DNA of 64,000 nt from a bacterium. GTDB taxonomy: Bacteria > SAR324 > NAC60-12. Where the stretch lies: assembly GCA_965209155.1 (NCBI GenBank), contig OZ242383.1, forward strand, positions 96,001 to 160,000, in the 5' to 3' direction. Below are positions 1 to 64,000 of the stretch, piece after piece. How positions within the stretch are numbered: position 1 is the stretch's first letter; each line of letters begins with the position of its first letter. The translations under genes and the position numbers were made by a program. Under the pieces are notes generated by a model that made no database searches, was not told the DNA's origin, and was given only the letters and a program-made list of their open reading frames with translations.

Positions 1-1315
1 GTGCAGCTCGATAGAGTTGAGCCATAAGATTTGGCTTCAACTTGTCATAATCAAAGTATCCTTTGCTGTCTGGTCGCAGAGTCGTACATGCTAAGCGGCG
101 AACGGAAAAAGGTGCATTTGTACTATCATTTTTCACGTCGCCCCAAGCGATGATTTGAATATCCAAGTCGCGAAACCACGTCTGGAAATTCTTTACAGCC
201 TCATCCAAAGTAGCTTGGTGCCAATCCTTGACAACAATGCGTGGACCAGTCGCAGTAAGAGCAACCGATATGAATTGATCCGACTTAGGTGGCATCTTTT
301 GTAGCCCACTCCATGGGGAGGTCATGAATCTTCTAACAGTGAGAGGAGTAGGCTTGTGCAGCAGAGAAGAAAAAAGGCCAGATGCTTCTTCAGTTTCAAC
401 CACCCAAAAACAGAGCCAGGCTGGGCCAATCTGTAGCCAATGGTTTTCGTGGGAGGACAAATACTGCAGAGCAAGAAGGTAACTCTTCGAGGCCGATATT
501 GAAGACGAAGCATTGTAACTCTTTTTAAATCCATAAGAACGAAATGAAGCACTCTCAAATCCAACAATGCCAGCACCAGTACCTTTAGCAGGGTTGGGTA
601 AACCAGTAACCATCGGCGTATGGGTACGTGCGATAGGGACGTCCTCTTCACCCGTAATAAGGCAAATGCCCCGTTCTGCGGATTCTTCGGCTGTTTCCAT
701 GTCTCCTATGACCTGTTTTCGCCAGAAGGGCCGGATATGAATTCCGTCTTCCAGTAACAATGTTTCTGCCACGCGAAACGAAAAGTTATCACTTGGTCTT
801 GCCCTAACTTTTCTGCCATCTGCCGTAGTAACCCACCAAGTGGGTTTCTCATTAGCCCTGGCATTAGAATCAACACCCCAGCGCAAAAAAGCTGGAACTT
901 GCCCTGCCTCGGGCTTGAAGGCCAAAAGGCTCTTGAGGGCCGGGCTGAGCGTTGTCTTGTAAGCCTTTTCAATCTGCGCCCAAAAGTCATCGTATTTACG
1001 GCGATTGTTTTCGTCCCGCCCCTTGCGCTTCTTTTCGGACATGGGCTGTTCCGGGTTTGTGTCCAGTCCGAATGCCGCCGTAATGCCGTCCGCCAAGAAC
1101 TCGGCTACTCCGCCGGACACCTTGGGTCGCGTTGTCTGCGGGCAGACAAATTCCTTACCTCGGTTCCGTTCTCCTACAGTTTCCACTGGCCCTTGTCCCA
1201 CGAGATTCCCGATGTCGTCCAAGGTGATGATCCATCGCACGGCCTTGGGTCTGAATGCCAAGTTGTCGAGAAGTTTTCGAGAGCTCGCAAAATCGTTCAA
1301 ATATTGTAGCAGCAT
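1..1315 (-). CDS. cas8c: Type I-C CRISPR-associated Cas8c/Csd1 (3' part runs off the window)
   Basis: Not in the ORF track (no stop in window). Manual translation from ATG at 1315, 2 nt after the cas5 stop, is open to position 1: MLLQYLNDFASSRKLLDNLAF...GICLITGEEDVPIARTH...VGFESASFRSYGFKKSYNA..., typical Cas8c motifs; position after cas3-cas5. Confidence 0.9.
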   Translation of the reverse strand, partial: MLLQYLNDFASSRKLLDNLAFRPKAVRWIITLDDIGNLVGQGPVETVGERNRGKEFVCPQTTRPKVSGGVAEFLADGITAAFGLDTNPEQPMSEKKRKGRDENNRRKYDDFWAQIEKAYKTTLSPALKSLLAFKPEAGQVPAFLRWGVDSNARANEKPTWWVTTADGRKVRARPSDNFSFRVAETLLLEDGIHIRPFWRKQVIGDMETAEESAERGICLITGEEDVPIARTHTPMVTGLPNPAKGTGAGIVGFESASFRSYGFKKSYNASSSISASKSYLLALQYLSSHENHWLQIGPAWLCFWVVETEEASGLFSSLLHKPTPLTVRRFMTSPWSGLQKMPPKSDQFISVALTATGPRIVVKDWHQATLDEAVKNFQTWFRDLDIQIIAWGDVKNDSTNAPFSVRRLACTTLRPDSKGYFDYDKLKPNLMAQLYRAA

Positions 1316-1317
1316 TA

Positions 1318-2115
1318 TTAAGCTCCTGTAGATTCGAGGATTTCGATTTCGTCGGGATGACAAGCCAAGGCGGAATCCTTGAGCCTGGCACGGAAAAAGC
1401 AAGCCTTGGGTTGCGCTAATTCGCCGACAAAACGCGAGGACTTCTTGGACGTAGCTTCCAGTTCATCAGGGCGCTTCCAGCGAAAACCATGAGCACGGAC
1501 CGCGGGCGAAAAAACGTCGTAAAGCATCAAACCCAAGTCTTCCTCGTATTGCCGCCAATTGGTTCCCAATTCAGCGGCTCGCTTTTCCAGAGCAATTTGG
1601 GGATCGTCTACCCACTCAAAATCCGCAGCAAATTCACGCATGCCCAAGGCGGGCCGGTGGAAACACTTGCCCTGCTGAGCGCGGCGCTTGAATTCAGAAA
1701 AATACTTCGCCGGCGTGTCTGCCGGGCGATTCGCCAGCGGTGTGGGGCGCAGTTCGGCGCTAATAATGTATTCCACCTCCTTCAGCGCCAACATGTTGCG
1801 CTGAGTGCTGTTGGGCGCTCCACCTCCGGACTCAATGGGCGAGACACTTTCCGGTTTCGCCATCCATTGACCGACATTGCGTATGCTTATGACGGATTGC
1901 ACTTCATTACGTCGAATTGAGGTCCAGAGGCCGCGCTTCACTACCCGGATAGCAGCAACGTGGTAACAGATTTGCGGCTCCCAGAAAACAGCTTCCAAGA
2001 TACCCCGGGCAGCAGAAGGCGTCATGACCGGATAGCTGACGCGCTCAACTTTCATTTCAGGGCGCGTGAAACAGGCCCAGTCGCCCCACACTCTCAGGTG
2101 TACATAGTCGTTCAT
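1318..2115 (-). CDS. cas5: Type I-C Cas5c (Cas5d)
   Basis: N-terminus VWGDWACFTRPEMKVERVSYPVMTPSAARGILEAVFW, GKCFHRPALGMREF, DLGLMLYD motifs. Confidence 0.95.
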   Translation of the reverse strand: MNDYVHLRVWGDWACFTRPEMKVERVSYPVMTPSAARGILEAVFWEPQICYHVAAIRVVKRGLWTSIRRNEVQSVISIRNVGQWMAKPESVSPIESGGGAPNSTQRNMLALKEVEYIISAELRPTPLANRPADTPAKYFSEFKRRAQQGKCFHRPALGMREFAADFEWVDDPQIALEKRAAELGTNWRQYEEDLGLMLYDVFSPAVRAHGFRWKRPDELEATSKKSSRFVGELAQPKACFFRARLKDSALACHPDEIEILESTGA

Positions 2116-4346
2116 TGCAAGAAATCCTCGGTTGGTCGTTGGGCGATAATCACGCCTAGATGCTCGTGATAGGCGGCCGCGTCCAACACTCTCAGTTCCA
2201 TGCCGGGCAACAGCGGATGGAGCAGGTGCATCGCGTCCAGCTTTTGGAAGTCTCGCTTATGCAGATTCACCATGAAGCGCTGAAGGTCGCGTAAATCTTC
2301 ACGAGTGAAACGTGGACCGTTGGATTTGGCGCGTTCCCGGATTGCAGTCACCATATCCAAAGCATTTGCCCTTGGCGTAATGACGGCTTGGGTGTCATCA
2401 AAAATTACTTTTGCTTTACGGTTTACTTCGCGGAAGCGCAAAGATTCCCGATCTTCTTGAATGGGGCATTCCCGCCGACGATTATAATCCATAGGTACGT
2501 ATTGAAAAAGCTCACTAAAATAACGTTTGAACAAATTCGGATCGTCAGACAAATCGTCCATAGACAATTGATCCAACAGCCGTGCCGCAATTTCTGTGGC
2601 TACACGATACACGCCGCCGGGAAGTTTGGCATCCGTTGGTCGGAATACGACTACGCGCCCTTTTGTTGGGTGTCCTTCTTTGTCCTTCAAGCGTCCTTCT
2701 CGATTGCAGCGGCCGGCCGCCTGCACGATAGAATCCAGTGGCCCCAAGGCTCGATAGACTGTGGGAAAATCGATATCCACCCCGGCCTCGACTACCTGCG
2801 TGGCTACCAGCCTGCAAGGTTCTTCGTTTTCCAAACGCCGTTTCGCCTCCTTCAAAACCTCAGTACGGTGATCGGCACACATGGCCGAAGAAAGATGCAA
2901 AACCCCTTCCAGTTGATGCTGCCGTAGTGACTCCCACCATGTAGCCGCTTGTTTGCGGGTGTTTACCACTCCGAGTGCTTGGGGGTTGATTTCCCATTCT
3001 CCGGTCAACTCCCGCCAATCGCTCGGTGTAGACCGTACCTCGTAGACCACCCGTCCCAACTTCCGGAATAATTCGTCAGGCTGTGACACAATCTCTTGTA
3101 CTTCATTTGCATCAAAACCCAGTTTCAACGATGAGCTTCGACTAAAGGCAGGCTGAGTAGCGGTCGAGAAAATAAAACTCGTATGATAATGCTCCTTGAG
3201 GTCCCTCAGCACGTGCAAAAGTGGAGCAAGCAGATGAGAAGGCAGTGTCTGCACCTCATCCAGTAGTATCACGGAGTTCGCGATGTTGTGTAGTTTCCGA
3301 CACTTGGAGGTACCGTTGGCAAAGAGAGACTCGATGAACTGCACCGAAGTAGTGACGATGACAGGCGCGTCCCAGTTTTCCGAGGCTACTTCCTCCGGCG
3401 ATCGACCTCGCTCTTCTGAGTCAGCTTTTGAACCCACCGAAGAATGGTGCTCAATCACGATGCCTACGTCTTCCGGATCAAGTACTTCCCGGTATTCAGC
3501 AGCATTTTGCTCAATGATTGACAAATAAGGTATCACGACTATGATTCGACGCATTCCATGCCGCCGTGCATGTTCCAGAGCAAATGCCATGCCCGATAAT
3601 GTTTTACCACCGCCGGTGGGCACGGTCAGTGTGAAGAATCCTCTCGGCTCTGCTGCCTTTGCCATGCATTCTTGACACACGCGATTGCGCAGCTTATTGA
3701 GTTCCCCCGAGGAATCAAACTTGCCTAAGTGTGCTTGCATACGTTGAATCGGCAATTCAAGGTCAATCTTTACAGAATGTCGTTCCTTACCGGTCTTGAA
3801 TCGTTCCGTATCCAGAAAATCCGCATCCACTAAGCAGGAAAATAGCATCCGTACATAAAATTCAGAGACGGCTTTGTCCCGATCAGGATTGGCAAATTCT
3901 GGCTCCTTAAGGTTCCTGGGAATTTTCCCTATTTCCGATTCAAACATCTCTTCAAGAGGAATCAGGCGATTCAGCGCATCGTATTTCTCTCCACAAACCA
4001 ACTCCTGCAAACCATCCAGATCGTGCAACCCCGCATGGTGCCCCGCAATGGCGAAAGCCGGCCCCAGCCACCCTCTTTTGAAGGCCAGGGCAGCTCCATA
4101 CACCGCATGATGGGTTTCGATTGATCCCGGACGTTCTCCTGCCAGATATTCCTGGAAGGGAATTCGATATTTACCCAAGTCATGAAGCAGGCCTGCTTGC
4201 TCAGCAGAATCGGCGAGCAACGGTTCGGCGAAATCTCGGGCTCTATTACCCACGTTTCGCAGGTGTTTGGCGAGTGGGTGCCAGCGTAGCTGATTTGGAT
4301 CAATTTCCCTTACCTCTGTTTCGGCAGTGTGGGCGTAATAAATCAC
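2112..4346 (-). CDS. cas3: CRISPR-associated helicase/nuclease Cas3 (HD + SF2 helicase)
   Basis: YYAHT, LLHDLGK (HD), LVDAD, PTGGGKT, DEVQ, QAAGRCNR. Likely start is GTG at 4346 with upstream AAAAGG, not the ORF-track start at 4658. Confidence 0.95.
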   Translation of the reverse strand: MIYYAHTAETEVREIDPNQLRWHPLAKHLRNVGNRARDFAEPLLADSAEQAGLLHDLGKYRIPFQEYLAGERPGSIETHHAVYGAALAFKRGWLGPAFAIAGHHAGLHDLDGLQELVCGEKYDALNRLIPLEEMFESEIGKIPRNLKEPEFANPDRDKAVSEFYVRMLFSCLVDADFLDTERFKTGKERHSVKIDLELPIQRMQAHLGKFDSSGELNKLRNRVCQECMAKAAEPRGFFTLTVPTGGGKTLSGMAFALEHARRHGMRRIIVVIPYLSIIEQNAAEYREVLDPEDVGIVIEHHSSVGSKADSEERGRSPEEVASENWDAPVIVTTSVQFIESLFANGTSKCRKLHNIANSVILLDEVQTLPSHLLAPLLHVLRDLKEHYHTSFIFSTATQPAFSRSSSLKLGFDANEVQEIVSQPDELFRKLGRVVYEVRSTPSDWRELTGEWEINPQALGVVNTRKQAATWWESLRQHQLEGVLHLSSAMCADHRTEVLKEAKRRLENEEPCRLVATQVVEAGVDIDFPTVYRALGPLDSIVQAAGRCNREGRLKDKEGHPTKGRVVVFRPTDAKLPGGVYRVATEIAARLLDQLSMDDLSDDPNLFKRYFSELFQYVPMDYNRRRECPIQEDRESLRFREVNRKAKVIFDDTQAVITPRANALDMVTAIRERAKSNGPRFTREDLRDLQRFMVNLHKRDFQKLDAMHLLHPLLPGMELRVLDAAAYHEHLGVIIAQRPTEDFLQ

Positions 4347-4710
4347 AGATAAACCTTTTAAAGAATGTAAAGAAGACAAACCAATATAATGCAAATTGTC
4401 GTTCAGTGTCAAGGGAACAATTTGGTTCCTCTGCGGGATTGTCAAACAGGTTCCTGTTTCAGCGTACCGATTTTCGGACGAGATTGAGGGGTTGCATGTT
4501 ACTGGCAATTGGGAGAACCACCAAGCTGCTTGCCTGGCAGAGGGGAATCGGTTGGTGCTGGATATTTTCAAATCACCCGCAGGCAAAGGGATGGTGCTTC
4601 CAACAAAGGAAAGAATTTCAAGAACGTCCTGGTTGCAGAAAGGTTTTTGAGCGAGCATGATTGAGTAACGAGAATTTACTTCAACCTTATTTTACTTTTC
4701 CAAATGTGAA

Positions 4711-5003
4711 GGGGTCAGAACTGGAAGTTTTGAATTGCAAGCAAAGATTCGAACCTGGAGGGGTTCGAGACGATCTTGGAGATTTCGGGATTGATTCGTT
4801 TCCTCAATGGATGAACCCTGTCCCACCAGTCATCCCATTCCAAAACCGCTTTTTCCAAACTTTCAAACCCGACATTGTTGCAAAATATCTCACCGAACCC
4901 AGCGAGATCATTCAGACGATTGAAGGAATCCGAGGGGCTCTAAAATCAATCAGAGGAATTGAAACGTCAAATACTTGCTTGAAGTTTCAAACTTACAAGC
5001 CTG
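4711..5003 (+). mobile_element. RAYT-associated REP/REPIN-like remnant (unit A): left end GGGGTCAGAACTGGAAGTTTTG, internal right-end copy near 4857-4873, RAYT C-terminal remnant, right end CAAACTTACAAGCCTG
   Basis: Closely similar to 10910-11178; ends are inverted-repeat relatives of those at 7618, 8561, 9924, 13690 and 14450. Confidence 0.65.
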
Positions 5004-5010
5004 CCTCTCA

Positions 5011-5513
5011 CTCTTGCCATAGGCCGTTTTCACAGTGGAGTCCACGTCAATCACAAAACGGCGTAACCCCCCAACGTTGCTTGCTCCGCTTCGAAGCGCC
5101 TTGCGCCAGATACCGGCTCGAATCCGATGGTTCAAGCTCTCCATCTCATGGATGTTTTTCTGTGTGAAAGTACGCAGTATGCGACCGAATGTGGTTTCAT
5201 CCGGAATCCTCAGCCAACCGGCCGCACGACTCAATACACGGTCGTTCCAAACTGTTACAATCGAACGAATCGAACGGGCGCCGCCAATAATGCCAACCAC
5301 CGATAAAATGACCATGTCCACCGCGTCATAAAGACTCGTGGCGCCACGCTGATGATCTATGCTCTGCTCTGTCTTCGAAACAATCCCGTGTTTGTGAAAA
5401 AATTTGACAACCGGAATCAAGCCTGCTTGCGCGGTCAGGTCTCTGCCTCCCTGGCGGATATGGATGTTTTTTGCTTTCGTTCTTGCCGATCTTGTGCTAC
5501 CTTTGTTTTTCAT
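5011..5513 (-). pseudogene. IS1380-family transposase, N-terminal fragment
   Basis: LTAQAGLIPV, IPDETTFGRIL and IDVDSTV (first catalytic D); after KTAYGK the frame runs into unrelated RAYT-end sequence. Candidate terminal repeat CCTAAATCCTGCA at about 5597-5609 (minus). Confidence 0.8.
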
Positions 5514-5778
5514 GGAAATGGTGATCTCTCGAAATGTTGATTCTACTGTTAACTATTTGAGCATATTACCATTTCCATCTTCGTTTGTCATCTAATTGCA
5601 GGATTTAGGTATAAATCTATTTTCAGATGCTACGTTCTTGTAAAAATTTTAATTTTCCTAAATGAGTTCGGATTTTATCGTGGCAGAAAAAACAAATCTG
5701 ATCATTAAAAAAATCGGAAAGAGACAAACTTTGTGAGAAGAACGTCGCTGTATATAGAGACAGTTGGATTGTCGAAGA

Positions 5779-6489
5779 ATGATAGACAAAAAATACATGG
5801 ATATTTCATTGCAAGAAATCGAAGAAATTGAAATGCTTACACTGCGATGGGTATTTCAGTCGGTGCTTGATTTTGGCATGGAAGCTCATGAAATATTTCT
5901 CAAATCACCGGATAGTGTGAAAGACATTGCAGAAGATGTAACAAGGGAATTGCTTGATAGACTTTCAGGATTTAACGTTCAACAAAGAATATATGGCACT
6001 GTTGATTATAAGAAAGCCAGATACGTTATCTTACCTGAACAAACAATCAGACAGGCATTATTCATTGACTCAAAAGCAGAAAAAGAAAACCGATCTGCTA
6101 CAATCCAGATGTCCCAGACCTCCATGTGCATAAAACAACGGAGGGCAAGAATTGAAGTAAATGAAAAGGGCACCCTTCCGGAAATTTCTGAATATGGTGG
6201 AAAAAATTATTTAACAACCACTTGTCTTGTACATTTTAAATATAATGATGATGCCACTGGTGCTCATCATTTACGCAATGTTACTATAGTTGCTATTCCC
6301 AATGGTCGGTTACAAAATAGGTACAATCCCGATGTTGATGATGGAATATGGTTGGCGGGAAGGAATGCTCCTACTTTGCGGGAAGATTTCAGGGTAAGAG
6401 TCAGTTTCAATAAATTAAAATCCAAGGCAGCATGGCGTGTGCAAGTGTTGACTTACAATGAAGAGTGTATTGGATTATGGCAATCATAG
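5779..6489 (+). CDS. SfiI-family type II restriction endonuclease
   Basis: Recognisable similarity to SfiI (SLQEIEEIEMLTLR, AEDVT, VDYKKARY, FIDSKAE, RYNPD, RVRVSFNKLK, WRVQ); adjacent MTase. Confidence 0.8.
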   Translation: MIDKKYMDISLQEIEEIEMLTLRWVFQSVLDFGMEAHEIFLKSPDSVKDIAEDVTRELLDRLSGFNVQQRIYGTVDYKKARYVILPEQTIRQALFIDSKAEKENRSATIQMSQTSMCIKQRRARIEVNEKGTLPEISEYGGKNYLTTTCLVHFKYNDDATGAHHLRNVTIVAIPNGRLQNRYNPDVDDGIWLAGRNAPTLREDFRVRVSFNKLKSKAAWRVQVLTYNEECIGLWQS

Positions 6490-7487
6490 ATATTTCAAAA
6501 AAGCTGGAACCTAATTCCATTTATTGCGGAGATTCCAAAGTATTGCTCAAAGGAATTGAAGAGGAATCGATTGCTCTTAGTGTATGGTCACCACCCTACT
6601 ATGTCGGAAAAAATTATGAGAAGGACTTAACTTTTAAGGCTTGGCAATCACTATTGAGAGAGGTCATTCATTCCCATTTTCCGATTATAAATCCGGGAGG
6701 GTTTCTGGTAATCAACATTGCTGACATTTTATGTTTTAAAGATGACTCAATGCCGAGGATTATGGCAGAGAATGTATCTCGAAGGAAAATAAATCTTTCA
6801 AGGGAAGAAATAATAAAGGTTAAAGAGAAGAATCCAGATTGGAATAGATACCAACTGGCTGAATACTTCAATTGCAGTGAACAAACCATAGACAGAAGAC
6901 TCAAGGGCAACAATATCAGGGGGGGGAAATATCAATCTCAGACTAGAGTCTTCTTGGTTGGTGGTTTTATTGAAGAAGCGGCGTTGGAAGCGGGTTTTTA
7001 CTTATATGACCGTCGCATATGGATCAAAGACGCAGCTTGGGAGAACTCAAGATGGCACACGATATCATATCGCTCAGTGGATGAATCCGAATATATTTAC
7101 ATATTCTGGAAGCCAGGAATTACTAAAGTTGATCGATCTAGATTGACTAAACAGGAATGGATTAATTGGGGTTCGAGAGGAGTTTGGGAGATTTCATCTG
7201 TTCGTAGTAATTCTGATCATGATTCTAAATTCCCGGTCGAGTTGCCAAGAAGATTGATCAAACTCTTCACAGACCCTGGTGATATTGTACTTGATTGTTT
7301 TATCGGTAGTGGAACCACCGTGGTTGCTGCTCTGAGTGAAGCAAGACAATACATCGGCATAGACAAAGAGGGCAAATCGGTCGAAATTGCACGGAAAGCC
7401 GCAGCATCGTTTAATGACCTTAAAAAAACTTCAGTACAAATGGAGTTAATGATCCGAGAAATTGAGGCAATTTACAATGTGGGATGA
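6477..7487 (+). CDS. Beta-class N4-cytosine/N6-adenine DNA methyltransferase
   Basis: SPPY catalytic motif precedes DCFIGSGTT SAM-binding motif; HDSKFPVELPRRLI; overlaps REase stop. Confidence 0.9.
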   Translation: MAIIDISKKLEPNSIYCGDSKVLLKGIEEESIALSVWSPPYYVGKNYEKDLTFKAWQSLLREVIHSHFPIINPGGFLVINIADILCFKDDSMPRIMAENVSRRKINLSREEIIKVKEKNPDWNRYQLAEYFNCSEQTIDRRLKGNNIRGGKYQSQTRVFLVGGFIEEAALEAGFYLYDRRIWIKDAAWENSRWHTISYRSVDESEYIYIFWKPGITKVDRSRLTKQEWINWGSRGVWEISSVRSNSDHDSKFPVELPRRLIKLFTDPGDIVLDCFIGSGTTVVAALSEARQYIGIDKEGKSVEIARKAAASFNDLKKTSVQMELMIREIEAIYNVG

Positions 7488-7700
7488 TTGTCTAATTTGC
7501 GCAAACATATCTGGTTAGGGCTTGTTACAAAATAAGTGGAACATCTTTGAATTTCATATAGGGTGAATGGTGTAGTTCCATTGAGGAAACTTTTTTGCAA
7601 ATTTTAGATTTAAAAAAGGGGTCTGGCTCGAAAGTTTGGAAAAGTAGCGTTATTTTTTTTTTAAAATCGATTTGATACTCCTTCTCGCTGGTTTCTGAAG

Positions 7701-7880
7701 ATGGCTCGTCAACCACGCCTTTACTATCCCGGTGCGCTTTATCATGTGATGCTTCGTGGCAATGGAGGGCAATCCATTTTTTTCAGTCCCCCCTACTATC
7801 GACAATTTTATGACTTGCTCCAAGAAGGTTCCCAACGCTTTGATCATCGGATTTACGCCTTTTGTTTTATGAGCAATCAA
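7701..7880 (+). pseudogene. REP-associated tyrosine transposase (RAYT/TnpA-REP, Y1) N-terminal fragment
   Basis: MARQPRLYYPGALYHVMLRGNGGQSIFF...IYAFCFMSN; truncated at the point where the HUH motif should start. Confidence 0.85.
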
Positions 7881-7959
7881 ACATGTCCCTCTCTGCTCTC
7901 TTCCTCTTTAGGATGGATCATTCATCAAGTGGCTCGAGTTTATCAACTACCGGAGCAGG

Positions 7960-8520
7960 AGTCATCACCACCGGCAGAGCCGGTGGCTTGAAGAGGCCCC
8001 CAGTATGGGGGCAAAACGTGTTCGTCATCGTAAGACGTGCTCGTGCTCGTGAACGAAAAAGGCTGCCATGTTAAATCATGAAAAACTCGATGTATACCAA
8101 TGTTCCATCGAATTTTTAGCGTTATCTGTCCAAGTCATCGAAACATTGCCAAAAGGATACTCAGCCTTAGTTGACCAACTGAAAAGGACCTCATGGTCGA
8201 TTCCTCTCATATCGCAGAAGGCTGTGGAAAAAATTCCCTTCCTGACAAGCAACGATTCTATGCGTTTGCCCGAGGTTCCGCAATGGAATGCGCTGCTATT
8301 CTCGATGTTTTAAACGTGTTGAAGATCATCCAGCCTCCTTTATTTGACGAAGGGAAACAGTTACTTCATCGCATTGTTTCTATGTTAACCAAAATGTGCC
8401 ATCGAATTCACTGACCGTTCACGAGCACGAGCACGGCTAACGGACACGGATACGTTTCTCATGTCTGACCGGCAAAGCCTATTAGGTTCGCACCAGCAGA
8501 GCTGGTGGTTTAATGAGATT
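7960..8520 (+). mobile_element. IVP-carrying IS200/IS605-like non-autonomous element, copy 1 (four-helix-bundle gene frameshifted by a 1-bp deletion near 8208)
   Basis: 561 bp, near-identical to the 562-bp intact copies; ORF split into 8068-8313 and 8193-8414. Confidence 0.9.
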
Positions 8521-8594
8521 AATTAAAGGAATTGAAACGTCAAGTACTTGCTTGAAGTTTCAAACTTTCAAGCCAGACCCCCTTCCAATTGAAG

Positions 8595-9905
8595 TTAGTC
8601 TTTTTCAGCGACAAATGAACCGACATATTCATTGCCAGTATCATTTACTACACCTCCGACCCATCCAGTTGGATCGCCAGCATCACTTTCATACCATTTG
8701 GTTTGAACTTCATTACCAGAACATCCACTTGCTACACAATTCAAGTCATAAGAAAAATCTCCCCAATCTCTGTAATTGTGATCGTGCCATGTGGATACAC
8801 CATTTTTACTATAATGAGCTTCAAAATCATTGATACGTACATTCATATTTTGAGTATGGAAAGTGTAGCGCAAATTGGCGTCGGCTCGAAGTAATGCACC
8901 AAGATAATTCGGATCCATGTCAACACCAAGAAAGTTATCTGTTCCACTATATGTGGCTGATGTTGAAGGCAATGTGTTGGAAGGGGTTCCCTCTATAAAT
9001 CCATTTGCTGTAATGGTATTTTGAAAATCTAATAAACCAGTAAATGTTCTTCTGTTATGTTGCCCGGATATGTCAAAATCTTGATCTAACCAAACACCCC
9101 ATGATCTAATTGAATCAGGTTTTCCGGTTTTCCATATAATGAAAGTATTATATTTTTCATCATTCCATGTTGCATGATTGATATATCTGACATCTTCAGG
9201 TGTTACATCAAAATTTATGATAGTGTCATAACTCATAATTCCATTGGAACCATAGTGATCATGGCATTTATTATTACCGCCGCCACAGCCTTCTGTCATT
9301 CCAGTAGGGTTTTGATAACCAAATTGGTGTCCTGCTTCATGCATAATTACTGCAAATAATTCTCTAATAGCTCCTTGACGTAAAAAATCATTAGAGCTAG
9401 TCAAGTAAAAATAATTTTCAATAATCCAATTGGTATCTAATATTACTGCATCAAAAAAATCAGAATAACATGCAGGTGAGTTTCCATGACCACAATTGTA
9501 ATCCCCTGTATTTCCCACTAGAACAATAACTTTCCCATGGTCATAATCTAAATGTTTGGACCATTCCATGTATGACATATTAACAATTTGCCATAAAACA
9601 TTACTGGCATTTTCCAATCTTTGTCGCGTTGCAGCATCATATCTCCAAAGAGGCTCCAATCTATCAAAAAGTTCAGGTGAGAATTTCATATCAACACTTA
9701 CATGCCCTCCATGATCAGGATAGCTAATATAAATTCCATCCCTTGATGTTCGTGGTAAGTCAGCATGTAAATTTGGAAACCAATTGCTTGATGTATCATG
9801 CTCTGTTGATTGGGCGTCGCCAATCAAAAATTCATCTTCAGCAATGGCCTGTCCTGAAATTCCAATCATAAAGACAGAAGCAATCGCAAAAATCATGTTT
9901 TTCAT
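8595..9905 (-). CDS. Secreted putative zinc metalloprotease (HEXXH) with C-terminal beta-rich domain resembling TbpB-like barrels
   Basis: Signal peptide MKNMIFAIASVFMIGISGQAIA; MHEAGH motif followed by GIMSY Met-turn-like motif; ends YVGSFVAEKD; AT-rich. Confidence 0.6.
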   Translation of the reverse strand: MKNMIFAIASVFMIGISGQAIAEDEFLIGDAQSTEHDTSSNWFPNLHADLPRTSRDGIYISYPDHGGHVSVDMKFSPELFDRLEPLWRYDAATRQRLENASNVLWQIVNMSYMEWSKHLDYDHGKVIVLVGNTGDYNCGHGNSPACYSDFFDAVILDTNWIIENYFYLTSSNDFLRQGAIRELFAVIMHEAGHQFGYQNPTGMTEGCGGGNNKCHDHYGSNGIMSYDTIINFDVTPEDVRYINHATWNDEKYNTFIIWKTGKPDSIRSWGVWLDQDFDISGQHNRRTFTGLLDFQNTITANGFIEGTPSNTLPSTSATYSGTDNFLGVDMDPNYLGALLRADANLRYTFHTQNMNVRINDFEAHYSKNGVSTWHDHNYRDWGDFSYDLNCVASGCSGNEVQTKWYESDAGDPTGWVGGVVNDTGNEYVGSFVAEKD

Positions 9906-9950
9906 ATTATTTTCCTTTCAGTAAAGGGGGTCTGGCTTGAAAGTTTGGAA

Positions 9951-10365
9951 AGTCATCACCACCGGCAGAGCCGGTGGCTTGAAGAGGCCCCCAGTATGAG
10001 GGCAAAACGTGTTCGTCATCGTATGACGTGCTCGTGCTCGTGAACGAAAAAGGCTGCCATGTTAGATCATGAAAAACTCGATGTATACCCATGTTCCATC
10101 GAATTTTTGCGTTACCTGTCCAAGTCATCGAAACATTGCCAAAAGGATACTCAGCCTTAGTTGACCAACTGAAAAGGGCCTCATGGTCGATTATTTGACG
10201 AAGGGAAACAGTTACTTCATCGCATTGTTTCTATGTTAACCAAAATGTGCCGTCGAATTCACTGACCGTTCACGAGCACGGCTCACGGACACGGATACGT
10301 TACTCATGTCTGACCGGCAAAGCCTATTAGGTTCGCACCAGCAGAGCTGGTGGTTTAATGAGATT
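9951..10365 (+). mobile_element. IVP element copy 2, 140-bp internal deletion
   Basis: Both ends intact; junction TGGTCGATT|ATTTGACG. Confidence 0.9.
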
Positions 10366-10482
10366 AATTAGCGATCTCAGGCAGACCAAGGTAGTCTATG
10401 AAGATCGAAAACGCATAACTCTCCGGCTTAACAGTATCTGAAGCACTGGTGGGGATGAGTTGCATATTCTTATATGGACTTA

Positions 10483-10875
10483 CTACTGTGGAGCCGAGTT
10501 TTTCATACCCGCAGTTTTCAGCAGAACGGCCGGCAGTCGCTTCAGTTCTTCGTTGCGCGGGTCCACTTCGAATCCGCCAGATTCCAATGCGGTGACGCCG
10601 AGCAGCGGTTCCGCCCCTTTGTCACCATAGACGATAGTGCCGCCTACGATTTCTCCCTTGAACTCGATCTCGGCGACGGTGATGTCCAAGGCGACGCGCT
10701 GGCCATCCGCAAGCACGTATTCGCGACGCCCTCTCGATTCCAGACCAATCTCTTCGAGACACTCCCTTGGTACGAGCGAGTCGAACGCGCCTGTGTCAAC
10801 CAGGAATTTTCCCGTCCAACTTCTCCGTCGATCCGCAGGATTGCGGATGGTTACGTCAACGTATGTCGCGCCCAT
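10483..10875 (-). CDS. Clan AA (retropepsin-like) aspartyl protease
   Basis: FLVDTGA catalytic motif, LADG flap, PLLGVTALE. Confidence 0.85.
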   Translation of the reverse strand: MGATYVDVTIRNPADRRRSWTGKFLVDTGAFDSLVPRECLEEIGLESRGRREYVLADGQRVALDITVAEIEFKGEIVGGTIVYGDKGAEPLLGVTALESGGFEVDPRNEELKRLPAVLLKTAGMKNSAPQ

Positions 10876-10909
10876 GCTGGTTTTTCCTTCTCGCTGGTGG
10901 ATTATTGAA

Positions 10910-11178
10910 GGGGTCAGACCTGGAAGTTTTGAATTTCAAGCAAAGATTCGAACCTGGAGGGGTTCGAGACGATCTTGGAGATTCCGGGATTGATTCGATT
11001 CCTCAATGGATGAACCCTGTCCCATCAGTCATCCCATTCCTAAACCGCTTTTTCCTGACTTTCAAGCCCGAAATTGTTGCAAAATATCTCACCGAATCCA
11101 GCGAGATCATTCAGACGATTGAAGGAATGCGAGGGGTTCCAAAATCAATTAAAGGAATTGAAACTTCAAATACTTGCT
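10910..11178 (+). mobile_element. RAYT-associated REP/REPIN-like remnant (unit D)
   Basis: Dispersed repeat of 4711-4980. Confidence 0.65.
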
Positions 11179-11305
11179 CAGGAATTTGGAGATTTTCCTG
11201 AAGATTCGATAAATATTGAATAGGATCAATTATATTAAATCCTTACTTGATATGTTAGAGAAAATATGGACATTTTGTCCTCCCAAACTTTAAATCCATG
11301 TCAGA

Positions 11306-11388
11306 TTAAGCAATCAAATCCTTATACGTTAAACGTATTTCTTCCATACCCTGCGCCGTCGAACCTAACGCTCGTTGGGTGAATCAGC
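11306..11388 (-). pseudogene. Probable IS1595-family transposase C-terminal remnant cut by the IS1634
   Basis: Minus-strand translation ...LGSTAQGMEEIRLTYKDLIA* resembles the RLTYKDLI C-terminus of IS1595/ISXO2-like transposases. Confidence 0.45.
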
Positions 11389-11500
11389 GGATCTTCACCC
11401 CGGTGTATTCTGATCAAAACCTTTAGTATACTGGGATAGAATTTTATTTTAGCGTCAAACTTGTAGTCACTAAAATTAAATAATATTTACAAATAAGACC

Positions 11501-11529
11501 TTGACAAAACTGGATATCCTGTTTATATT
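11501..11529 (+). promoter_or_regulatory. Sigma70-type promoter of the IS1634 transposase, probably giving a leaderless mRNA
   Basis: TTGACA (11501)-17 bp-TATATT (11524), ATG 6 nt later, no Shine-Dalgarno. Confidence 0.6.
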
Positions 11530-11535
11530 GTTGAC

Positions 11536-13188
11536 ATGCATGTTGTAGAAAATATATCCAAAGTTGGGAAAAAAATTTACCACTCCGTTTTGCTTCGGGA
11601 ATCCTACCGTGAAAATGGTAAGGTCAAAAAGCAGACCCTTGCCGATCTTTCCCATTGCACTGCTGAGGAAATTGCCGCCATCAAGCTGGCTCTGAAAAAT
11701 AAGGGTGATCCGGGTGCGCCGGAGTCGATCAAAGAGGAAGTCGAGTTAAAAGAAGGTCGCTCAGTTGGGGTGGTATGGACCCTTTATCAATTGGCCAAAA
11801 CTCTGGGAATGGAGAAAGCATTAGGGAAAACTTTTTCCGGAAAGTTGGCCCTCTGGCAGGTAATGGCCCGCCTCATCGATCAAGGCCCCGTCCTCTCTGC
11901 TGCGCGCTTGGCCAAAACGCATGAGGTGGGTTCGCTCTTAGGGTTCGCTCGCGGTTTTGATGAAAAAGATCTCTATGAGAATCTTCAATGGCTCGCCAAT
12001 AATCCAGTCCTGATCGAACAGGCGCTTTTCTCCCAGAGGCAAGCAGAGCGCTCGGTGGACCTCTTTTTCTACGATGTGACCAGCAGTTATTTAGAAGGAG
12101 AAGGCAACTTTTTTGAGCCCTATGGCTATAATCGCGATGGCAAGAAAGGCAAAGAACAAATCGTGATGGGATTGCTGTGTGACTGTCAAGGAGACCCGGT
12201 CTCTGCGGGGGTCCACGAGGTAAATACCCAAGATCCCCAAATCTTTGCCTCTCATTTGAAAACACTTGCCCGGTTCTTTGGTTGCCAAACAATCACTTTT
12301 GTCGGAGACCGGGGAATTATTAAAAGTATTCAGATTGCGGATCTACCAAAAGGATTTTATTATATTACCGCCATCACCCAACCCCAAATTCACACCCTGA
12401 TCCAAAAAGGACTGATCCACCCGGGTCTTTTTGATGAACAACCCTGTGAAGTGCAAAAGAAAGCGGTGCGTTACCTCCTGAAGCGCAATCCGATCCAAGC
12501 TCGGGAAATGAAGGAGACTCGTCTCTCTAATCAGCACGCTCTGGAAGCATTGCTCCACAGAAAAAATCTTTATCTCAAGGAGCATTCGAGGGCCAAACCG
12601 GCCACCGCCCTCAAAGCAGTCGAAGGGAAGATCAACGAGCTCAAAGTGGATAAATGGCTGCGCATTCAACAACAAGGAAGAACCTTGAGTTTAGTGCCGG
12701 ATCAAGAGGCTCTGAAAGAAGAAGCACTCTTGGATGGATGCTACGTCATTCAAACCAACCTGCCAAAGAAGAAGGCTGACCAGAAGATGGTTCTTGATCG
12801 TTACCGGGATTCAGCTCAAGTCGAAAAGGCCTTCCGCTCTTCTAAAACCTCCCGTCTGAAAGTGCGACCCTTTTATGCGCAGAGGGAAAAAAATACTTGC
12901 GGACGTGCCTTGGTCCTCATGTTGGCTTACCTGTTGCTTCGCCGCTTACAGCAAGCTTGGGAAGGCCTTGATTTGACTGCTGCAGAAGGACTGAAACAAC
13001 TGGCGACTCTTGGTGCCATCGAAGTGAAACTCAAAGGACAGGGAAGTTATCTCAAAATTCCAACTCCCCGTGAAGATTCCCAGAAACTATTGGAAGCCCT
13101 CAACATAAGGCTCCCTCATGCTTTACCTCATCGAAAAGTGACTGTAGTCACTAGAAAAAAGCGCATAAATGATCGATCAATCTATTAA
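11536..13188 (+). CDS. IS1634-family DDE transposase
   Basis: LLRESYRENGKVK, YDVTSSY, YGYNRDGKKG, FVGDRG, LDGCYV, VEKAFR. Confidence 0.9.
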   Translation: MHVVENISKVGKKIYHSVLLRESYRENGKVKKQTLADLSHCTAEEIAAIKLALKNKGDPGAPESIKEEVELKEGRSVGVVWTLYQLAKTLGMEKALGKTFSGKLALWQVMARLIDQGPVLSAARLAKTHEVGSLLGFARGFDEKDLYENLQWLANNPVLIEQALFSQRQAERSVDLFFYDVTSSYLEGEGNFFEPYGYNRDGKKGKEQIVMGLLCDCQGDPVSAGVHEVNTQDPQIFASHLKTLARFFGCQTITFVGDRGIIKSIQIADLPKGFYYITAITQPQIHTLIQKGLIHPGLFDEQPCEVQKKAVRYLLKRNPIQAREMKETRLSNQHALEALLHRKNLYLKEHSRAKPATALKAVEGKINELKVDKWLRIQQQGRTLSLVPDQEALKEEALLDGCYVIQTNLPKKKADQKMVLDRYRDSAQVEKAFRSSKTSRLKVRPFYAQREKNTCGRALVLMLAYLLLRRLQQAWEGLDLTAAEGLKQLATLGAIEVKLKGQGSYLKIPTPREDSQKLLEALNIRLPHALPHRKVTVVTRKKRINDRSIY

Positions 13189-13289
13189 ATATCAGTTATT
13201 TAAATCTTAATCAGCCCTCATCATCAGGGGTGAAGATCCATTCAAACGAGATTTTTCACTTAAAATCCTGTTTTTTAGTCTAAAAAAAA

Positions 13290-13525
13290 GGCACAAGGGG
13301 AAGGCACAAAGGCACAAAGGCACTGAGGGAAGGCACAAAGGCACAAAGGCACAAAGGCACAAAGGGGGGAAGGCACAAAGGCACAAAGGCACTGAGGGAA
13401 GGCACAAAGGCACAAAGGCACAAAGGCACAAAGGGGGGAAGGCATAAAGGCACAGAGGTAGACTGGATTCCTCGTCAAGCCAGGAAGGACACAAGAGGAA
13501 GGCACAAAGGCACAAAGGCACAAAG
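13290..13525 (+). repeat. GGCACAAA octamer tandem array interspersed with GGGGGAA
   Basis: Direct inspection. Confidence 0.95.
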
Positions 13526-13549
13526 GGGGGATTGGAGTCCTGCTCAAGA

Positions 13550-13710
13550 CAGGAAGGTTGGAAATCCTTTCTATGGAGACGATTCGACGATCCGCTTGGC
13601 CGTGAACCGCTCGAGAAAACAATTGAAGGAATCCGAGGGGCTCCATAATCAATCAGAGGAACTGAAACTTCAAATACTTGCTTGAAGTTCCAAACTTACA
13701 AGCCTGACAC
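13550..13710 (+). pseudogene. RAYT C-terminal (DnaA-C-like HTH) remnant plus right end CAAACTTACAAGCCTGACAC
   Basis: Frame KVGNPFYGDDSTIRLAVNRSRKQLKESEGLHNQSEELKLQILA*; the same tail occurs at about 4915-4982, 8521-8554, 11115-11178 and 14410-14443. Confidence 0.6.
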
Positions 13711-14699
13711 TTTTTTGATCAACGTCATCTCGTAACTCACTTTATAAATCGATTCTGCCAATTCAAGAGCTTGAAGTATTCTGAGATTCTACTGACAAGA
13801 CCGGATCTACGGGGGCTCGATGAATTGCATTGGATCATTTATGCGTTGGGATGCGGCCATCTTCAAAGTCAATGAAATAGTCCTTTTTCACCTGACAAGA
13901 ACTATTGCTTCATGCTAAAGAATCGCTCTCTGTCGATTCTACGGATTCGGGATGCCCTGTTCAGTTCAGCTGAGGCTGTTGAGAGAAAGTCATCACCACC
14001 GGCAGAACCGGTGGCTTGAAGAGGCCCCCAGGATGAGGGCAAAACGTGTTCGTCATCGTAAGACGTGCTCGTGCTCGTGAACGAAAAAGACTGCCATGTT
14101 AGATCATGAAAAACTCGATGTATACCAATGTTCCATCGAATTTTTAGCGTTACCTGTCCAAGTCGTCGAAACATTGCCAAAAGGATACTCAGCCTTAGTT
14201 GACCAACAGAAAAGGGCCTCATGGTCGATTATTTGACGAAGGGAAACAGTTACTTCATCGCATTGTTTCTATGTTAACCAAAATGTGCCGTCGAATTCAC
14301 TGACCGTTCACGAGCACGAGCACGGCTAACGGACACGGATACGTTTCTCATGTCTGACCGGCAAAGCCTATTAGGTTCGCACCAGCAGAGCTGGTGGTTT
14401 AATGAGATCAATCAGAGGAACTGAAACGTCAAATTCCTGCTTGAAGTTCCAAACATCCAAGCCTGACACGTTTTTGATAGACGTCCTCTCGTAACTCTCT
14501 TTAAAAAATCGATTCTGCCAATTCAAGAGCTTTAAGTATTCTGAGATTCTACTGACAAGACCGGATCTACGGGGGCTCGATGAATTGCATTGGATCATTT
14601 ATGCGTTGGGATGCGGCCATCTTCAAAGTCAATGAAATTATCCTTTTTCACCTGACAAGAACTATTGCTTCATGCTAAAAATCGCTCTCTGTGGATTCT
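13651..14699 (+). repeat. Direct duplication of about 290 bp (13651-13940 and 14410-14699) flanking IVP element copy 3
   Basis: Near-identical AATCAGAGGAACTGAAAC...GCTCTCTGT.GATTCT segments. Confidence 0.85.
13988..14409 (+). mobile_element. IVP element copy 3, same 140-bp deletion as copy 2
   Basis: 422 bp; identical deletion junction. Confidence 0.9.
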
Positions 14700-15022
14700 C
14701 TCGCTACCTGTCCGGGTGGAACGATATTCCCATGGTCTGCTGAAGGCGATGATTCCAAATGATCAGTCGGAAGAATGATGAAGAGAGGTCGTAAATAATG
14801 AGCCATGTAAAAAAAAACTTGACATTGTCAGAATTTTATAGTATTAATGCGTCAATAATTAAATGGTACATGCAAAAAAGGGCACCCATAATCAACGGCG
14901 CGTTTTTATGCACCAGTCGTGCGTGATACTCTGAAGGTGTGGAGTGAGACGCAAAATTGGGGATAGTAGGAAGTTTTGTAAATTCCCTGTCAGTATTTTG
15001 ATTTTTTTTAAGGATGAAAAAA

Positions 15023-15415
15023 ATGGCAAGAAATACGAAATTGAACCTGAAAATACAAAGAAAAATTTGCGATGCTCTGAAACGAGGGCACTACATGAGA
15101 ACTGCGGCTCCGCTAGCCGGCGTATCCGCACGAAGCGCGCAAAGCTGGCTGGCGCGAGGGCAGGCGGAAGAAAAACGTAGGGCCAGTGGGGATGGTGCGG
15201 ACCCAAAGGAAGCAATTTACCTGGATTTTATGCTCGCGACTGAAGAAGCGACGTCGCACGCGGTGGATATCGCCTTACAGACATTGACATCTGAGATTGC
15301 AAAAAACTCCAAGGCGGCGCAATGGTACTTGTCCCACCGTTTCTCCGGAAGCTGGGTGGGGATCGAAGAGTTGGAAGAGCGGATCGTGAAACTGGAAGCA
15401 GCTTCGGAAGAGTAA
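15023..15415 (+). CDS. Phage-type HTH protein resembling terminase small subunits
   Basis: TKL...KICDALKRGHY..TAA.LAGVS.....SWLARG and KAAQWYLSHRF...W pattern common in phage TerS-like proteins. Confidence 0.55.
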   Translation: MARNTKLNLKIQRKICDALKRGHYMRTAAPLAGVSARSAQSWLARGQAEEKRRASGDGADPKEAIYLDFMLATEEATSHAVDIALQTLTSEIAKNSKAAQWYLSHRFSGSWVGIEELEERIVKLEAASEE

Positions 15416-15419
15416 TAGG

Positions 15420-15920
15420 ATGAGATTGACAAAGGCTAAAATGCGTGAATTGTTTAAGCGCGTGGCAAAACTGGAAAATAAGAAAAAGTCAAAGCCAGCA
15501 CTGGAAGAAATACTCTGTACTGCTAAAAGGTGTGATCATGCCGGGGTCGAGTGCAAATGTACCTGCGAGAATCATATTGCGGAGAGTTTAGAAGAGTTTG
15601 TGGCAAGACCGGTAAATTGCATTTGCCGGCAGTTTCACAAACCCCCCATAATACCTTGCGGATGCGTGAGTATGGAAGAGTTGAACAGTATTGAAGGTTA
15701 TTCTATTTCAATTGATCTTGATTGGTCTTTAGTAGATAACTATTCGAAATTACGGCAAATAGTGCCGGGTATGTTCCGTTTTGATTGCAACCAAAATATG
15801 GATTCATTTAAGATATGTAGAAGGGATAATGAGATAATAAAAAAGGTTGAAGGAAGAGTAGAAATACTAGCTGAGATTCCCTATAAGAAACTCCTGGCAC
15901 GCTACGGTGTGAGTCCGTAG
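15420..15920 (+). CDS. Hypothetical Cys-rich protein
   Basis: 166 aa, 4 nt after the upstream stop, CxCxC / CxC clusters. Confidence 0.5.
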   Translation: MRLTKAKMRELFKRVAKLENKKKSKPALEEILCTAKRCDHAGVECKCTCENHIAESLEEFVARPVNCICRQFHKPPIIPCGCVSMEELNSIEGYSISIDLDWSLVDNYSKLRQIVPGMFRFDCNQNMDSFKICRRDNEIIKKVEGRVEILAEIPYKKLLARYGVSP

Positions 15921-15929
15921 ATGCCCTCT

Positions 15930-17767
15930 ATGTCATTCTCGCGAAACTTGTCCCCGCGAAACTTGTCCCTGCGAAAGCAGGGAGCAGGGAGCAGGAATCC
16001 TGAATGTCTTGAGCGCCCCTGGATTCCGGGTCTGGGCCCGGAATGACACAAGGGGGGGAAGGGGGGAAGGCACAAAGGCACAAAGGCACAAAGGCACAAA
16101 GGGGGGAAGGACTCAAAGGCAGAATGGATTCCGGGTCTGGGACCGGAATGACACAAGGGGAAGGCACAAAGGCACAAAGGCACAAAGGGGGGAAGGCACA
16201 AAGGCACAAAGGCACAAAGGGGGGAAGGACTCAAAGGCAGGCTGGATTCCTGGATTGGGGTTTTTCGCCGGGAATGACATGCTCCTGGATTGGGGTTTTT
16301 CGCCGGGAATGACGCGTATTTGGCCGTTTTTTGCACGGAATGACACGCTTAAGGAATTCAGAAGAGGAGATCGGATTTTCAGGTCGAGTGAAGAAACTGA
16401 AGAAATACCAGGCAATATTCCGCGCAAGCAGGAATCCTGGATGTCTTGAGCGCCCCTGGATTCCGGGTCTGGGCCCGGAATGACACGTTCCTGTATTGGT
16501 GGTCTTAGCCCGGAATGACATGCTTTTGGATTGGGGTTTTTCGTCGGAAATGACACGTTTTTGGCCGTTTTTTGCACGAAATGACACGTTTTTGGCCGTT
16601 TTTTGCACGGAATGGCAGCTTTTAGCTATTCAGAAGAGGAGATCGGATTTTCAGGTCGAGTGAAGAAACTGAAGAAATACCAGGCAATATTCCGCGCAAG
16701 CAGGAATCCTGAATGTCTTGAGCGCCCCTGGATTCCGGGTCTGGGCCCGGAATGACACATTCCTGGATTCGGGTTTTTAGCCGTGAATGACATGCTCCTG
16801 GATGGCTGTTTTTTGCCGGAAATGACACGTTTTTGGCCGTTTTTGGCCGGAATTGACACACTTTTGGCCGTTTTTTGCCCGGAATGACAAAAGGGGAAGG
16901 CACAAAGGGGGGAAGGACTCAAAGGCAGGCTGGATTCCGGGTCTGGGTCAAGAATGACACAAGGGGAAGGCACAAAGGCACAAGGGGAAGGCACAAAGGC
17001 ACAAAGGCACAAAGGCACAAAGGGGGGAAGGACTCAAAGGCAGGCTGGATTCCTGGATTGGGGTTTTTCGCCGGGAATGACACAAGGGGAAGGCACAGAG
17101 GCAGAATGGAGTCCTCGTCAAGCCAGGAAGGACACAAGGGGAAGGCACAAAGGGGGGAAGGCACAAAGGCACAAAGGCACAAAGGGGGGAAGGACTCAAA
17201 GGCAGGCTGGATTCCTGGATTGGGGTTTTTCGCCGGAAATGACACGTTTTTGGCCGTTTTTTGCCTGTAATGACACGCACTTGGCTGTTTTTTTGCCGGA
17301 ATGACACAAGGGGAAGGCACAAAGGCACAAAGGCACAAAGGCACAGAGGCAGACTGTATTCCTGGTCTGGGCCAAGAATGACACAAGGGGAAGGCACAAA
17401 GGCACAAAGGCACAAAGGCACAAAGGGGGGAAGGACTCAAAGGCAGGCTGGATTCCTGGATTGGGGTTTTTCGCCGGAAATGACACGTTTTTGGCCGTTT
17501 TTTGCCTGTAATGACACGCACTTGGCTGTTTTTTTGCCGGAATGACACAAGGGGAAGGCACAAAGGCACAAAGGCACAAAGGCACAAAGGGGGGAAGGAC
17601 TCAAAGGCAGGCTGGATTCCGGGTCTGGGCCCGGAATGACACGTTTCTGGATTGGGGTTTTTCGCCGGGAATGACATGCTCCTGGATTGGTGTTTTTTGG
17701 CCGGAATGACACGTTTTTGGCCGTTTTTTGCCTGTAATGACACGCACTTGGATTGGGGTTTTTCGCC
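15930..17767. repeat. 1.8-kb mosaic array of GGCACAAA octamers and GGATTCC...GGAATGAC palindromic (REP/dRS3-like) units, with higher-order duplications (period about 241 bp at 17176/17417; about 130 bp at 16357/16628)
   Basis: Direct inspection; the overlapping repetitive ORFs are spurious. Confidence 0.9.
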
Positions 17768-17860
17768 TTTTATGAGGTCATGCTGGAGAGTTTGGAAAAA
17801 GTCGAATTCAGGTTATTCATAAATTCGAATCGCTTGGAATTCAAAAAATGAGAGGTAGCC

Positions 17861-18685
17861 ATGACAACACTTGAAGGGAAGGTCGCCCTGATTACCGGAG
17901 GGGGACGCGGGATCGGACGCGGAATCGCCATGGCGCTGGCAAAAGCCGGAGCCGACATCGCGATCACCGACGTTGATCAAATCGCCAGTGCGGAGCAGCA
18001 ATACGGAACAGAGGAGATTGGCGGTTTGAACGCGGCTCAAAAGACCCGGGACGAAATCACGGCCATGGGTCGACGGGCCATCGCCATGCACGCTGATGTG
18101 AGAAAGAAAGCAGACACGCAAGGTATGGTGGCGGAAACCGTGCGGCAACTCGGCGCTCTGAATATCCTCGTTTGCAATGCCGGGGTTATCAGTATATCCA
18201 CAGTTGAGGAGTTGAGTGAGGAAAGCTGGGACCTGATCCTGGACGTGAACGCCAAAGGGGTGTTCCTCTCGTGTCAGGCAGCCATTCCGGTTTTGAAAAG
18301 CCAGGACGCCGGAGGCTGTATCATCAACATCGCCTCCGATGCGGGGAAGAATGGCAACGTTCGATTGGCGCACTACTGCGCCTCGAAATTTGCCGTGGTC
18401 GGTTTCACAAATGCCCTTGCGAAAGAGCTGGCGCCCGACGATATCCGGGTCAATGCGATTTGTCCGGGAATCCTCCGTACGCAGATGTGGGAGTACCTGG
18501 CGGATGGATTCAGGCAGGAAAACGAAACCAAAGAGCAATCCTGGCAGCGACTCGTGCGGACCGTGATCCCGCTCGGCCGCCCGCAAACCCCGGAAGACAT
18601 CGGTCAGATGGCAGTCTACCTGGCCTGCGCAAAAAACGTCACCGGGCAGGCAGTCAACGTGGATGGAGGCAACCAGTTGCACTGA
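17861..18685 (+). CDS. SDR-family NAD(P)-dependent oxidoreductase
   Basis: TGGGRGIG, CNAG, YCASK. Confidence 0.9.
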   Translation: MTTLEGKVALITGGGRGIGRGIAMALAKAGADIAITDVDQIASAEQQYGTEEIGGLNAAQKTRDEITAMGRRAIAMHADVRKKADTQGMVAETVRQLGALNILVCNAGVISISTVEELSEESWDLILDVNAKGVFLSCQAAIPVLKSQDAGGCIINIASDAGKNGNVRLAHYCASKFAVVGFTNALAKELAPDDIRVNAICPGILRTQMWEYLADGFRQENETKEQSWQRLVRTVIPLGRPQTPEDIGQMAVYLACAKNVTGQAVNVDGGNQLH

Positions 18686-18686
18686 T

Positions 18687-19805
18687 TCAGGATTCAAATC
18701 GGAACGCATTCAAACGCTCCGGATGGAAAGGGGCGATATCGACCGTGGAGGTCTGACCGTCTACGATCAATTCTGCCATTGCTTCGCCAGTGGCGGGTCC
18801 ATTGAGCATTCCCCAGACACTGTGCCCGGTTGCCACGAATGCCCCTTCCACTCCAGGCACGGGTCCGATCAAGGGCAGACCATCTTCGGTAATGGGACGA
18901 TAGCAGGCCTGCCCGGCCAAGACTTCCGACTTTCCCAATTGCGGGGCGAAGGTCGTCGTTATGGCGCGCAAGCGGTCACATGCGCCCGCTTCCACGTTTA
19001 CCCTGGAGGGATCGATGGGTAAGGGCTCATCACCGGACAAGCCGCAAACGTAGGTGGTGCCATCGCTCCGGGGCATCACTTCCGGGTGAACGCCGGCGTC
19101 GGTTTCGATCTCTACAAAGAGCGCACGGGGTTCGGGCGGTGCGTAACGGAAGACCAGGCTATGGCCCTTGAGACCATAAATGGCGGGTAACGGCAACCAC
19201 CGGCATGCGAGAATCGACCAAGGCCCCATTGCGATGACCACCTTAGCCGTTTCCAGCATTTCGTTGTCGACCCATACGCCTTTCACTCGTCGGCCACTGG
19301 GATCCAAGACGACCTCTCGCACCACGCCCGAGAGATGGCGCGCGCCTCTCGCTTCGGCTGCCGTCATCATCCCTCGCGTGAATTCCGCCGGGTTCACTTG
19401 AGCCGTCGTCTCCTCCGTTCCGATCCGCGCGTGGACCACTGCATGGGGCGCGAGCCAGCCTGGCGATTTCATGCGGGCCCATTTGCTGAGATCACGACCT
19501 TCACTGGCAACAACGCTCAAGGTGTCCAAGCGACGGTAACCCCAATCCAAATTCATTTCGGACCCGAGGGTCGATGCCAATTCCCCATGGAGAGAAAAAC
19601 TATGCCGCGCCAGGGCATCGACAGGCGTCCCCTAGCACCAGTCGAGCGCGAGGAAACCGCCTGATTTACCGGAGGCGGCATTGGCAATCGCCGTGCGTTC
19701 GACGACGAGCGTTTCCACGTTCCGGAGGCTGAGAAAATAAGCGATCGATGCTCCAATAACGCCTCCCCCGCAAATTACGACTCGTGGTGGATGGTTTGAG
19801 GACAT
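18687..19805 (-). pseudogene. FAD-dependent oxidoreductase (DAO/glycine oxidase family) with in-frame TAG at codon 58
   Basis: ATG 19805 MSSNHPPRVVICGGGVIGAS...ASGKSGGFLALDWC*GTP continues in frame into the 297-aa ORF (CYRP, ATGHSVWG); TAG at 19632-19634. Confidence 0.8.
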
Positions 19806-19867
19806 ATTCCTGCTCGTAGTGATAAAAATGAGATTCCTGTTTGAATTCAGCGATTACATCAACGGAT

Positions 19868-20653
19868 TCAACGCTTTCCCTGGTAATGCCGGTACATCTT
19901 TCGTATGACTGCAAGGATTTCCGGAGCGTTGACAAGGTAGCGTTTTTTTGTTTGTTCTTCGATTTCTCGAGGAATCCCATGGAGCGCCTCGGCAATCGGA
20001 CCCGCAATGGCGGCGAGGGTGTCGGCATCGCCCCCGAGGGAGACCGCATTGCGCACCGCATCTTCAAAACTATCCGATTCCAGCGCGCAGGTGATCGCCT
20101 CCGGCACGGTGCGCTGGCAAGTCTCGTTAAAACAGTAACCAGGCCGAATTTGGTCTACAGTCCGGGTCAGGTCATAGCCGTATTCGGTGGTGATGACTTC
20201 CCGGATGGACATTGCGTTCTTGGCTTGAAAGGCGAGCCAGATGGCGTGCGTAGTCGCTCGCGCGCCTTTGATGCCTTCGGGGTGATCGTGGGTGATGGCG
20301 GTTACTTTGTCGGAAGCGACGAGTGCCGCATCCAAGTCGTCCCGGTTGAAGAATGCTGCGGGTGAAACGCGCATCGCGGCTCCATTCCCGTAACTACAGT
20401 AAGGTTTTGGTTGATCGCAATCAATCCAGTCACTGAAGTAACCGCCGTAGCCGCGCCCCGGAAAACGGCGGCACCACTCTTGCAGCGTTTCCGCCGGCGG
20501 GACTTCGCGCATCAGAATGTCCGCCACCGCCGCGGTGCAAACCGAATCGTCCGTAAAATCACAGTCATCCCCGAAAAAAGCGAATTCCTTTGTTTTGATT
20601 CGGTGCCACTCATAGATGGAACCGACAATGTCTCCGATAATGGCGCCCAGCAT
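19868..20653 (-). CDS. ADP-ribosylglycohydrolase family protein
   Basis: GAIIGD, FTDD, SYGNGAAMR, GGDADT. Confidence 0.9.
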   Translation of the reverse strand: MLGAIIGDIVGSIYEWHRIKTKEFAFFGDDCDFTDDSVCTAAVADILMREVPPAETLQEWCRRFPGRGYGGYFSDWIDCDQPKPYCSYGNGAAMRVSPAAFFNRDDLDAALVASDKVTAITHDHPEGIKGARATTHAIWLAFQAKNAMSIREVITTEYGYDLTRTVDQIRPGYCFNETCQRTVPEAITCALESDSFEDAVRNAVSLGGDADTLAAIAGPIAEALHGIPREIEEQTKKRYLVNAPEILAVIRKMYRHYQGKR

Positions 20654-20803
20654 TTTCTCTCCAATTTGCGAATCGACTTTCAGAACTTCAGGGTATTGTA
20701 CCCAACCCTGGATCGCGGATCAAGTACAGGATGACACATCATTTTTTAAATAACGGGGTTACAGCAGGTCGTTTTACCCGTATTGTACGTTTACCTGCCC
20801 GAT

Positions 20804-22567
20804 TTACTGGTCGTGCCGCGGGGTTTCCACGCGGATGGTGACGATATCCGTGCCATGGTATTGCTGGTGGCTCACCGAGGAGGCGAGATGCCGCAAAAGC
20901 CGAAGTGAAATTTCCCGTTCATCCGGTACTTCGACTTCCGCGGATCGCGATTCGAGCAGCGTGATCCGATCCTGGAGGTTTTCCTGGTCGGAGGAGGAAA
21001 TGAATTCGAGGATCGCCCCGCCATCTTCCTTATGGGCGGTGAGGAGCAATCGACGCCGTTCTTGTTTTTCACCGGCTTGGTCCGGTTCGACCAGCGTCAA
21101 CAGCGTCTCTTCACAGGCCGCATCGAGACGCTGCGCCATCATGGCGTCCCAACCGTTCCGGGATACGAATTTGCCGAGAAATTCCCGGATCTCCGGCAGG
21201 ACCGAAGGATCGCATTCGACCTCGACCCGGCTGCGGCGGGGTGAGGTCCACTCCACAAAGAGGGACATGAGAATCGCCACCAGACCCCCGGCTGTCATTC
21301 CATTCTGCAAGAGCCCGCCGGCAAATTCGGAAAAATAGACGGGGAAAATCACGCCGCTCTGGAATCCGACCCCGGCCCAGAACGCGACCCCGGCAATGAG
21401 GCCCTTGCGATAATCAAGCCCGTCCTGGACGACCATCTTCATGCCCGTGACGAAAAGCATGGCCAGCAGCACCATGACATAGGCCGCGACCACCGGCCCC
21501 GGGATCGCCAGGATCACTGCGAGCACCTTGGGCAAGAAGGCCACGGTGATGAAGATCAACCCGATGGCAACCCCGACGCTACGCGCGCCGACTCCGGTGA
21601 GTTCAGTGACCGCAATGCTGGTCGAGTAGGTCGTGTTGGGTACCGTCCCGGCGAGTCCGGAGAGCAGGTTCCCGGTTCCGTCCGCAGCCACGGCGCCTTG
21701 CACCGCGCGGAAATCCACCGCCCGGGGTCGACGCCAGGATACGTGTTGGATGGCGATGGCGTCCCCAATGGTTTCGATGGCCCCCACCAGCGTCACGAAT
21801 ACGAATGCCGGAAGGAGCGACCAGAAAACAGGTCCGAACTCGAGGTCGAAGCCCGGCCATCCCCCTTGCGGAATCCCGATCCATTCTGCTTTGAGCACGA
21901 TTCCCACATCGTAGATTCCGAAATATCCAGCGACCAAGGAACCCGCGATGACCCCGATGACGGGTGCCCAGAGTCGTAACGGTCCGGTGGCTTTCAGGGC
22001 GAGAGCGGCGATGACGAGTAGGGTGACCAGGGCGCTCACCGGGGCGGCCAAGGCGGGGGAAGCGTCCGGCACCTGTTCCAACATATCGAAAATGATGGGC
22101 ATCACCGTGACCGATATGAGCATGATCACCGTTCCCGATACGGTCGGGGTGAGCACCCGCCTCAGCCAGGAGAGCCTTGAAGCGAAGGTGAACTGGAAAA
22201 ACGACGAAATGACCACCAGGGTGGCGAGCATCGCCGGGCCCCCTTTGGCGAGCGCCGTGACGCAGACGGCGATGAAAGCTCCCGAAGTCCCCATCAGGAG
22301 AACATAGCCGGCACCAATGCGTCCCACCCGGATCGCCTGCATCAACGTGGTGATACCGCAAATCGCCACGGCTGAAAAAACGGCCCAGGAGAGGTAGGTT
22401 TCGTCGGTACTTCCGGCGGCTCGTATGATGATTGTCGGGGTCAAGACGATGCCTGCGATACAGAGAATGGCAAGCTGCAAACCGAGACCGAAGGCGAGTG
22501 GTTTCGGCGGCTTTTCATCGGGTTGGTAACGGATGCTCGAGCGATGGTCAGGGGTGTCGGTCTGCAT
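20804..22567 (-). CDS. NCS2 (xanthine/uracil) permease with C-terminal soluble domain
   Basis: YQPDEKPP..LAFGLGLQ, ETIGD, PNTTYS NAT-like motif; about 140-aa hydrophilic tail. Confidence 0.85.
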   Translation of the reverse strand: MQTDTPDHRSSIRYQPDEKPPKPLAFGLGLQLAILCIAGIVLTPTIIIRAAGSTDETYLSWAVFSAVAICGITTLMQAIRVGRIGAGYVLLMGTSGAFIAVCVTALAKGGPAMLATLVVISSFFQFTFASRLSWLRRVLTPTVSGTVIMLISVTVMPIIFDMLEQVPDASPALAAPVSALVTLLVIAALALKATGPLRLWAPVIGVIAGSLVAGYFGIYDVGIVLKAEWIGIPQGGWPGFDLEFGPVFWSLLPAFVFVTLVGAIETIGDAIAIQHVSWRRPRAVDFRAVQGAVAADGTGNLLSGLAGTVPNTTYSTSIAVTELTGVGARSVGVAIGLIFITVAFLPKVLAVILAIPGPVVAAYVMVLLAMLFVTGMKMVVQDGLDYRKGLIAGVAFWAGVGFQSGVIFPVYFSEFAGGLLQNGMTAGGLVAILMSLFVEWTSPRRSRVEVECDPSVLPEIREFLGKFVSRNGWDAMMAQRLDAACEETLLTLVEPDQAGEKQERRRLLLTAHKEDGGAILEFISSSDQENLQDRITLLESRSAEVEVPDEREISLRLLRHLASSVSHQQYHGTDIVTIRVETPRHDQ

Positions 22568-22748
22568 AGGGTCCTTTGGGGTCTTTCCCGGAAGTGGGTG
22601 AATCAAAATAATCGTTGGCATTCAGCGGCCGGAGATCCGGCAGCGTGAAGTGGCGACTCGTTTCGATGGTGCAAAAAATGATCCGCATGGAAAATCAAAC
22701 AGGGTATCCCGTCACCGGGAAGGCCCCGGCTCCTTGAATGAATGGATG

Positions 22749-23021
22749 CTACTCGATCAGTCCATCGAGTGGAATGGCTTCTTCGATGAGCATGATTGGA
22801 ATATTGTCCCGGATTGGATAAAGAAATTTTTGATCCTGACGGATCAAGCCGCCGTCTATGGTTTCAGTGACCCTTTGCTTTCCGCGGTTGAGAAGTTTGT
22901 TTTCATTGATTTGTTCGTTGATTTTTTCGATCAACGCACCACTTCCCAGCGAAACGGGTTCTTTGGTTTCAGGACATACCAATATTTCGAGCAATTCCGG
23001 ATCAATCATGTTCCCTTTCAT
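22749..23021 (-). CDS. Trm112 family protein
   Basis: LLEILVCP...YPIRDNIPIML. Confidence 0.85.
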   Translation of the reverse strand: MKGNMIDPELLEILVCPETKEPVSLGSGALIEKINEQINENKLLNRGKQRVTETIDGGLIRQDQKFLYPIRDNIPIMLIEEAIPLDGLIE

Positions 23022-24535
23022 TCAATTCTTTTCGTAATTTGTCTGGCGTAGAGTTCCGCTCCGGCAGGAGTGGGATATTGGGTACTGATACAGGCCGTAC
23101 AAAGTTGATTCTGCGGCAGGCCGATGGCCCGGGTGAGTTGCTCGATCGTCAGAAATTTCAAACTGGCGGCTCCGAGTTCCCCCGCCATGGTTTCCAGTAT
23201 TTCACTGGAGAGTTCGAGGGACTGTCCGGGGCGCCAGAAACGGGCAGCGAACAGTTCCTGTACGGTGGGAATGTTGATGCCGTAAAAACAGGGAGCGATG
23301 ATTGCAGGACAAGCGATGCGAACATGCACCTCTGCCGCTTTCCCTCTTTGGTGCAAATCCTCTATGATGTTTTTCAAAGTGGCCGCGCGTACCAGGGAGT
23401 CGTCCACTAAAAAGATCTTCTTGTTTTCCAGGAGTTCACGAAGCGGCGTGAATTTGCGTAAAATAACATCCTGGCGATTTTCGCCTTCGATGAAAGTGCG
23501 TCCCACATAGCGATTTCTGACAATCCCTTCAATCACCGGAATACCGAGTTTGTACCCGAATGCGACTCCTGCCACTTTGGCGGTTTCGGGCACGGGAACC
23601 ACCAGGGCCTGGCGGTGGTCCTCTTCTTCCGTTTCCGCAAGCAAACGCCCCATGTTGCTGCGCGCTTTGAAAATGGAGCGACCATCGAGATTGGAGGCCA
23701 GGTTGGCGAAATAAACCCATTCAAAATGGCAATGCGCCGGTTCCTGTTTTTGCCAGAATCGTTCAATACGAAAATGGCCGTCGAGGGTGGCAATCAAAAG
23801 CGTACCCGGTTCGAGGTTTTGATGGTCCACGATTCCCATGCGGGTCAAAACGACGCTTTCGGAGGCCACCACGAGCAAGTTGTCCTTCACTCCATAACAG
23901 AGGGGTTTGATTCCCAGGGGATCCCGGAGGGCGACCAAATCCCCGCAGGCGTTCAAAAAAACAATGTTGAATGCGCCATCAAAGCATCGGGCGAGGGAGG
24001 AAAAGATTTCCTTGAAGCTGCGCTGGTCTTCTCCCATGAGTTCTTTGTTGAGGTAATGCATCATCACTTCCGTATCGCTGTTGTAAGTGATGTGGTAGCC
24101 TTTCTCGACCAGCTCCGTTTTCAAGTTCTCAAAATTGGCGAGGTTGCCATTGAAGGCCAGAGAGAACCATTTCCATTTGCGTCCGTGTACCCTTTCAAAG
24201 GGTTGGGCAAAATTCCAGTTTTCCTGACCACTGGTCGCATAACGGACATGCCCGATGGCAATGGTGCCGCTGAATTCTTCAAGCAAGGCTCGATATTTCC
24301 CGGGGCTGTACATGCGGAAAACCTGCTCCACCGTACCTATGTCTTTGTGCGTTTGTAAGAGACGGTCGCGACGGGGATTGAAACTGGTCAGTCCGGCGCT
24401 CAATTGACCACGGTTTTGCAGGTCCAGCAAAAAACCGGGAATGTAACGAGTGACGTTGAGCGGCGCTGTTTTGGATTGGTCCAACTGGTAGATGACGGCA
24501 ATCCCGCACTCTTCACGAAGCGTTTCAAAGGACAT
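23018..24535 (-). CDS. purF: Amidophosphoribosyltransferase
   Basis: EECG N-terminal nucleophile, LQNRGQ, GHVRYAT, CHFEWVYF, VDDSLVR, PCFYG. Confidence 0.93.
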   Translation of the reverse strand: MSFETLREECGIAVIYQLDQSKTAPLNVTRYIPGFLLDLQNRGQLSAGLTSFNPRRDRLLQTHKDIGTVEQVFRMYSPGKYRALLEEFSGTIAIGHVRYATSGQENWNFAQPFERVHGRKWKWFSLAFNGNLANFENLKTELVEKGYHITYNSDTEVMMHYLNKELMGEDQRSFKEIFSSLARCFDGAFNIVFLNACGDLVALRDPLGIKPLCYGVKDNLLVVASESVVLTRMGIVDHQNLEPGTLLIATLDGHFRIERFWQKQEPAHCHFEWVYFANLASNLDGRSIFKARSNMGRLLAETEEEDHRQALVVPVPETAKVAGVAFGYKLGIPVIEGIVRNRYVGRTFIEGENRQDVILRKFTPLRELLENKKIFLVDDSLVRAATLKNIIEDLHQRGKAAEVHVRIACPAIIAPCFYGINIPTVQELFAARFWRPGQSLELSSEILETMAGELGAASLKFLTIEQLTRAIGLPQNQLCTACISTQYPTPAGAELYARQITKRIE

Positions 24536-24641
24536 GGCTTACTTTCCGGCAGACGGTGCGAACATTGTTCAAACCGAAATGGTTCAGCATAGCAGAATTC
24601 TTAACATTTAACACCCGCGGCGGTGCGCCTCATGAAAACTT

Positions 24642-26780
24642 TCATCTCCGAATCGCTTCCAGAACTTGTAGCGCTGCACGAGGAATGGGGGTGCCGGGGC
24701 CAAAGATACAAGAGACTCCGAGTTGTTGCAGGTAATTGTAATCTTTGGGAGGAATGACCCCCCCGACCACAACGGCAATCTCTTGACCGGCTTTCTCCGC
24801 TTTGAGGGCATGGATCAATTGGGAAATCAAAGTCTGGTGCCCCCCTGCCTGGGTCGAAATTCCCACCACGTGCACATCATTTTCAAGGGCCTGTCGCGCC
24901 ACTTCCTCCGGGGTTTGAAACAAGGGGCCGACTTCCACCTCGAAACCAAAATCGGAAAGTGCGGAGGCAATCACTTTGGCTCCGCGATCATGCCCGTCCT
25001 GTCCGACTTTCGCAACCAGGATGCGAGGTTGCCGTCCTGCGTTTTCAGCAAATGCTTCAACCCGGGCCCGGACAACCGTCAATTCCTCCTTCCGGTACGA
25101 ATTGCCGTAAACTCCCGAAATGGTATGAGCCGGGGCCTTGTAACGTCCGAATTGTTTCTCCAGGGCGTCCGAAATCTCACCCACCGTGGCGCGAGATCGG
25201 ACCGCTTCGATGGCCAAGGCGAGCAAGTTGCCTTCGCCAGATCCGGCTGCATCGGTCAAAGCGTTGAGAGAGGCCGCAACCCGGGTTGAATCCCGTCTTG
25301 CTTTGATTTTTATTAAGCGGGAGACCTGGGATTCCCGGACAGCGGTATTGTCGATTTCCAGGGTGTCTATGGGAGCTTGTTCTGGCAACTGGTATTTATT
25401 GACGGCAACGATAGTTTCGTAACCCTGGTCTATCAATGCTTGTCGTTTGGCTGCCGATTCTTCAATGCGTGATTTGGGCAAACCCGCTTCGATAGCGCGG
25501 GTCATGCCCCCCAGGTGCTCAATTTCCGCCATCAGCTTACTTGTGGCTTCGATGAGAGAATGGGTGAGTGATTCGATAAAATAGGAGCCTCCCAAGGGGT
25601 CGATCACCCGTGGAATTCCTGCTTCCTCTTGAAGGATCAACTGCGTATTCCTGGCAATGCGGGCTGATGTTTCGGAAGGAAGCGCCAAGGCCTCGTCAAA
25701 AGCATTGGTATGCAGGGATTGAGTGCCTCCCAGGGTCGCCGCCATGGCTTCAATCGTGGTACGGACAATATTGTTGAAAGGATCGTGTTCCGTCAGACTC
25801 CACCCGGAAGTTTGACAATGCGTGCGCAATTTCATCGATTTCGGATCTTTCGGATGGAAAGCCTGAATTTGTCGGGCCCATAGAAAACGAGCCGCTCTCA
25901 ATTTGGCGATTTCCATGAAGAAATTCATGCCAATTCCGAAAAAAAAGGAAAGTCGCGAAGCGAATTGATCAATGGCCATTCCCTGCGCAAGGGCCAGTCG
26001 CACGTATTCGAGTCCGTCCGCTAAAGTGAACGCGAGTTCCTGTACCGCATTCCCTCCCGCTTCCTGGATATGGTAGCCGCTGATACTGATGGAGTTGTAC
26101 TTGGGCATGCATTCACTGGCGTATGCGATAATATCCGCGATGATCCTCATGGAAGGCTGCGGGGGATAGATGTAGGTGTTGCGCACCATGAATTCTTTCA
26201 ATATGTCATTTTGGATGGTACCGGTCAGTTGTTCCCGGGAAACCCCTTGTTCCTCGGCAACGACGATATAACATGCCAATACAGGAAGGACCGCGCCATT
26301 CATGGTCATGGAAACGGACATTTGATCCAGGGGAATGCGGTCAAAGAGAATTTTCATATCTTCCACGGTGTCGATGGCGACTCCGGCTTTGCCCACGTCT
26401 CCGCGAACCCTGGGGTGATCCGAATCGTAGCCCCGGTGAGTTTTCAAATCAAAAGCGACGCTCAAGCCTTTTTGTCCGGCAGCCAGGCAACGGCGGTAGA
26501 AGGCATTGGATTCTTCCGCGGTGGAAAAACCGGCATATTGTCGAATGGTCCAGGGGCGTCCGGCGTACATGGTGGCTTGGGGGCCTCGAACGAAAGGAAA
26601 GATGCCGGGAAAGGTATTGGTATGTTCCAGCTTTTCCAGATCTTCCGCAGTATACAAGGGCTTGATCTCGAGCCCCTCTGCCGTTTTCCAGTGAATGTCG
26701 CGCAAGGGCCTGTTTTTCAGTTCCGTCGTCGCGAGTTTATTCCACTCGGACAAAGAGGGGTTTCGTTTTTCAGGAGCCAT
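24642..26780 (-). CDS. scpA: Methylmalonyl-CoA mutase (B12-dependent)
   Basis: [30 protein letters not shown] cobalamin motif. Confidence 0.95.
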
Positions 26781-26790
26781 GGCTCTTTAT

Positions 26791-29394
26791 TCATACGGTT
26801 TGGTCGGATGCTAGCGGAGCGGGTGGAACGCGGCGTTTTTGTAACAATGCCAGCAAAGCGAGCAACAACAATGCCGGGATGAACATCAATTGCTTGGGCA
26901 GACGGTCGGAGAGCACCTCGACGTTTAAAATTTCCCAGTCGAAATCCAATCCCGCTCTCTGAGCAGCGCTGTCAAAAGCGACGAAGTCCAACAGCACCTT
27001 GTTGTCTTCCATGACAATTTCAAGACCGGCATCCATCAATCTCTCTGACCCGGGACCACTGGCGCCCAAGGGCAATTGAACGGTTTTTTTAACGAGTTTG
27101 CCATCGATGGTTTCTCCTTCCACGACCAAACGCAAGGTGCCATTTTCAGGGACTTGCCCGGCAATCGATTCGATTTGGGAAGCGGCGATGTTCTGGTATT
27201 TCGGAAAGGCCATGTCCCAGAAAAACCCGGGGCGGAAGAGAACGAAGGCAACCAGACACAAGGCGATCGACTCCCAAATCCTGTTTTTTACCAGCCAAAA
27301 TCCTTGCGTGGCCGCAGAAAAGGCCAACATGGCGACTACCGCGCCAAATATTACGGAAAGTAAAGCCCAGACGTTCACGATGTCGATCAGCAGCAACTGC
27401 GTGTTGAAGATAAACATGAAGGGAAGGATGGCAGTTCGGATATCATAGGTAAAACCCTGGATTCCGGTCCGGATGGGATTACTTCGCGCAATGGCGGCGG
27501 CGGCAAATGCCGCCAAACCCACGGGTGGCGTATCATCGGCGAGGATACCAAAATAAAAAACGAACAGGTGCACGGCAATCAAAGGAACAATCAAACCGCT
27601 TTCGGCTCCGAGCGTGACGATAACGGGAGCCATCAAGGTAGAGACAACGATATAATTGGCTGTGGTGGGCAGACCCATTCCCAGGATCAGGCTGATCAAG
27701 GCGGTAAAAATCAACATCAGCAAGACGTTGCCACCCGAGATGAATTCTACGAATTCGGTCATCACCAGACCAATCCCGGTCAACGTGACCGTTCCCACGA
27801 CAATCCCGGCCGTAGCGGTGGCCACTCCAATGCCGATCATGTTCCTGGAACCGGCCACCATCCCTGCCATCAATTCCCGGGCGCTGGCTTTGAATTCGGA
27901 AGCGAGATGGCCCCGTTTCTGAAAACAGGCTTTTAAAGGACGCTGGGTAACGACGATGAAAATCATGAACAACGCGGCCCAAAATGCTGCCAACCCGGGA
28001 GAAAATCGCTCCACTACCAAACACCAGACGAGCACCACGATAGGCAGCAAGAAATGCAAACCCGCTTTGATCGTCGGTCCGGTTTCCGGCAATTCGACCA
28101 CTTCCGAATCGGGAGCGTCCATCTGCAATTCCGGGAACCCGGTCCCATACCAGATCAACAAGACGTAAACCAGGAGAGTGAGGATGGAGACAATCGGGAA
28201 GGCGGCACTTCCGAAAAGGTCTTTCATCCAACCAATCCCGTAATAAACGATACCACTGAGAATGATCAATCCGAGGATGGTGCCGACAAAGGAGAGAAGG
28301 CTTTGCGCCAGCGTCGGTTTATGACGCCGGGGCAGTCCCTGCATATTGGCCTTACACGCTTCCAGGTGGACGATATAAACCAGGGCGATGTAGGAAATGA
28401 GCGCGGGTAAAATAGCATGGGTGATCACTTCGATGTAGGAGACGCCGACATACTCCACCATCAAGAAAGCGGCTGCCCCCATTATGGGAGGGGTCAATTG
28501 ACCGTTTGTAGACGCGGCTACTTCCACTGCGCCTGCTTTGTAATCGGGAAATCCCACGCGTTTCATCAAAGGAATCGTGAAAGTCCCGGTCGTCACCACG
28601 TTGGCAATCGAAGAACCGGAAACCAATCCACTCAATCCCGATGAAACGACGGCGGCTTTGGCAGGACCGCCACGATAATGTCCAAGGAGGGAAAACGCCA
28701 CTTTGATGAAGTAATTTCCCGCCCCCGCCTTGTCCAGTAAGGCGCCGAACAAAACAAAGAGAAAAACGAAGCTGGTGGAAACCCCCAAGGCCACACCGAA
28801 TACGCCTTCGGTCCCCAACCATTGATGGGACATGGTCTTGTTGAAACTGGCGCCCTTGTGAGCAATGACATCCGGCATATAAGGGCCAAAAAAGGTGTAA
28901 CAGAGAAAAACAAGAGCGACAACCATCAATGGCGGACCGAGCGCCCGCCGGGTGGCTTCCAGCAGCAAGACCATGCCCACTCCGGCAATCACGAGATCCA
29001 TCGTGATGGGAGCCCCCGAGCGATCCGAAAGCTGGGTATAGAATAAATAAATATATGCCGCGCAAAATGCCCCAACCAGCGCCATGACCCAATCATGGAG
29101 CGGGATGACGTTCCTGGCGGATTTTTTAAATGCAGGGAATGCCGTAAAGGTCAGAAAAATGGCAAAGGCGAGATGAATGGAACGGGCTTCCGTGTCGTTG
29201 AACACGCCTATTCGAAATATGAATGGCAAGGGAGATGCGTACCATAATTGAAACAAGGCCCAGACCAAGGGTACGAAAAACAATACTATTCCAGAAATAC
29301 CGGCAACGGATCGCGCACCGCTATCGGACTCCGCAACCATTGCCTGGAGTACTTGACGAGAAGCGCTCTCCCCATTTTTTGCATTTTCAGCCAT
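26791..29394 (-). CDS. TRAP transporter fused permease (4TM/12TM)
   Basis: GGPAKAAV, SGSSIANVVTTG, PPIMGAAAF, GMGLPTTANY, DDTPPV. Confidence 0.93.
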   Translation of the reverse strand: MAENAKNGESASRQVLQAMVAESDSGARSVAGISGIVLFFVPLVWALFQLWYASPLPFIFRIGVFNDTEARSIHLAFAIFLTFTAFPAFKKSARNVIPLHDWVMALVGAFCAAYIYLFYTQLSDRSGAPITMDLVIAGVGMVLLLEATRRALGPPLMVVALVFLCYTFFGPYMPDVIAHKGASFNKTMSHQWLGTEGVFGVALGVSTSFVFLFVLFGALLDKAGAGNYFIKVAFSLLGHYRGGPAKAAVVSSGLSGLVSGSSIANVVTTGTFTIPLMKRVGFPDYKAGAVEVAASTNGQLTPPIMGAAAFLMVEYVGVSYIEVITHAILPALISYIALVYIVHLEACKANMQGLPRRHKPTLAQSLLSFVGTILGLIILSGIVYYGIGWMKDLFGSAAFPIVSILTLLVYVLLIWYGTGFPELQMDAPDSEVVELPETGPTIKAGLHFLLPIVVLVWCLVVERFSPGLAAFWAALFMIFIVVTQRPLKACFQKRGHLASEFKASARELMAGMVAGSRNMIGIGVATATAGIVVGTVTLTGIGLVMTEFVEFISGGNVLLMLIFTALISLILGMGLPTTANYIVVSTLMAPVIVTLGAESGLIVPLIAVHLFVFYFGILADDTPPVGLAAFAAAAIARSNPIRTGIQGFTYDIRTAILPFMFIFNTQLLLIDIVNVWALLSVIFGAVVAMLAFSAATQGFWLVKNRIWESIALCLVAFVLFRPGFFWDMAFPKYQNIAASQIESIAGQVPENGTLRLVVEGETIDGKLVKKTVQLPLGASGPGSERLMDAGLEIVMEDNKVLLDFVAFDSAAQRAGLDFDWEILNVEVLSDRLPKQLMFIPALLLLALLALLQKRRVPPAPLASDQTV

Positions 29395-29486
29395 TTTCCT
29401 TTCCTCTTGTCAAGACGCGAACACAGGAAGAAAATATTTCCGGAGAGCCACCATACGCATCTCGACGCCATCGGCAAGGCGGGTGA

Positions 29487-29521
29487 GGGTAAAAAGGAAG
29501 CATGATGCTTCCTTTTTACCC
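29487..29521. terminator. Perfect hairpin between the TAXI and permease genes (terminator or mRNA-stabilising stem)
   Basis: GGGTAAAAAGGAAGCA-TGA-TGCTTCCTTTTTACCC, 8 nt after the TAXI stop. Confidence 0.65.
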
Positions 29522-29529
29522 CATTGGAA

Positions 29530-30510
29530 CTACATCATCAGTCCAGCTTCTTTATAATATTTCAGTGCCCCGTCATGGAGGGGAGCGGACAACCCGTCCT
29601 TGATCATTTCTTCTTTCTTGAGCACACTGAAAGCGGGATGAAGCTTCTTGAAATCTTCAAAATTTTCAAATACCGCCTTGACGACCTGGTAAACCACCTC
29701 GGCCGACGTGTTGGTTGAACTGACGAAAGTTGCCCCGACGCCAAAAGTGACGACGTCATCGGGATTTCCACGGTACATTCCACCCGGGATGGTGGCGGTA
29801 CGATAATAATCATTATCCGCAACCAACTTTTCGATGGCGGCACCGGCGACCGAAACCAGCATGCTGTCACAGGAAGTGGTCGCTTCTTTGATAGAACCCG
29901 AGGGATGGCCCACCGTGAAAACGATGGCGTCGATTTTGTTGTCGCAAAGCGCTTGCGATTGTTCCGCGGATTTCAATTCGGATGCAAGGGCAAAATCGGA
30001 TTTTTCCCAACCAAGCGCAGCCATGACCACTTCCATGGTACCCCGTTGGCCCGATCCGGGATTGCCTATATTGACTCGTTTACCTTTCAAATCATCGAAT
30101 GATTCAATTCCCGAGTCTGCGCGGGCTACCACGGTGAAGGGTTCGGGATGCACTGAAAAGATGGCGCGCAGTTCCATGTTGGCGCCTTGATCTTCGAACC
30201 TGCTGGATCCATGGTATGCGTGGAATTGCCAATCGGATTGCGCCACTCCCATATCCAATTCACCCGCGCGGATCGTGTTCAAATTATAAACCGACCCCCC
30301 GGTGCTTTCCACCGAACAGCGAATGCCGTGTTCCTTGCGTCCTTTGTTGACCAAGCGACAGATTGCCCCTCCCGTGGGATAATACACGCCAGTCACGCCT
30401 CCTGTCCCAATGGTGACAAATTGAGCCGCAGTACCCTGACCTACCAGAACGGAAAGACTGAATGCGATACTCATGAACGTCGCTAAACTCAGAGATAGTA
30501 TTTTTTTCAT
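29530..30510 (-). CDS. TAXI-family TRAP solute-binding protein
   Basis: [30 protein letters not shown]. Confidence 0.93.
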
Positions 30511-30707
30511 GATTCCTCCTGAAATTAAAAAAAAATTATATTGACCAATTCAAATTACCAGAGGTACCTTCACCTGCAAGCATAAATTGCTCTGCAACGG
30601 ATTCGAACCCCTGCCGGATATAACCTACAATGCATACTGAGCGCTGTCAAGCAAAATCCGGTTGGATTTCCGCTTGCTCGGGGAAGACGAAGAGGAATGC
30701 GCGTTTT

Positions 30708-32378
30708 ATGGGATTCTCCAAGAAAATTGAATGGTTTGGATTCGGCTTCTTGTCGCTCTTCGCTGGCATTTTTTTGATGGGGGGATCGGCAGCCGCACCC
30801 CTGATCGACTGGGATGAAAATATTTACGCGGAGGCCAGTCGTCAGATGCTGCTACGAAGCGATTATCTCAACATATACGTCAACGACTATCCTTTTGCTG
30901 AAAAGCCTCCCTTTTTTTTATGGTTGCAGGCACTCAGCTTTCATATTTTCGGGATCAATGAATTCGCTGCCAGGTTTCCTTCCGCAGTTGCCGGAGTAGC
31001 GTGCGTTTGGTTTTGTTTTTTCTTTGGAAGAAAAATCCATTCGTACCCGTTTGGCACGTTGTGGGCGATTGTTTACCTGACAAGCTTGCTGCCCGCTTTT
31101 TTCGCACGCAGTGGGGTGATAGACCACACCTTCAATTTCTTGATCATGCTGGCTGCCTACTCATTGTATGCCTATGACGTCAATTTCAGGGAAACGATCG
31201 ATTCACGGCAACGAGGGGGCAAGGGGCGAACTTGGGGATGGCTCACGATCGCCAGTATCAGCATGGGATTGGCGGTTTTGACCAAAGGTCCGGTAGGCGC
31301 CGTCATTCCGCTGGTAGCGTTTTCAGTTTATAAAGTGTTTTATCGTTATCCTCGTCTTTCCCTCCTTCATTTTCTCTATTGCGCGCTGCTCTCCCTGAGT
31401 GTGGCGCTTTCCTGGTACCTGGTCAATTGGCGGGTCTACGGAGTTCACTTCATTGCAGAATTCATCGAGTTTCAAAAAGCCCTTTTTTCCAGACCCCTGG
31501 AAGGGCATCGAGGGCCCTTTTACTACCATATCCTGGTTGCATTGCCCGGTTTATTTCCGTGGACTCCCTTTTTGATCCTCTTCAGGTGGAAGCATTTCCC
31601 TCCCGACCAACTCCATGCGCGTCCTTTACTCATCATGGGCACGGGCTGGATTGTATTTGTCCTGGTTCTGTTCGGTATCGTGACCACTAAATTGCCCCAT
31701 TATTCCGCGTCGATTTACATTCCTCTGTCATTTGCCATTGCCCTGTGCCTGGAACGGTGCCTGCAGATTCGGTCACGCATTCCAAAAGGCGTGATCCTGC
31801 TCTATTTATTGATGGGTACGATTTTTTCCGCCTTGCTCGCGTTTTTTCCGTTTTTACTGGAGACTCATTTCGAGAGGCAAGGGGTCGTCATCGATGTTCA
31901 GAGTCCCTGGCAAATCCATGGGACGGGAATAGCGCTTTTCTCGGGGGTGAGCGTGGCCAGTTGGTTTTTGTGGAAAAAGAAGCTCCGGGTGCCGATTTGG
32001 ATCACGGTAGCCTCCATGTTCGTGGTGACTCAAGGGATTTGGCGTTTTCATGCGCCCGTTTATCTCCGCTATACGCAGCAGCCGTTGATAGAAATGGTCC
32101 AGAGCGCGTATGCGCAGCAAGGGAAAGTGGTGTTATATCGCTATGTTTCCTTTGCGGCCCTGTTTTATGGGAAACAGCCCATCGAAATGCTGCATACCTA
32201 CAAATTTCCCGGCAATCCTGAAATTTTAGACAACCCGCAAGAGGGCGCGTTGTTCGTGATTACGGAGCGGAAAAATAAGAAAAAACTCAAAAAAGAGCAT
32301 CCCCTTGTCGAATTCGTCAGAGACTCCGGCACGTTTTCCTTGTTTATATTGCCACGATCGAAGGAGAAATCTTCTTGA
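30708..32378 (+). CDS. ArnT/GT39-like membrane glycosyltransferase
   Basis: DWDENIYAE, EKPP, AARFPS, LTKGP, TKLPHY. Confidence 0.85.
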   Translation: MGFSKKIEWFGFGFLSLFAGIFLMGGSAAAPLIDWDENIYAEASRQMLLRSDYLNIYVNDYPFAEKPPFFLWLQALSFHIFGINEFAARFPSAVAGVACVWFCFFFGRKIHSYPFGTLWAIVYLTSLLPAFFARSGVIDHTFNFLIMLAAYSLYAYDVNFRETIDSRQRGGKGRTWGWLTIASISMGLAVLTKGPVGAVIPLVAFSVYKVFYRYPRLSLLHFLYCALLSLSVALSWYLVNWRVYGVHFIAEFIEFQKALFSRPLEGHRGPFYYHILVALPGLFPWTPFLILFRWKHFPPDQLHARPLLIMGTGWIVFVLVLFGIVTTKLPHYSASIYIPLSFAIALCLERCLQIRSRIPKGVILLYLLMGTIFSALLAFFPFLLETHFERQGVVIDVQSPWQIHGTGIALFSGVSVASWFLWKKKLRVPIWITVASMFVVTQGIWRFHAPVYLRYTQQPLIEMVQSAYAQQGKVVLYRYVSFAALFYGKQPIEMLHTYKFPGNPEILDNPQEGALFVITERKNKKKLKKEHPLVEFVRDSGTFSLFILPRSKEKSS

Positions 32379-32523
32379 AAGTTTGTATTTAATACCGGTA
32401 CCTGATAAAAAAGAATCTATTCAAATTCAACTTCAAGGGGTAGGGAAAAGGGTTATCATGTGATAACATGAGCCCGGCTTACGGAAAATAATTTAAAATG
32501 CATTCAAATGAGAGGAGAAATTT

Positions 32524-33810
32524 ATGAAAAAATGGCTTCGTGTTATTCAAATCGTTCAAATGTTATTGTTTTTTCCAATGCTCGCATTTGCCGAGGAAGG
32601 ATCCATTGATACCGGGGATACGGCCTGGATGATGGTGGCCTGCGCCCTGGTAATGATCATGACGCCGGGATTGGCATTATTCTACGGCGGGATGGTTCGC
32701 TCCAAGAATGTGCTGTCGTCTCTGATGCACAGTTTCTTCGCAATGGGACTGATGTCCATCCAATGGGTGGTGCTGGGATATTCCCTTGCTTTCGGAGAGG
32801 ATGTGGGAGGTGTGGTTGGCGGGCTCAATCACTTGTTTCTCAGGGGTGTGGGAACCGAAGCGAGTGGATCGATCCCACACGTGGTTTTCATGATGTTCCA
32901 GGGCATGTTCGCCATCATCACGCCCGCCCTGATTTCCGGCGCCATTGCGGAACGCATGAAGTTTTCCACGTACTGCGTGTTCATTTTGCTTTGGGGAACC
33001 CTGGTCTACGATCCCATTGCTCACTGGGTATGGGGATCGGGAGGTTGGTTGCTCGAAATGGGCGCTCTGGATTTCGCAGGGGGAACGGTGGTGCACATGT
33101 CTTCGGGTTTCTCGGCATTGGTACTGGCCATTATGATTGGCAGACGCGTGGATTATGGTAAGACGCCGATCTATCCGAACAACCTGGTTTTCACCGTCCT
33201 GGGCGCCGCTTTGTTGTGGTTTGGCTGGTACGGGTTCAATGCCGGAAGCGCGTTGAGTTCCGGTACCTCGGCAGCAAACGCGTTCGTCACCACCCACATT
33301 GCCGCTGCCGCCGCTATGGTCTCCTGGGTTTTCGCAGAGTGGTGGTTCCGACGACAGCCGAGTATTTTGGGCGCTGCCTCCGGCGTGGTTGCCGGCTTGG
33401 TTACCATCACCCCGGCAGCCGGATTCGTCTCTCCCATGGGAGCCTTGTTGATGGGGCTGATTGGCGGCCTGGTGTGTTACGGCGCCGTTTTGATGAAGAG
33501 AAAATACACTTACGATGATTCTCTCGATGCTTTCGGAATCCATGGAATCGGAGGACTGTTGGGCGCCCTGTTGACCGGGGTGTTCGCTGCAGAAGCCATT
33601 GGTGGAACACCCGGTTTGTTTGAAGGCAACCTTGCCGTGATGGGACCGCAGATCGTTGGAGTTCTGGCAACCATGATCTATGCGTCCGTGGTGACCTTCA
33701 TTATAGTGAAAATCCTGGATGTAACCATGGGATTGCGAGTCGAAGAGGATGAAGAACGTGAAGGACTCGATATCAACTCCCATGGCGAACATGCCTACCA
33801 GTTGAACTAA
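32524..33810 (+). CDS. amtB: Ammonium transporter
   Basis: MTPGLALFYGG, DFAGGTVVH, WFGWYGFNAGS, DDSLDAFGIHG. Confidence 0.95.
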   Translation: MKKWLRVIQIVQMLLFFPMLAFAEEGSIDTGDTAWMMVACALVMIMTPGLALFYGGMVRSKNVLSSLMHSFFAMGLMSIQWVVLGYSLAFGEDVGGVVGGLNHLFLRGVGTEASGSIPHVVFMMFQGMFAIITPALISGAIAERMKFSTYCVFILLWGTLVYDPIAHWVWGSGGWLLEMGALDFAGGTVVHMSSGFSALVLAIMIGRRVDYGKTPIYPNNLVFTVLGAALLWFGWYGFNAGSALSSGTSAANAFVTTHIAAAAAMVSWVFAEWWFRRQPSILGAASGVVAGLVTITPAAGFVSPMGALLMGLIGGLVCYGAVLMKRKYTYDDSLDAFGIHGIGGLLGALLTGVFAAEAIGGTPGLFEGNLAVMGPQIVGVLATMIYASVVTFIIVKILDVTMGLRVEEDEEREGLDINSHGEHAYQLN

Positions 33811-34000
33811 GGATTATCCACCGGACGGATACGACTCTCAGGCAACAGGGGACATGGCCGCAATCCAAGTCCCCTGTTCCGCGGGTATTGACCCTGGAAT
33901 TGTTTCAAATTCCCGGAGACGAAAAACGATCACGATCTCATTCGATGATTGATTGAGGGGTAGCGGAGTTTTTTCTTCGTTACTGCTTAATTGATTGAAA

Positions 34001-35272
<1,272 letters not shown>

Positions 35273-35296
35273 TCACTAAAAATCGTTGATAACTAA

Positions 35297-35375
35297 GGCG
35301 CAAAGAAAGGCACAGAGGCACAGAGGCACAAAGAAAGGCACAAAGGCACAAAGGCACAAAGGCACAAAGGCGCAA
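35297..35375 (+). repeat. GGCACAAA/GGCACAGA octamer tandem array in the crcB-eno spacer
   Basis: Direct inspection. Confidence 0.9.
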
Positions 35376-35378
35376 ACA

Positions 35379-35753
35379 TCAGAATGATTTGACAAGCAGT
35401 AATCCAAGTATACACAAAATCAGACAGGTAGTGACATTACTCAATATGTTCATCCCCATTTTCCAGTAATCCCCACTTTGCATCAATAGGATCGTTTCGT
35501 AGCTGAAGGTTGAAAAAGTAGTGAATGCGCCCAAAAATCCCACCGTCAATCCCAACCTCAGTTCTTCGCTGACGGCCAGGTGCTCCCGCAAGTAACCTGC
35601 AAGCGCACCCAAAACCAACGATCCGAGGGCATTGACGATCAAGGTCCCATAGGGAAAATCGGTCCCCAGCCGAAGATGGACCTGGGTGGAAAGCAAATAC
35701 CGGGAAATACTGCCCACAAATCCCCCTGCTCCTATTGAAAGTAAAGTCATCAT
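35379..35753 (-). CDS. crcB: Fluoride channel CrcB/FluC
   Basis: GGFVGSISRY, FPYGTLIVN, GFLGAFTTFSTF. Confidence 0.93.
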   Translation of the reverse strand: MMTLLSIGAGGFVGSISRYLLSTQVHLRLGTDFPYGTLIVNALGSLVLGALAGYLREHLAVSEELRLGLTVGFLGAFTTFSTFSYETILLMQSGDYWKMGMNILSNVTTCLILCILGLLLVKSF

Positions 35754-35837
35754 CGATAAAATCTCTAGTGGGTTCACCGGTCTTTTAATCCCGAAACCCC
35801 AATGGGAAATCTATAGCTTGTTTAACTTGTTCTAATT

Positions 35838-36214
35838 AATCTCATTAAACCACCAGCTCTGCTGGTGCGAACCTAATAGGCTTTGCCGGTCAGACATGAG
35901 AAAGGTATCCGTGTCCGTTAGCCGTGCTCGTGCTCGTGAACGGTCAGTGAATTCGACGGCACATTTTGGTTAACATTGAAACAATGCGATGAAGTAACTG
36001 TTTCCCTTCGTCAAATAAAGGAGGATGGATGATCTTCAACACGTTTAAAACATCGAGAATAGCAGCGCATTCCATAAAAATTCGATGGAAGATTGGTATA
36101 CATCGAGTTTTTCATGATCTAACATGGCAGCCTTTTTCGTTCACGAGCACGAGCACGTTTTGCCCTCATACTGGGGGCCTCTTCAAGCCACCGGCTCTTC
36201 CGGTGGTGATGACT
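35838..36214 (-). mobile_element. IVP element copy 4, different deletions (166 bp and 19 bp)
   Basis: 377 bp, both ends intact, preceded by TAATT. Confidence 0.9.
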
Positions 36215-36371
36215 TTGAAATGATACCAGAAGTATAGGCTAAAATAATCCACAAGGAGGGATTTATCAAGAGAGGAAGAAAACGAACTCACTGGAGAGTG
36301 TTGAACATTTCTCTGAATTCCATTATTCTCCATTTAAATTTCCCTGTCACAGCAGATAAAGAGAAACGCAA

Positions 36372-36749
36372 ATGGATAAAGACGAATCAGTGAATGTATT
36401 TGGCGAGTCATTGGAGACTTGCAGTGAAAAGCCCATGACGGGATTCTTCCGGGATGGTTGTTGCAACACCAGCAAGCAAGATTTGGGATCGCACACGGTT
36501 TGTACGCAAGTGACCGAGGAATTTCTTGAATTCTCTCGTTTTCGCGGAAACGATCTTTCCACTCCACATCCCGAGTTGGGTTTCCCGGGATTGCGCGCAG
36601 GGGATCAATGGTGTTTATGCGCGGCTCGTTGGTTGGAGGCGTACCAACATGGGATGGCGCCTAAAATTTACCTGACGCGGACCCACAAAAGGGCCCTGGA
36701 TATCATTCCGCTGGAATTACTTCAAGAATTCGCAGTGGATTTGAATTGA
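36372..36749 (+). CDS. DUF2237 family protein
   Basis: NVFGESL..C...PMTGFFRDGCC, GNDLSTP, WCLCAARW. Confidence 0.88.
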   Translation: MDKDESVNVFGESLETCSEKPMTGFFRDGCCNTSKQDLGSHTVCTQVTEEFLEFSRFRGNDLSTPHPELGFPGLRAGDQWCLCAARWLEAYQHGMAPKIYLTRTHKRALDIIPLELLQEFAVDLN

Positions 36750-36865
36750 TTCCGCCCGACCTTCATTGCCATCAAGGGCTGGAGCATTCCAGAACTTCAA
36801 CTCAAAATTTGTTCGAAACTGAGGACCTGCTTGCGTAGAGCCAGTACGATTGCCTCCAAAGCAAT

Positions 36866-37744
36866 TCAACCTCCCAGGAACAATTCAGCAACTTTGGGGT
36901 TTGCCAGCAATTCATCCCCCTTGTCTGCGATTGCCAGTTCACCCGAAACCAGCACATATCCCAAATCCGCGAATTCCAGACCTTTTTTTGCATTCTGTTC
37001 CACCATGATGATGGTTTTACCTTCCTGGTGCTGAAGGTCAGCGAGGATTCCAAATACCATATCGATGAATCTTGGTTCCAATCCGATGGAAGGTTCATCC
37101 ACCAGCAGCAACCGAGGTTCCATAACCAGTGCCCGGGAGATTTCAAGCAGACGGCGTTCGCCGCCTGAAAGCACCCTTGCCTGGTGTTTTCGCCGGACCG
37201 CCAGTCTGGGATATTTGTCAAAAATCATTGTTGCTGCTTTTTTAGCTTGATCCGGGCTGGCTTTGAGATAGCCCCCCATCCATAGATTTTCCTCAACAGT
37301 CATTTCCGGGAAAATGGATTTGTCTTGCAGGATATAAGCAATTCCGGCATCCGAAAGTTTCTGATTAGGCGTAAGGGAGGTGATGTCCTTCCTGTCCTTT
37401 CCACTGCCGATGGTGATTTTTCCGGAGAAGATGTTCGTGAATCCAAATATTGAATGAAGAATCGTTGATTTGCCCGCGCCATTTGGACCAATCAGGCACA
37501 ATGACTGCGCTTGTCCGACCCGCAGGTTGAGATTGTGGAGAATTTTCATTTTGCCGTATCCGGCGTTGAGATTTTCTATGGACACGAACGGTTCAAGGCC
37601 CGCGAGTTCCTCCAGTTGATCAATGGAAATCACTTTAGCGACGCTGGCGGCCTGGCGAGCCACTTCATCGACGGAAAGGACCGTATCTATGCCGCCTCCC
37701 CCATAACCTTGGACGTCTCCTGGTTTGTCCGGATTATTCATCAT
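36866..37744 (-). CDS. Branched-chain amino acid-type ABC ATPase (LivF-like)
   Basis: GPNGAGKS, LSGGE, VDEP, VEQN. Confidence 0.9.
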   Translation of the reverse strand: MMNNPDKPGDVQGYGGGGIDTVLSVDEVARQAASVAKVISIDQLEELAGLEPFVSIENLNAGYGKMKILHNLNLRVGQAQSLCLIGPNGAGKSTILHSIFGFTNIFSGKITIGSGKDRKDITSLTPNQKLSDAGIAYILQDKSIFPEMTVEENLWMGGYLKASPDQAKKAATMIFDKYPRLAVRRKHQARVLSGGERRLLEISRALVMEPRLLLVDEPSIGLEPRFIDMVFGILADLQHQEGKTIIMVEQNAKKGLEFADLGYVLVSGELAIADKGDELLANPKVAELFLGG

Positions 37745-37765
37745 TCATTCGGTTCTGTTACGTTT

Positions 37766-38509
37766 TCAGGGTGCTCCGAGATAGGCATCGATCACTTGTT
37801 GATTTCTCTGAATCTCTGCTGGCGTACCTTCAGCCAGCAGTTTTCCATGGGCCAGGCAATAGATCCTGTCCGCGAGATTCATGATGACCCTCATGTTGTG
37901 TTCGATGACAAACAACGTGATCCCAAATTCACTATTGGCGCGTTTCAGCCGTTCAATCAAACCGTTGATCTGGGTCGGATTGATACCTGCTGTCGGTTCA
38001 TCGAGCAGCAGGACGTTGGGTTCGTTCATTAATGCCATTGCGAATTCGAGAAGTTTCTGCTGTCCAAACGAGAGTGACCCGGCGGTCAGATAGCGTTTTT
38101 CATACAGTCCAACGAATTCAAGTAACCTGTCTGCCTTTTCGTAATCCACGCGGCTGTTGCGGATGAAGGATTCCAGGAATTTCATCTTGCGGTGCGGGAG
38201 TGATATCAAGACGTTCTCTAAGCAGTTCATGGCGCTGAAAATCCGGGTTTGCTGATACGTTCGAATCAAACCGAGTCGGGCGATTTCCTGTACCGATTTG
38301 TGGGAAATCTCCTGGTTATTGTATTTGATGGAACCGGAGTCGATCGGGTGGTATCCGACAATGGAATGGAATAAGGTCGTCTTTCCGGACCCATTCGGAC
38401 CAATGAGACCCGTGATACCGCCGTGTTCGACATTCATGGTTATCGCATTGTTCGCAATCACGCCGCCATACGATTTCGTGACTTTGCTGACTTCAAGGAT
38501 ACCTGTCAT
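37766..38509 (-). CDS. Branched-chain amino acid-type ABC ATPase (LivG-like)
   Basis: GPNGSGKT, LSFGQ, IEHNM, AYLG; start at ATG 38509 overlapping the upstream stop. Confidence 0.9.
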   Translation of the reverse strand: MTGILEVSKVTKSYGGVIANNAITMNVEHGGITGLIGPNGSGKTTLFHSIVGYHPIDSGSIKYNNQEISHKSVQEIARLGLIRTYQQTRIFSAMNCLENVLISLPHRKMKFLESFIRNSRVDYEKADRLLEFVGLYEKRYLTAGSLSFGQQKLLEFAMALMNEPNVLLLDEPTAGINPTQINGLIERLKRANSEFGITLFVIEHNMRVIMNLADRIYCLAHGKLLAEGTPAEIQRNQQVIDAYLGAP

Positions 38510-39546
38510 GAAGCGGATTTCTCCCGACTTTTCGTTTCTATCCGGATTCCAAACCATTCTGGTCGCGCATGCTTCAACCATCCCATGATTCCATCTTGGA
38601 GATAAACTACGGTTCCAACGATCAAGGCACCGAGCGCGACCCACTGCCAACCCAGAAAATAGTTCCAGGTGATCTCTTTGAAGACGTGAAATACGATTGC
38701 TCCGATCACCGGTCCCCAAAGCGTGCCCTTGCCGCCAAGCAGTACGCAGACAACCATAAAGATTCCCAGGTTGATGGTCTGGTAGGCTGTTTCCAAAGGT
38801 TCAAAATGGATCAACTGGAATGCGGAAATACCCCCAGCCACCCCGATGAAAAATGCCGACAAAGACCAAGTGGTCAACTTGTATCGCATGGTATGAATGC
38901 CAATGGCTTCGGCCTTTTCTTCGTCATCGCGAATGGCATTGATTGCAGCGCCGAAGCGCGTACCGTAGAGCCACCCGAGGAAGAGAAATAGCAGCACGCC
39001 GCTTGATGCGAAAAGGTAATAGAAAAATACCTTGCCCCATTCAAGGTCGTATGGAAACACGGGCAGGGAGATGCCCTGACCACCACCGACCCAATCCCAA
39101 TTGGAAACCAGTTCTCCGGCAGCGATTGCGATTCCCAACGTACCGATAGCGAAATAGGGACCCCTGAATCCAAAAGTAATGCAGCCGATAATCAGCGCTG
39201 CAACAGCACAGAAGACTCCGGCTCCCAAAATGCCTGAAAATACCCCCAGAAAATACTGAAAATCGGTAAATTCATAGATCGTGTCGTTGAATGCATTGGT
39301 GTAATCCCCAATATCGAAGGCAGTGGCAATGGTGATCAAAGCCGCTACATACATACCGGTTCCGTAGAAAAAGATGTTCCCGAGTGAATTGTAACCCATC
39401 TGGCCGCCTGTCATGTCCCATGTCAGGGCTACGATGATCATCAACCACAAAGTCGCCAGCTGGGTCTTGAAAGCGGGAAATACGAAAGGCGCTGCAAGAA
39501 TCATAAATATCAGGATTCCGTAAAAAGCCGGTCCTCTCCAATTCAT
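38506..39546 (-). CDS. ABC permease (LivM-like)
   Basis: GPYFAIGTL, AIRDDEEKA, GGKGTLWGPVIGA. Confidence 0.9.
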   Translation of the reverse strand: MNWRGPAFYGILIFMILAAPFVFPAFKTQLATLWLMIIVALTWDMTGGQMGYNSLGNIFFYGTGMYVAALITIATAFDIGDYTNAFNDTIYEFTDFQYFLGVFSGILGAGVFCAVAALIIGCITFGFRGPYFAIGTLGIAIAAGELVSNWDWVGGGQGISLPVFPYDLEWGKVFFYYLFASSGVLLFLFLGWLYGTRFGAAINAIRDDEEKAEAIGIHTMRYKLTTWSLSAFFIGVAGGISAFQLIHFEPLETAYQTINLGIFMVVCVLLGGKGTLWGPVIGAIVFHVFKEITWNYFLGWQWVALGALIVGTVVYLQDGIMGWLKHARPEWFGIRIETKSREKSAS

Positions 39547-39555
39547 GGTTGACCT

Positions 39556-40467
39556 TTACTGCAAACTTTTTCGATGGCGTTTTCGCTGTACCAGGCGGAT
39601 CAACAAAACCAGTAGCAGCAACAGCACGGCGATGGCCTGCTGGTAACCGATACCAAATACATGCGCGCCATACAATTCAAGCGCACCGATGCCGAGTCCG
39701 GCAGCAATAACGCCCGGAAAATTTCCCAGACCCGCGGCCGTTACGATCACAAAAGATCGGATTGAATGAGTGATGCCATAGAATGGCTGAATGACCCAAA
39801 CCATGACGATGATGGCACCGGCCGCACCGCAAATTGCGCAATTCAGCGAAAACGTAAAGGAATACACCTTTTCGGTATCGATACCGAGTACGCGGGCGGC
39901 TCGCGGATCCTGCGCCGTAGCGCGGACAGCCTGCCCCATCCGACTGTATTTCATAAAAACGATGACTCCGGTTGCCAGTACGGCTGCTATCAGCACTCCA
40001 AGCATTTTGGCTACCGGGACGTCAATAAAACCGTCTGCGAAATACAGAGTGTCATAACCGAGTGAGATGCTTTGCGTGTCAGAGCCAAAAAGCAAGTTCA
40101 GGACCTGCGCAATCATGATGGCGATGCCAAATGTCGCCAGCAGCGAGGTAAACAGGTCCCGTTCTATGACCCGGCAAATGACGAGTTTGTAGATGAACCA
40201 CCCGATTCCCCAGAGTACCAGGAAAGCAAAGGGAACGCCCAATAACGGATTCAGTCCTTGATTGGCCAGCCACCATGCCGCATAGCCACCTGCGATCACA
40301 AAATCACCTTGTGCCAGGTTTTTGATGTTCATGACACCCCAGACCAGGGCCAGGCCATAAGCAGCCAGCGCAAAAAGGGCGCCGATCATCACGCCGTCAA
40401 TGATGATTTTCAGATTGACGATGGGGAACTGAATCAGCAAAGAGATGTTGGTCAGTATTTGCTCCAT
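39556..40467 (-). CDS. ABC permease (LivH-like)
   Basis: GLALVWGVMNIKNLAQG, GQAVRATAQD. Confidence 0.9.
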   Translation of the reverse strand: MEQILTNISLLIQFPIVNLKIIIDGVMIGALFALAAYGLALVWGVMNIKNLAQGDFVIAGGYAAWWLANQGLNPLLGVPFAFLVLWGIGWFIYKLVICRVIERDLFTSLLATFGIAIMIAQVLNLLFGSDTQSISLGYDTLYFADGFIDVPVAKMLGVLIAAVLATGVIVFMKYSRMGQAVRATAQDPRAARVLGIDTEKVYSFTFSLNCAICGAAGAIIVMVWVIQPFYGITHSIRSFVIVTAAGLGNFPGVIAAGLGIGALELYGAHVFGIGYQQAIAVLLLLLVLLIRLVQRKRHRKSLQ

Positions 40468-40480
40468 AAACGTGGAATGG

Positions 40481-41710
40481 TCAGTTGCGCGGCCAGTTGA
40501 GTTTGTGAGATGCGAACTCGGATGGAGCGACTACGTTGTATTTTCCGTTTTGAATCTGCCGCAGGACCATTGGCTTGGCGATATTGTTGCCAACTTCGGA
40601 AAACTTGATATGTCCATAGAAAGTTGCCAGGTCCGTCTCAGCGATCGCATCACGTACTCGCTGCTTGTCCAGTGTTCCCGCTCGTTCGAAAGCATCTTTG
40701 AAAACGTAAACGGCAGCCGATGCCTGCGCCACCTGGTATGGGACGGTTTTATCGGCGTACTCGGGGAATGCGGCCTTGAACTCTCGTTCGTAATTTCCCG
40801 CCGTACCAAAGATCGGATCGCTGTATGTCAATGTTTCCGCCCATTGCGTCGAACACAGGATGTCATTGGCAGCCCTTCCGAAATTGCCGACCACATCGGC
40901 AGACTCGCAATGAGTGATGGCGATCATGGGAACTTTGACCTTCTGTTCATGAATTTGACGAACAGCCGTTGCCGCTCCTTTGGAGTGCCCGCTGACAACC
41001 AGCAAATCCGGTTTGAGAAGTTTGACTTTCGTCAGAATGGCGCTCATGTCGGAAAGATCACGTGGCAGCTTTTCATCAATGACGATCTTCATATCGAAGC
41101 GGGCGGCATCTTGCAGAACACCCGCGCGGACGTCCAGTGAGAAGGGGTCGTTTTCCACGGCCACCGCCACTTTGACATCGGAGGGACTGACGCCGATTTC
41201 CCTGGCCTTTTCAGCAGAAAGCGTAATGGCGGAAGCCAGGTATTGTTCAGAAGTCGAGAGCACGGCAAACAGATATTTGTATCCCTTGTTGAAGAGTGAA
41301 CGACTGGCGCCTTCTGCTTCCACCATCGGAATCTGATATTTTTCAGTTACCGGTGCGATGGCTTTCGTCAGACCAGATGAATACGGTCCGAGCATGTACC
41401 GTACCTGATCCTGGTTGATCAATCGTTCAGCAAGCGTCGCGCCCCGGTCACCTTTGGATTCGTCATCATAGTAGATTAAATGGAAGTCGTAACACTTGTC
41501 ACCAATGCGGACGCCGCCGGATTCCTTGATTTTCCGGATTGCGAATTCATAACCATTCCTGGCATGAACGCCATTCGTGGCATATTTTCCAGTCAAAGAT
41601 ATCGCAGAGCCGAGTACGAGTTTTTCACATTCATCCGCGAGTGCGGAATTTAAAAAAATCAGTACGCTGGCACCAGTAATCAGACCCTGTATTATTTTTG
41701 AACATTTCAT
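40481..41710 (-). CDS. Amino acid ABC substrate-binding protein (LivK-like)
   Basis: Signal peptide, SLTGKYA, YYDDES, LGPYSS. Confidence 0.9.
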   Translation of the reverse strand: MKCSKIIQGLITGASVLIFLNSALADECEKLVLGSAISLTGKYATNGVHARNGYEFAIRKIKESGGVRIGDKCYDFHLIYYDDESKGDRGATLAERLINQDQVRYMLGPYSSGLTKAIAPVTEKYQIPMVEAEGASRSLFNKGYKYLFAVLSTSEQYLASAITLSAEKAREIGVSPSDVKVAVAVENDPFSLDVRAGVLQDAARFDMKIVIDEKLPRDLSDMSAILTKVKLLKPDLLVVSGHSKGAATAVRQIHEQKVKVPMIAITHCESADVVGNFGRAANDILCSTQWAETLTYSDPIFGTAGNYEREFKAAFPEYADKTVPYQVAQASAAVYVFKDAFERAGTLDKQRVRDAIAETDLATFYGHIKFSEVGNNIAKPMVLRQIQNGKYNVVAPSEFASHKLNWPRN

Positions 41711-41884
41711 CTTTTTCTCTCACTCCCCATGATAGGTTGATATGAACGATTGATCCGACATTGGTTTTCATAGTAGCACTAATTTTCCGTTTATTTTTTC
41801 CCTGAATTTTTATATTTTCATACCATCAACCTCATCCTCTGGGGTTGCGTTGGATATGGTGGAAATTTTTTGCGTGACTCATTG

Positions 41885-42446
41885 AATTATCACCACCGGC
41901 AGAGCCGGTGGCTTGAAGAGGCCCCCAGTATGAGGGCAAAACGTGTTCGTCATCGTAAGACGTGCTCGTGCTCGTGAACGAAAAAGGCTGCCATGTTAGA
42001 TCATGAAAAACTCGATGTATACCAATGTTCCATCGAATTTTTAGCGTTATCTGTCCAAGTCATCGAAACATTGCCAAAAGGATACTCAGCCTTAGTTGAC
42101 CAACTGAAAAGGGCCTCATGGTCGATTCCTCTCAATATCGCAGAAGGCTGTGGAAAAAATTCCTTTGCTGACAAGCAACGATTCTATGCATTTGCCCGAG
42201 GTTCCGCAATGGAATGCGCTGCTATTCTCGATGTTTTAAACGTGTTGAAGATCATCCAGCCTCCTTTATTTGACGAAGGGAAACAGTTACTTCATCGCAT
42301 TGTTTCTATGTTAACCAAAATGTGCCGTCGAATTCACTGACCGTTCACGAGCACGAGCACGGCTCACGGACACGGATACGTTTCTCATGTCTGACCGGCA
42401 AAGCCTATTAGGTTCGCACCAGCAGAGCTGGTGGTTTAATGAGATT
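41885..42446 (+). mobile_element. IVP element copy 5 (full length)
   Basis: 562 bp; terminal AGTC changed to AATT. Confidence 0.9.
41993..42340 (+). CDS. Four helix bundle protein (23S rRNA-IVP / TIGR02436-like)
   Basis: EKLDVYQ, DQLKRAS.SIPLNIAEG, ARGSAMEC. Confidence 0.9.
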   Translation: MLDHEKLDVYQCSIEFLALSVQVIETLPKGYSALVDQLKRASWSIPLNIAEGCGKNSFADKQRFYAFARGSAMECAAILDVLNVLKIIQPPLFDEGKQLLHRIVSMLTKMCRRIH

Positions 42447-42622
42447 AATTATCATACTTTTTCCAAAAGGTTGAGAGCAATTTTTCAGGAGATAATCAGG
42501 CCGGGCAGTGGAGTATCGTAAATCAACCAGCCTTCCCATGGGAACCTTGCTCACAATAAGGCGACTTACATGAAGAGGAAGCGTTCTCTACGTTTTCAAA
42601 AAAATTTTTTCTTCACCAATTC

Positions 42623-43984
42623 ATGGAGCAAAAGACTATGCGCAAAAAAAGAACGGATTTGGATCAGTTCATGGCAGGTCTGAAAAAGAGAAATCCGGGT
42701 GAGTCCGAGTTTCACCAGGCAGTTTTCGAAGTGGCGGAGACGTTGATTCCCTACATCAACCAGAATCCCCGGTATCTCGAGTCAAGGATTTTCGAGCGCA
42801 TGACCGAGCCCGACCGTATCGTCATATTTCGCGTATGTTGGGAAGACGATAAAGGAAATATCAGGGTCAATCGTGGTTACCGGGTGCAGTTCAACAATGC
42901 GATTGGTCCCTACAAAGGGGGGTTGCGATTCCATCCATCGGTAAATCTCAGCATTCTCAAATTTCTGGGATTTGAACAAACCTTCAAAAACAGTTTGACG
43001 TCATTGCCGATGGGCGCGGCGAAAGGGGGTGCCAATTTCAACCCAAAAGGTAAATCGAACCGGGAAATCATGCGCTTTTGTCAGGCATTCATTACGGAAT
43101 TGGCACTGCATATCGGAGAAAACATTGATGTTCCTGCAGGGGATATCGGGGTTGGCACGCAGGAAATCAGTTATATGTTCGGGCAATACAAACGCTTGAC
43201 TCACGAATTCACCGGTACTTTAACCGGAAAGGCGTTGGAATTCGGGGGCAGTTTGATTCGCAAAGAAGCCACCGGTTATGGGGCAGCCTATTTTATGGAG
43301 GAAATGTTGAAGCGCCGGGGAAACGCCATTGAAGGCAAGCAAGTGGTAATTTCCGGTTCGGGAAACGTCGCGCAATACGCGGCAGAAAAAGTCGGTCAAT
43401 TGGGAGGTAAAGTAATCGCACTGTCTGACAGCAGTGGCTATATACACGATCCGCAGGGACTGAATCCCGAAAAGATAGCCTATTTGATCCATTTGAAATC
43501 CATCAAACGAGGTCGAATTCGGGAATTCGCCGAGCAGTTCGGATGTGAATTCGTTGCAGGAAAACGTCCTTGGGAAATTCCGTGTGACCTGGCGTTTCCC
43601 TGCGCAACTCAAAATGAGCTGGAGGCGGTGGATGCTCGCAGGCTGGCGGCCAATGGCTGTCTCGCTATTGCGGAAGGGGCGAACATGCCGGTTACTCCAC
43701 AGGCGACTGAGATATTGCACGATGCCAATATCCTTTTTGCCCCAGGTAAAGCTTCCAATGCCGGCGGGGTGGCAATTTCGGGTTTGGAAATGACCCAAAA
43801 CAGTATTCGGATGTCTTGGGAACGAGAAGAATTGGAAAGCCGTCTGAAAGACATCATGCGTCAAATCCACGAAAAATGCGTGGATTTTGGTAGTGACGGG
43901 GATCACGTCAATTACGTCAAGGGTGCCAACCTGGCAGGTTTTGTCAAAGTAGCGGATGCCATGCTGGCTTATGGAGTGATTTAG
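42623..43984 (+). CDS. gdhA: NADP-specific glutamate dehydrogenase
   Basis: GPYKGGLRFH, DVPAGDIG, EATGYG, SGSGNV, EGANMP. Confidence 0.95.
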   Translation: MEQKTMRKKRTDLDQFMAGLKKRNPGESEFHQAVFEVAETLIPYINQNPRYLESRIFERMTEPDRIVIFRVCWEDDKGNIRVNRGYRVQFNNAIGPYKGGLRFHPSVNLSILKFLGFEQTFKNSLTSLPMGAAKGGANFNPKGKSNREIMRFCQAFITELALHIGENIDVPAGDIGVGTQEISYMFGQYKRLTHEFTGTLTGKALEFGGSLIRKEATGYGAAYFMEEMLKRRGNAIEGKQVVISGSGNVAQYAAEKVGQLGGKVIALSDSSGYIHDPQGLNPEKIAYLIHLKSIKRGRIREFAEQFGCEFVAGKRPWEIPCDLAFPCATQNELEAVDARRLAANGCLAIAEGANMPVTPQATEILHDANILFAPGKASNAGGVAISGLEMTQNSIRMSWEREELESRLKDIMRQIHEKCVDFGSDGDHVNYVKGANLAGFVKVADAMLAYGVI

Positions 43985-44032
43985 TTCGAAAAAACGATAC
44001 CGTGACGGAGTTCGAGGACGAGGCGCAACCTT

Positions 44033-44479
44033 TTATTTTTCTTTTTTGACGGTGAGAACAGGGCAGGGCGCCAGACGAACCACTTTTTCCGCCACGCTGC
44101 CCATCATTAAGTGGGGAACTCCTTTTCTGCCACGAGTACCCATCACGATCATATCCACCTGTTCACTACTGGCATAGTCGATAATTTCCTGAAAAGGAAC
44201 ACCTCGTCGTACCACCTTTTCGACCTCCTTCAACGAGGAGTCGAACTCGAATTCATCCAAAATTTTTCTTGCCTGCACGATAGAGTTGTCGTCGATCTGT
44301 TTCATCATTTCATTCGTAAAATGAGCAGGGCCAATCCAGTCCAGGTACTGATCGTCCGCGACGACTAAAATGGTAACGGAGGCGTGAAAGGCCCTTGCCA
44401 ATGCCGCGGCATAGACCATTGCTTCTTTTGAGGTATCCGATCCGTCTATGGGGACCATGATCTTATTGATCGCTTCCAT
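44033..44479 (-). CDS. Universal stress protein
   Basis: IMVPIDGS, IVMGTRG, MGSVAEKVVRLAPCPVL. Confidence 0.92.
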   Translation of the reverse strand: MEAINKIMVPIDGSDTSKEAMVYAAALARAFHASVTILVVADDQYLDWIGPAHFTNEMMKQIDDNSIVQARKILDEFEFDSSLKEVEKVVRRGVPFQEIIDYASSEQVDMIVMGTRGRKGVPHLMMGSVAEKVVRLAPCPVLTVKKEK

Positions 44480-44568
44480 TGCTCTTCTCCCTTGAATTTC
44501 TTTCATTAAAATTCACCGTATACTCCAGCAGGGCCTATCGTAGCACAATTGACGAGATTTTCTATCCA

Positions 44569-44808
44569 AACCCGAGTTCGAGATAAGCATTTAATCCATT
44601 CAAGATGTTATGGAGTCTTCATATCTCAGAGAAGCCTTGTCATTCCTGCGGAATCAGGAATCCAGATTTAGTCAGTCAGACAGAAATCTGGCTTCCTGCT
44701 CCCCGCTCCCTGCTTTCGCAGGGACAGGTTTAGCGGGGACAAGTTTCGCGCGGATGACCCAGACACCGGGATAGTCCTGTTATTGAAGAGATATGGCGGA
44801 CTCGGGTT
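44569..44808. mobile_element. MITE with inverted ends AACCCGAGTTCG / CGGACTCGGGTT containing REP/dRS3-like palindromes
   Basis: Terminal inverted repeats; body homologous to 52060-52235 plus 52966-52999. Confidence 0.65.
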
Positions 44809-44810
44809 CC

Positions 44811-46172
44811 TTATGTCAAAGCAGGGACGGCGGCTTTGTGGATAGATTGTTTGACCCTCCAATAAGCGAGTAAACCCATAATTACGTTGGCAGAAGCAAT
44901 TCCGGAAAATATACCCGGCACGTCCCACAACCAAGAGCCTAAGAAGGCCAGGGGAACTACTAAAATAAACAATTGAATCGTGATCAATGCCATCGAGTAT
45001 AGTGGCTTTTTCAATGCATTGCAGGTTGCATTGATCAACATGACCATGCCATGAAATCCATAACCGAGTGGAATAATCCAAAAAAATTGCGCTGCAATGG
45101 CAATCACTTTCTCATCGTCTGAAAAAATTCGCGCAAGCGGAATAGCGGCCATAGCCAGAATAAGATAAACCACAGCGCCCCAAATCAAGGAAAATTGCAA
45201 ACTGAATTGAATCCCTCTCAGGACACGGTTCCATTGTCCGGCTCCCCAGTTTTGCCCCACAAAGGGACCCAGTGAAAGGGACATCGCCAATATTCCAATC
45301 ATGGCTAAAAATTCCAGGCGCGTTCCGACCCCATAGGCTGCTACCGCTTCGGGACCAAAATTTGCGACGATCCGGGTGATAACCGCCGTTGAAAGAGGAA
45401 TGAGCGCTTGAGTTCCGGCAGCAGGAAACCCCACATGAAGAATCTGCTTCCAAGAATGTAGGACTGACTTTAACTCGGGAATGGCAACATCCAACATTTT
45501 TTTCCGAATTCCCAAAAACCAAATTGCAGCGAAAAAGGCCATTGAATAGGCAATCACAGTGGCTAAGGCCGCCCCTTGGATCTCCATGCGAGGAAAAGGA
45601 CCGATCCCGAAAATCAGCAAGGGATCCAAAATAGCATTGACCACTCCTATGACAATTATCACCAGGCTGGGTGTTTTGGTGTCTCCTGTGGCGCGCATGG
45701 CATTGTTTCCGACGATGGGGATCATGATAAATCCCACTCCCATGTACCAGGTTCGCATGTATTCATGGATGAGCGGGAGTAACTCCTCCGTCGCTCCCAT
45801 CATCCGAAATATTGGATCAATCGTATTGATGCCCACGCAGACAACAATTAACGCGACAAGTGCCGCCAAGATCATACTGTCGGTGGTGAACCTGCGTACT
45901 TGTCGATGATTGGCCGAACCGATGGCGTGTGAAATGGCAGCGGACGTTCCAACTCCCAATCCAATCATGAAACTCGTCACCACGAAGATAACGGGAAAAG
46001 TAAAACTGATAGCTGCCAGTTCATTCACTCCGAGCTTACCGACAAAAAATGTGTCTACGATGTTGAACAACATCACGGAAACCATTGCGAACATCATGGG
46101 AACGGACAGCTTGATCAAGGTTTCCCCAATGGACCCATCCAGAAGTTGTGATTTTTGAGAGGTGCTTTGCAT
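44811..46172 (-). CDS. MATE family efflux transporter
   Basis: VDTFFVGKLG, RATGDTKTP, LDPLLIFG, AAYG. Confidence 0.92.
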   Translation of the reverse strand: MQSTSQKSQLLDGSIGETLIKLSVPMMFAMVSVMLFNIVDTFFVGKLGVNELAAISFTFPVIFVVTSFMIGLGVGTSAAISHAIGSANHRQVRRFTTDSMILAALVALIVVCVGINTIDPIFRMMGATEELLPLIHEYMRTWYMGVGFIMIPIVGNNAMRATGDTKTPSLVIIVIGVVNAILDPLLIFGIGPFPRMEIQGAALATVIAYSMAFFAAIWFLGIRKKMLDVAIPELKSVLHSWKQILHVGFPAAGTQALIPLSTAVITRIVANFGPEAVAAYGVGTRLEFLAMIGILAMSLSLGPFVGQNWGAGQWNRVLRGIQFSLQFSLIWGAVVYLILAMAAIPLARIFSDDEKVIAIAAQFFWIIPLGYGFHGMVMLINATCNALKKPLYSMALITIQLFILVVPLAFLGSWLWDVPGIFSGIASANVIMGLLAYWRVKQSIHKAAVPALT

Positions 46173-46451
46173 AGCTTTTTCGACGATACTTTCGTGTTTG
46201 AGTTTCAAATGAATTGTTTAAAGGGATACGATGCGCTTTGCTGAACACCAGTAGCAATCAGCTAAAACAAACATTGGTTTTTCAGCAATAGAAATCCCAC
46301 TCAGCAAGATCGTCCATCCTTTATTCGAAGCGACTGCCCAAAATGGTACCCTGGCAGAACACGGCTTCAAAGGAAGCAACGATTTATCTGCTTCACCACG
46401 CTACCTGTGAGATTCCTGTTTAAAGAAAAAAAGAGGTGTGGTGTGAGGAGG

Positions 46452-46678
46452 CTAAAACAATTTGACGAATGCAGTGAATATGGCAATACCGATTATCAGC
46501 ATTCCACCCAGCTGCGTCATCAAACAAAATTCCATATCTTTGAGACGTATCTCCATTCGGGATCTCAATCCTTGACTTCCCGGCGGCCCCGTTCGATTTC
46601 AAGACCTTCCTGTTCTATATCAACGTGAACCTGTTGGATTTCATACTGTGGCCCTCTTTGTTTGGAGATGAATGACAT
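46452..46678 (-). pseudogene. Frameshifted remnant of a DUF1640/CCDC90-like coiled-coil membrane-anchored protein
   Basis: ...GLEIERGRREVKD / MEIRLKDMEFCLMTQLGGMLIIGIAIFTAFVKLF* in two frames. Confidence 0.45.
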
Positions 46679-46750
46679 ATTAGCATGAAAGATTTCCGAA
46701 TACAAACGATTCATGATCGAATTCAAGTGATTTAAATCCCATTTCAGAAC

Positions 46751-47312
46751 AGTCATCACCACCGGCAGAGCCGGTGGCTTGAAGAGGCCCCCAGGATGAG
46801 GGCAAAACGTGTTCGTCATCGTAAGACGTGCTCGTGCTCGTGAACGAAAAAGGCTGCCATGTTAGATCATGAAAAACTCGATGTATACCAATGTTCCATC
46901 GAATTTTTAGCGTTATCTGTCCAAGTCATCGAAACATTGCCAAAAGGATACTCAGCCTTAGTTGACCAACAGAAAAGGGCCTCATGGTCGATTCCTCTCA
47001 ATATCGCAGAAGGCTGTGGAAAAAATTCCTTTGCTGACAAGCAACGATTCTATGCATTTGCCCGAGGTTCCGCAATGGAATGCGCTGCTATTCTCGATGT
47101 TTTAAACGTGTTGAAGATCATCCAGCCTCCTTTATTTGACGAAGGGAAACAGTTACTTCATCGCATTGTTTCTATGTTAACCAAAATGTGCCGTCGAATT
47201 CACTGACCGTTCACGAGCACGAGCACGGCTCACGGACACGGATACGTTTCTCATGTCTGACCGGCAAAGCCTATTAGGTTCGCACCAGCAGAGCTGGTGG
47301 TTTAATGAGATT
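46751..47312 (+). mobile_element. IVP element copy 6 (first of a tandem pair)
   Basis: 562 bp. Confidence 0.92.
46859..47206 (+). CDS. Four helix bundle protein
   Basis: As 41993; L38Q. Confidence 0.88.
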   Translation: MLDHEKLDVYQCSIEFLALSVQVIETLPKGYSALVDQQKRASWSIPLNIAEGCGKNSFADKQRFYAFARGSAMECAAILDVLNVLKIIQPPLFDEGKQLLHRIVSMLTKMCRRIH

Positions 47313-47874
47313 AGTCATCACCACCGGCAGAGCCGGTGGCTTGAAGAGGCCCCCAGTATGAGGGCAAAACGTGTTCGTCATCGTATGACGTGCTCGTGCT
47401 CGTGAACGAAAAAAGCTGCCATGTTAGATCATGAAAAACTCGATGTATACCAATGTTCCATCGAATTTTTAGCGTTATCTGTCCAAGTCATCGAAACATT
47501 GCCAAAAGGATACTCAGCCTTAGTTGACCAACTGAAAAGGGCCTCATGGTCGATTCCTCTCAATATCGCAGAAGGCTGTGGAAAAAATTCCTTTCCTGAC
47601 AAGCAACGATTCTATGCATTTGCCCGAGGTTCCGCAATGGAATGCGCTGCTATTCTCGATGTTTTAAACGTGTTGAAGATCATCCAGCCTCCTTTATTTG
47701 ACGAAGGGAAACAGTTACTTCATCGCATTGTTTCTATGTTAACCAAAATGTGCCGTCGAATTCACTGACCGTTCACGAGCACGAGCACGGCTCACGGACA
47801 CGGATACCTTTCTCATGTCTGACCGGCAAAGCCTATTAGGTTCGCACCAGCAGAGCTGGTGGTTTAATGAGATT
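47313..47874 (+). mobile_element. IVP element copy 7 (abuts copy 6 with no spacer)
   Basis: 562 bp; junction GAGATT|AGTCAT. Confidence 0.92.
47421..47768 (+). CDS. Four helix bundle protein
   Basis: As 41993. Confidence 0.88.
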   Translation: MLDHEKLDVYQCSIEFLALSVQVIETLPKGYSALVDQLKRASWSIPLNIAEGCGKNSFPDKQRFYAFARGSAMECAAILDVLNVLKIIQPPLFDEGKQLLHRIVSMLTKMCRRIH

Positions 47875-47900
47875 AATTAATGGCGCAAATCGCGATCCAT

Positions 47901-48338
47901 TCAGGATTCGGCGAGGGTTTTGTAAAAGTCCTTTTTGGATTTATGCGTTTCCGGATCCAATTTATACTCTTCACTGTGTTTGACCAACAGTTGATGCGCT
48001 TTGAATACCGTGCCCTGCATTTTCCCTTCCACGACCACCCCTTGCCCTTCACGAAACATATCGGGTTTCACCCCCTGGTAAACCACCGGGATGAAGTGTT
48101 TCGAATCTTCTGTGACCCTGAAAGAAAGATGGAGAGTTTCGGCATCCCATTTCACACTACCCGGTTGCACCAGCGCGCCGATGCGAATCACTTTATTTTC
48201 AAAATCGGCGGGAGAGATGAGAATTTCTTTGGGCGTGTGGAAAAACACCGTCATTTCTTGCAAGCCTTGAATGGAAATTGCCGCCAGCGTAGCAAAGACT
48301 ACCAGACCTCCGATTAAAAATTTATAAGTACTTTTCAC
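47901..48338 (-). CDS. ccmE: Cytochrome c maturation protein CcmE
   Basis: IRIGALV, YQGVKPDMFREGQGVVVEG, LVKHSEEY heme-binding motif. Confidence 0.92.
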   Translation of the reverse strand: MKSTYKFLIGGLVVFATLAAISIQGLQEMTVFFHTPKEILISPADFENKVIRIGALVQPGSVKWDAETLHLSFRVTEDSKHFIPVVYQGVKPDMFREGQGVVVEGKMQGTVFKAHQLLVKHSEEYKLDPETHKSKKDFYKTLAES

Positions 48339-48475
48339 GATTTCTTCTCATATTCCAGATTTTCCAAAGCATTGGTATAGCTTTTCAGCCTGCGTCTCGT
48401 AACCCAGACGTAGATGACCAAAACGACCAACCATATTCCATAGGTGGAGAAGACGAATTCCAAATTCATTGGCAT
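48335..48475 (-). CDS. ccmD: Heme exporter protein CcmD (46 aa, below the ORF-track cutoff)
   Basis: MPMNLEFVFSTYGIWLVVLVIYVWVTRRRLKS...; lies between ccmC and ccmE with a GTGA overlap. Confidence 0.75.
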   Translation of the reverse strand: MPMNLEFVFSTYGIWLVVLVIYVWVTRRRLKSYTNALENLEYEKKS

Positions 48476-48477
48476 GG

Positions 48478-49209
48478 TTACAATGCTCCATCACTGTTGA
48501 CCATCCGCTCTTGCAAACGATGATACTGACGTTCCACGTGGAGACGTAAGAAAAGAAGATAGAGATAAAAAATCAACATGGCCCCCATGCTGGCCAGCAG
48601 GGGTAGAAGTAACTCCGAAGGCATGGATGGTTGAGGTTCTCCTGTTGCTCCTACTTTGAGTAAAGTGCTGGGTTGGTGCAGGGTACGCCACCATTCCACT
48701 GATTTGTGAATGATGGGGATATCCAAAAAACCAATTATACCCAAAACCGAAGCAAATCGCGCCTCTTTTTCTCTTTCTTTCGAAAAAGTACGAAGGAGAA
48801 AATATCCGGCGAAAATGAGAAAGAGCAACAGCGTGGTAGTCAGACGGGCGTCCCAAACCCAATAGGTCCCCCATGTGGGCTTACCCCAGATGGCTCCCGT
48901 GACCAGGACAAGCCCGCAGAAAATCAAGCCGATTTCAGCAGAAGACTTGGCCACTTGATCAAAAAACAAATCATGTTTCCATAAATAGGCAATACTGCAG
49001 GCAAATACTATGAAAAAGGCGGTATACGTCACGATGACCGAGGGCACGTGGAGATACATGATCTTTTGTACGAATCCCATTCCCGATTCAATGGGAGTGG
49101 CGAAGAAAATCCATACCCCGCATCCAAGCAGACACAGCAAGGAGAGGGGTTCCAGGATGGTTATAGCGCGGGTCATCCGCGATTTTTCGATTTGTTCTTT
49201 ATCCATCAA
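48478..49209 (-). CDS. ccmC: Cytochrome c maturation protein CcmC
   Basis: YLHVP, WGKPTWGTYWVWDARLT (WWD), WWRTLHQ. Confidence 0.93.
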   Translation of the reverse strand: MMDKEQIEKSRMTRAITILEPLSLLCLLGCGVWIFFATPIESGMGFVQKIMYLHVPSVIVTYTAFFIVFACSIAYLWKHDLFFDQVAKSSAEIGLIFCGLVLVTGAIWGKPTWGTYWVWDARLTTTLLLFLIFAGYFLLRTFSKEREKEARFASVLGIIGFLDIPIIHKSVEWWRTLHQPSTLLKVGATGEPQPSMPSELLLPLLASMGAMLIFYLYLLFLRLHVERQYHRLQERMVNSDGAL

Positions 49210-50632
49210 GATTTTCTTTCAACAATTGGTGGACAATTCGAGGATTGGCCTGTCCTTTAGTGGCTTTCATGATTTGGCCTATAAAAAAACCGAATACTTT
49301 TTGTTTCCCATTCCGGTATTGCTGAACTTGCGCAGGGCTTTGATTGATGGTTTCCAGGACCAGGCGTTCCAAGGCGCTGAAATCCGAAATTTGTTTCAAG
49401 CCTTTGGAGTCTACGATGGTCCGGGGAGATTGAGGATTTTCAAGCATTTCCTCGAAAACGGTCTTGGCGATTTTTCCGCTGATGGAGTTCTCCGAGATCA
49501 TCCCGATCAATTCTGCCAACCGCTGAGGGGAAATACCGATTTCATCGATGCCGGATTTGGTTTCGTTCATCACCCGACCCATTTCCACCATCACCCAACT
49601 GAAGGCCAGTTTGGAATCCGTGTTCTCGGCTACCACCGCTTCATAGAAGTCGGCAATCGCGCGATTGACCACCAGGCGTCTTGCATCCTCATCTCTCAGT
49701 TGATACTTGACTACAAATCGTTTTTGTTTGGCATCTGGCAATTCCGGAAGTTTTTGCGCGATGTGATCGACCCATGCCTGAGAAATATGGACAACAGGTA
49801 AATCAGGATCGGGAAAATAGCGATAATCGTGGGCTTCCTCTTTGTTGCGCATGCTATAAGTCACTTTTTTATCCGCATCCCACTGACGCGTTTCTTGCGT
49901 GATTTCGTGACCATCCAGGACTTCCCCGATTTGCCGCTCGATTTCAAAATCGAGAGCTTGTTGTACAAAACGAAACGAATTGATATTTTTTGTTTCAGTG
50001 CGAGTGCCGAGTTCTTGCTGTCCTTTCAGACGGATGGAAACATTGGCGTCGCAGCGAAGGTTTCCTTTTTCCATATCTCCGTCAGAAATGCGGAGGTAAG
50101 TTACCAGCGAGTGGATTTTTTCCATATACGCTTTTGCTTCCTCCGGAGAACGAATATCGGGTTCGCTGACAATCTCCAGCAAAGGCATTCCCGCACGATT
50201 CAAATCCACGTAACTGTTGGAACCGTTTCCCTCGTGATGGAGCAATTTGCCGGCATCTTCTTCCATGTGAATACGCGTGATGCGAATTCGTTTGAGACTC
50301 CCATTGACTGAGATGTCAAGCCACCCGTTTTCACAAATCGGGCGATCGAATTGTGATATCTGGTAAGCTTTGGGTAAATCCGGGTAAAAATAATTTTTGC
50401 GCGCAAACTGAGAATCGAGTCGAATCGCGCAATGGGTGGCCAATCCCAAGCGCACCGCAAATTCCAGAACACTTTTATTCAATACCGGCAAAACCCCCGG
50501 TAGCCCCAGACAGACCGGACAGGTGTTTTTGTTTGCAAGCGCCCCGTATTCCGTAGAACAACGGCAGAATATTTTGGACTCTGTGGCTAGTTGGACATGA
50601 ATTTCCAAACCAATGACGGGTTCAAATTCCAT
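49199..50632 (-). CDS. gatB: Asp-tRNA(Asn)/Glu-tRNA(Gln) amidotransferase subunit B
   Basis: VIGLEIHVQL, RKNYFYPDLPK, EEDAGK, YRYFPDPDL; start MEFEPVIG. Confidence 0.96.
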   Translation of the reverse strand: MEFEPVIGLEIHVQLATESKIFCRCSTEYGALANKNTCPVCLGLPGVLPVLNKSVLEFAVRLGLATHCAIRLDSQFARKNYFYPDLPKAYQISQFDRPICENGWLDISVNGSLKRIRITRIHMEEDAGKLLHHEGNGSNSYVDLNRAGMPLLEIVSEPDIRSPEEAKAYMEKIHSLVTYLRISDGDMEKGNLRCDANVSIRLKGQQELGTRTETKNINSFRFVQQALDFEIERQIGEVLDGHEITQETRQWDADKKVTYSMRNKEEAHDYRYFPDPDLPVVHISQAWVDHIAQKLPELPDAKQKRFVVKYQLRDEDARRLVVNRAIADFYEAVVAENTDSKLAFSWVMVEMGRVMNETKSGIDEIGISPQRLAELIGMISENSISGKIAKTVFEEMLENPQSPRTIVDSKGLKQISDFSALERLVLETINQSPAQVQQYRNGKQKVFGFFIGQIMKATKGQANPRIVHQLLKENLDG

Positions 50633-50801
50633 GAATGCCTTTTCATGAATTGGCTTTAAAAACTTGTTCCAGGTTGAATATTCAGACAATATCAGTGTTT
50701 GACTGAGAGATTGCGTTCCCTGATTTTACAGGGAACATTCTGGAAAAGAAAGCGTATTGTCGCTTCAGAGTCGTCTGCAATTGCTTTATCTATAAACTTA
50801 A

Positions 50802-52046
50802 TTGGCCAGTCCTGAAAAAAAATCACTTTTTACAAGTTCGGAAAAAAAGGGCATCTATAGCCTGAGTTGCATCTTATTTTTCAGGATGTTTGGGCTTTTT
50901 TTAGTGATTCCCGTCTTCAGCCTGCTGGCCTTGGACTTGAAAGGCGCCACTCCATTACTGATTGGAGTGGCACTGGGGGCTTATGCGCTGACGCAGGCTT
51001 TTTTACAGATTCCCTTCGGTATCTGGAGTGATCGAATAGGCAGGAAACCCGTAATTGCCTTGGGGCTCGGATTATTTATTCTGGGAAGCGCCATGGGCGT
51101 GGTGGTCGAAGACATCTATTGGATGATAGTCGCGCGATTGCTCCAGGGGGCCGGGGCAATCAGCAGCACCATGTTCGCCCTGATCGCCGATTTGACGCGT
51201 CCGGAAGTCCGCGCGCGAGCCAATGCGGGGTTAGGCGCAAGCGTGGGTCTGGCTTTTGGCGTTGCATTTTTAGTCGCCCCTGTTTTGGGAGGATGGATGG
51301 GATTGACCGGCATTTTTACACTGATCACCGTGATGGCTCTCACCAGCCTGGTCATTTTAGTCTGTTGGGTGCCCCAACCTCAGCAAAAAGTCGTCGTTTC
51401 GGAATCGATGTGGTCCAGGATCAAAACAGTGTTAGGGATGCCCGTGCTTTTGAAGATCGATTTCGGCGCTTTCATCACCACCGTGGGATTGTCTTCCATT
51501 TTCTTTATCACCCCGTTGGTTTTATACGAACATGGTTTTGCAAAAACGGATCTGTGGAAAGTTTATCTTCCCATGCTGCTGCTTGGAGGCATAGCCATGT
51601 TCACCTCGACGATTTACGCGGAAACGCGAAATCGTTATCGAGCCGTGATGATGGCAGGCGCTGGATTGCTGTTGATTTCATTTTTACTGTTTTGGGCAGG
51701 AAAAGAATGGAATGCCGTGCCGCTTTACCTGGCAGCCTTGTTTTCATTTTTCATGGGATTCAATGTGTTTGAGCCAATCTTTCCGAGCTTATTGACTCGT
51801 ATGACGACTCCCCAAACCAAAGGAACCGCCAGTGGCATTTACAGTTTTTCCCATTTTATGGGCAATTTTGCAGGAGCCGTTTTAGCAGGATTGTGGTACC
51901 GTGAGCACCATTCCTGGCTTTTTTTATTACTGGTGAGCATGGTCGCTTTATTTTTTTATTTCCTTCTGAATTTTCCCAATCCGGAGAAACGGGAAACTTT
52001 TTTGAAATCCGCAGAGCAAAAAGTTGCTGCTTCCAATTGCAGGTGA
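50802..52046 (+). CDS. MFS transporter (YajR-like)
   Basis: RMFGLF, SDRIGRKPVI, ARLLQGAGAI. Confidence 0.88.
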   Translation: MASPEKKSLFTSSEKKGIYSLSCILFFRMFGLFLVIPVFSLLALDLKGATPLLIGVALGAYALTQAFLQIPFGIWSDRIGRKPVIALGLGLFILGSAMGVVVEDIYWMIVARLLQGAGAISSTMFALIADLTRPEVRARANAGLGASVGLAFGVAFLVAPVLGGWMGLTGIFTLITVMALTSLVILVCWVPQPQQKVVVSESMWSRIKTVLGMPVLLKIDFGAFITTVGLSSIFFITPLVLYEHGFAKTDLWKVYLPMLLLGGIAMFTSTIYAETRNRYRAVMMAGAGLLLISFLLFWAGKEWNAVPLYLAALFSFFMGFNVFEPIFPSLLTRMTTPQTKGTASGIYSFSHFMGNFAGAVLAGLWYREHHSWLFLLLVSMVALFFYFLLNFPNPEKRETFLKSAEQKVAASNCR

Positions 52047-52262
52047 TTTTTCCAAAAACCATAATGGAATCTACATATCTTAGAGAAACCTTGTCATTTC
52101 TGCGAAAGCAGGAATCCTGAAGCATGCAGCCAGCCAGAAATCCGGATCCCCGCTCCCTGTTCCCTGCTTTCGCAGGGACAAGTTTAGCGGGAACAAGCTT
52201 CGCGCGGATGGCATAGACAACAGGATACTCCTATTACGTGAACCAGGAGTTGAAATTTAATT

Positions 52263-52824
52263 AATCTCATTAAACCACCAGCTCTGCTGGTGCGAACCTA
52301 ATAGGCTTTGCCGGTCAGACATGAGAAACGTATCCGTGTCCGTTAGCCGTGCTCGTGCTCGTGAACGGTCAGTGAATTCGACGGCACATTTTGGTTAACA
52401 TAGAAACAATGCGATGAAGTAACTGTTTCCCTTCGTCAAATAAAGGAGGCTGGATGATCTTCAACACGTTTAAAACATCGAGAATAGCAACGCATTCCAT
52501 TGCGGAACCTCGGGCCAATGCATAGAATCGTTGCTTGTCAGGAAAGGAATTTTGTCCACAGCCTTCTGCGATATTGAGAGGAATCGACCATGAGGCCCTT
52601 TTCAGTTGGTCAACTAAGGCTGAGTATTCTTTTGGCAATGTTTCGATGACTTGGACAGGTAACGCTAAAAATTCGATGGAACATTGGTATACATCGAGTT
52701 TTTCATGATCTAACATGGCAGCCTTTTTCGTTCACGAGCACGAGCACGTCTTACGATGACGAACACGTTTTGCCCCCATCCTGGGGGCCTCTTCAAGCCA
52801 CCGGCTCTGCCGGTGGTGATGACT
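52263..52824 (-). mobile_element. IVP element copy 8
   Basis: 562 bp after TAATT. Confidence 0.92.
52369..52716 (-). CDS. Four helix bundle protein
   Basis: As 41993 with several substitutions. Confidence 0.85.
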   Translation of the reverse strand: MLDHEKLDVYQCSIEFLALPVQVIETLPKEYSALVDQLKRASWSIPLNIAEGCGQNSFPDKQRFYALARGSAMECVAILDVLNVLKIIQPPLFDEGKQLLHRIVSMLTKMCRRIH

Positions 52825-53020
52825 TATAAAATCAATAATTTTGATTATGATGTGTCATGCTGGTCCCGGATCAAGCCGGGATGATCCGGCATCCAAAATA
52901 TCGCCCGTTTCCCCTGGATCCTGGTCAAGCCAGGAATGACACGTTTTTCAACCCCTGATTCCCATTCCTATTATTGAAGATTTAACTCGAACTCAGGTTA
53001 AATACCAAAAGAGGTTTACT

Positions 53021-53821
53021 TCAGTGAGTATTTTGTTTCCCATATGAATACTCCATCCTGCCACCGGTTATGGGAAAGGTTTCACTGTTGATAAAGCCGG
53101 CTTGATTCGAACACAAAAAAGTGACCAAGGCCGAAACGTCACCGGCATTCCCCAATCTTCGTAATGGTACCTGTTTCGCATAATCGGCCAGCTCATCTTC
53201 ACTGGAACTGTCAGCCAGTGTTTCAGTTTTTATAAATCCAGGCGCAATTGCATTAACAGTTATTCCAAAAGGGCCCAGCTCTTTTGCAGCCGACTTAGTC
53301 AAACCAATCAAACCTGCTTTCGCAGCCGCATAATGTGAGGCTCCCAAGCCAGAACCAACAAAACCATGAATGGACGAAGTGTTGATGATTCTTCCCCATT
53401 TGTTCTTGATCATGTGACGCGCAACAAACTTTGTACAAATGAAGGAACCCGTTAATGCAACGGACAACATTTCATTCCAGTCTTCCAGGTTCAAACAATC
53501 AATCTTGAATTGAGGTCCAACATATTGAGATCCCGTTAAACTCGCGTTGTTGATAAAAATGTCAATTCTTTCCCGTTCTGCCACAATTTTTTCAACCATT
53601 TGATTCACTTCATTTTCGTTGGTCACGTCCAACTTCTCAGAAAAAGCCAGCCATCCTTTATCGTTGATTTGGTTTACCGCTTGTTTCAACGGTTCTGTAA
53701 TCTCCTTATCGGTCAAGTAAACGACAGCGCCTTCGCCCGCTAATGACAAAGCTTCTGCTTTTCCAATTCCGCGACTGGCTCCGGTTATCAAAGCGATTTT
53801 ATTTTTTAAACCAAGATCCAT
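53021..53821 (-). CDS. SDR oxidoreductase (FabG-like)
   Basis: TGASRGIG, NNA, YAAAK. Confidence 0.9.
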   Translation of the reverse strand: MDLGLKNKIALITGASRGIGKAEALSLAGEGAVVYLTDKEITEPLKQAVNQINDKGWLAFSEKLDVTNENEVNQMVEKIVAERERIDIFINNASLTGSQYVGPQFKIDCLNLEDWNEMLSVALTGSFICTKFVARHMIKNKWGRIINTSSIHGFVGSGLGASHYAAAKAGLIGLTKSAAKELGPFGITVNAIAPGFIKTETLADSSSEDELADYAKQVPLRRLGNAGDVSALVTFLCSNQAGFINSETFPITGGRMEYSYGKQNTH

Positions 53822-53828
53822 GAATCAT

Positions 53829-55208
53829 TCAGACGATTTTAATATTCTTCAGATCGATTAAACGGTCTTGCCTTGCCCTGAATTCGATGTTTTTGTTATA
53901 AACCCAAACATCTTTTGCATGATAAACAGGAATTCTTGATTGTATATTCAACAGGTTCTCTTGAATATTTTGATATGCGGAAAAGCGTTCCTTCTCATCA
54001 GTGATCCTTTTTACCTTGTCAATACTTTTGAATAAATTTTTATTAATAAGATTTTCTCGATTATCACTCAAAAAGTTGGATTTCAGGTTGTAGTCCGGAT
54101 CAAGGGTAATTTCGGACCAGCCATTGATAAACATGTCGTATTGCCCGTCACTCATGAGCGGCCATGCATCCTTCTCCGGATAGTCGAGAATATCAACGGA
54201 TATATTCAGCTTCGATAATGATTCCTTCAGGATCGTTGCGGTCTCCATGAGTTTGGGTACCGCCCCTCCAGGTAGAATCAAACTGCATTCAAAACCATTC
54301 TTATAAGCACTCAAATCCATCAGTTCTTTTGCTTTCCGTAAATTGAATTCAATACCGGGATTTTTTGTATTATACCCGAACACAGGCGGGGAGAGGACGG
54401 ATTTCGGGACCAAAGCATGCCCGAGAAATACGTCATTTATAATTTTCTCCCTGTCGATTGCAAGATTTATTGCTTTTCTGATGTTGTCGTCAAAATAGTT
54501 TTTCCGACAATTTATTGAAATAACAATGGTGTCCGGACCATTCATTTCTTCAAGGCGGAAGTCAGCGCGCAGAGTTTCAATGTATTCATGAGGGGGTTGA
54601 AAAATAAGATCGACTTTCCCTGATAAAAAACTTTCAAATCTTTGGTAAGGATCATTGCAACAGAGATAGTGGATGTGGGGAATGCAGGGCGTTCCGTCCC
54701 AATACTGATCATTTGAAATAAAATCCAAGTAATCCCCACTTTGATAGCCTGCAAATTTGTAAGGTCCCGTACCAATGGGTTCTTGATTTTCATTGACGGG
54801 AGTGAGCAAAGGCAAAATAGTAAGATTTGGAACCAGTGAGGCGTCGTATTGGCGCAATTTCAGCTGAATTTGGTTTGGGGTTATGACGTTAATGGTTTCA
54901 ATACTTTCGTATAAAAAATTCATTCTTGAACTTTTTAGTTTGTGAAAGGTGTATTCGACGGATTCGGCATCAAACGATTTTCCGTTATGAAATTCAATGT
55001 CTTTTTTTAGTTCAATTTCTAAAATAGCGTTACCTTTCCATTTCCAGCTTTTACACAACTGAGGTTTTATCACGCCGTTATAATCTCGCTTGAACAAACA
55101 ATCGTACAAATTGGAGCGCAATACAATATGCAAGGCGGTTTTGGTCGAGGAAATCGGATCCAAAGATCCCACATCCTCCCATGACAATTTCAATGATTCA
55201 TTTCTCAT
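53829..55208 (-). CDS. Family 5 (Opp/Dpp-like) solute-binding protein without signal peptide
   Basis: SLDP, FHNGKSFDAESV, PIGTGPYK, RKAINLAIDR. Confidence 0.85.
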   Translation of the reverse strand: MRNESLKLSWEDVGSLDPISSTKTALHIVLRSNLYDCLFKRDYNGVIKPQLCKSWKWKGNAILEIELKKDIEFHNGKSFDAESVEYTFHKLKSSRMNFLYESIETINVITPNQIQLKLRQYDASLVPNLTILPLLTPVNENQEPIGTGPYKFAGYQSGDYLDFISNDQYWDGTPCIPHIHYLCCNDPYQRFESFLSGKVDLIFQPPHEYIETLRADFRLEEMNGPDTIVISINCRKNYFDDNIRKAINLAIDREKIINDVFLGHALVPKSVLSPPVFGYNTKNPGIEFNLRKAKELMDLSAYKNGFECSLILPGGAVPKLMETATILKESLSKLNISVDILDYPEKDAWPLMSDGQYDMFINGWSEITLDPDYNLKSNFLSDNRENLINKNLFKSIDKVKRITDEKERFSAYQNIQENLLNIQSRIPVYHAKDVWVYNKNIEFRARQDRLIDLKNIKIV

Positions 55209-55270
55209 TTTATTATTTCCCGTAATTGTTAATCGTTCCTGTATTTAATATTTTTGCCGCATCGAGGTAG

Positions 55271-57010
55271 TTAACCGATTTTTAGATTCCGCCTCAGTTT
55301 ATCAGTCTCTTCTTGAAGCACTTTTAATTGATTCCCCCTTTTTTCAATGACGACCCCATATATTTTTCTGGCGGATCGTCTTGAAACGATTCCGTTCGCG
55401 ACATCATTGAAAACGGATTGCGTACTTCTTTCCAGAGGATTTCCGTATCCACCCCCACCCGGCAATTTGAGCGTAATAGTGGTGCCTGATTGAATTTCTA
55501 CGTCCTGCTTAGAGTTTCTGATCTTTTTTTTGTTTATCAGAAATTCACCTTTTTTGCCAGGACGCCCCCCTCTTAACCCTGCAGCAGCATACCTGGTTCT
55601 TTCGCACTTCGGACTGATGGAGTAAGGATATTTTGAATTTATTTCAAATTTTATAACTTGTCCCAAACCTCCACGATATTTTCCCGCACCACCCGAGTCA
55701 TTTATAAATTCTTTTTTTAAAAAGAAAAGAGGGGAGCGATCCTCCACAATTTCGACTGGAACGGATTGGGAACGTGCAGGAAATGCGGTGGTGGAGAGTC
55801 CGTCTTTATGGAATCGTGCGCCTGTTCCCCCGGTCCAAACCAAATGAAAATGAGAAGTGACACCGGGATCCGTAGCATAAGGTTGTATCGTCCAATCCGC
55901 GTCATAGCCTTCCGCGGTCACTTTTTCAGGGATGACATTCGCCAGGGCGCCAAATATCGTGCTTGGCAACAACTGTCCAATCGTATGTCGCGCAGCAACG
56001 GGTGCGGGGTGTACGGCATTGAGAATACAACCTTCGGGCGCAAATATTTTGAAGGGTCTGAAACTTCCTTCATTGTTGGGAAGATCAGGGGCAGTTAAGC
56101 ATTTCAGCGCAAAAATACTATAGGCATGGCTGTAATTGCTCACCACATTGATTCCGTAGAAACTTTGAGGTGAAGTTCCCGTATAGTCAACCAGAATTCC
56201 ATCCCTTTTCTTTACAGTAACTTTAACAACAATTTTTATCGGACTATCAAAACCGTCAGAAGTCAATTCATTGTAGTAAATTCCACTGGGCCAGGATTCT
56301 AAAGCGTTCCTGATTGAATTCTCAGAACGATTGATGATCTCATCCGAAATTTCGGAAAGGTCCTCCAGGGCAAATTCTTTCATGAATTTCAACAATTCAC
56401 GACCTCCGACTTCGTTTGCGGATACTTGCGCATTGAGATCCCCCAACATTTCGTCGTGGTTCCTCACATTACTTTTTATAATCGTAAAAACGTCTTCATT
56501 GGGTTTACCTGCATGAAAAAGTTTTAAAGGAGGCAACCACAAACCCTCTTCATAGACGTCTTTTGCTTCCGCAGACATCGGTCGCCCGCCAATATCCACG
56601 GAATGACAAGTATTTGCGAAAAAAGCGATCAATTGCTTTTTGTAAAAAACAGGGGTCACCATGGTGATATCGTTGAGATGTCCCGACGTTTTCCAAGGAT
56701 CGTTGGTTAAGAGAACGTCGCCATTTTCGAGATTGATTCCCGGGAATATCCTCAAGAATTCTTTCACGCAGTTGGCCGTTGAGTTTATATGTCCTGGAGT
56801 TCCCCTGATGGATTGAGCAAGCATTCTACCCTTTGCATCAAATATGGCTGCTGCAAGATCTTCGGCTTCGCTGACGACAGGGGTAAAGGAAGTTCGAACC
56901 AAGGTCGCTGCTTGTTGATTGACAACCGATATCAAGCGGTTCCAAACCACTTCAAGAAGAATTGGATCAATAGTCAGACTTTTTTTCCCCATTGACTGTT
57001 TATCGAACAT
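55271..57010 (-). CDS. Hydantoinase B / 5-oxoprolinase subunit B family
   Basis: NDPWKTSGHLND, HSVDIGG, DSGGAGKYRGG, PGGGGYG. Confidence 0.92.
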   Translation of the reverse strand: MFDKQSMGKKSLTIDPILLEVVWNRLISVVNQQAATLVRTSFTPVVSEAEDLAAAIFDAKGRMLAQSIRGTPGHINSTANCVKEFLRIFPGINLENGDVLLTNDPWKTSGHLNDITMVTPVFYKKQLIAFFANTCHSVDIGGRPMSAEAKDVYEEGLWLPPLKLFHAGKPNEDVFTIIKSNVRNHDEMLGDLNAQVSANEVGGRELLKFMKEFALEDLSEISDEIINRSENSIRNALESWPSGIYYNELTSDGFDSPIKIVVKVTVKKRDGILVDYTGTSPQSFYGINVVSNYSHAYSIFALKCLTAPDLPNNEGSFRPFKIFAPEGCILNAVHPAPVAARHTIGQLLPSTIFGALANVIPEKVTAEGYDADWTIQPYATDPGVTSHFHLVWTGGTGARFHKDGLSTTAFPARSQSVPVEIVEDRSPLFFLKKEFINDSGGAGKYRGGLGQVIKFEINSKYPYSISPKCERTRYAAAGLRGGRPGKKGEFLINKKKIRNSKQDVEIQSGTTITLKLPGGGGYGNPLERSTQSVFNDVANGIVSRRSARKIYGVVIEKRGNQLKVLQEETDKLRRNLKIG

Positions 57011-59102
57011 TGATACGTAAATTCAGTGATTCGTCCACTTCCAAGCTGGAGTGGGGGGCCATAATGGTCGTCGATTCGTTTTCCTCGATGATGGCAGGTC
57101 CTTTGATTTGATTTCCGACATCGAGTTGATAGCGATTGTAGACGGGGGTTTTGATGAATTTTTTGTATTCGTGAAAATAAGCGTTACGATATCCTTTGAG
57201 AGAAACATTTTGCTTCAACTTCGATCTACTTCTGTTGGCAGAAGCGATTTCCACGGTTGGAGTCCTGGAATAAGCAATGATTCTCCAATTTAAAACTTCA
57301 ATTTGCATATTGGAAGTCAACTTGGAATACTGTCTCAAGTATTCTTTTTTGAACAGTTCTTTGAATTTTTGATGGTTCTTTTGTTGAACCACGGCAATAG
57401 GAATGTTGACGCTTATTTCATGGGATTGTCCAATAAATCGCATATCGCAATTCAATTCGTATTCGATATTTGACTGATTTATCCCTGCTTCCAATAAAAT
57501 GATCCGTCCCTCTTGCTTCATCGTATTCAATATTGAATTTATTTTTTCCCATTTCAATTCATTCAAATTGATCCTGTAGGTGTGAACAAAGTCAAAACTC
57601 ATCGGTGTGCAAAGGAAACCAAACGCGGAAGTGACACCTGCAAAGGGTGGAATGACGACAGTGGAGATATTTAATAATTGAGCCAACTTATAAGAATGAA
57701 CGGGTCCTGCCCCTCCAAATGCGACCATGGCAAAATTACGAACGTCCTTTCCTCTTTCAGTGGTATGAATTTTAGCCGCGTTGGCCATATTCTCATTCAC
57801 AATTTGATGCACGCCCCATGCGGCATCGGTTAGACTGATTCTTAATTTTTTTGAAATATTCTCCAGAAGTGATTTTTTTGCCGCATTCAAATCGAGTTGC
57901 AGTTTTCCTCCAAGATAAAAATCCGGATTCAAATATCCCAAGATGAGATCTGCGTCGGTCACAGTGGGATCCTTTCCCCCATTGCCATAACAAACCGGAC
58001 CCGGGTCACTGCCAGCGCTTTCCGGTCCCACCTTTAACAGACCAAGTTCATTGATTCGAGCAATACTGCCACCGCCCGCACCGATCTCGATCATGTCCAC
58101 CGCCCGACCAGTTATCGGAATGCCACTTCCTTTTTTAAAACGGTACTCCCGGGCTGCCTCAAATACATTGGATGTCATAATCTGGCCGTTGTTTATTAAA
58201 CAAACCTTTGCCGTCGTGCCTCCCATATCAAAAGATAACGCATTTTTATTGAAGTTATTTTTAATGTAATACTTTGCCGCTAATGCACCAGACGCAGGGC
58301 CGGATTCCAGAATTTTAATCGGATATTTACATGCGAAATCGGGAGTACAGATACCGCCGTTCGAAAGCATCAGGTAAAATCGTCCATCGAAGTTTGATTG
58401 TTTCAACGTGTTTTCAAAACTTGTCAGATACTTCATGATGAGGGGTTGGACATAGGCATTCGCTACAGTGGTCGACATCCTTTCGAATTCTCTGATTTGA
58501 GGACTCACTCGACAGGAGAGGGAAACGTTCAGACCTGGAAGGATCCCTTTAATCCAAGATGCGATTGTTTCTTCATTGGTCGAATTGGCATAACTATGAA
58601 GGAGACAGATCGCAATCGAGTCAATCTCATTCTTTTTAATGAAATTAACTACTTTTCTCAGTTGTTTTTTAGCAGGTTTTATTAGAATGTGTCCATTGGA
58701 TAATACTCTTTCTTTGACTGGTATTCTCAATGACCGGGGTATTAAAGGAAGGGGTTTTTCAAGGTATAAATCATCCATGTCAAAACGCAGTTCTCTTGCT
58801 ATTTCCAGAATGTCCCTGAATCCCTCGGTTACGATCAATGCGGTTTTTGCTCCTTTTCGCTCGATGAGCGCGTTGCTGATCAAGGTCGTGCCATGGATTA
58901 TCTGGCGTAAATGTAAAAACTCATATCCAGCTTCACGTAAAATTTCATCTACCAGTTGAATAACGGCAATGGAGGGATCCTGATGAGTCGTTAACTTTTT
59001 ACCAACCCAGTATTTTCCGCATTCGTCATCAGTCAAGAAGACATCGGTAAATGTCCCTCCTATATCGACACCGAGCTTTAGTGATTTTTCAGTTTGCGTC
59101 AT
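57000..59102 (-). CDS. Hydantoinase A / 5-oxoprolinase subunit A family
   Basis: GVDIGGTFTD, HGTT, ESGPA, DMGGTT, GAGGGS, FGGAGP. Confidence 0.92.
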   Translation of the reverse strand: MTQTEKSLKLGVDIGGTFTDVFLTDDECGKYWVGKKLTTHQDPSIAVIQLVDEILREAGYEFLHLRQIIHGTTLISNALIERKGAKTALIVTEGFRDILEIARELRFDMDDLYLEKPLPLIPRSLRIPVKERVLSNGHILIKPAKKQLRKVVNFIKKNEIDSIAICLLHSYANSTNEETIASWIKGILPGLNVSLSCRVSPQIREFERMSTTVANAYVQPLIMKYLTSFENTLKQSNFDGRFYLMLSNGGICTPDFACKYPIKILESGPASGALAAKYYIKNNFNKNALSFDMGGTTAKVCLINNGQIMTSNVFEAAREYRFKKGSGIPITGRAVDMIEIGAGGGSIARINELGLLKVGPESAGSDPGPVCYGNGGKDPTVTDADLILGYLNPDFYLGGKLQLDLNAAKKSLLENISKKLRISLTDAAWGVHQIVNENMANAAKIHTTERGKDVRNFAMVAFGGAGPVHSYKLAQLLNISTVVIPPFAGVTSAFGFLCTPMSFDFVHTYRINLNELKWEKINSILNTMKQEGRIILLEAGINQSNIEYELNCDMRFIGQSHEISVNIPIAVVQQKNHQKFKELFKKEYLRQYSKLTSNMQIEVLNWRIIAYSRTPTVEIASANRSRSKLKQNVSLKGYRNAYFHEYKKFIKTPVYNRYQLDVGNQIKGPAIIEENESTTIMAPHSSLEVDESLNLRINVR

Positions 59103-59123
59103 GTTCCTGATCAGGTGGTAATT

Positions 59124-59282
59124 TTACTTTTCTGCAGGCGACTTGGAATGCTTTGCTTCCAGACCTCGAACTATCACGTACGCAATGAGCGTGAACACAA
59201 AGAACACCAGCAGCATCCACGCAATGCTTTGCAAGGTGCCGATGACGGTGCGGTACACCTCCAAAACCCGGTGTAAGGTTTC
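59124..59282 (-). pseudogene. C-terminal fragment of a membrane protein
   Basis: ETLHRVLEVYRTVIGTLQSIAWMLLVFFVFTLIAYVIVRGLEAKHSKSPAEK*, preceded by a stop, more GC-rich than its surroundings. Confidence 0.35.
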
Positions 59283-59600
59283 TCAGCTTCTAACATATGC
59301 TACACCATTCGGGGCGGAGTCGGTTGAGGGCTGGTTCAAGATAAAAACCGGGACGTATTGTCGCCAAATGTGTTATTCTTTGCGTGTAAAATGTATATCA
59401 TACCAACACTATCTGATCAAGGATCTACTGTCTGTTGTCAATATTTCCTCGTATACCAACCATGTCAAAAGTCCACTTTCTTGTAATTATGCGTAAAGGT
59501 TGGTTTGCTCTTCAAAGAGATAACCTGCCCTAAACCATCGGAATTTTTTTTGATTAACTATATTATTGCATTGGCCTGACGTACGCTTTAAAAAAAGCAA

Positions 59601-60485
59601 ATGCGTATTCTTCCAATGCGTGAGGAAGTGAGAGTGAAAGTGTGGACGACTACTTTGTATATTGCGGGAGGAATCGGCGGATTGATCCTCATTTTGTATC
59701 TTTTTCAGCGTCACCTCATTTATTTTCCGCGTGCATATGACTCCTCGTATGACTTGAAAAAATATGAAAATGTCGTTGAATTGGAGTACGAGACTGCAGA
59801 AGGACGTCAGGTTTCATTTTACATACCCCCCCGGCAAAAATCCAACTCACTCCCAGAGGAACTTTGGTTTGTCTTTGGAGGCAATGCCGCATTGGCTTTG
59901 GATTTTTATGATTTTGTATATCGTTATCCTAACCAAGCTGCCGGGATCTTGTTGATCGAATATCCCGGGTACGGCAAATGTGAGGGAAAAGCTTCACCTG
60001 CATCAATCCTGGCTTCGACTGAAGCCGCAATGGACCGTCTGGCGCAACATTTATCAGTTGAGCGTGGTCTCTTGAAGGAGAAACTGCATATTTTGGGACA
60101 TTCTCTGGGAAGTGGAGCAGGTTTGCAATTTGCGGTACGGCATCCTGCGCAAAAAATAATATTGATCTCCCCTTTCACCAGCCTGCAGGAAATGGCTTGT
60201 CGATCGGTTGGAAAACCCTTGTGCTATTTGCTTCGCCATCATTTCGACAATATGTCCCGTCTGTCGGAACTTGCGAAACGTGACCCCATGCCCCAAGTCC
60301 ATATCATTCACGGTACACGCGACCAGGTGATACCTGTTGCCATGGGACAATTACTGGCAAAAAATTTTTCTTCCATGGTAACTTACCTGGAAATTCCTCA
60401 TGCAGACCATAATTTTATCTTCTCACTGGCAGATGAAGAGATTTACCAGGCCATGAGCGGTTCTCAAACGCTTTCAGAGATGTAG
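59601..60485 (+). CDS. Alpha/beta hydrolase (ABHD13/YhcX-like) with N-terminal anchor
   Basis: LIYFP, FGGNA, EYPGYG, GHSLG nucleophile, HGTRD, ADHN. Confidence 0.88.
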   Translation: MRILPMREEVRVKVWTTTLYIAGGIGGLILILYLFQRHLIYFPRAYDSSYDLKKYENVVELEYETAEGRQVSFYIPPRQKSNSLPEELWFVFGGNAALALDFYDFVYRYPNQAAGILLIEYPGYGKCEGKASPASILASTEAAMDRLAQHLSVERGLLKEKLHILGHSLGSGAGLQFAVRHPAQKIILISPFTSLQEMACRSVGKPLCYLLRHHFDNMSRLSELAKRDPMPQVHIIHGTRDQVIPVAMGQLLAKNFSSMVTYLEIPHADHNFIFSLADEEIYQAMSGSQTLSEM

Positions 60486-60648
60486 GACGCATGAAAAAAA
60501 GGGAAAAAGTATTGATTTTTCAGAATGAATTATATTAAAACGTGTAAAAAACCCACTGAATCATTTCAGATTCTCATTCATTGAAAGTAAAATACTCTCA
60601 GTTATATGTGAATCAGGAGTTGAATTTTAATTTATAAAATCAATAATT

Positions 60649-61210
60649 AATCTCATTAAACCACCAGCTCTGCTGGTGCGAACCTAATAGGCTTTGCCGG
60701 TCAGACATGAGAAACGTAACCGTGTCCGTTAGCCGTGCTCGTGCTCGTGAACGGTCAGTGAATTCGACAGCACATTTTGGTTAACATAGAAACAATGCGA
60801 TGAGGTAATTGTTTCCCTTCGTCAAATAAAGGAGGCTGGATGATCTTCAACACGTTTAAAACATCGAGAATAGCAGCGCATTCCATTGCGGAACCTCGGG
60901 CAAATGCATAGAATCGTTGCTTGTCAGGAAAGGAATTTTTTCCACAGCCTTCTGCGATATTGAGAGGAATCGACCATGAGGCCCTTTTCAGTTGGTCAAC
61001 TAAGGCTGAGTATCCTTTTGGCAATGTTTCGATGACTTGGACAGATAACGCTAAAAATTCGATGGAACATTGGTATACATCGAGTTTTTCATGATCTAAC
61101 ATGGCAGCCTTTTTCGTTCACGAGCACGAGCACGTCTTACGATGACGAACACGTTTTGCCCTCATACTGGGGGCCTCTTCAAGCCACCGGCTCTGCCGGT
61201 GGTGATGACT
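60649..61210 (-). mobile_element. IVP element copy 9
   Basis: 562 bp after TAATT. Confidence 0.92.
60755..61102 (-). CDS. Four helix bundle protein
   Basis: As 41993. Confidence 0.85.
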   Translation of the reverse strand: MLDHEKLDVYQCSIEFLALSVQVIETLPKGYSALVDQLKRASWSIPLNIAEGCGKNSFPDKQRFYAFARGSAMECAAILDVLNVLKIIQPPLFDEGKQLPHRIVSMLTKMCCRIH

Positions 61211-61400
61211 TAATAATTCAGATGTGTCATGCTGGTCCCGGATCATCCTGGTCCCGGATCAAGTCCGGGATGATCCGGGATCCGGATGATCCGGCATCAA
61301 AAATGTCGCCCGTATCCCCCTGGATTCCTGGTCAGGCCAGGAATGACTCGTTTTTTAACTCCTGATTCACGCCAGTTTATACAATTTTGGAGCGTCCAGC

Positions 61401-61688
61401 ATGAACAAATCTCAATTGATTGAAACTTTAGCAAAAAAATCCGAACGTCACGCGCAGATAAAAGATCGAGCAGTCAACCTTTTTTTCGAAAGTATTAAAA
61501 ACGCACTGGCAGAAAACGATAAAGTGGAAATCAGGGGATTCGGCTCTTTTTTCCTCAAGAGCTACCAGGGGTACAAAGGACGCAACCCCAAAACGGGAGA
61601 CAAAGTAGAAGTGCCCGGAAAAATTCTTCCCGTTTTCCGCACTGGCAAAGATTTGAAAGAACGAGTAAAAGAAGTCAAAAAAAGTTGA
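61401..61688 (+). CDS. ihfB: Integration host factor beta / HU family DNA-binding protein
   Basis: MNKSQLI, VEIRGFGSF, GRNPKTG, PVFRTGKDLKERV. Confidence 0.8.
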   Translation: MNKSQLIETLAKKSERHAQIKDRAVNLFFESIKNALAENDKVEIRGFGSFFLKSYQGYKGRNPKTGDKVEVPGKILPVFRTGKDLKERVKEVKKS

Positions 61689-61825
61689 AGTTCCTTTCGC
61701 CAACCTCCTTGATTACGCGGAATTGATCCTGACAGAGATTCCAACCACCTGAGAGCCTGCCTTGATTCATAAAGTTGAACTCGTCATTCGCAAATGCAAC
61801 CCTGTTCCTTAAACCTGAAGGCGTC

Positions 61826-62296
61826 ATGAAATTGGGAGTGTTGGTTTATATTGAAAAAGCGGGCAAAATCCTCATGATTCATCGAAAAAAAAAAGACGAA
61901 CATGAAGGTTTTTGGTTAGCCCCCGGAGGGAAAATGGAAAAAAACGAAGCGCCTGTTGAAACTGCCATACGAGAAGTGCGGGAAGAGACAGGGCTAATCC
62001 TTCAATCAATGGAGTTAACCAGTATTCTCAGTTTTCCAGACGAAGGAGATTCTCCATTCGGGGACGAGTGGCAGGTATTTGTGTTTTATACGATGCATTT
62101 CAGTGGAAAAATGAAGAAGGAATGTTCTGAAGGGGCGCTGGCATGGATAGCTCGGGATCACCTGATCGACCTCCCCATGTGGGAAGGTGATCGATTGTTT
62201 ACGCCCCGAATTTTCGAAAAAGGAAACTTTTTCGCAAAATTGCACTATAAAAAAGAATTGCTGGTTGAAGCAAAATTCTGGGAGTCAAGGCCTTGA
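61826..62296 (+). CDS. NUDIX hydrolase (8-oxo-dGTP diphosphatase-like)
   Basis: GGKMEKNEAPVETAIREVREETG Nudix box; LPMWEGD. Confidence 0.88.
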   Translation: MKLGVLVYIEKAGKILMIHRKKKDEHEGFWLAPGGKMEKNEAPVETAIREVREETGLILQSMELTSILSFPDEGDSPFGDEWQVFVFYTMHFSGKMKKECSEGALAWIARDHLIDLPMWEGDRLFTPRIFEKGNFFAKLHYKKELLVEAKFWESRP

Positions 62297-62303
62297 AACG
62301 ACT

Positions 62304-63611
62304 CTATCCGATCTGGAGCAGGCGTTTTATGAGAGGACGAATGAGATCCTGCATGCATTGCTCTTCCGGGAAATTCCAAGGTGTACCAAGGATGAGATCC
62401 AAGGGAAAAACAGGTACTCCGCTGTCATCGATAAAACGCCCCGCATTCAGTCCATTCGTGGCAACACGTCGTACCGTTTCCTGATCCAAAAGCCCGGTAC
62501 GCATCCATTTTTGCTGGAATGCGGATAAATATTCAACCTGTTCAAAACTCCCCAAACATTTGAAACCATTTAAAAAACTCAAAATCGTAAAGGTGAGAAA
62601 GATTCCGGGACAGAGTCTGCGGGTTTTGAGGGCATCAACGAGGATTTCGGGGGTCAGTTCAAAGCGGTGCCAGGGACTTTCCAAACAATTGCTCCGGATT
62701 CTCAGTACCGCAATCTTTTCTCTATCTTTCTCCCAGTAAGGTGCCGTAAAAATAGAAAGTTCCGGCCCAAATTCCTGCAAGACCCGTGCTTGGAAACGTG
62801 AATTGAAAAAAAATTGAAAAACAGGGTGTCCTGGTTGAAAAAGTTTAATTTGCAAATACGAGGTAATCACTTCATTGAGATCCATACAGACCATGCGAGT
62901 TTGTTTCAGCAAAGACTGATTGAGGTTCTGGCAACTGCGAATCGCCCATCGGCTGAACGAAGCTCCTGCTTGAACAGGAGGAAAGAAAGAGGACAAATTG
63001 GGGGATAAATGCAGCAGGAGTTGTTGCATTCTCCGTGGAACGACCGTTTGATAAACCAACGCATCCCGCAAAACGCCGGGAATGAGAGAAATTCGACGTT
63101 CGTAAACCATTGACGCGGATGAATCCCGTAAGCGGTCCTTTTGCGCACGATCCAGTTCGTAAAAAAAAGGAGACTTGCTTGAAAACAATTGCTCCAGAGA
63201 ATGACGGTTACTATAATTCAGGCATCCCGACCAGGCATTATTGGAAAAAGGAACTCCGGAAAAGGCGGCAACGGGATAAAAACATCCCGGTTCGATTCCC
63301 AGACTGGCCAACCAATGAATGGCAAAAAAAGTCGGTCCTTCTGTGGCGGTGAGATGGGTGGCAGTTTGCAGGATCCGTGTTTGCTCGAGTTCATTTGTAA
63401 TCTCTTCCCGTCGCACCGGCGTATAATCCAGGCGTTTCAGCTCGTCATCAAACGCGTCACGCAATTCCGGTTCCAAGGGGCAAGGGACCTGATACTGATT
63501 GAGCCAGACTGAATAATCTTTAACCGGCATCATTCCGCGAGATTCCAGAATCCCGGATACCTGAATCCGTCCCAGATTCCGCAATGCATCAACAACTCCA
63601 GCCAGTTTCAT
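62304..63611 (-). CDS. Hypothetical protein
   Basis: 435-aa ORF, no family recognised with confidence. Confidence 0.7.
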   Translation of the reverse strand: MKLAGVVDALRNLGRIQVSGILESRGMMPVKDYSVWLNQYQVPCPLEPELRDAFDDELKRLDYTPVRREEITNELEQTRILQTATHLTATEGPTFFAIHWLASLGIEPGCFYPVAAFSGVPFSNNAWSGCLNYSNRHSLEQLFSSKSPFFYELDRAQKDRLRDSSASMVYERRISLIPGVLRDALVYQTVVPRRMQQLLLHLSPNLSSFFPPVQAGASFSRWAIRSCQNLNQSLLKQTRMVCMDLNEVITSYLQIKLFQPGHPVFQFFFNSRFQARVLQEFGPELSIFTAPYWEKDREKIAVLRIRSNCLESPWHRFELTPEILVDALKTRRLCPGIFLTFTILSFLNGFKCLGSFEQVEYLSAFQQKWMRTGLLDQETVRRVATNGLNAGRFIDDSGVPVFPLDLILGTPWNFPEEQCMQDLIRPLIKRLLQIG

Positions 63612-63655
63612 GATTCTTGACTTCTCCCAGACTAACTTTTATGCTGAGAATAATT

Positions 63656-64000
63656 AATCTCATTAAACCACCAGCTCTGCTGGTGCGAACCTAATAGGCT
63701 TTGCCGGTCAGACATGAGAAACGTATCCGTGTCCGTTAGCCGTGCTCGTGCTCGTGAACGGTCAGTGAATTCGACGGCACATTTTGGTTAACATAGAAAC
63801 AATGCGATGAAGTAACTGTTTTCCTTCGTCAAATAAAGAAGGCTGGATGATCTTCAACACGTTTAAAACATCGAGAATAGCAGCGCATTCCATTGCGGAA
63901 CCTCGGGCAAATGCATAGAATCGTTGCTTGTCAGGAAAGGAATTTTGTCCACAGCCTTCTGCGATATTGAGAGGAATCGACCATGAGGCCCTTTTCAGTT
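63656..64000 (-). mobile_element. IVP element copy 10 (truncated by the window edge)
   Basis: TAATT|AATCTC end plus the 3' part of the four-helix-bundle gene. Confidence 0.9.

Follow-up and report, generated by a model that had tools for sequence, protein, structure and literature searches.

What is a 562-bp unit that lacks a transposase gene, and how could it have come to occupy ten places in 64 kb of a bacterial chromosome? We take as the focal copy the one at 41885..42446 of the window (the whole 64,000-nucleotide stretch analysed); its boundaries are set by 83 aligned genome copies and by virtual empty sites, its IVP ORF (described below) lies on the plus strand, and the top (transposition) strand, being antisense to the ORF, is the minus one. 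An earlier note on this DNA had counted ten copies in both orientations and in unrelated contexts, and the unit is indeed present at all ten named positions (10/10), with differing flanks: six full copies, three with internal deletions and one cut by the window end. Apart from the focal copy, the full copies lie at 7960..8520 (ORF plus, top strand minus; 98.4% identity over 563 aligned positions), at 46751..47312 and the adjoining 47313..47874 (both ORF plus, top strand minus; first and second members of a head-to-tail tandem), at 52263..52824 (ORF minus, top strand plus; within an AT-rich host repeat) and at 60649..61210 (ORF minus, top strand plus; in another AATTA of that host-repeat family). 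The deleted copies lie at 9951..10365 and 13988..14409 (both in ORF plus orientation, top strand minus; deletion delA, with an identical junction and unlike flanks) and at 35838..36214 (ORF minus orientation, top strand plus; deletion delB, with an identical junction at G000:C1:2550191), and the tenth copy, 63656..64000 (ORF minus, top strand plus), is complete in the genome. The two tandem members are directly joined, right end to left end, as GAGATT followed by AGTCA, a junction found twice in the genome, as tandem.

Blastn of the unit against this 4.26-Mb genome (hereafter G000) returned 129 HSPs, of which 85 reach 540 bp or more at 96–100% identity, and the merged HSPs gave 102 copies or fragments. 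We thus count ~100 copies, 83 of them full-length with both ends present, in ~100 unrelated places that are mostly intergenic or repeats; 10/83 sit within another repeat. Copy number differs ~25-fold between G000 and a second species of the same genus (G001). Assembly artefact, a danger that the earlier note had raised, is ruled out, and we leave practically no chance to an origin of the copies in faulty assembly or duplication: no two of the 83 full copies are identical, their flanks also vary, and in contigs of three DNA runs the word depth of the element is 40–90x that of its unique flanks (524 vs. 6; 140 vs. 3.5; ~1000 vs. 12–17). No contig joining across an empty focal site was found in four sequencing runs.

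Read on the top strand, the left-end (LE) module of the focal copy (42382..42446, minus; about element positions 495–563, ~69 nt) consists of AATCTCATTAAAC, the hairpin CACCAGC-TCT-GCTGGTG (42417-42433) and then ~35 nt. The right-end (RE) module (41885..41937, minus; element positions 1–53, 53 nt) consists of hairpin 2 (41921-41937), the hairpin CCACCGGC-TCT-GCCGGTGG (41893-41911) and an 8-nt tail, with a predicted DNA fold of -15.2 kcal/mol (z -4.2). Across the 83 copies terminal inverted repeats are absent and subterminal imperfect palindromes occur at both ends on the same strand, just as the ends had been described; the two subterminal hairpins repeat one another in direct rather than inverted orientation (CACCRGC-AGA-GCYGGTG, ORF strand) and have an identical loop, TCT on the top strand. 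The pentamer immediately outside the element (42447..42451) is TAATT when read on the top strand and AATTA on the plus strand, so that the element stands directly 3' of TAATT; AATTA follows GAGATT in 76/83 copies. The RE tail ends in TGACT on the top strand, replaced by TAATT in the focal copy and two others of the 83, and the first five nucleotides of the element are correspondingly AGTCA in 77/83 copies and AATTA in 3/83. A 5-bp flanking direct repeat was found in 0/83 copies, and when exactly 562 bp are excised, the resulting virtual empty sites match uninterrupted paralogous repeats (4, 39, 38, 43 and 33 of them) in gapless alignments, AATTA being present in these repeats; the proposal that insertion duplicates no target therefore stands. 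Likewise, a G001 insertion site aligns gaplessly with the element-free orthologous site in G000.

These properties recur in the IS200 group of the IS200/IS605 family, typified by IS608. In excerpts of two accounts (PMC3201880, PMC5027513), its members lack terminal inverted repeats and have their subterminal hairpins on a single strand; they insert 3' of a specific short sequence without duplicating it, and they show asymmetric tip-to-hairpin distances and an orientation bias by replichore. Our element differs from that group in having no tnpA/tnpB, an unrelated gene on the opposite strand inside, ~100 copies and no matching transposase found in its genome. With cleavage positions read from the element boundaries, the distance from tip to hairpin is 13 nt at the left end (tip 5' of the hairpin) and 8 nt at the right end (tip 3' of the hairpin), against 19 and 10 nt for IS608 in the excerpted PMC3201880. 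By eye, an ATTAA located 2 nt 5' of the LE hairpin foot is the position-by-position complement of TAATT, in analogy to AAAG/TTAC, and an inspection of the RE by eye found no guide equivalent for TGACT, which leaves the IS608 pairing rule matched at the left end only.

Is this likeness one of architecture, or one of descent? We searched the genome_contigs collection with a 23-nt pattern common to both ends and fetched 80 loci. The pattern occurs in at least 94 stretches, and its hosts, among the matches listed, include Methylococcales, Desulfobacterota, Planctomycetota, Hydrogenedentota, Verrucomicrobia, Nitrospirales, Chloroflexota and others; a scan of viral_contigs for the end pattern gave 2 stretches. 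At least 17 ORF entries (nine distinct sequences) of 132–144 aa adjoin the motif; they are IS200 transposase-like and lie on the strand antisense to the IVP ORF, and the one representative tested scored 124 bits against PF01797. Among the matches listed, hairpin-to-hairpin spacing is 554–614 bp in the relatives and 308–372 bp in MITE forms (L070, L095 and L098 are MITE forms of this lineage), and the partner hairpins of the relatives show paired stem changes (TACCAGC/GCTGGTA, CACCCGC/GCGGGTG, CACCAGT/ACTGGTG). In local alignments, homology to the relatives is confined to element positions 1–53 and ~495–563: the LE module matches a transposase-bearing element of another phylum (L055) at 57/62 positions and a further locus from another phylum (L045) at 62/65, and the RE module matches L055 at 42/53 and L070 at 48/53. 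The AATTA target is also used by Desulfobacterota relatives. As judged by sequence comparison, the same two end modules thus recur across many phyla, enclosing either a 140–144-aa Y1 (IS200) transposase gene or, in MITE forms, nothing, and it is this sharing of ends that is new here. Since the end modules are shared with transposase-bearing elements, we consider it highly probable that the unit belongs to a widespread lineage of the IS200 group (IS200/IS605 family) as a non-autonomous member that has kept only the cis-acting LE and RE and holds an IVS-type cassette inside. The suggestion that such a derivative carries an IVP cassette in place of tnpA, previously drawn from the layout of the ends, has thereby gained the support of their homology.

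The unit has moved without its gene. Three ORF-deleted derivatives (delA, delB and delC) each occupy two loci that differ in their flanks but share the deletion junction exactly, and delC, which lacks the ORF and most of both flanking arms, is nonetheless at two loci. These repeated junctions show that each derivative has moved, and they point to mobilisation in trans; the IVP protein is not needed in cis for movement. Copy orientation, moreover, tracks replication direction. We used dnaA, at 1.795 Mb, as the only marker of the replication origin because GC skew and long-ORF strand bias were both uninformative for placing it; on one side of this marker 15 copies have the ORF in plus and 48 in minus orientation, against 26 and 13 on the opposite side (Fisher p 2.6e-5), and with tandems collapsed the counts become 15/45 vs. 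23/12 (p 1.7e-4). An unbiased scan found the best orientation split at 1.85 Mb, within 55 kb of dnaA, where 70/95 events agree. This flip is as expected for lagging-strand ssDNA transposition, with the top strand on the lagging-strand template, where an excerpt of PMC5027513 also locates the active strand of IS608 and ISDra2.

For the transposition chemistry and the identity of the transposase we infer from analogy that the element would follow the 'peel and paste' route of IS608. Acting in trans, a Y1 HUH transposase would bind both subterminal hairpins on the top strand; at the left end it would cut 3' of the flanking TAATT, and its cut at the right tip would fall 3' of TGACT. The cuts would free a single-stranded circle, which would then be pasted 3' of another TAATT in ssDNA at the lagging-strand template, without duplication.

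What, then, does the element carry? Its 441-bp interior is placed antisense to the transposition strand and forms a complete cassette of the IVS type, not just a gene: an ORF between inverted CGTNNN hexamer arrays. The IVP ORF (41993..42340, plus, 115 aa) encodes a four-helix-bundle protein, as had been proposed, and exceeds the curated cut-offs of both PF05635 (84.9 bits; cut-off 33.8) and TIGR02436 (79.7 bits; cut-off 24); it also matches PDB 2gsc_A at E 3e-10. The left arm (41942..41980, plus) is a CGTNNN array (CGTGTT CGTCAT CGTAAGA CGTGCT CGTGCT CGTGAA CG), and the right arm (42342..42381, plus) is its inverted partner, an NNNACG array (CGTTCACG AGCACG AGCACG GCTCACG GACACG GATACG); the arms pair in the RNA fold, and the predicted stem has a z of -6.6. 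Hexamer arrays flank most of the 37 metagenome IVP relatives inspected, and IVP genes with inverted short-repeat arms stand at three other loci of this genome. Scans of 41800-42520 for consensus promoters and terminators returned 0 and 0, and an Rfam scan at E up to 1 returned 0 matches. In the RNA-library run X18, a contig spans the whole element and none of its flanks, which, because there are ~100 DNA copies, cannot separate transcription from DNA carry-over; a closed 562-nt unitig was likewise present in an RNA-library run.

The ORF is intact in 65/83 full copies and broken in 18/83, and the two timescales over which it can be followed give opposite pictures. Between species, dN/dS is 0.10–0.12 at dS 0.83–0.95 (G000 consensus vs. 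four G001 copies); within G000, pN/pS is 0.96, and the shared variants comprise 32 non-synonymous changes and 2 stops vs. 7 synonymous changes, with non-synonymous changes not depleted. These ratios indicate that the IVP gene is under purifying selection between the two species and decays neutrally within the burst. Since purifying selection has kept the protein along the lineages that separate the species, it is probably of some use, either to the element or to the host. A dN/dS of 0.11 is unexpected for a purely trans-acting passenger gene.

We then asked who might drive the element. The earlier note had the element mobilised in trans by an autonomous IS200 with a tnpA and the same ends. Such elements do exist in other phyla and the ORF-less derivatives did move, which makes supply in trans a plausible reading, but no transposase of the cognate clade, and no autonomous element with these ends, was found in G000, in G001 or in 39 further relatives. 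Outside the element copies, a search of G000 for the element hairpin at up to 2 mismatches gave 0 related matches and 1 unrelated match. The resident IS200 families A, B and C and a relic, D, have different hairpins, and the resident transposases are 28–38% identical to the cognate clade, which is itself 52–71% identical internally; the best G001 match to the clade is 36% identical over 76 residues, with two stops. Several candidates were tried and rejected. Loci L205–L208, from family-level relatives whose transposases are 44–49% identical to the cognate clade (the best matches among the 39), have no element hairpin at up to 4 mismatches, and a relic transposase considered as a dead cognate (G000:C1:1156289-1156605) has the LE hairpin CCCCGCCC-TTT-GGGCGGGG of another family. 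Two TIRYT-like Y1 genes, one of 330 aa (L012, 2755-3747) and one of 203 aa adjoining a degenerate copy (L011, 2946-3557), have no element hairpins associated with them, and a 60% identical transposase on a Desulfosarcina ovata plasmid (NZ_AP021877.1) comes with related but different hairpins, CCACCCGC-TAA-GCGGGTGG.

The most likely supplier, at about even chances, is a cognate-clade transposase that is now absent from the assembled chromosome or has never been part of it. The second option, which we regard as unlikely, is cross-recognition: an IS200 transposase that is resident in this genome but not cognate would recognise the element's hairpins and drive it. Family C is the best candidate for this: it is 561 bp long, nearly the length of the element (562 bp), its five 100% identical copies point to recent activity, and it shares with the element the LE tip AATCTC, the GC-TCT-GC apex of the RE hairpin and the 8-nt tail after that hairpin. 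However, its stem is CCCCGTAGC where the element has CCACCGGC, its LE tip-to-hairpin distance is ~22 nt rather than 13 nt, its transposase is only 29–36% identical to the cognate clade, and G001 carries the element with no family C match, although the query there was of the cognate clade and is not a proper test for family C.

We also considered that the transposon might not be the agent at all. The IVP hairpin cassette could itself be mobile by a mechanism of its own, with the IS200 ends as incidental neighbours, and it does exist independently of them, armed IVP genes being free of IS200 ends in 37/37 metagenome loci and at the three other loci here. Nevertheless, the repeated unit stops exactly at the LE and RE tips and not at the arms, delC sits at two loci without the ORF and most of the arms, the target and the side on which it lies are those of the transposase-bearing relatives, and copy orientation follows the direction of replication, all of which makes this reading very unlikely. 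Alternatively, the copies may be kept mainly for a host function, as a REP-like RNA or DNA structure or a source of useful IVP protein, and may have ceased to be much of a transposon, or never have been one; we think this quite unlikely. Purifying selection on IVP between species fits it, as do the cognate transposase that was not found and the extreme conservation of the non-coding LE, which between G000 and G001 is identical at 97–100 of 106 positions despite a dS of ~0.9. This last point, however, is explained equally well by transposase recognition, because the same LE is kept across phyla, and a function in the host sits poorly with the neutral decay of the ORF within the genome (pN/pS and the 18 broken copies, above), with the copy-number gap between two congeneric species and with the 10 copies inside another repeat.

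Alongside the IS200 derivation that we prefer, a further idea concerns the cassette alone. The hairpin-armed IVP cassette may be a parasite of other elements that are mobile or undergo processing, namely rRNA helices, integron cassettes and, in this genome, an IS200 MITE; the protein it encodes would act preferentially in cis on its own structured nucleic acid, e.g. the hexamer stem or the ssDNA ends. We put this forward as a speculation that is more likely wrong than right by a wide measure. If it were true, the IVP would raise the element's chance of being copied, which would explain both purifying selection in a transposase-less transposon and a burst to ~100 copies, of which there is no sign in the transposase-bearing relatives examined.

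Several known systems share part of this design. PATEs, together with other MITE-like non-autonomous IS200/IS605 derivatives, were reportedly described by Dyall-Smith et al. in 2011 and He et al. in 2015. In all of these, amplified copies keep the IS200/IS605 ends but no transposase and are presumed mobilised in trans, and the PATEs are non-coding; our element has the same amplified, ends-only layout and adds an intact, selected protein gene with hairpin arms. Intervening sequences with an ORF are found in 23S rRNA, in Leptospira among others, and they have in common with our element the PF05635 family and an ORF in the loop of a long stem. The element lies outside rRNA, within transposon ends and in many copies, so that the stem-plus-ORF layout, and not the location in a 23S rRNA helix, is what it has in common with them. 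In Coxiella burnetii, the 23S rRNA IVS with S23p has a long stem that is an RNase III substrate and an ORF reported, in the excerpted PMC4990558, to be decaying, whereas our IVP is under purifying selection between species. REPIN/RAYT and REP/TnpA(REP) systems, as excerpts of PMC3116915 and PMC8266576 present them, also comprise high-copy hairpins thought to be moved by a Y1 HUH enzyme encoded elsewhere; they are short and non-coding, and the domesticated enzyme that serves them is single-copy and has the same hairpins on either side, whereas no RAYT-like gene with the element hairpins was found in G000. Finally, PF05635 resembles DGR Avd, with 2GSC compared to 4DWL in an excerpt of PMC10053308, and the two have a four-helix-bundle fold family in common; a role for the IVP as a DGR Avd next to a reverse transcriptase is unlikely, a retroelement context not being expected given the ~100 unrelated copy contexts. 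A literature search matched only unrelated plastid and repeat-expansion work.

It is ~30 years since IVP (S23p) proteins became known from rRNA intervening sequences, and here a cassette of the IVS type rides in a vehicle whose mechanism has been worked out down to the atomic level. As a clear example of a high-copy IS200/IS605 derivative for which no driver was found in the genome, the element bears on how such bursts start and stop. The natural ORF-less series, the sister species and the candidate transposases from other phyla make it possible to test the effect of the IVP on the frequency of ssDNA transposition, and to seek its ligand. For the IS200/IS605 family as a whole, the finding widens the range of cargo beyond genes of the tnpB/iscB type and introns.

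The genome of this SAR324 bacterium (G000, GCA_965209155.1) is one contig (C1, OZ242383.1) of 4.26 Mb with 48% G+C, of which the window spans G000:C1:96001-160000, and the 562-bp unit that the earlier note had reported at ten window positions was located at 10/10, as six full copies, three with internal deletions and one that runs off the window end, its full length being present in the genome. The genome-wide BLASTN count that the note had proposed returned 129 HSPs, of which 85 span 540 bp or more at 96-100% identity. Copies that retain the two ends number 83, and merging of the HSPs leaves 102 copies or fragments. All full copies are mutually distinct (83/83; mean pairwise identity 98.1%). 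Word depth over the element, taken from contigs of three DNA runs, is 40-90x that of its unique flanks, which rules out an assembly artefact, and the DNA-run contigs break at the element ends. The copies are strongly clustered, with 21 in 2.49-2.66 Mb, 24 in 0-0.35 Mb and only 6 in 0.44-2.30 Mb, and this clustering suggests local hopping or regional accessibility. A dense block at window 13300-17750 holds other direct-repeat families (D4, D6, D7, D9; units of 110-272 nt), unrelated to the element.

Alignment of the 83 copies, flanks included, set the element boundaries. Read along the ORF strand, the first bases are AGTCA in 77/83 copies and the last are GAGATT, with AATTA directly following in 76/83; a 5-bp flanking direct repeat was found in 0/83, so target duplication is indeed absent. 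An AT-rich host repeat received 10/83 full copies, at several different AATTA sites; excising exactly 562 bp in silico gave gap-free alignment to 4-43 uninterrupted paralogous repeats; and for one insertion in a same-genus genome (G001) the orthologous G000 site is free of the element, the junction aligning without a gap. AATTA is part of the target and lies outside the element, and the repeat-borne AATTA sites together with the gap-free empty sites place the element 3' of TAATT on the ORF-antisense (top) strand. The host repeat (…CCGGGACCAGCATGACACATCATAATTATTAAATTATTGATTTTATAAATTAAATTTCAACTCCTGATTCGCAT…), whose AT-rich centre has several AATTA sites, is abundant; it flanks window copies 52263-52824 and 60649-61210, and ~40 uninterrupted copies of it occur genome-wide.

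Read on the top strand, the left tip lies 13 nt 5' of the hairpin CACCAGC-TCT-GCTGGTG and the right tip (…TGATGACT) 8 nt 3' of the hairpin CCACCGGC-TCT-GCCGGTGG, so that the alignment of 83 copies bears out the subterminal hairpin described at each end. The hairpins repeat each other in direct orientation and share a loop, and for this reason look alike only when one given strand is read. This layout is that of IS608 as set out in excerpts of PMC3201880 (target outside, top-strand chemistry, no duplication), where the tip-to-hairpin distances are 19 nt and 10 nt; a match to the IS608 guide rule was seen at the left end of our element only. At the RE tip (RE and LE being the two end modules), AATTA replaces AGTCA by two transitions in 3/83 copies, namely the focal copy (window 41885-41889) and those at G000:C1:23647 and G000:C1:167219, so that their right tip matches the target sequence exactly.

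Each of three distinct internal-deletion derivatives occurs at two loci with identical junctions and different flanks, and in one the ORF and the greater part of both arms are missing; mobilisation would thus act on the ends in trans, as had been proposed. The genome has two direct RE-LE tandem junctions and four of a second tandem type, AATTA-A-AGTCA, which is also seen in another run. An RNA-library run (X18) contained a closed 562-nt unitig of the element, corresponding to window 41889-42450; its junction GAGATT-AATTA-TCACC does not occur in the G000 assembly. A circle, or a tandem of the rare AATTA-tipped subtype, would account for the unitig, which is proof of neither transcription nor excision. 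Taking dnaA (1.795 Mb) as reference, the ORF is oriented +/- in 15/48 cases clockwise of it vs. 26/13 in the other half (Fisher p 2.6e-5; p 1.7e-4 with tandems collapsed), and a scan of all possible origins peaked at 1.85 Mb, 70/95 events agreeing. GC skew and gene-strand bias gave no independent origin for this genome; with the origin placed by dnaA, the bias runs in the direction that sets the predicted top strand on the lagging-strand template, a preference that excerpts of PMC5027513 report for IS608, ISDra2 and other family members.

A search of one genome for each species with a 23-nt pattern that both ends share matched at least 94 stretches across many phyla; 80 loci were retrieved. 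The matches sort into two end types, as in the G000 element: an RE type, AGTCA-N3-4-hairpin-CTTGA-second hairpin, and an LE type, …GCCTATTAGGTTCG-hairpin-TTTAA…, beyond which AATTA stands in Desulfobacterota members. IS200-like ORFs of 132-144 aa adjoin the motif in at least 17 entries (nine distinct sequences), on the strand antisense to the IVP ORF, and a representative transposase, P0001, scores 124 bits against PF01797. Full elements of other phyla measure 554-614 bp from hairpin to hairpin, gene-less forms of the lineage measure 308-372 bp, and partner hairpins of these relatives carry paired stem changes. In local alignments, homology to our element is confined to positions 1-53 and ~495-563, with RE-side identities of 42/53 (locus L055) and 48/53 (L070) and LE-side identities of 57/62 (L055) and 62/65 (L045). 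The 441 bp between the end modules are cargo, at a place where relatives carry tnpA, and the homology of the ends to tnpA-bearing elements of other phyla upholds the suggestion that an IVP cassette stands in place of tnpA in an IS200 derivative. What is new is the transposase-bearing parent lineage with the same two end types in many phyla. The element is a non-autonomous IS200/IS605 family member and works like an IS200/IS605 element; it is akin to PATE/MITE derivatives, differing in that it carries a selected gene.

Which transposase drove the burst could be answered in two ways: by a cognate enzyme, lost or extrachromosomal, or by a resident one acting through cross-mobilisation. The autonomous tnpA with the same ends that the note had called for exists in other phyla; it was found neither in G000 nor in G001 nor in 39 further relatives, and no matching transposase turned up in any of these genomes. 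The ~20 PF01797 matches of G000 comprise three intact IS200 families (A, B and C), a relic and two TIRYT-like genes; none of these loci carries the element hairpin, which outside its own copies has 0 related matches at ≤2 mismatches in this genome (and 1 unrelated). Cognate-clade transposases, those associated with element-like ends, are 52-71% identical among themselves, the resident ones 28-38% identical to the clade; G001 offers no better match than the G000 residents, and among the 39 relatives three have 44-49% matches, with the element hairpin in 0/3. Plasmids of cultured bacteria encode transposases 51-60% identical to the cognate query, and the hairpins of the one inspected are related to the element's but differ from them. 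Family C has three features in common with the element: the LE tip AATCTC, the GC-TCT-GC apex and an 8-nt tail. Its 561-bp unit is present in five 100% identical copies, each with TTT before it (G000:C1:2715571-2716131, 3805715-3806275, 3737479-3738039, 236509-237069 and 3351913-3352473), and family C is the most recently active autonomous IS200 of G000 and a candidate cross-mobiliser.

A truncated TIRYT-like Y1 gene (203 aa; locus L011 2946-3557 = G000:C1:3282445-3283056) lies ~650 bp from a degenerate element copy, and an intact paralogue of 330 aa is at L012 2755-3747. A separate MITE-like repeat of ~230-280 bp (G000:C1:1410608-1410890; near 938764, 1041586, 2164077 and 3208841; further sites near 568722, 1268456, 319862 and 1947820) has a hairpin unlike the element's, CCACCTTCT-TAG-AAGGTGG TTTTGA, followed by the element's second hairpin and one CGTNNN hexamer arm, and may be the relic of a second IVP-bearing IS200 derivative. 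The second hairpin and hexamer arm also recur in four tandem units ~200 bp apart at G000:C1:2753025-2753700.

The HMM searches suggested for the ORF (41993-42340, 115 aa) identified it as an IVP four-helix-bundle protein (PF05635, 84.9 bits, cut-off 33.8; TIGR02436, 79.7 bits, cut-off 24), with a match to PDB 2gsc_A (E 3e-10); PF05635 is likened to the DGR protein Avd in excerpts of PMC10053308. A CGTNNN hexamer array (41942-41980) lies upstream of the ORF and its inverse, NNNACG, downstream (42342-42381); folded as RNA, these arms are predicted to pair over ~38 bp into a stem whose loop contains the ORF (MFE -185.7 kcal/mol, z -6.6). Scans of the element locus found no promoter-like or terminator-like sites and no match to Rfam families. 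The cargo is a whole IVS-type cassette; it resembles ORF-bearing rRNA intervening sequences, but, unlike these, lies outside rRNA. According to PMC4990558, RNase III takes the Coxiella 23S IVS, which contains an S23p ORF, as a substrate. Of 80 metagenome loci returned for IVP relatives, we inspected 37 of 49-71% identity: the IS200 hairpin was in 0/37, and inverted short-repeat arrays surround the ORF in most (by eye, with no formal count). Among these 37 loci and the motif-adjacent ORFs listed for the 80 retrieved genome_contigs loci, an IVP inside IS200 ends was seen only in G000 and G001, the latter with 4 full copies of ~85% identity, and our full-text literature search found no published description of such an arrangement.

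Three further G000 IVP paralogues (G000:C1:2689339-2689656, 1977834-1978139 and 2014284-2014493) lack IS200 ends and each sit between inverted arrays like those of the element, with units of 7-8 nt (TTTTCAG/CTGAAAA, GGTTATC/GATAACC and AAAGGCAC/GTGCCTTT), two of the three seemingly wedged after permease-like genes. Metagenome loci L150 and L151 hold IVP relatives (~53% identity) between attC-like sites, GGCCAAC … GTTGGCC, ~60 nt apart, and so resemble integron gene cassettes.

Within G000 the ORF is intact in 65/83 copies, with pN/pS 0.96 vs. the consensus. Variants common to several copies (32 non-synonymous and 2 stops vs. 7 synonymous) include non-synonymous changes no less often than singletons do (52 non-synonymous and 7 stops vs. 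20 synonymous); no selection is detectable within the recent burst across the 83 copies, which decay neutrally. When the four G001 copies are compared with the G000 consensus, 97-100/106 positions are kept on the non-coding LE side and 89-90/108 on the RE side, and the ORF has dS 0.83-0.95 and dN/dS 0.10-0.12, a low ratio which implies that the IVP protein was of importance along the long branch separating the species.

Follow-up and report, generated by a model that had tools for sequence, protein, structure and literature searches.

A transposase-less IS200/IS605-type repeat with a four-helix-bundle passenger gene and probable IS608-like guides for the target TAAT(T) in a SAR324 bacterium

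The window analysed here is a stretch of 64,000 nt from a SAR324 bacterium (contig OZ242383.1, positions 96,001 to 160,000). It harbors several copies of a 562-nt element that lacks a transposase gene, possesses ends of the IS200/IS605 type and occurs about 95 times in the genome. The features of copy 8, the insertion context of copies 8 and 9 and the other copies of the window are listed in Table 1.

Table 1. Features of the element and of its insertion sites (positions of the window)
Feature	Position	Strand	Remarks
Full copy	7961..8520	-	sequence match
Internally deleted copy	9952..10365	-	sequence match
Internally deleted copy	13989..14409	-	left flank TGATT; sequence match and flank
Internally deleted copy	35838..36214	+	sequence match
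Full copy	41885..42446	-	right end GATAATT, not GATGACT; left flank likewise ends GATAATT; end comparison
Direct tandem of two copies	46751..47874	-	junction GATGACT/AATCTC, no spacer; end comparison
Target motif TAATT, left junction of copy 8	52258..52262	+	core TAAT
Copy 8	52263..52824	+	non-autonomous IS200/IS605-type element, register AATCTC...GATGACT; query copy (100%)
Left guide TAAA	52271..52274	+	directly 5' of left hairpin foot; 5-nt TTAAA of the first-pass annotation, 52270-52274
Left subterminal hairpin CCACCAGC-TCT-GCTGGTG	52275..52292	+	ssDNA fold
Left arm of inner inverted repeat	52326..52367	.	42 nt, 83% complementary to 52729-52770
Cargo ORF, 115 aa	52369..52716	-	four-helix-bundle / 23S rRNA intervening-sequence protein family
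Right arm of inner inverted repeat	52729..52770	.	pairs with left arm 52326..52367
Right guide CAAG	52794..52797	+	directly 5' of right hairpin foot; TCAAG of the first-pass annotation, 52793-52797
Right subterminal hairpin CCACCGGC-TCT-GCCGGTGG	52798..52816	+	ssDNA fold
Right cleavage motif TGACT, core TGAC	52820..52824	+	3 nt past hairpin foot
Second TAATT of copy 8's host MITE, unoccupied	52836..52840	+	in the host MITE of copy 9, the equivalent site is taken
Left terminal inverted repeat, copy 9's host MITE	60608..60624	.	17 nt
First TAATT of copy 9's host MITE, unoccupied	60628..60632	+	empty form of copy 8 site; runs on into TATAAAATCAA
Second TAATT, target of copy 9	60644..60648	+	sequence match
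Copy 9	60649..61210	+	98.0% identity to copy 8
Right terminal inverted repeat, copy 9's host MITE	61354..61370	.	17 nt
Copy cut by window end	63656..64000	+	sequence match

The ends of the element, AATCTC... and ...GATGACT, do not form terminal inverted repeats, and both subterminal hairpins lie on the top strand. Folded as single-stranded DNA, the left end (52253-52305) reaches -8.7 kcal/mol (z -4.4) and the right end (52770-52830) -19.3 kcal/mol (z -6.6). The IS200-derived part comprises about 65 nt on the left and about 55 nt on the right, with the passenger in between: an inner inverted repeat, whose arms are built of hexamer-phased CGTGCT/CGTGAA units and which encloses the cargo gene. 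The right end reads TGACT in 78 of 85 full copies, and in copy 8 it is directly followed by TATAAAATCAATAATT. At the left junction, the last T of TAATT can be counted either as the fifth target base or as the first base of the element. A search of 52150-52950 against Rfam (E up to 1) returned a single match, a CPEB3 ribozyme with 15.9 bits, which is a chance match below the cut-off of 35 bits.

The first-pass annotation had proposed that copies 8 and 9 each follow a separate TAATT of the same host MITE, without gain or loss of a base, and that the MITE around copy 9 displays the empty site of copy 8. Coordinates and sequences agree with both statements, the first TAATT in the host of copy 9 being read through without interruption. 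The terminal repeats of this host MITE are 94% complementary, and BLAST finds its two segments flanking copy 9 in the genome 151 and 187 times. A 32-nt MITE segment running unbroken through the first TAATT has 48 genomic matches (at most four substitutions), three of which hold the element after the second TAATT. The empty-site sequence is thus present many times, and the insertions add and lose nothing. Contigs from four public short-read runs over 51300-53800 break at repeats, and none of them bridges the element. Some joints in these contigs skip approximately 775-785 nt with other letters in between; they concern the whole MITE region and are uninformative on the element boundaries.

Within the window, TAATT precedes the AATCTC end in eight of ten copies, as had been noted before, the exceptions being the tandem junction (TGACT) and one copy with TGATT; TAATTAATCTC occurs there eight times exactly, as compared to 1.05 expected occurrences (100 shuffles). 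A survey of all genomic insertion flanks, suggested as a check by the first-pass annotation, extends the TAATT enrichment to the whole genome: 87 of 98 left ends follow this motif, whose background frequency is 8.5e-4 per position (7207 on both strands of 4,258,857 bp). The remaining left flanks are TGATT (three), TGACT (two, both direct tandems), AAATT (two), TAATG, TCATT, GAATT and one alignment artefact. The right flanks of the copies are variable. The element is inserted 3' of a tetra- or pentanucleotide that is kept at the left flank, and target-site duplications are absent.

A comparison with IS608 suggests how this target might be selected. Guide base 4 is said to pair with cleavage base 4, a pairing attributed to Barabas 2008. 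As described for IS608, the first guide base pairs with the second base of the cleavage site and the second guide base with the first (PMC3201880, PMC5934647); for ISDra2, the third guide base is described to pair with the +1 base after the cut, resulting in a five-base recognition (PMC5934647). Directly 5' of each hairpin foot, the element possesses a tetranucleotide whose bases complement the cleavage site according to the IS608 pairings, and TAAA/TAAT^T and CAAG/TGAC^T match at every position. The same rule fits the ends of all three IS200 families resident in the genome, with guide/cleavage pairs, as read from the ends, of TAAA/TAAT (left) and AAAC/TTAG (right) in group a, AAAT/TT(A/G)A and AAAT/TTAA in group b, and AATT/TTTA and GATA/TCAT in group c. 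Two misfits are found, namely TCAA at one of the three left flanks of group b and TTAA, where TTAG is predicted, at the right end of copy a1 of group a.

Further evidence comes from relatives in metagenomes. The exact 23-nt left guide plus hairpin is present in at least 120 metagenome contigs, 80 of which were examined. In 14 of the 80, a TnpA-like ORF of the Y1 HUH (IS200) transposase type starts about 50-160 nt inside the left end, and six of these 14 also possess a right end 562-568 nt downstream; one of these ORFs scores 127.2 bits on PF01797 (Y1_Tnp). Autonomous relatives with the same left end exist. The homology between them and our element is restricted to the first approximately 65 and the last approximately 55 nt, and the four-helix-bundle cargo gene was found in none of the 80 contigs with an identical left end. 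Other relatives of about 300 nt have no protein-coding gene between their ends and are palindrome-associated transposable elements (PATEs) in the strict sense, which the element with its 115-aa PF05635 ORF is not.

Because these relatives were retrieved by a pattern that fixes the left guide, covariation can be read at the right end only. There, guide and cleavage site change together (CAAG/TGAC, CATA/TGAT, CAAA/TGAT, AAAG/TTAC and GAAG/TCAC), with compensatory changes at both variable pairs. The tetranucleotide predicted by the own guide lies 2-5 nt past the hairpin foot at 23 of 24 loci with a well-formed right hairpin. These loci comprise six guide types, of which CAAG, CATA, CAAA, AAAG and GAAG obey the rule strictly and the sixth, TAAG with TGAC, is a T:G wobble; when the guides were permuted among the types, 26 of 5000 permutations fitted equally well. 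At L137, a locus with a degenerate TnpA and outside the 24 scored, the guide CCAG mismatches TGAC in its second base, and the fit at L149, where a group c-type PATE adjoins a PATE of the element's type, is a wobble. The commonest off-target flank, TGAT(T), which is found at 3 of 98 ends here and in 5 of 80 metagenome contigs, keeps a G:T wobble to the guide.

The pentanucleotides in front of the two CCACC stems, TTAAA and TCAAG, differ at two positions in the way the first-pass annotation had described, and its suggestion of a guide-target code gains from the IS608-type pairing, the resident families and the right-end covariation. The guide has to be shortened from five nucleotides to four. 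The leading T lies outside the code, because its pairing with cleavage base 3 is not kept in the families with AAAG and GAAG, in which a C precedes the guide and the third cleavage base is still A. The cut is probably located at TAAT^T rather than TAATT^, which makes the fifth target base the +1 base. Judging from these pairings, the element appears to follow an established rule, and the mechanism would be the one already known from IS608.

The cargo ORF matches PF05635 (85.2 bits, E 4.5e-24) and TIGR02436 (78.1 bits). Unique changes among the copies comprise 92 non-synonymous and 27 synonymous ones, a ratio of 3.4 as compared to 3.58 expected (approximately 0.95 of neutral), and no selection on the ORF was detected among the copies; it cannot be argued that each copy needs the protein. 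Distant homologs of the cargo (57 loci, 21 inspected) keep the hexamer inverted-repeat arms, and among the 21 CCACC ends occur only at L023, one of two loci in a congener (the other, L024, is not part of the 21). A limited literature search yielded no description of this cargo family inside IS200 ends.

The copies of the element differ on average by 10.7 of 562 nt and form a star: most are 3-6 nt off the consensus, nearest neighbors differ by 1-14 nt, and no two copies are identical. They therefore look like the result of one past burst that has since stopped. The congener genome contains four copies with approximately 85% identity, in which TAATT, TTAAA, TCAAG and TGACT are all kept. Three copies in the genome under study carry TAATT instead of TGACT at the right end and show no compensating change in the right guide, an outcome which the guide-pairing model does not predict. 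The orientation of ISDra2 is reportedly tied to the lagging-strand template (Ton-Hoang et al. 2010). In our genome, the active strand lies on the lagging-strand template in 66 of 90 copies (p 1e-5) and, with neighbors collapsed, in 52 of 73, if the origin is assumed at dnaA (1,795,114) and the terminus opposite; the three copies between 0.4 and 1.8 Mb are in the 'wrong' orientation relative to this origin. Cumulative GC skew and long-ORF strand bias over all candidate origins (at most 52% co-orientation) gave no independent origin, so that this test depends on dnaA.

Overall, we consider the repeat to be a non-autonomous IS200/IS605 element of the PATE type, in which a four-helix-bundle passenger replaces tnpA and the target is chosen by guides of the IS608 type (probability about 0.85). 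A TnpA supplied in trans would bind both top-strand hairpins in single-stranded DNA, and the 4-nt guide at each hairpin foot would pair with the cleavage tetranucleotide (TAAA:TAAT on the left, CAAG:TGAC on the right), with the T after each tetranucleotide standing opposite the A in third position of the guide. The top strand would leave as a circle and re-enter after a TAAT(T) picked by the left guide, which would explain why no target duplication arises. The chemistry, the single-stranded intermediate and the exact cut position are what we infer from this model.

Alternatively, the transposase protein itself could recognise TAATT, or the motif could reflect a plain preference for AT-rich DNA, with the complementarity of the guide being coincidental. 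Positions -6 and -7 of the left flank are indeed A/T-rich (79 and 72 of 98), and T follows the right end in 47 of 85 copies. However, the compensatory changes among the five strictly fitting guide types and the fit of one rule to three unrelated resident families argue against it, as does the retargeting of IS608 and ISGst2 by guide mutations (described in PMC5934647 and PMC10055086), and we regard this explanation as very unlikely. A plain antiparallel Watson-Crick mini-hairpin between flank and guide (TTTAAT:ATTAAA left, TCA:TGA right), in place of a protein-held network of the IS608 type, is improbable as well. Minimum-free-energy folds of the single-stranded DNA do pair these bases, and two of the pairs are the same as in the IS608 network. 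Yet the third pair, which joins cleavage base 3 to the nucleotide preceding the guide, is broken in the AAAG and GAAG families, and the covarying fourth pair (C:G or T:A) is left unexplained. IS91-type elements insert next to a tetranucleotide without duplication as well. Movement by an IS91/Helitron-type rolling circle, by a homing nuclease or by the four-helix-bundle protein itself is nevertheless hardly credible in view of hairpins with guides at both ends, of relatives that share the left end and encode a Y1 TnpA, and of a cargo ORF that shows no purifying selection among the copies and is missing from all 80 relatives.

The guide-based reading leaves two candidates for the enzyme behind the burst, which was presumably driven by a cognate TnpA now absent from the assembly or by one of the three resident IS200 transposases. 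A transposase with matching hairpins is present neither in this assembly nor in the congener. None of groups a, b and c has matching hairpins, and a scan of the genome for the hairpin motif (at most three substitutions) gave 15 matches outside the element, among them 3,385,369 (CCTCCAGCTCTGCTGGGG), with no matching end recognised. We see a nearly even chance that a cognate TnpA of the metagenome clade was present at the time of the burst and was later lost or resides on an unassembled replicon. The star of non-identical copies, the completeness of the assembly (93.6% by markers) and the existence of autonomous elements with an identical left end elsewhere are in line with this; on the other hand, with its one contig of 4.26 Mb the assembly has the appearance of a complete chromosome, and tblastn with the cognate TnpA found no relic of that clade in the genome or the congener, the matches being confined to the resident groups and to one broken relic (1,156,289-1,156,605; 36-50% identity over fragments) with a different hairpin. 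It is also quite possible, if tentative, that the TnpA of group a or group c recognised the foreign hairpins. Three IS200 families and about 95 copies coincide here, as opposed to four copies in the congener, which possesses no classical IS200 TnpA (best PF01797 match 79.8 bits, with unrelated ends), although this comparison covers two genomes and is no test. Group a has the same left guide and target as the element and a similar stem foot (CC-N-CC/GGTGG), one of its copies occupies the MITE TAATT that copy 8 uses, a second one shares its flank sequence with two element copies, and the two group a copies differ by 2.2%, similar to the mean difference among the element copies. Group c shares the hairpin apex AGCTCTGCTG, and at L149 its PATE abuts one of the element's type. 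Against cross-mobilisation, the resident transposases are only 28-38% identical over their full length to the TnpAs with the element's left end, and group c, whose five copies are 100% identical, is currently active, yet no identical copies of the element exist.

The pairing rule for target choice in the IS200/IS605 family is already known from IS608 and ISGst. The locus adds a clean natural data set of approximately 95 insertions at one motif, with occupied and empty sites side by side and covarying relatives, which could help to establish or verify how IS200-type ends (TAAT^T) pair and to annotate such ends automatically. Moreover, the passenger is an unusual one, and its spread in a burst for which the assembly contains no cognate transposase bears on the tolerance of Y1 transposases to foreign hairpins.

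A close parallel is IS608 from Helicobacter pylori, which, as far as described, also has subterminal top-strand hairpins, lacks terminal inverted repeats and target duplications, and inserts 3' of a fixed tetranucleotide, which then remains as its left flank (PMC3201880, PMC5934647). Its 4-nt guides likewise pair crosswise, and its cleavage sites (TTAC/TCAA) have T as base 1 and A as base 3. In contrast to IS608, the element has TAAT(T) and not TTAC as target, shorter distances between cleavage site and hairpin (approximately 9-12 nt on the left and a 3-nt spacer on the right, as opposed to 19 and 10 nt), no tnpA or tnpB inside, and a T that follows each of the two cleavage sites and faces guide base 3. 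ISDra2 from Deinococcus radiodurans has a different target, TTGAT, and a different structure and carries tnpA and tnpB. It resembles the element in that guide base 3 pairs with the nucleotide following the cut (described in PMC5934647).

With regard to its cargo, the element can be compared to ORF-bearing 23S rRNA intervening sequences (IVS) such as the Coxiella burnetii IVS with S23p (PMC4990558), in which a PF05635 gene is likewise enclosed by the arms of a long inverted repeat. Unlike these, the element is wrapped in IS200-type ends, and the reading of the flanks, those of copies 8 and 9 included, places its copies in MITEs or other, intergenic DNA. A further reading, which we hold to be less likely than not, is that IS200 ends took up an IVS-like four-helix-bundle cassette, which then multiplied about 95-fold in a genome lacking the cognate transposase. 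If true, the transposase behind the burst shared only about 30-38% identity with its cognate counterpart, target choice would be fully portable DNA information that is independent of the TnpA clade, and IS200 ends would offer the IVS-type cassettes, which are otherwise unexplained, a duplication-free entry to new single-stranded sites that is programmed by sequence. A related situation has been described in Geobacillus stearothermophilus, where one TnpA serves several families (ISGst1-5) and gene-less PATEs in trans, flanking and terminal motifs covary naturally with the DNA guides, and excision needs cognate pairs of guide and motif (Meers et al. 2023, PMC10055086). The ISGst elements, as far as presented there, carry TnpB/IscB or nothing, whereas the element described here, in a genome with no cognate TnpA, carries a four-helix-bundle cassette.

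Comparison of copy 8 (one of two element copies in the window that reside in host MITEs of the same family, the other being copy 9) with the genome by BLAST yielded 128 segments, which supplied 98 left and 97 right ends. Genome-wide, TAATT is the left flank of 87 of the 98 left ends, its background frequency being 8.5e-4 per position, and the first-pass count of TAATT ahead of eight of the ten left ends in the window was confirmed. The remaining left flanks are TGATT (three), TGACT (two, direct tandems), AAATT (two), TAATG, TCATT, GAATT and one alignment artefact. The right terminus is TGACT in 78 of the 85 full-length copies. Behind it, these 85 copies have T (47), C (17), G (13) or A (8).

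The host repeat around copy 9 is a MITE with 17-nt terminal inverted repeats, whose flank segments have more than 150 BLAST matches in the genome. For a 32-nt MITE segment, 48 genomic matches read TAATT-TATAAAATCAA-TAATT with the first site uninterrupted, and in three of them the element sits behind the second TAATT. Because of these uninterrupted matches, copies 8 and 9 can be recognized as exact insertions after the first and the second TAATT, respectively, with nothing duplicated or lost, which bears out the initial proposal of insertion 3' of TAATT without duplication at two sites of one MITE. Both copies start with AATCTCA-TTAAA-CCACCAGCTCTGCTGGTG and finish with TCAAG-CCACCGGCTCTGCCGGTGG-TGA-TGACT, and folding as ssDNA gives a strong hairpin at each end. 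Single-strand end hairpins, a fixed left flank and insertion without target duplication are features of IS200/IS605-type elements.

According to PMC3201880 and PMC5934647, the first two guide bases of IS608 pair crosswise with the first two cleavage bases (1 with 2, 2 with 1), and cleavage position 3 is an unpaired A in contact with the T of position 1; PMC5934647 adds for ISDra2 that the third guide base pairs with the base following the cut. Every position of both element ends fits a pairing of the IS608 type, if the tetranucleotide 5' of the hairpin foot is taken as guide and the one bordering the element end as cleavage site. Guide base 4 is reportedly paired with cleavage base 4 as well, a finding attributed to Barabas et al. 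in 2008. In our reading of the sequences, the same rule also fits the three resident IS200 families (groups a, b and c).

Guides and cleavage sites of the element, the resident IS200 families and the metagenome relatives
Source	Left guide/site	Right guide/site	Loci
Element	TAAA/TAAT^T	CAAG/TGAC^T	
Group a	TAAA/TAAT	AAAC/TTAG (copy a2), TTAA (copy a1)	
Group b	AAAT/TTAA or TTGA, one flank TCAA	AAAT/TTAA	
Group c	AATT/TTTA	GATA/TCAT	
Relatives		CAAG/TGAC	13
Relatives		CATA/TGAT	6
Relatives		CAAA/TGAT	1
Relatives		AAAG/TTAC	2
Relatives		GAAG/TCAC	1

The exact 23-nt left guide and hairpin was found in more than 120 metagenome contigs, 80 of which were fetched and underlie all counts given for these relatives. 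TAAT occurs at the expected upstream distance in 69 of these relatives (TAATT in 59, TAATA in 10), TGAT in five and something else in another five, and one locus was too short to score. Right hairpins were found in 29 cases, of which 24 are well formed with a tail long enough to be scored, and in 23 of these 24 the cleavage tetranucleotide is the one predicted by the relative's own right guide. The lone misfit, TAAG/TGAC, is a T:G wobble. When guides were permuted among the six types, the observed fit was equalled in 26 of 5000 trials. Excluded from the 24 were loci L146 and L156, which conform to the rule although their stems contain two mismatches, L137 (CCAG/TGAC, guide base 2 mismatched, degenerate TnpA), and L108 and L162 with poor hairpins.

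The fit at both ends and this covariation support the guide-target code of the IS608/ISDra2 type that the first-pass annotation had proposed. Its 5-nt guides TTAAA and TCAAG have to be trimmed to the 4 nt next to the hairpin foot, since their first base shows no covariation with cleavage base 3. Among families with an identical left guide, the fifth flank base varies (T or A) and the T after the right-end tetranucleotide is kept in nearly all. Both would be explained if the cut falls at TAAT^T and the T is part of the target, which is the register that we prefer.

A TnpA-like ORF lies a short way inside the left end in 14 of the 80 relatives, one of the encoded proteins matching PF01797 with 127.2 bits. 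Six of these 14 have a right end at a distance of 562-568 nt downstream from the left guide, which is consistent with insertion sequences of roughly 600 nt. Autonomous elements with this left end hence exist in metagenomes, and some other relatives are elements of about 300 nt without genes. None of the 80 carries the four-helix-bundle gene, and the similarity of the element to them is restricted to the first ~65 and the last ~55 nt. The element is accordingly an IS200-derived, non-autonomous one whose interior has been swapped for a passenger cassette.

Positions of the features discussed (w, window; g, genome)
Feature	Position	Strand	Remarks
Contig containing the window			4,258,857 bp, single contig; window = bases 96001-160000
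Copy 8	w 52263-52824		562-nt repeat
Copy 9	w 60649-61210		562-nt repeat
Cargo ORF	w 52369-52716	minus	115 aa; PF05635 '23S rRNA-intervening sequence protein', 85.2 bits; TIGR02436 'four helix bundle protein'
Inverted arms	w 52326-52367 and 52729-52770		42 nt; hexamer-phased units (CGTGCT/CGTGAA); bracket cargo ORF
GATAATT-ended copies	w 41885-42446; g 23647-24208; g 167219-167780		
Tandem pairs, 6-nt spacer	g 12109-13239; 23647-24776; 26329-27338; 3983357-3984480		

The element itself encodes no IS200-type transposase. Homologues of its cargo were retrieved at 57 loci from many phyla, and hexamer-phased inverted arrays border the four-helix-bundle gene in nearly all of the 21 loci inspected (loci L025-L047), with other hexamers in other phyla than the CGTGCT/CGTGAA seen here. 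The ends of the element were not found around the homologues at these 21 loci, except in the congener, a genome of the same genus. Among the sequences searched, the cargo inside IS200 ends turned up only in this genus. Remote from element copies, 42-nt matches to the right arm occur at genome positions 590850, 938764, 957114, 1041627, 1410706, 1416226 and 2164118, and four more lie ~200 bp apart at 2753025-2753682 in a tandem array of ~200-bp period.

The 85 full copies are related in a star-like manner, most being 3-6 nt off the consensus, with a mean pairwise difference of 10.7 nt and no identical pair. Unique changes in the cargo ORF (92 non-synonymous, 27 synonymous; expected ratio 3.58) are neutral. 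The burst may have been driven by a cognate transposase that has since been lost. The TnpAs of the metagenome relatives share 28-38% identity with the resident ones, and tblastn detected no gene closer to them either here or in the congener, which holds four element copies that are ~85% identical and have the same guides and motifs. Cross-mobilization by a resident transposase may equally be considered: three families of IS200-type transposases are present in this genome with ten complete or almost complete genes, group a agrees with the element in left guide and target and is even found at shared insertion sites, and group c has the same hairpin apex. Group c, with five identical copies, is currently active, and at locus L149 a mini-element of its type adjoins one relative of the element. 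Classical IS200 was not found in the congener.

A frameshifted, truncated IS200 transposase relic (genome 1156289-1156605, minus strand) has its own left hairpin, CCCCGCCC-TTT-GGGCGGGG, followed by a stretch, AACTAAGGCTTTGCC, that is similar to AACCTAATAGGCTTTGCC of the element. Weak Y1_Tnp matches (46-57 bits) were obtained for proteins of ~200-335 aa at genome positions 2428344 and 3282658 and at congener loci L082-L088; the congener has several copies of such proteins, which possibly represent tyrosine transposases other than IS200, for instance REP-associated ones.

A bias toward the lagging-strand template has been reported for IS608 and ISDra2. Here, the active strand lies on this template in 66 of 90 copies with the origin set at dnaA and the terminus opposite. 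Since neither skew nor gene orientation provides an independent origin, this bias is suggestive only. The copies are unevenly distributed (few at 0.45-2.45 Mb, many at 0-0.35 and 2.5-4.26 Mb) and their orientation flips near 0.4 and 4.0 Mb. Most public runs containing window 51300-53800 carry sponge or marine metagenome labels, and in four runs the word depth of the element core versus its flanks is ~45-250x, a value summed over contigs that does not represent copy number.

In three copies the terminal GATGACT is replaced by GATAATT, which differs by two specific changes and is followed by C in each. They have no other private changes in common, so this end seems to have arisen repeatedly and not by descent. 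Two of them have a left flank that likewise finishes with GATAATT, and in the third GATAATT is found at the left flank of its tandem unit (GGTGATAATT). Counted strictly, the GATAATT right end occurs in two of the seven copies whose left flank is GATAATT and in one of the remaining 78 (Fisher p 0.017). Possibly, it arises via short-patch conversion by the left flank after attempted top-strand excision. Four tandem pairs have a common 6-nt spacer, TTAATT (junction GATGACT-TTAATT-AATCTC), and four different outer flanks, and the downstream member carries the uncommon variant 280C in three of them. Such a pair may transpose as a unit.

Guide-directed target choice and its reprogramming are already described in PMC5934647 and PMC10055086, as are gene-less palindrome-associated transposable elements (PATEs) served in trans and natural covariation of guides and motifs. 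The element is thus a well-documented further case of this published mode of targeting.
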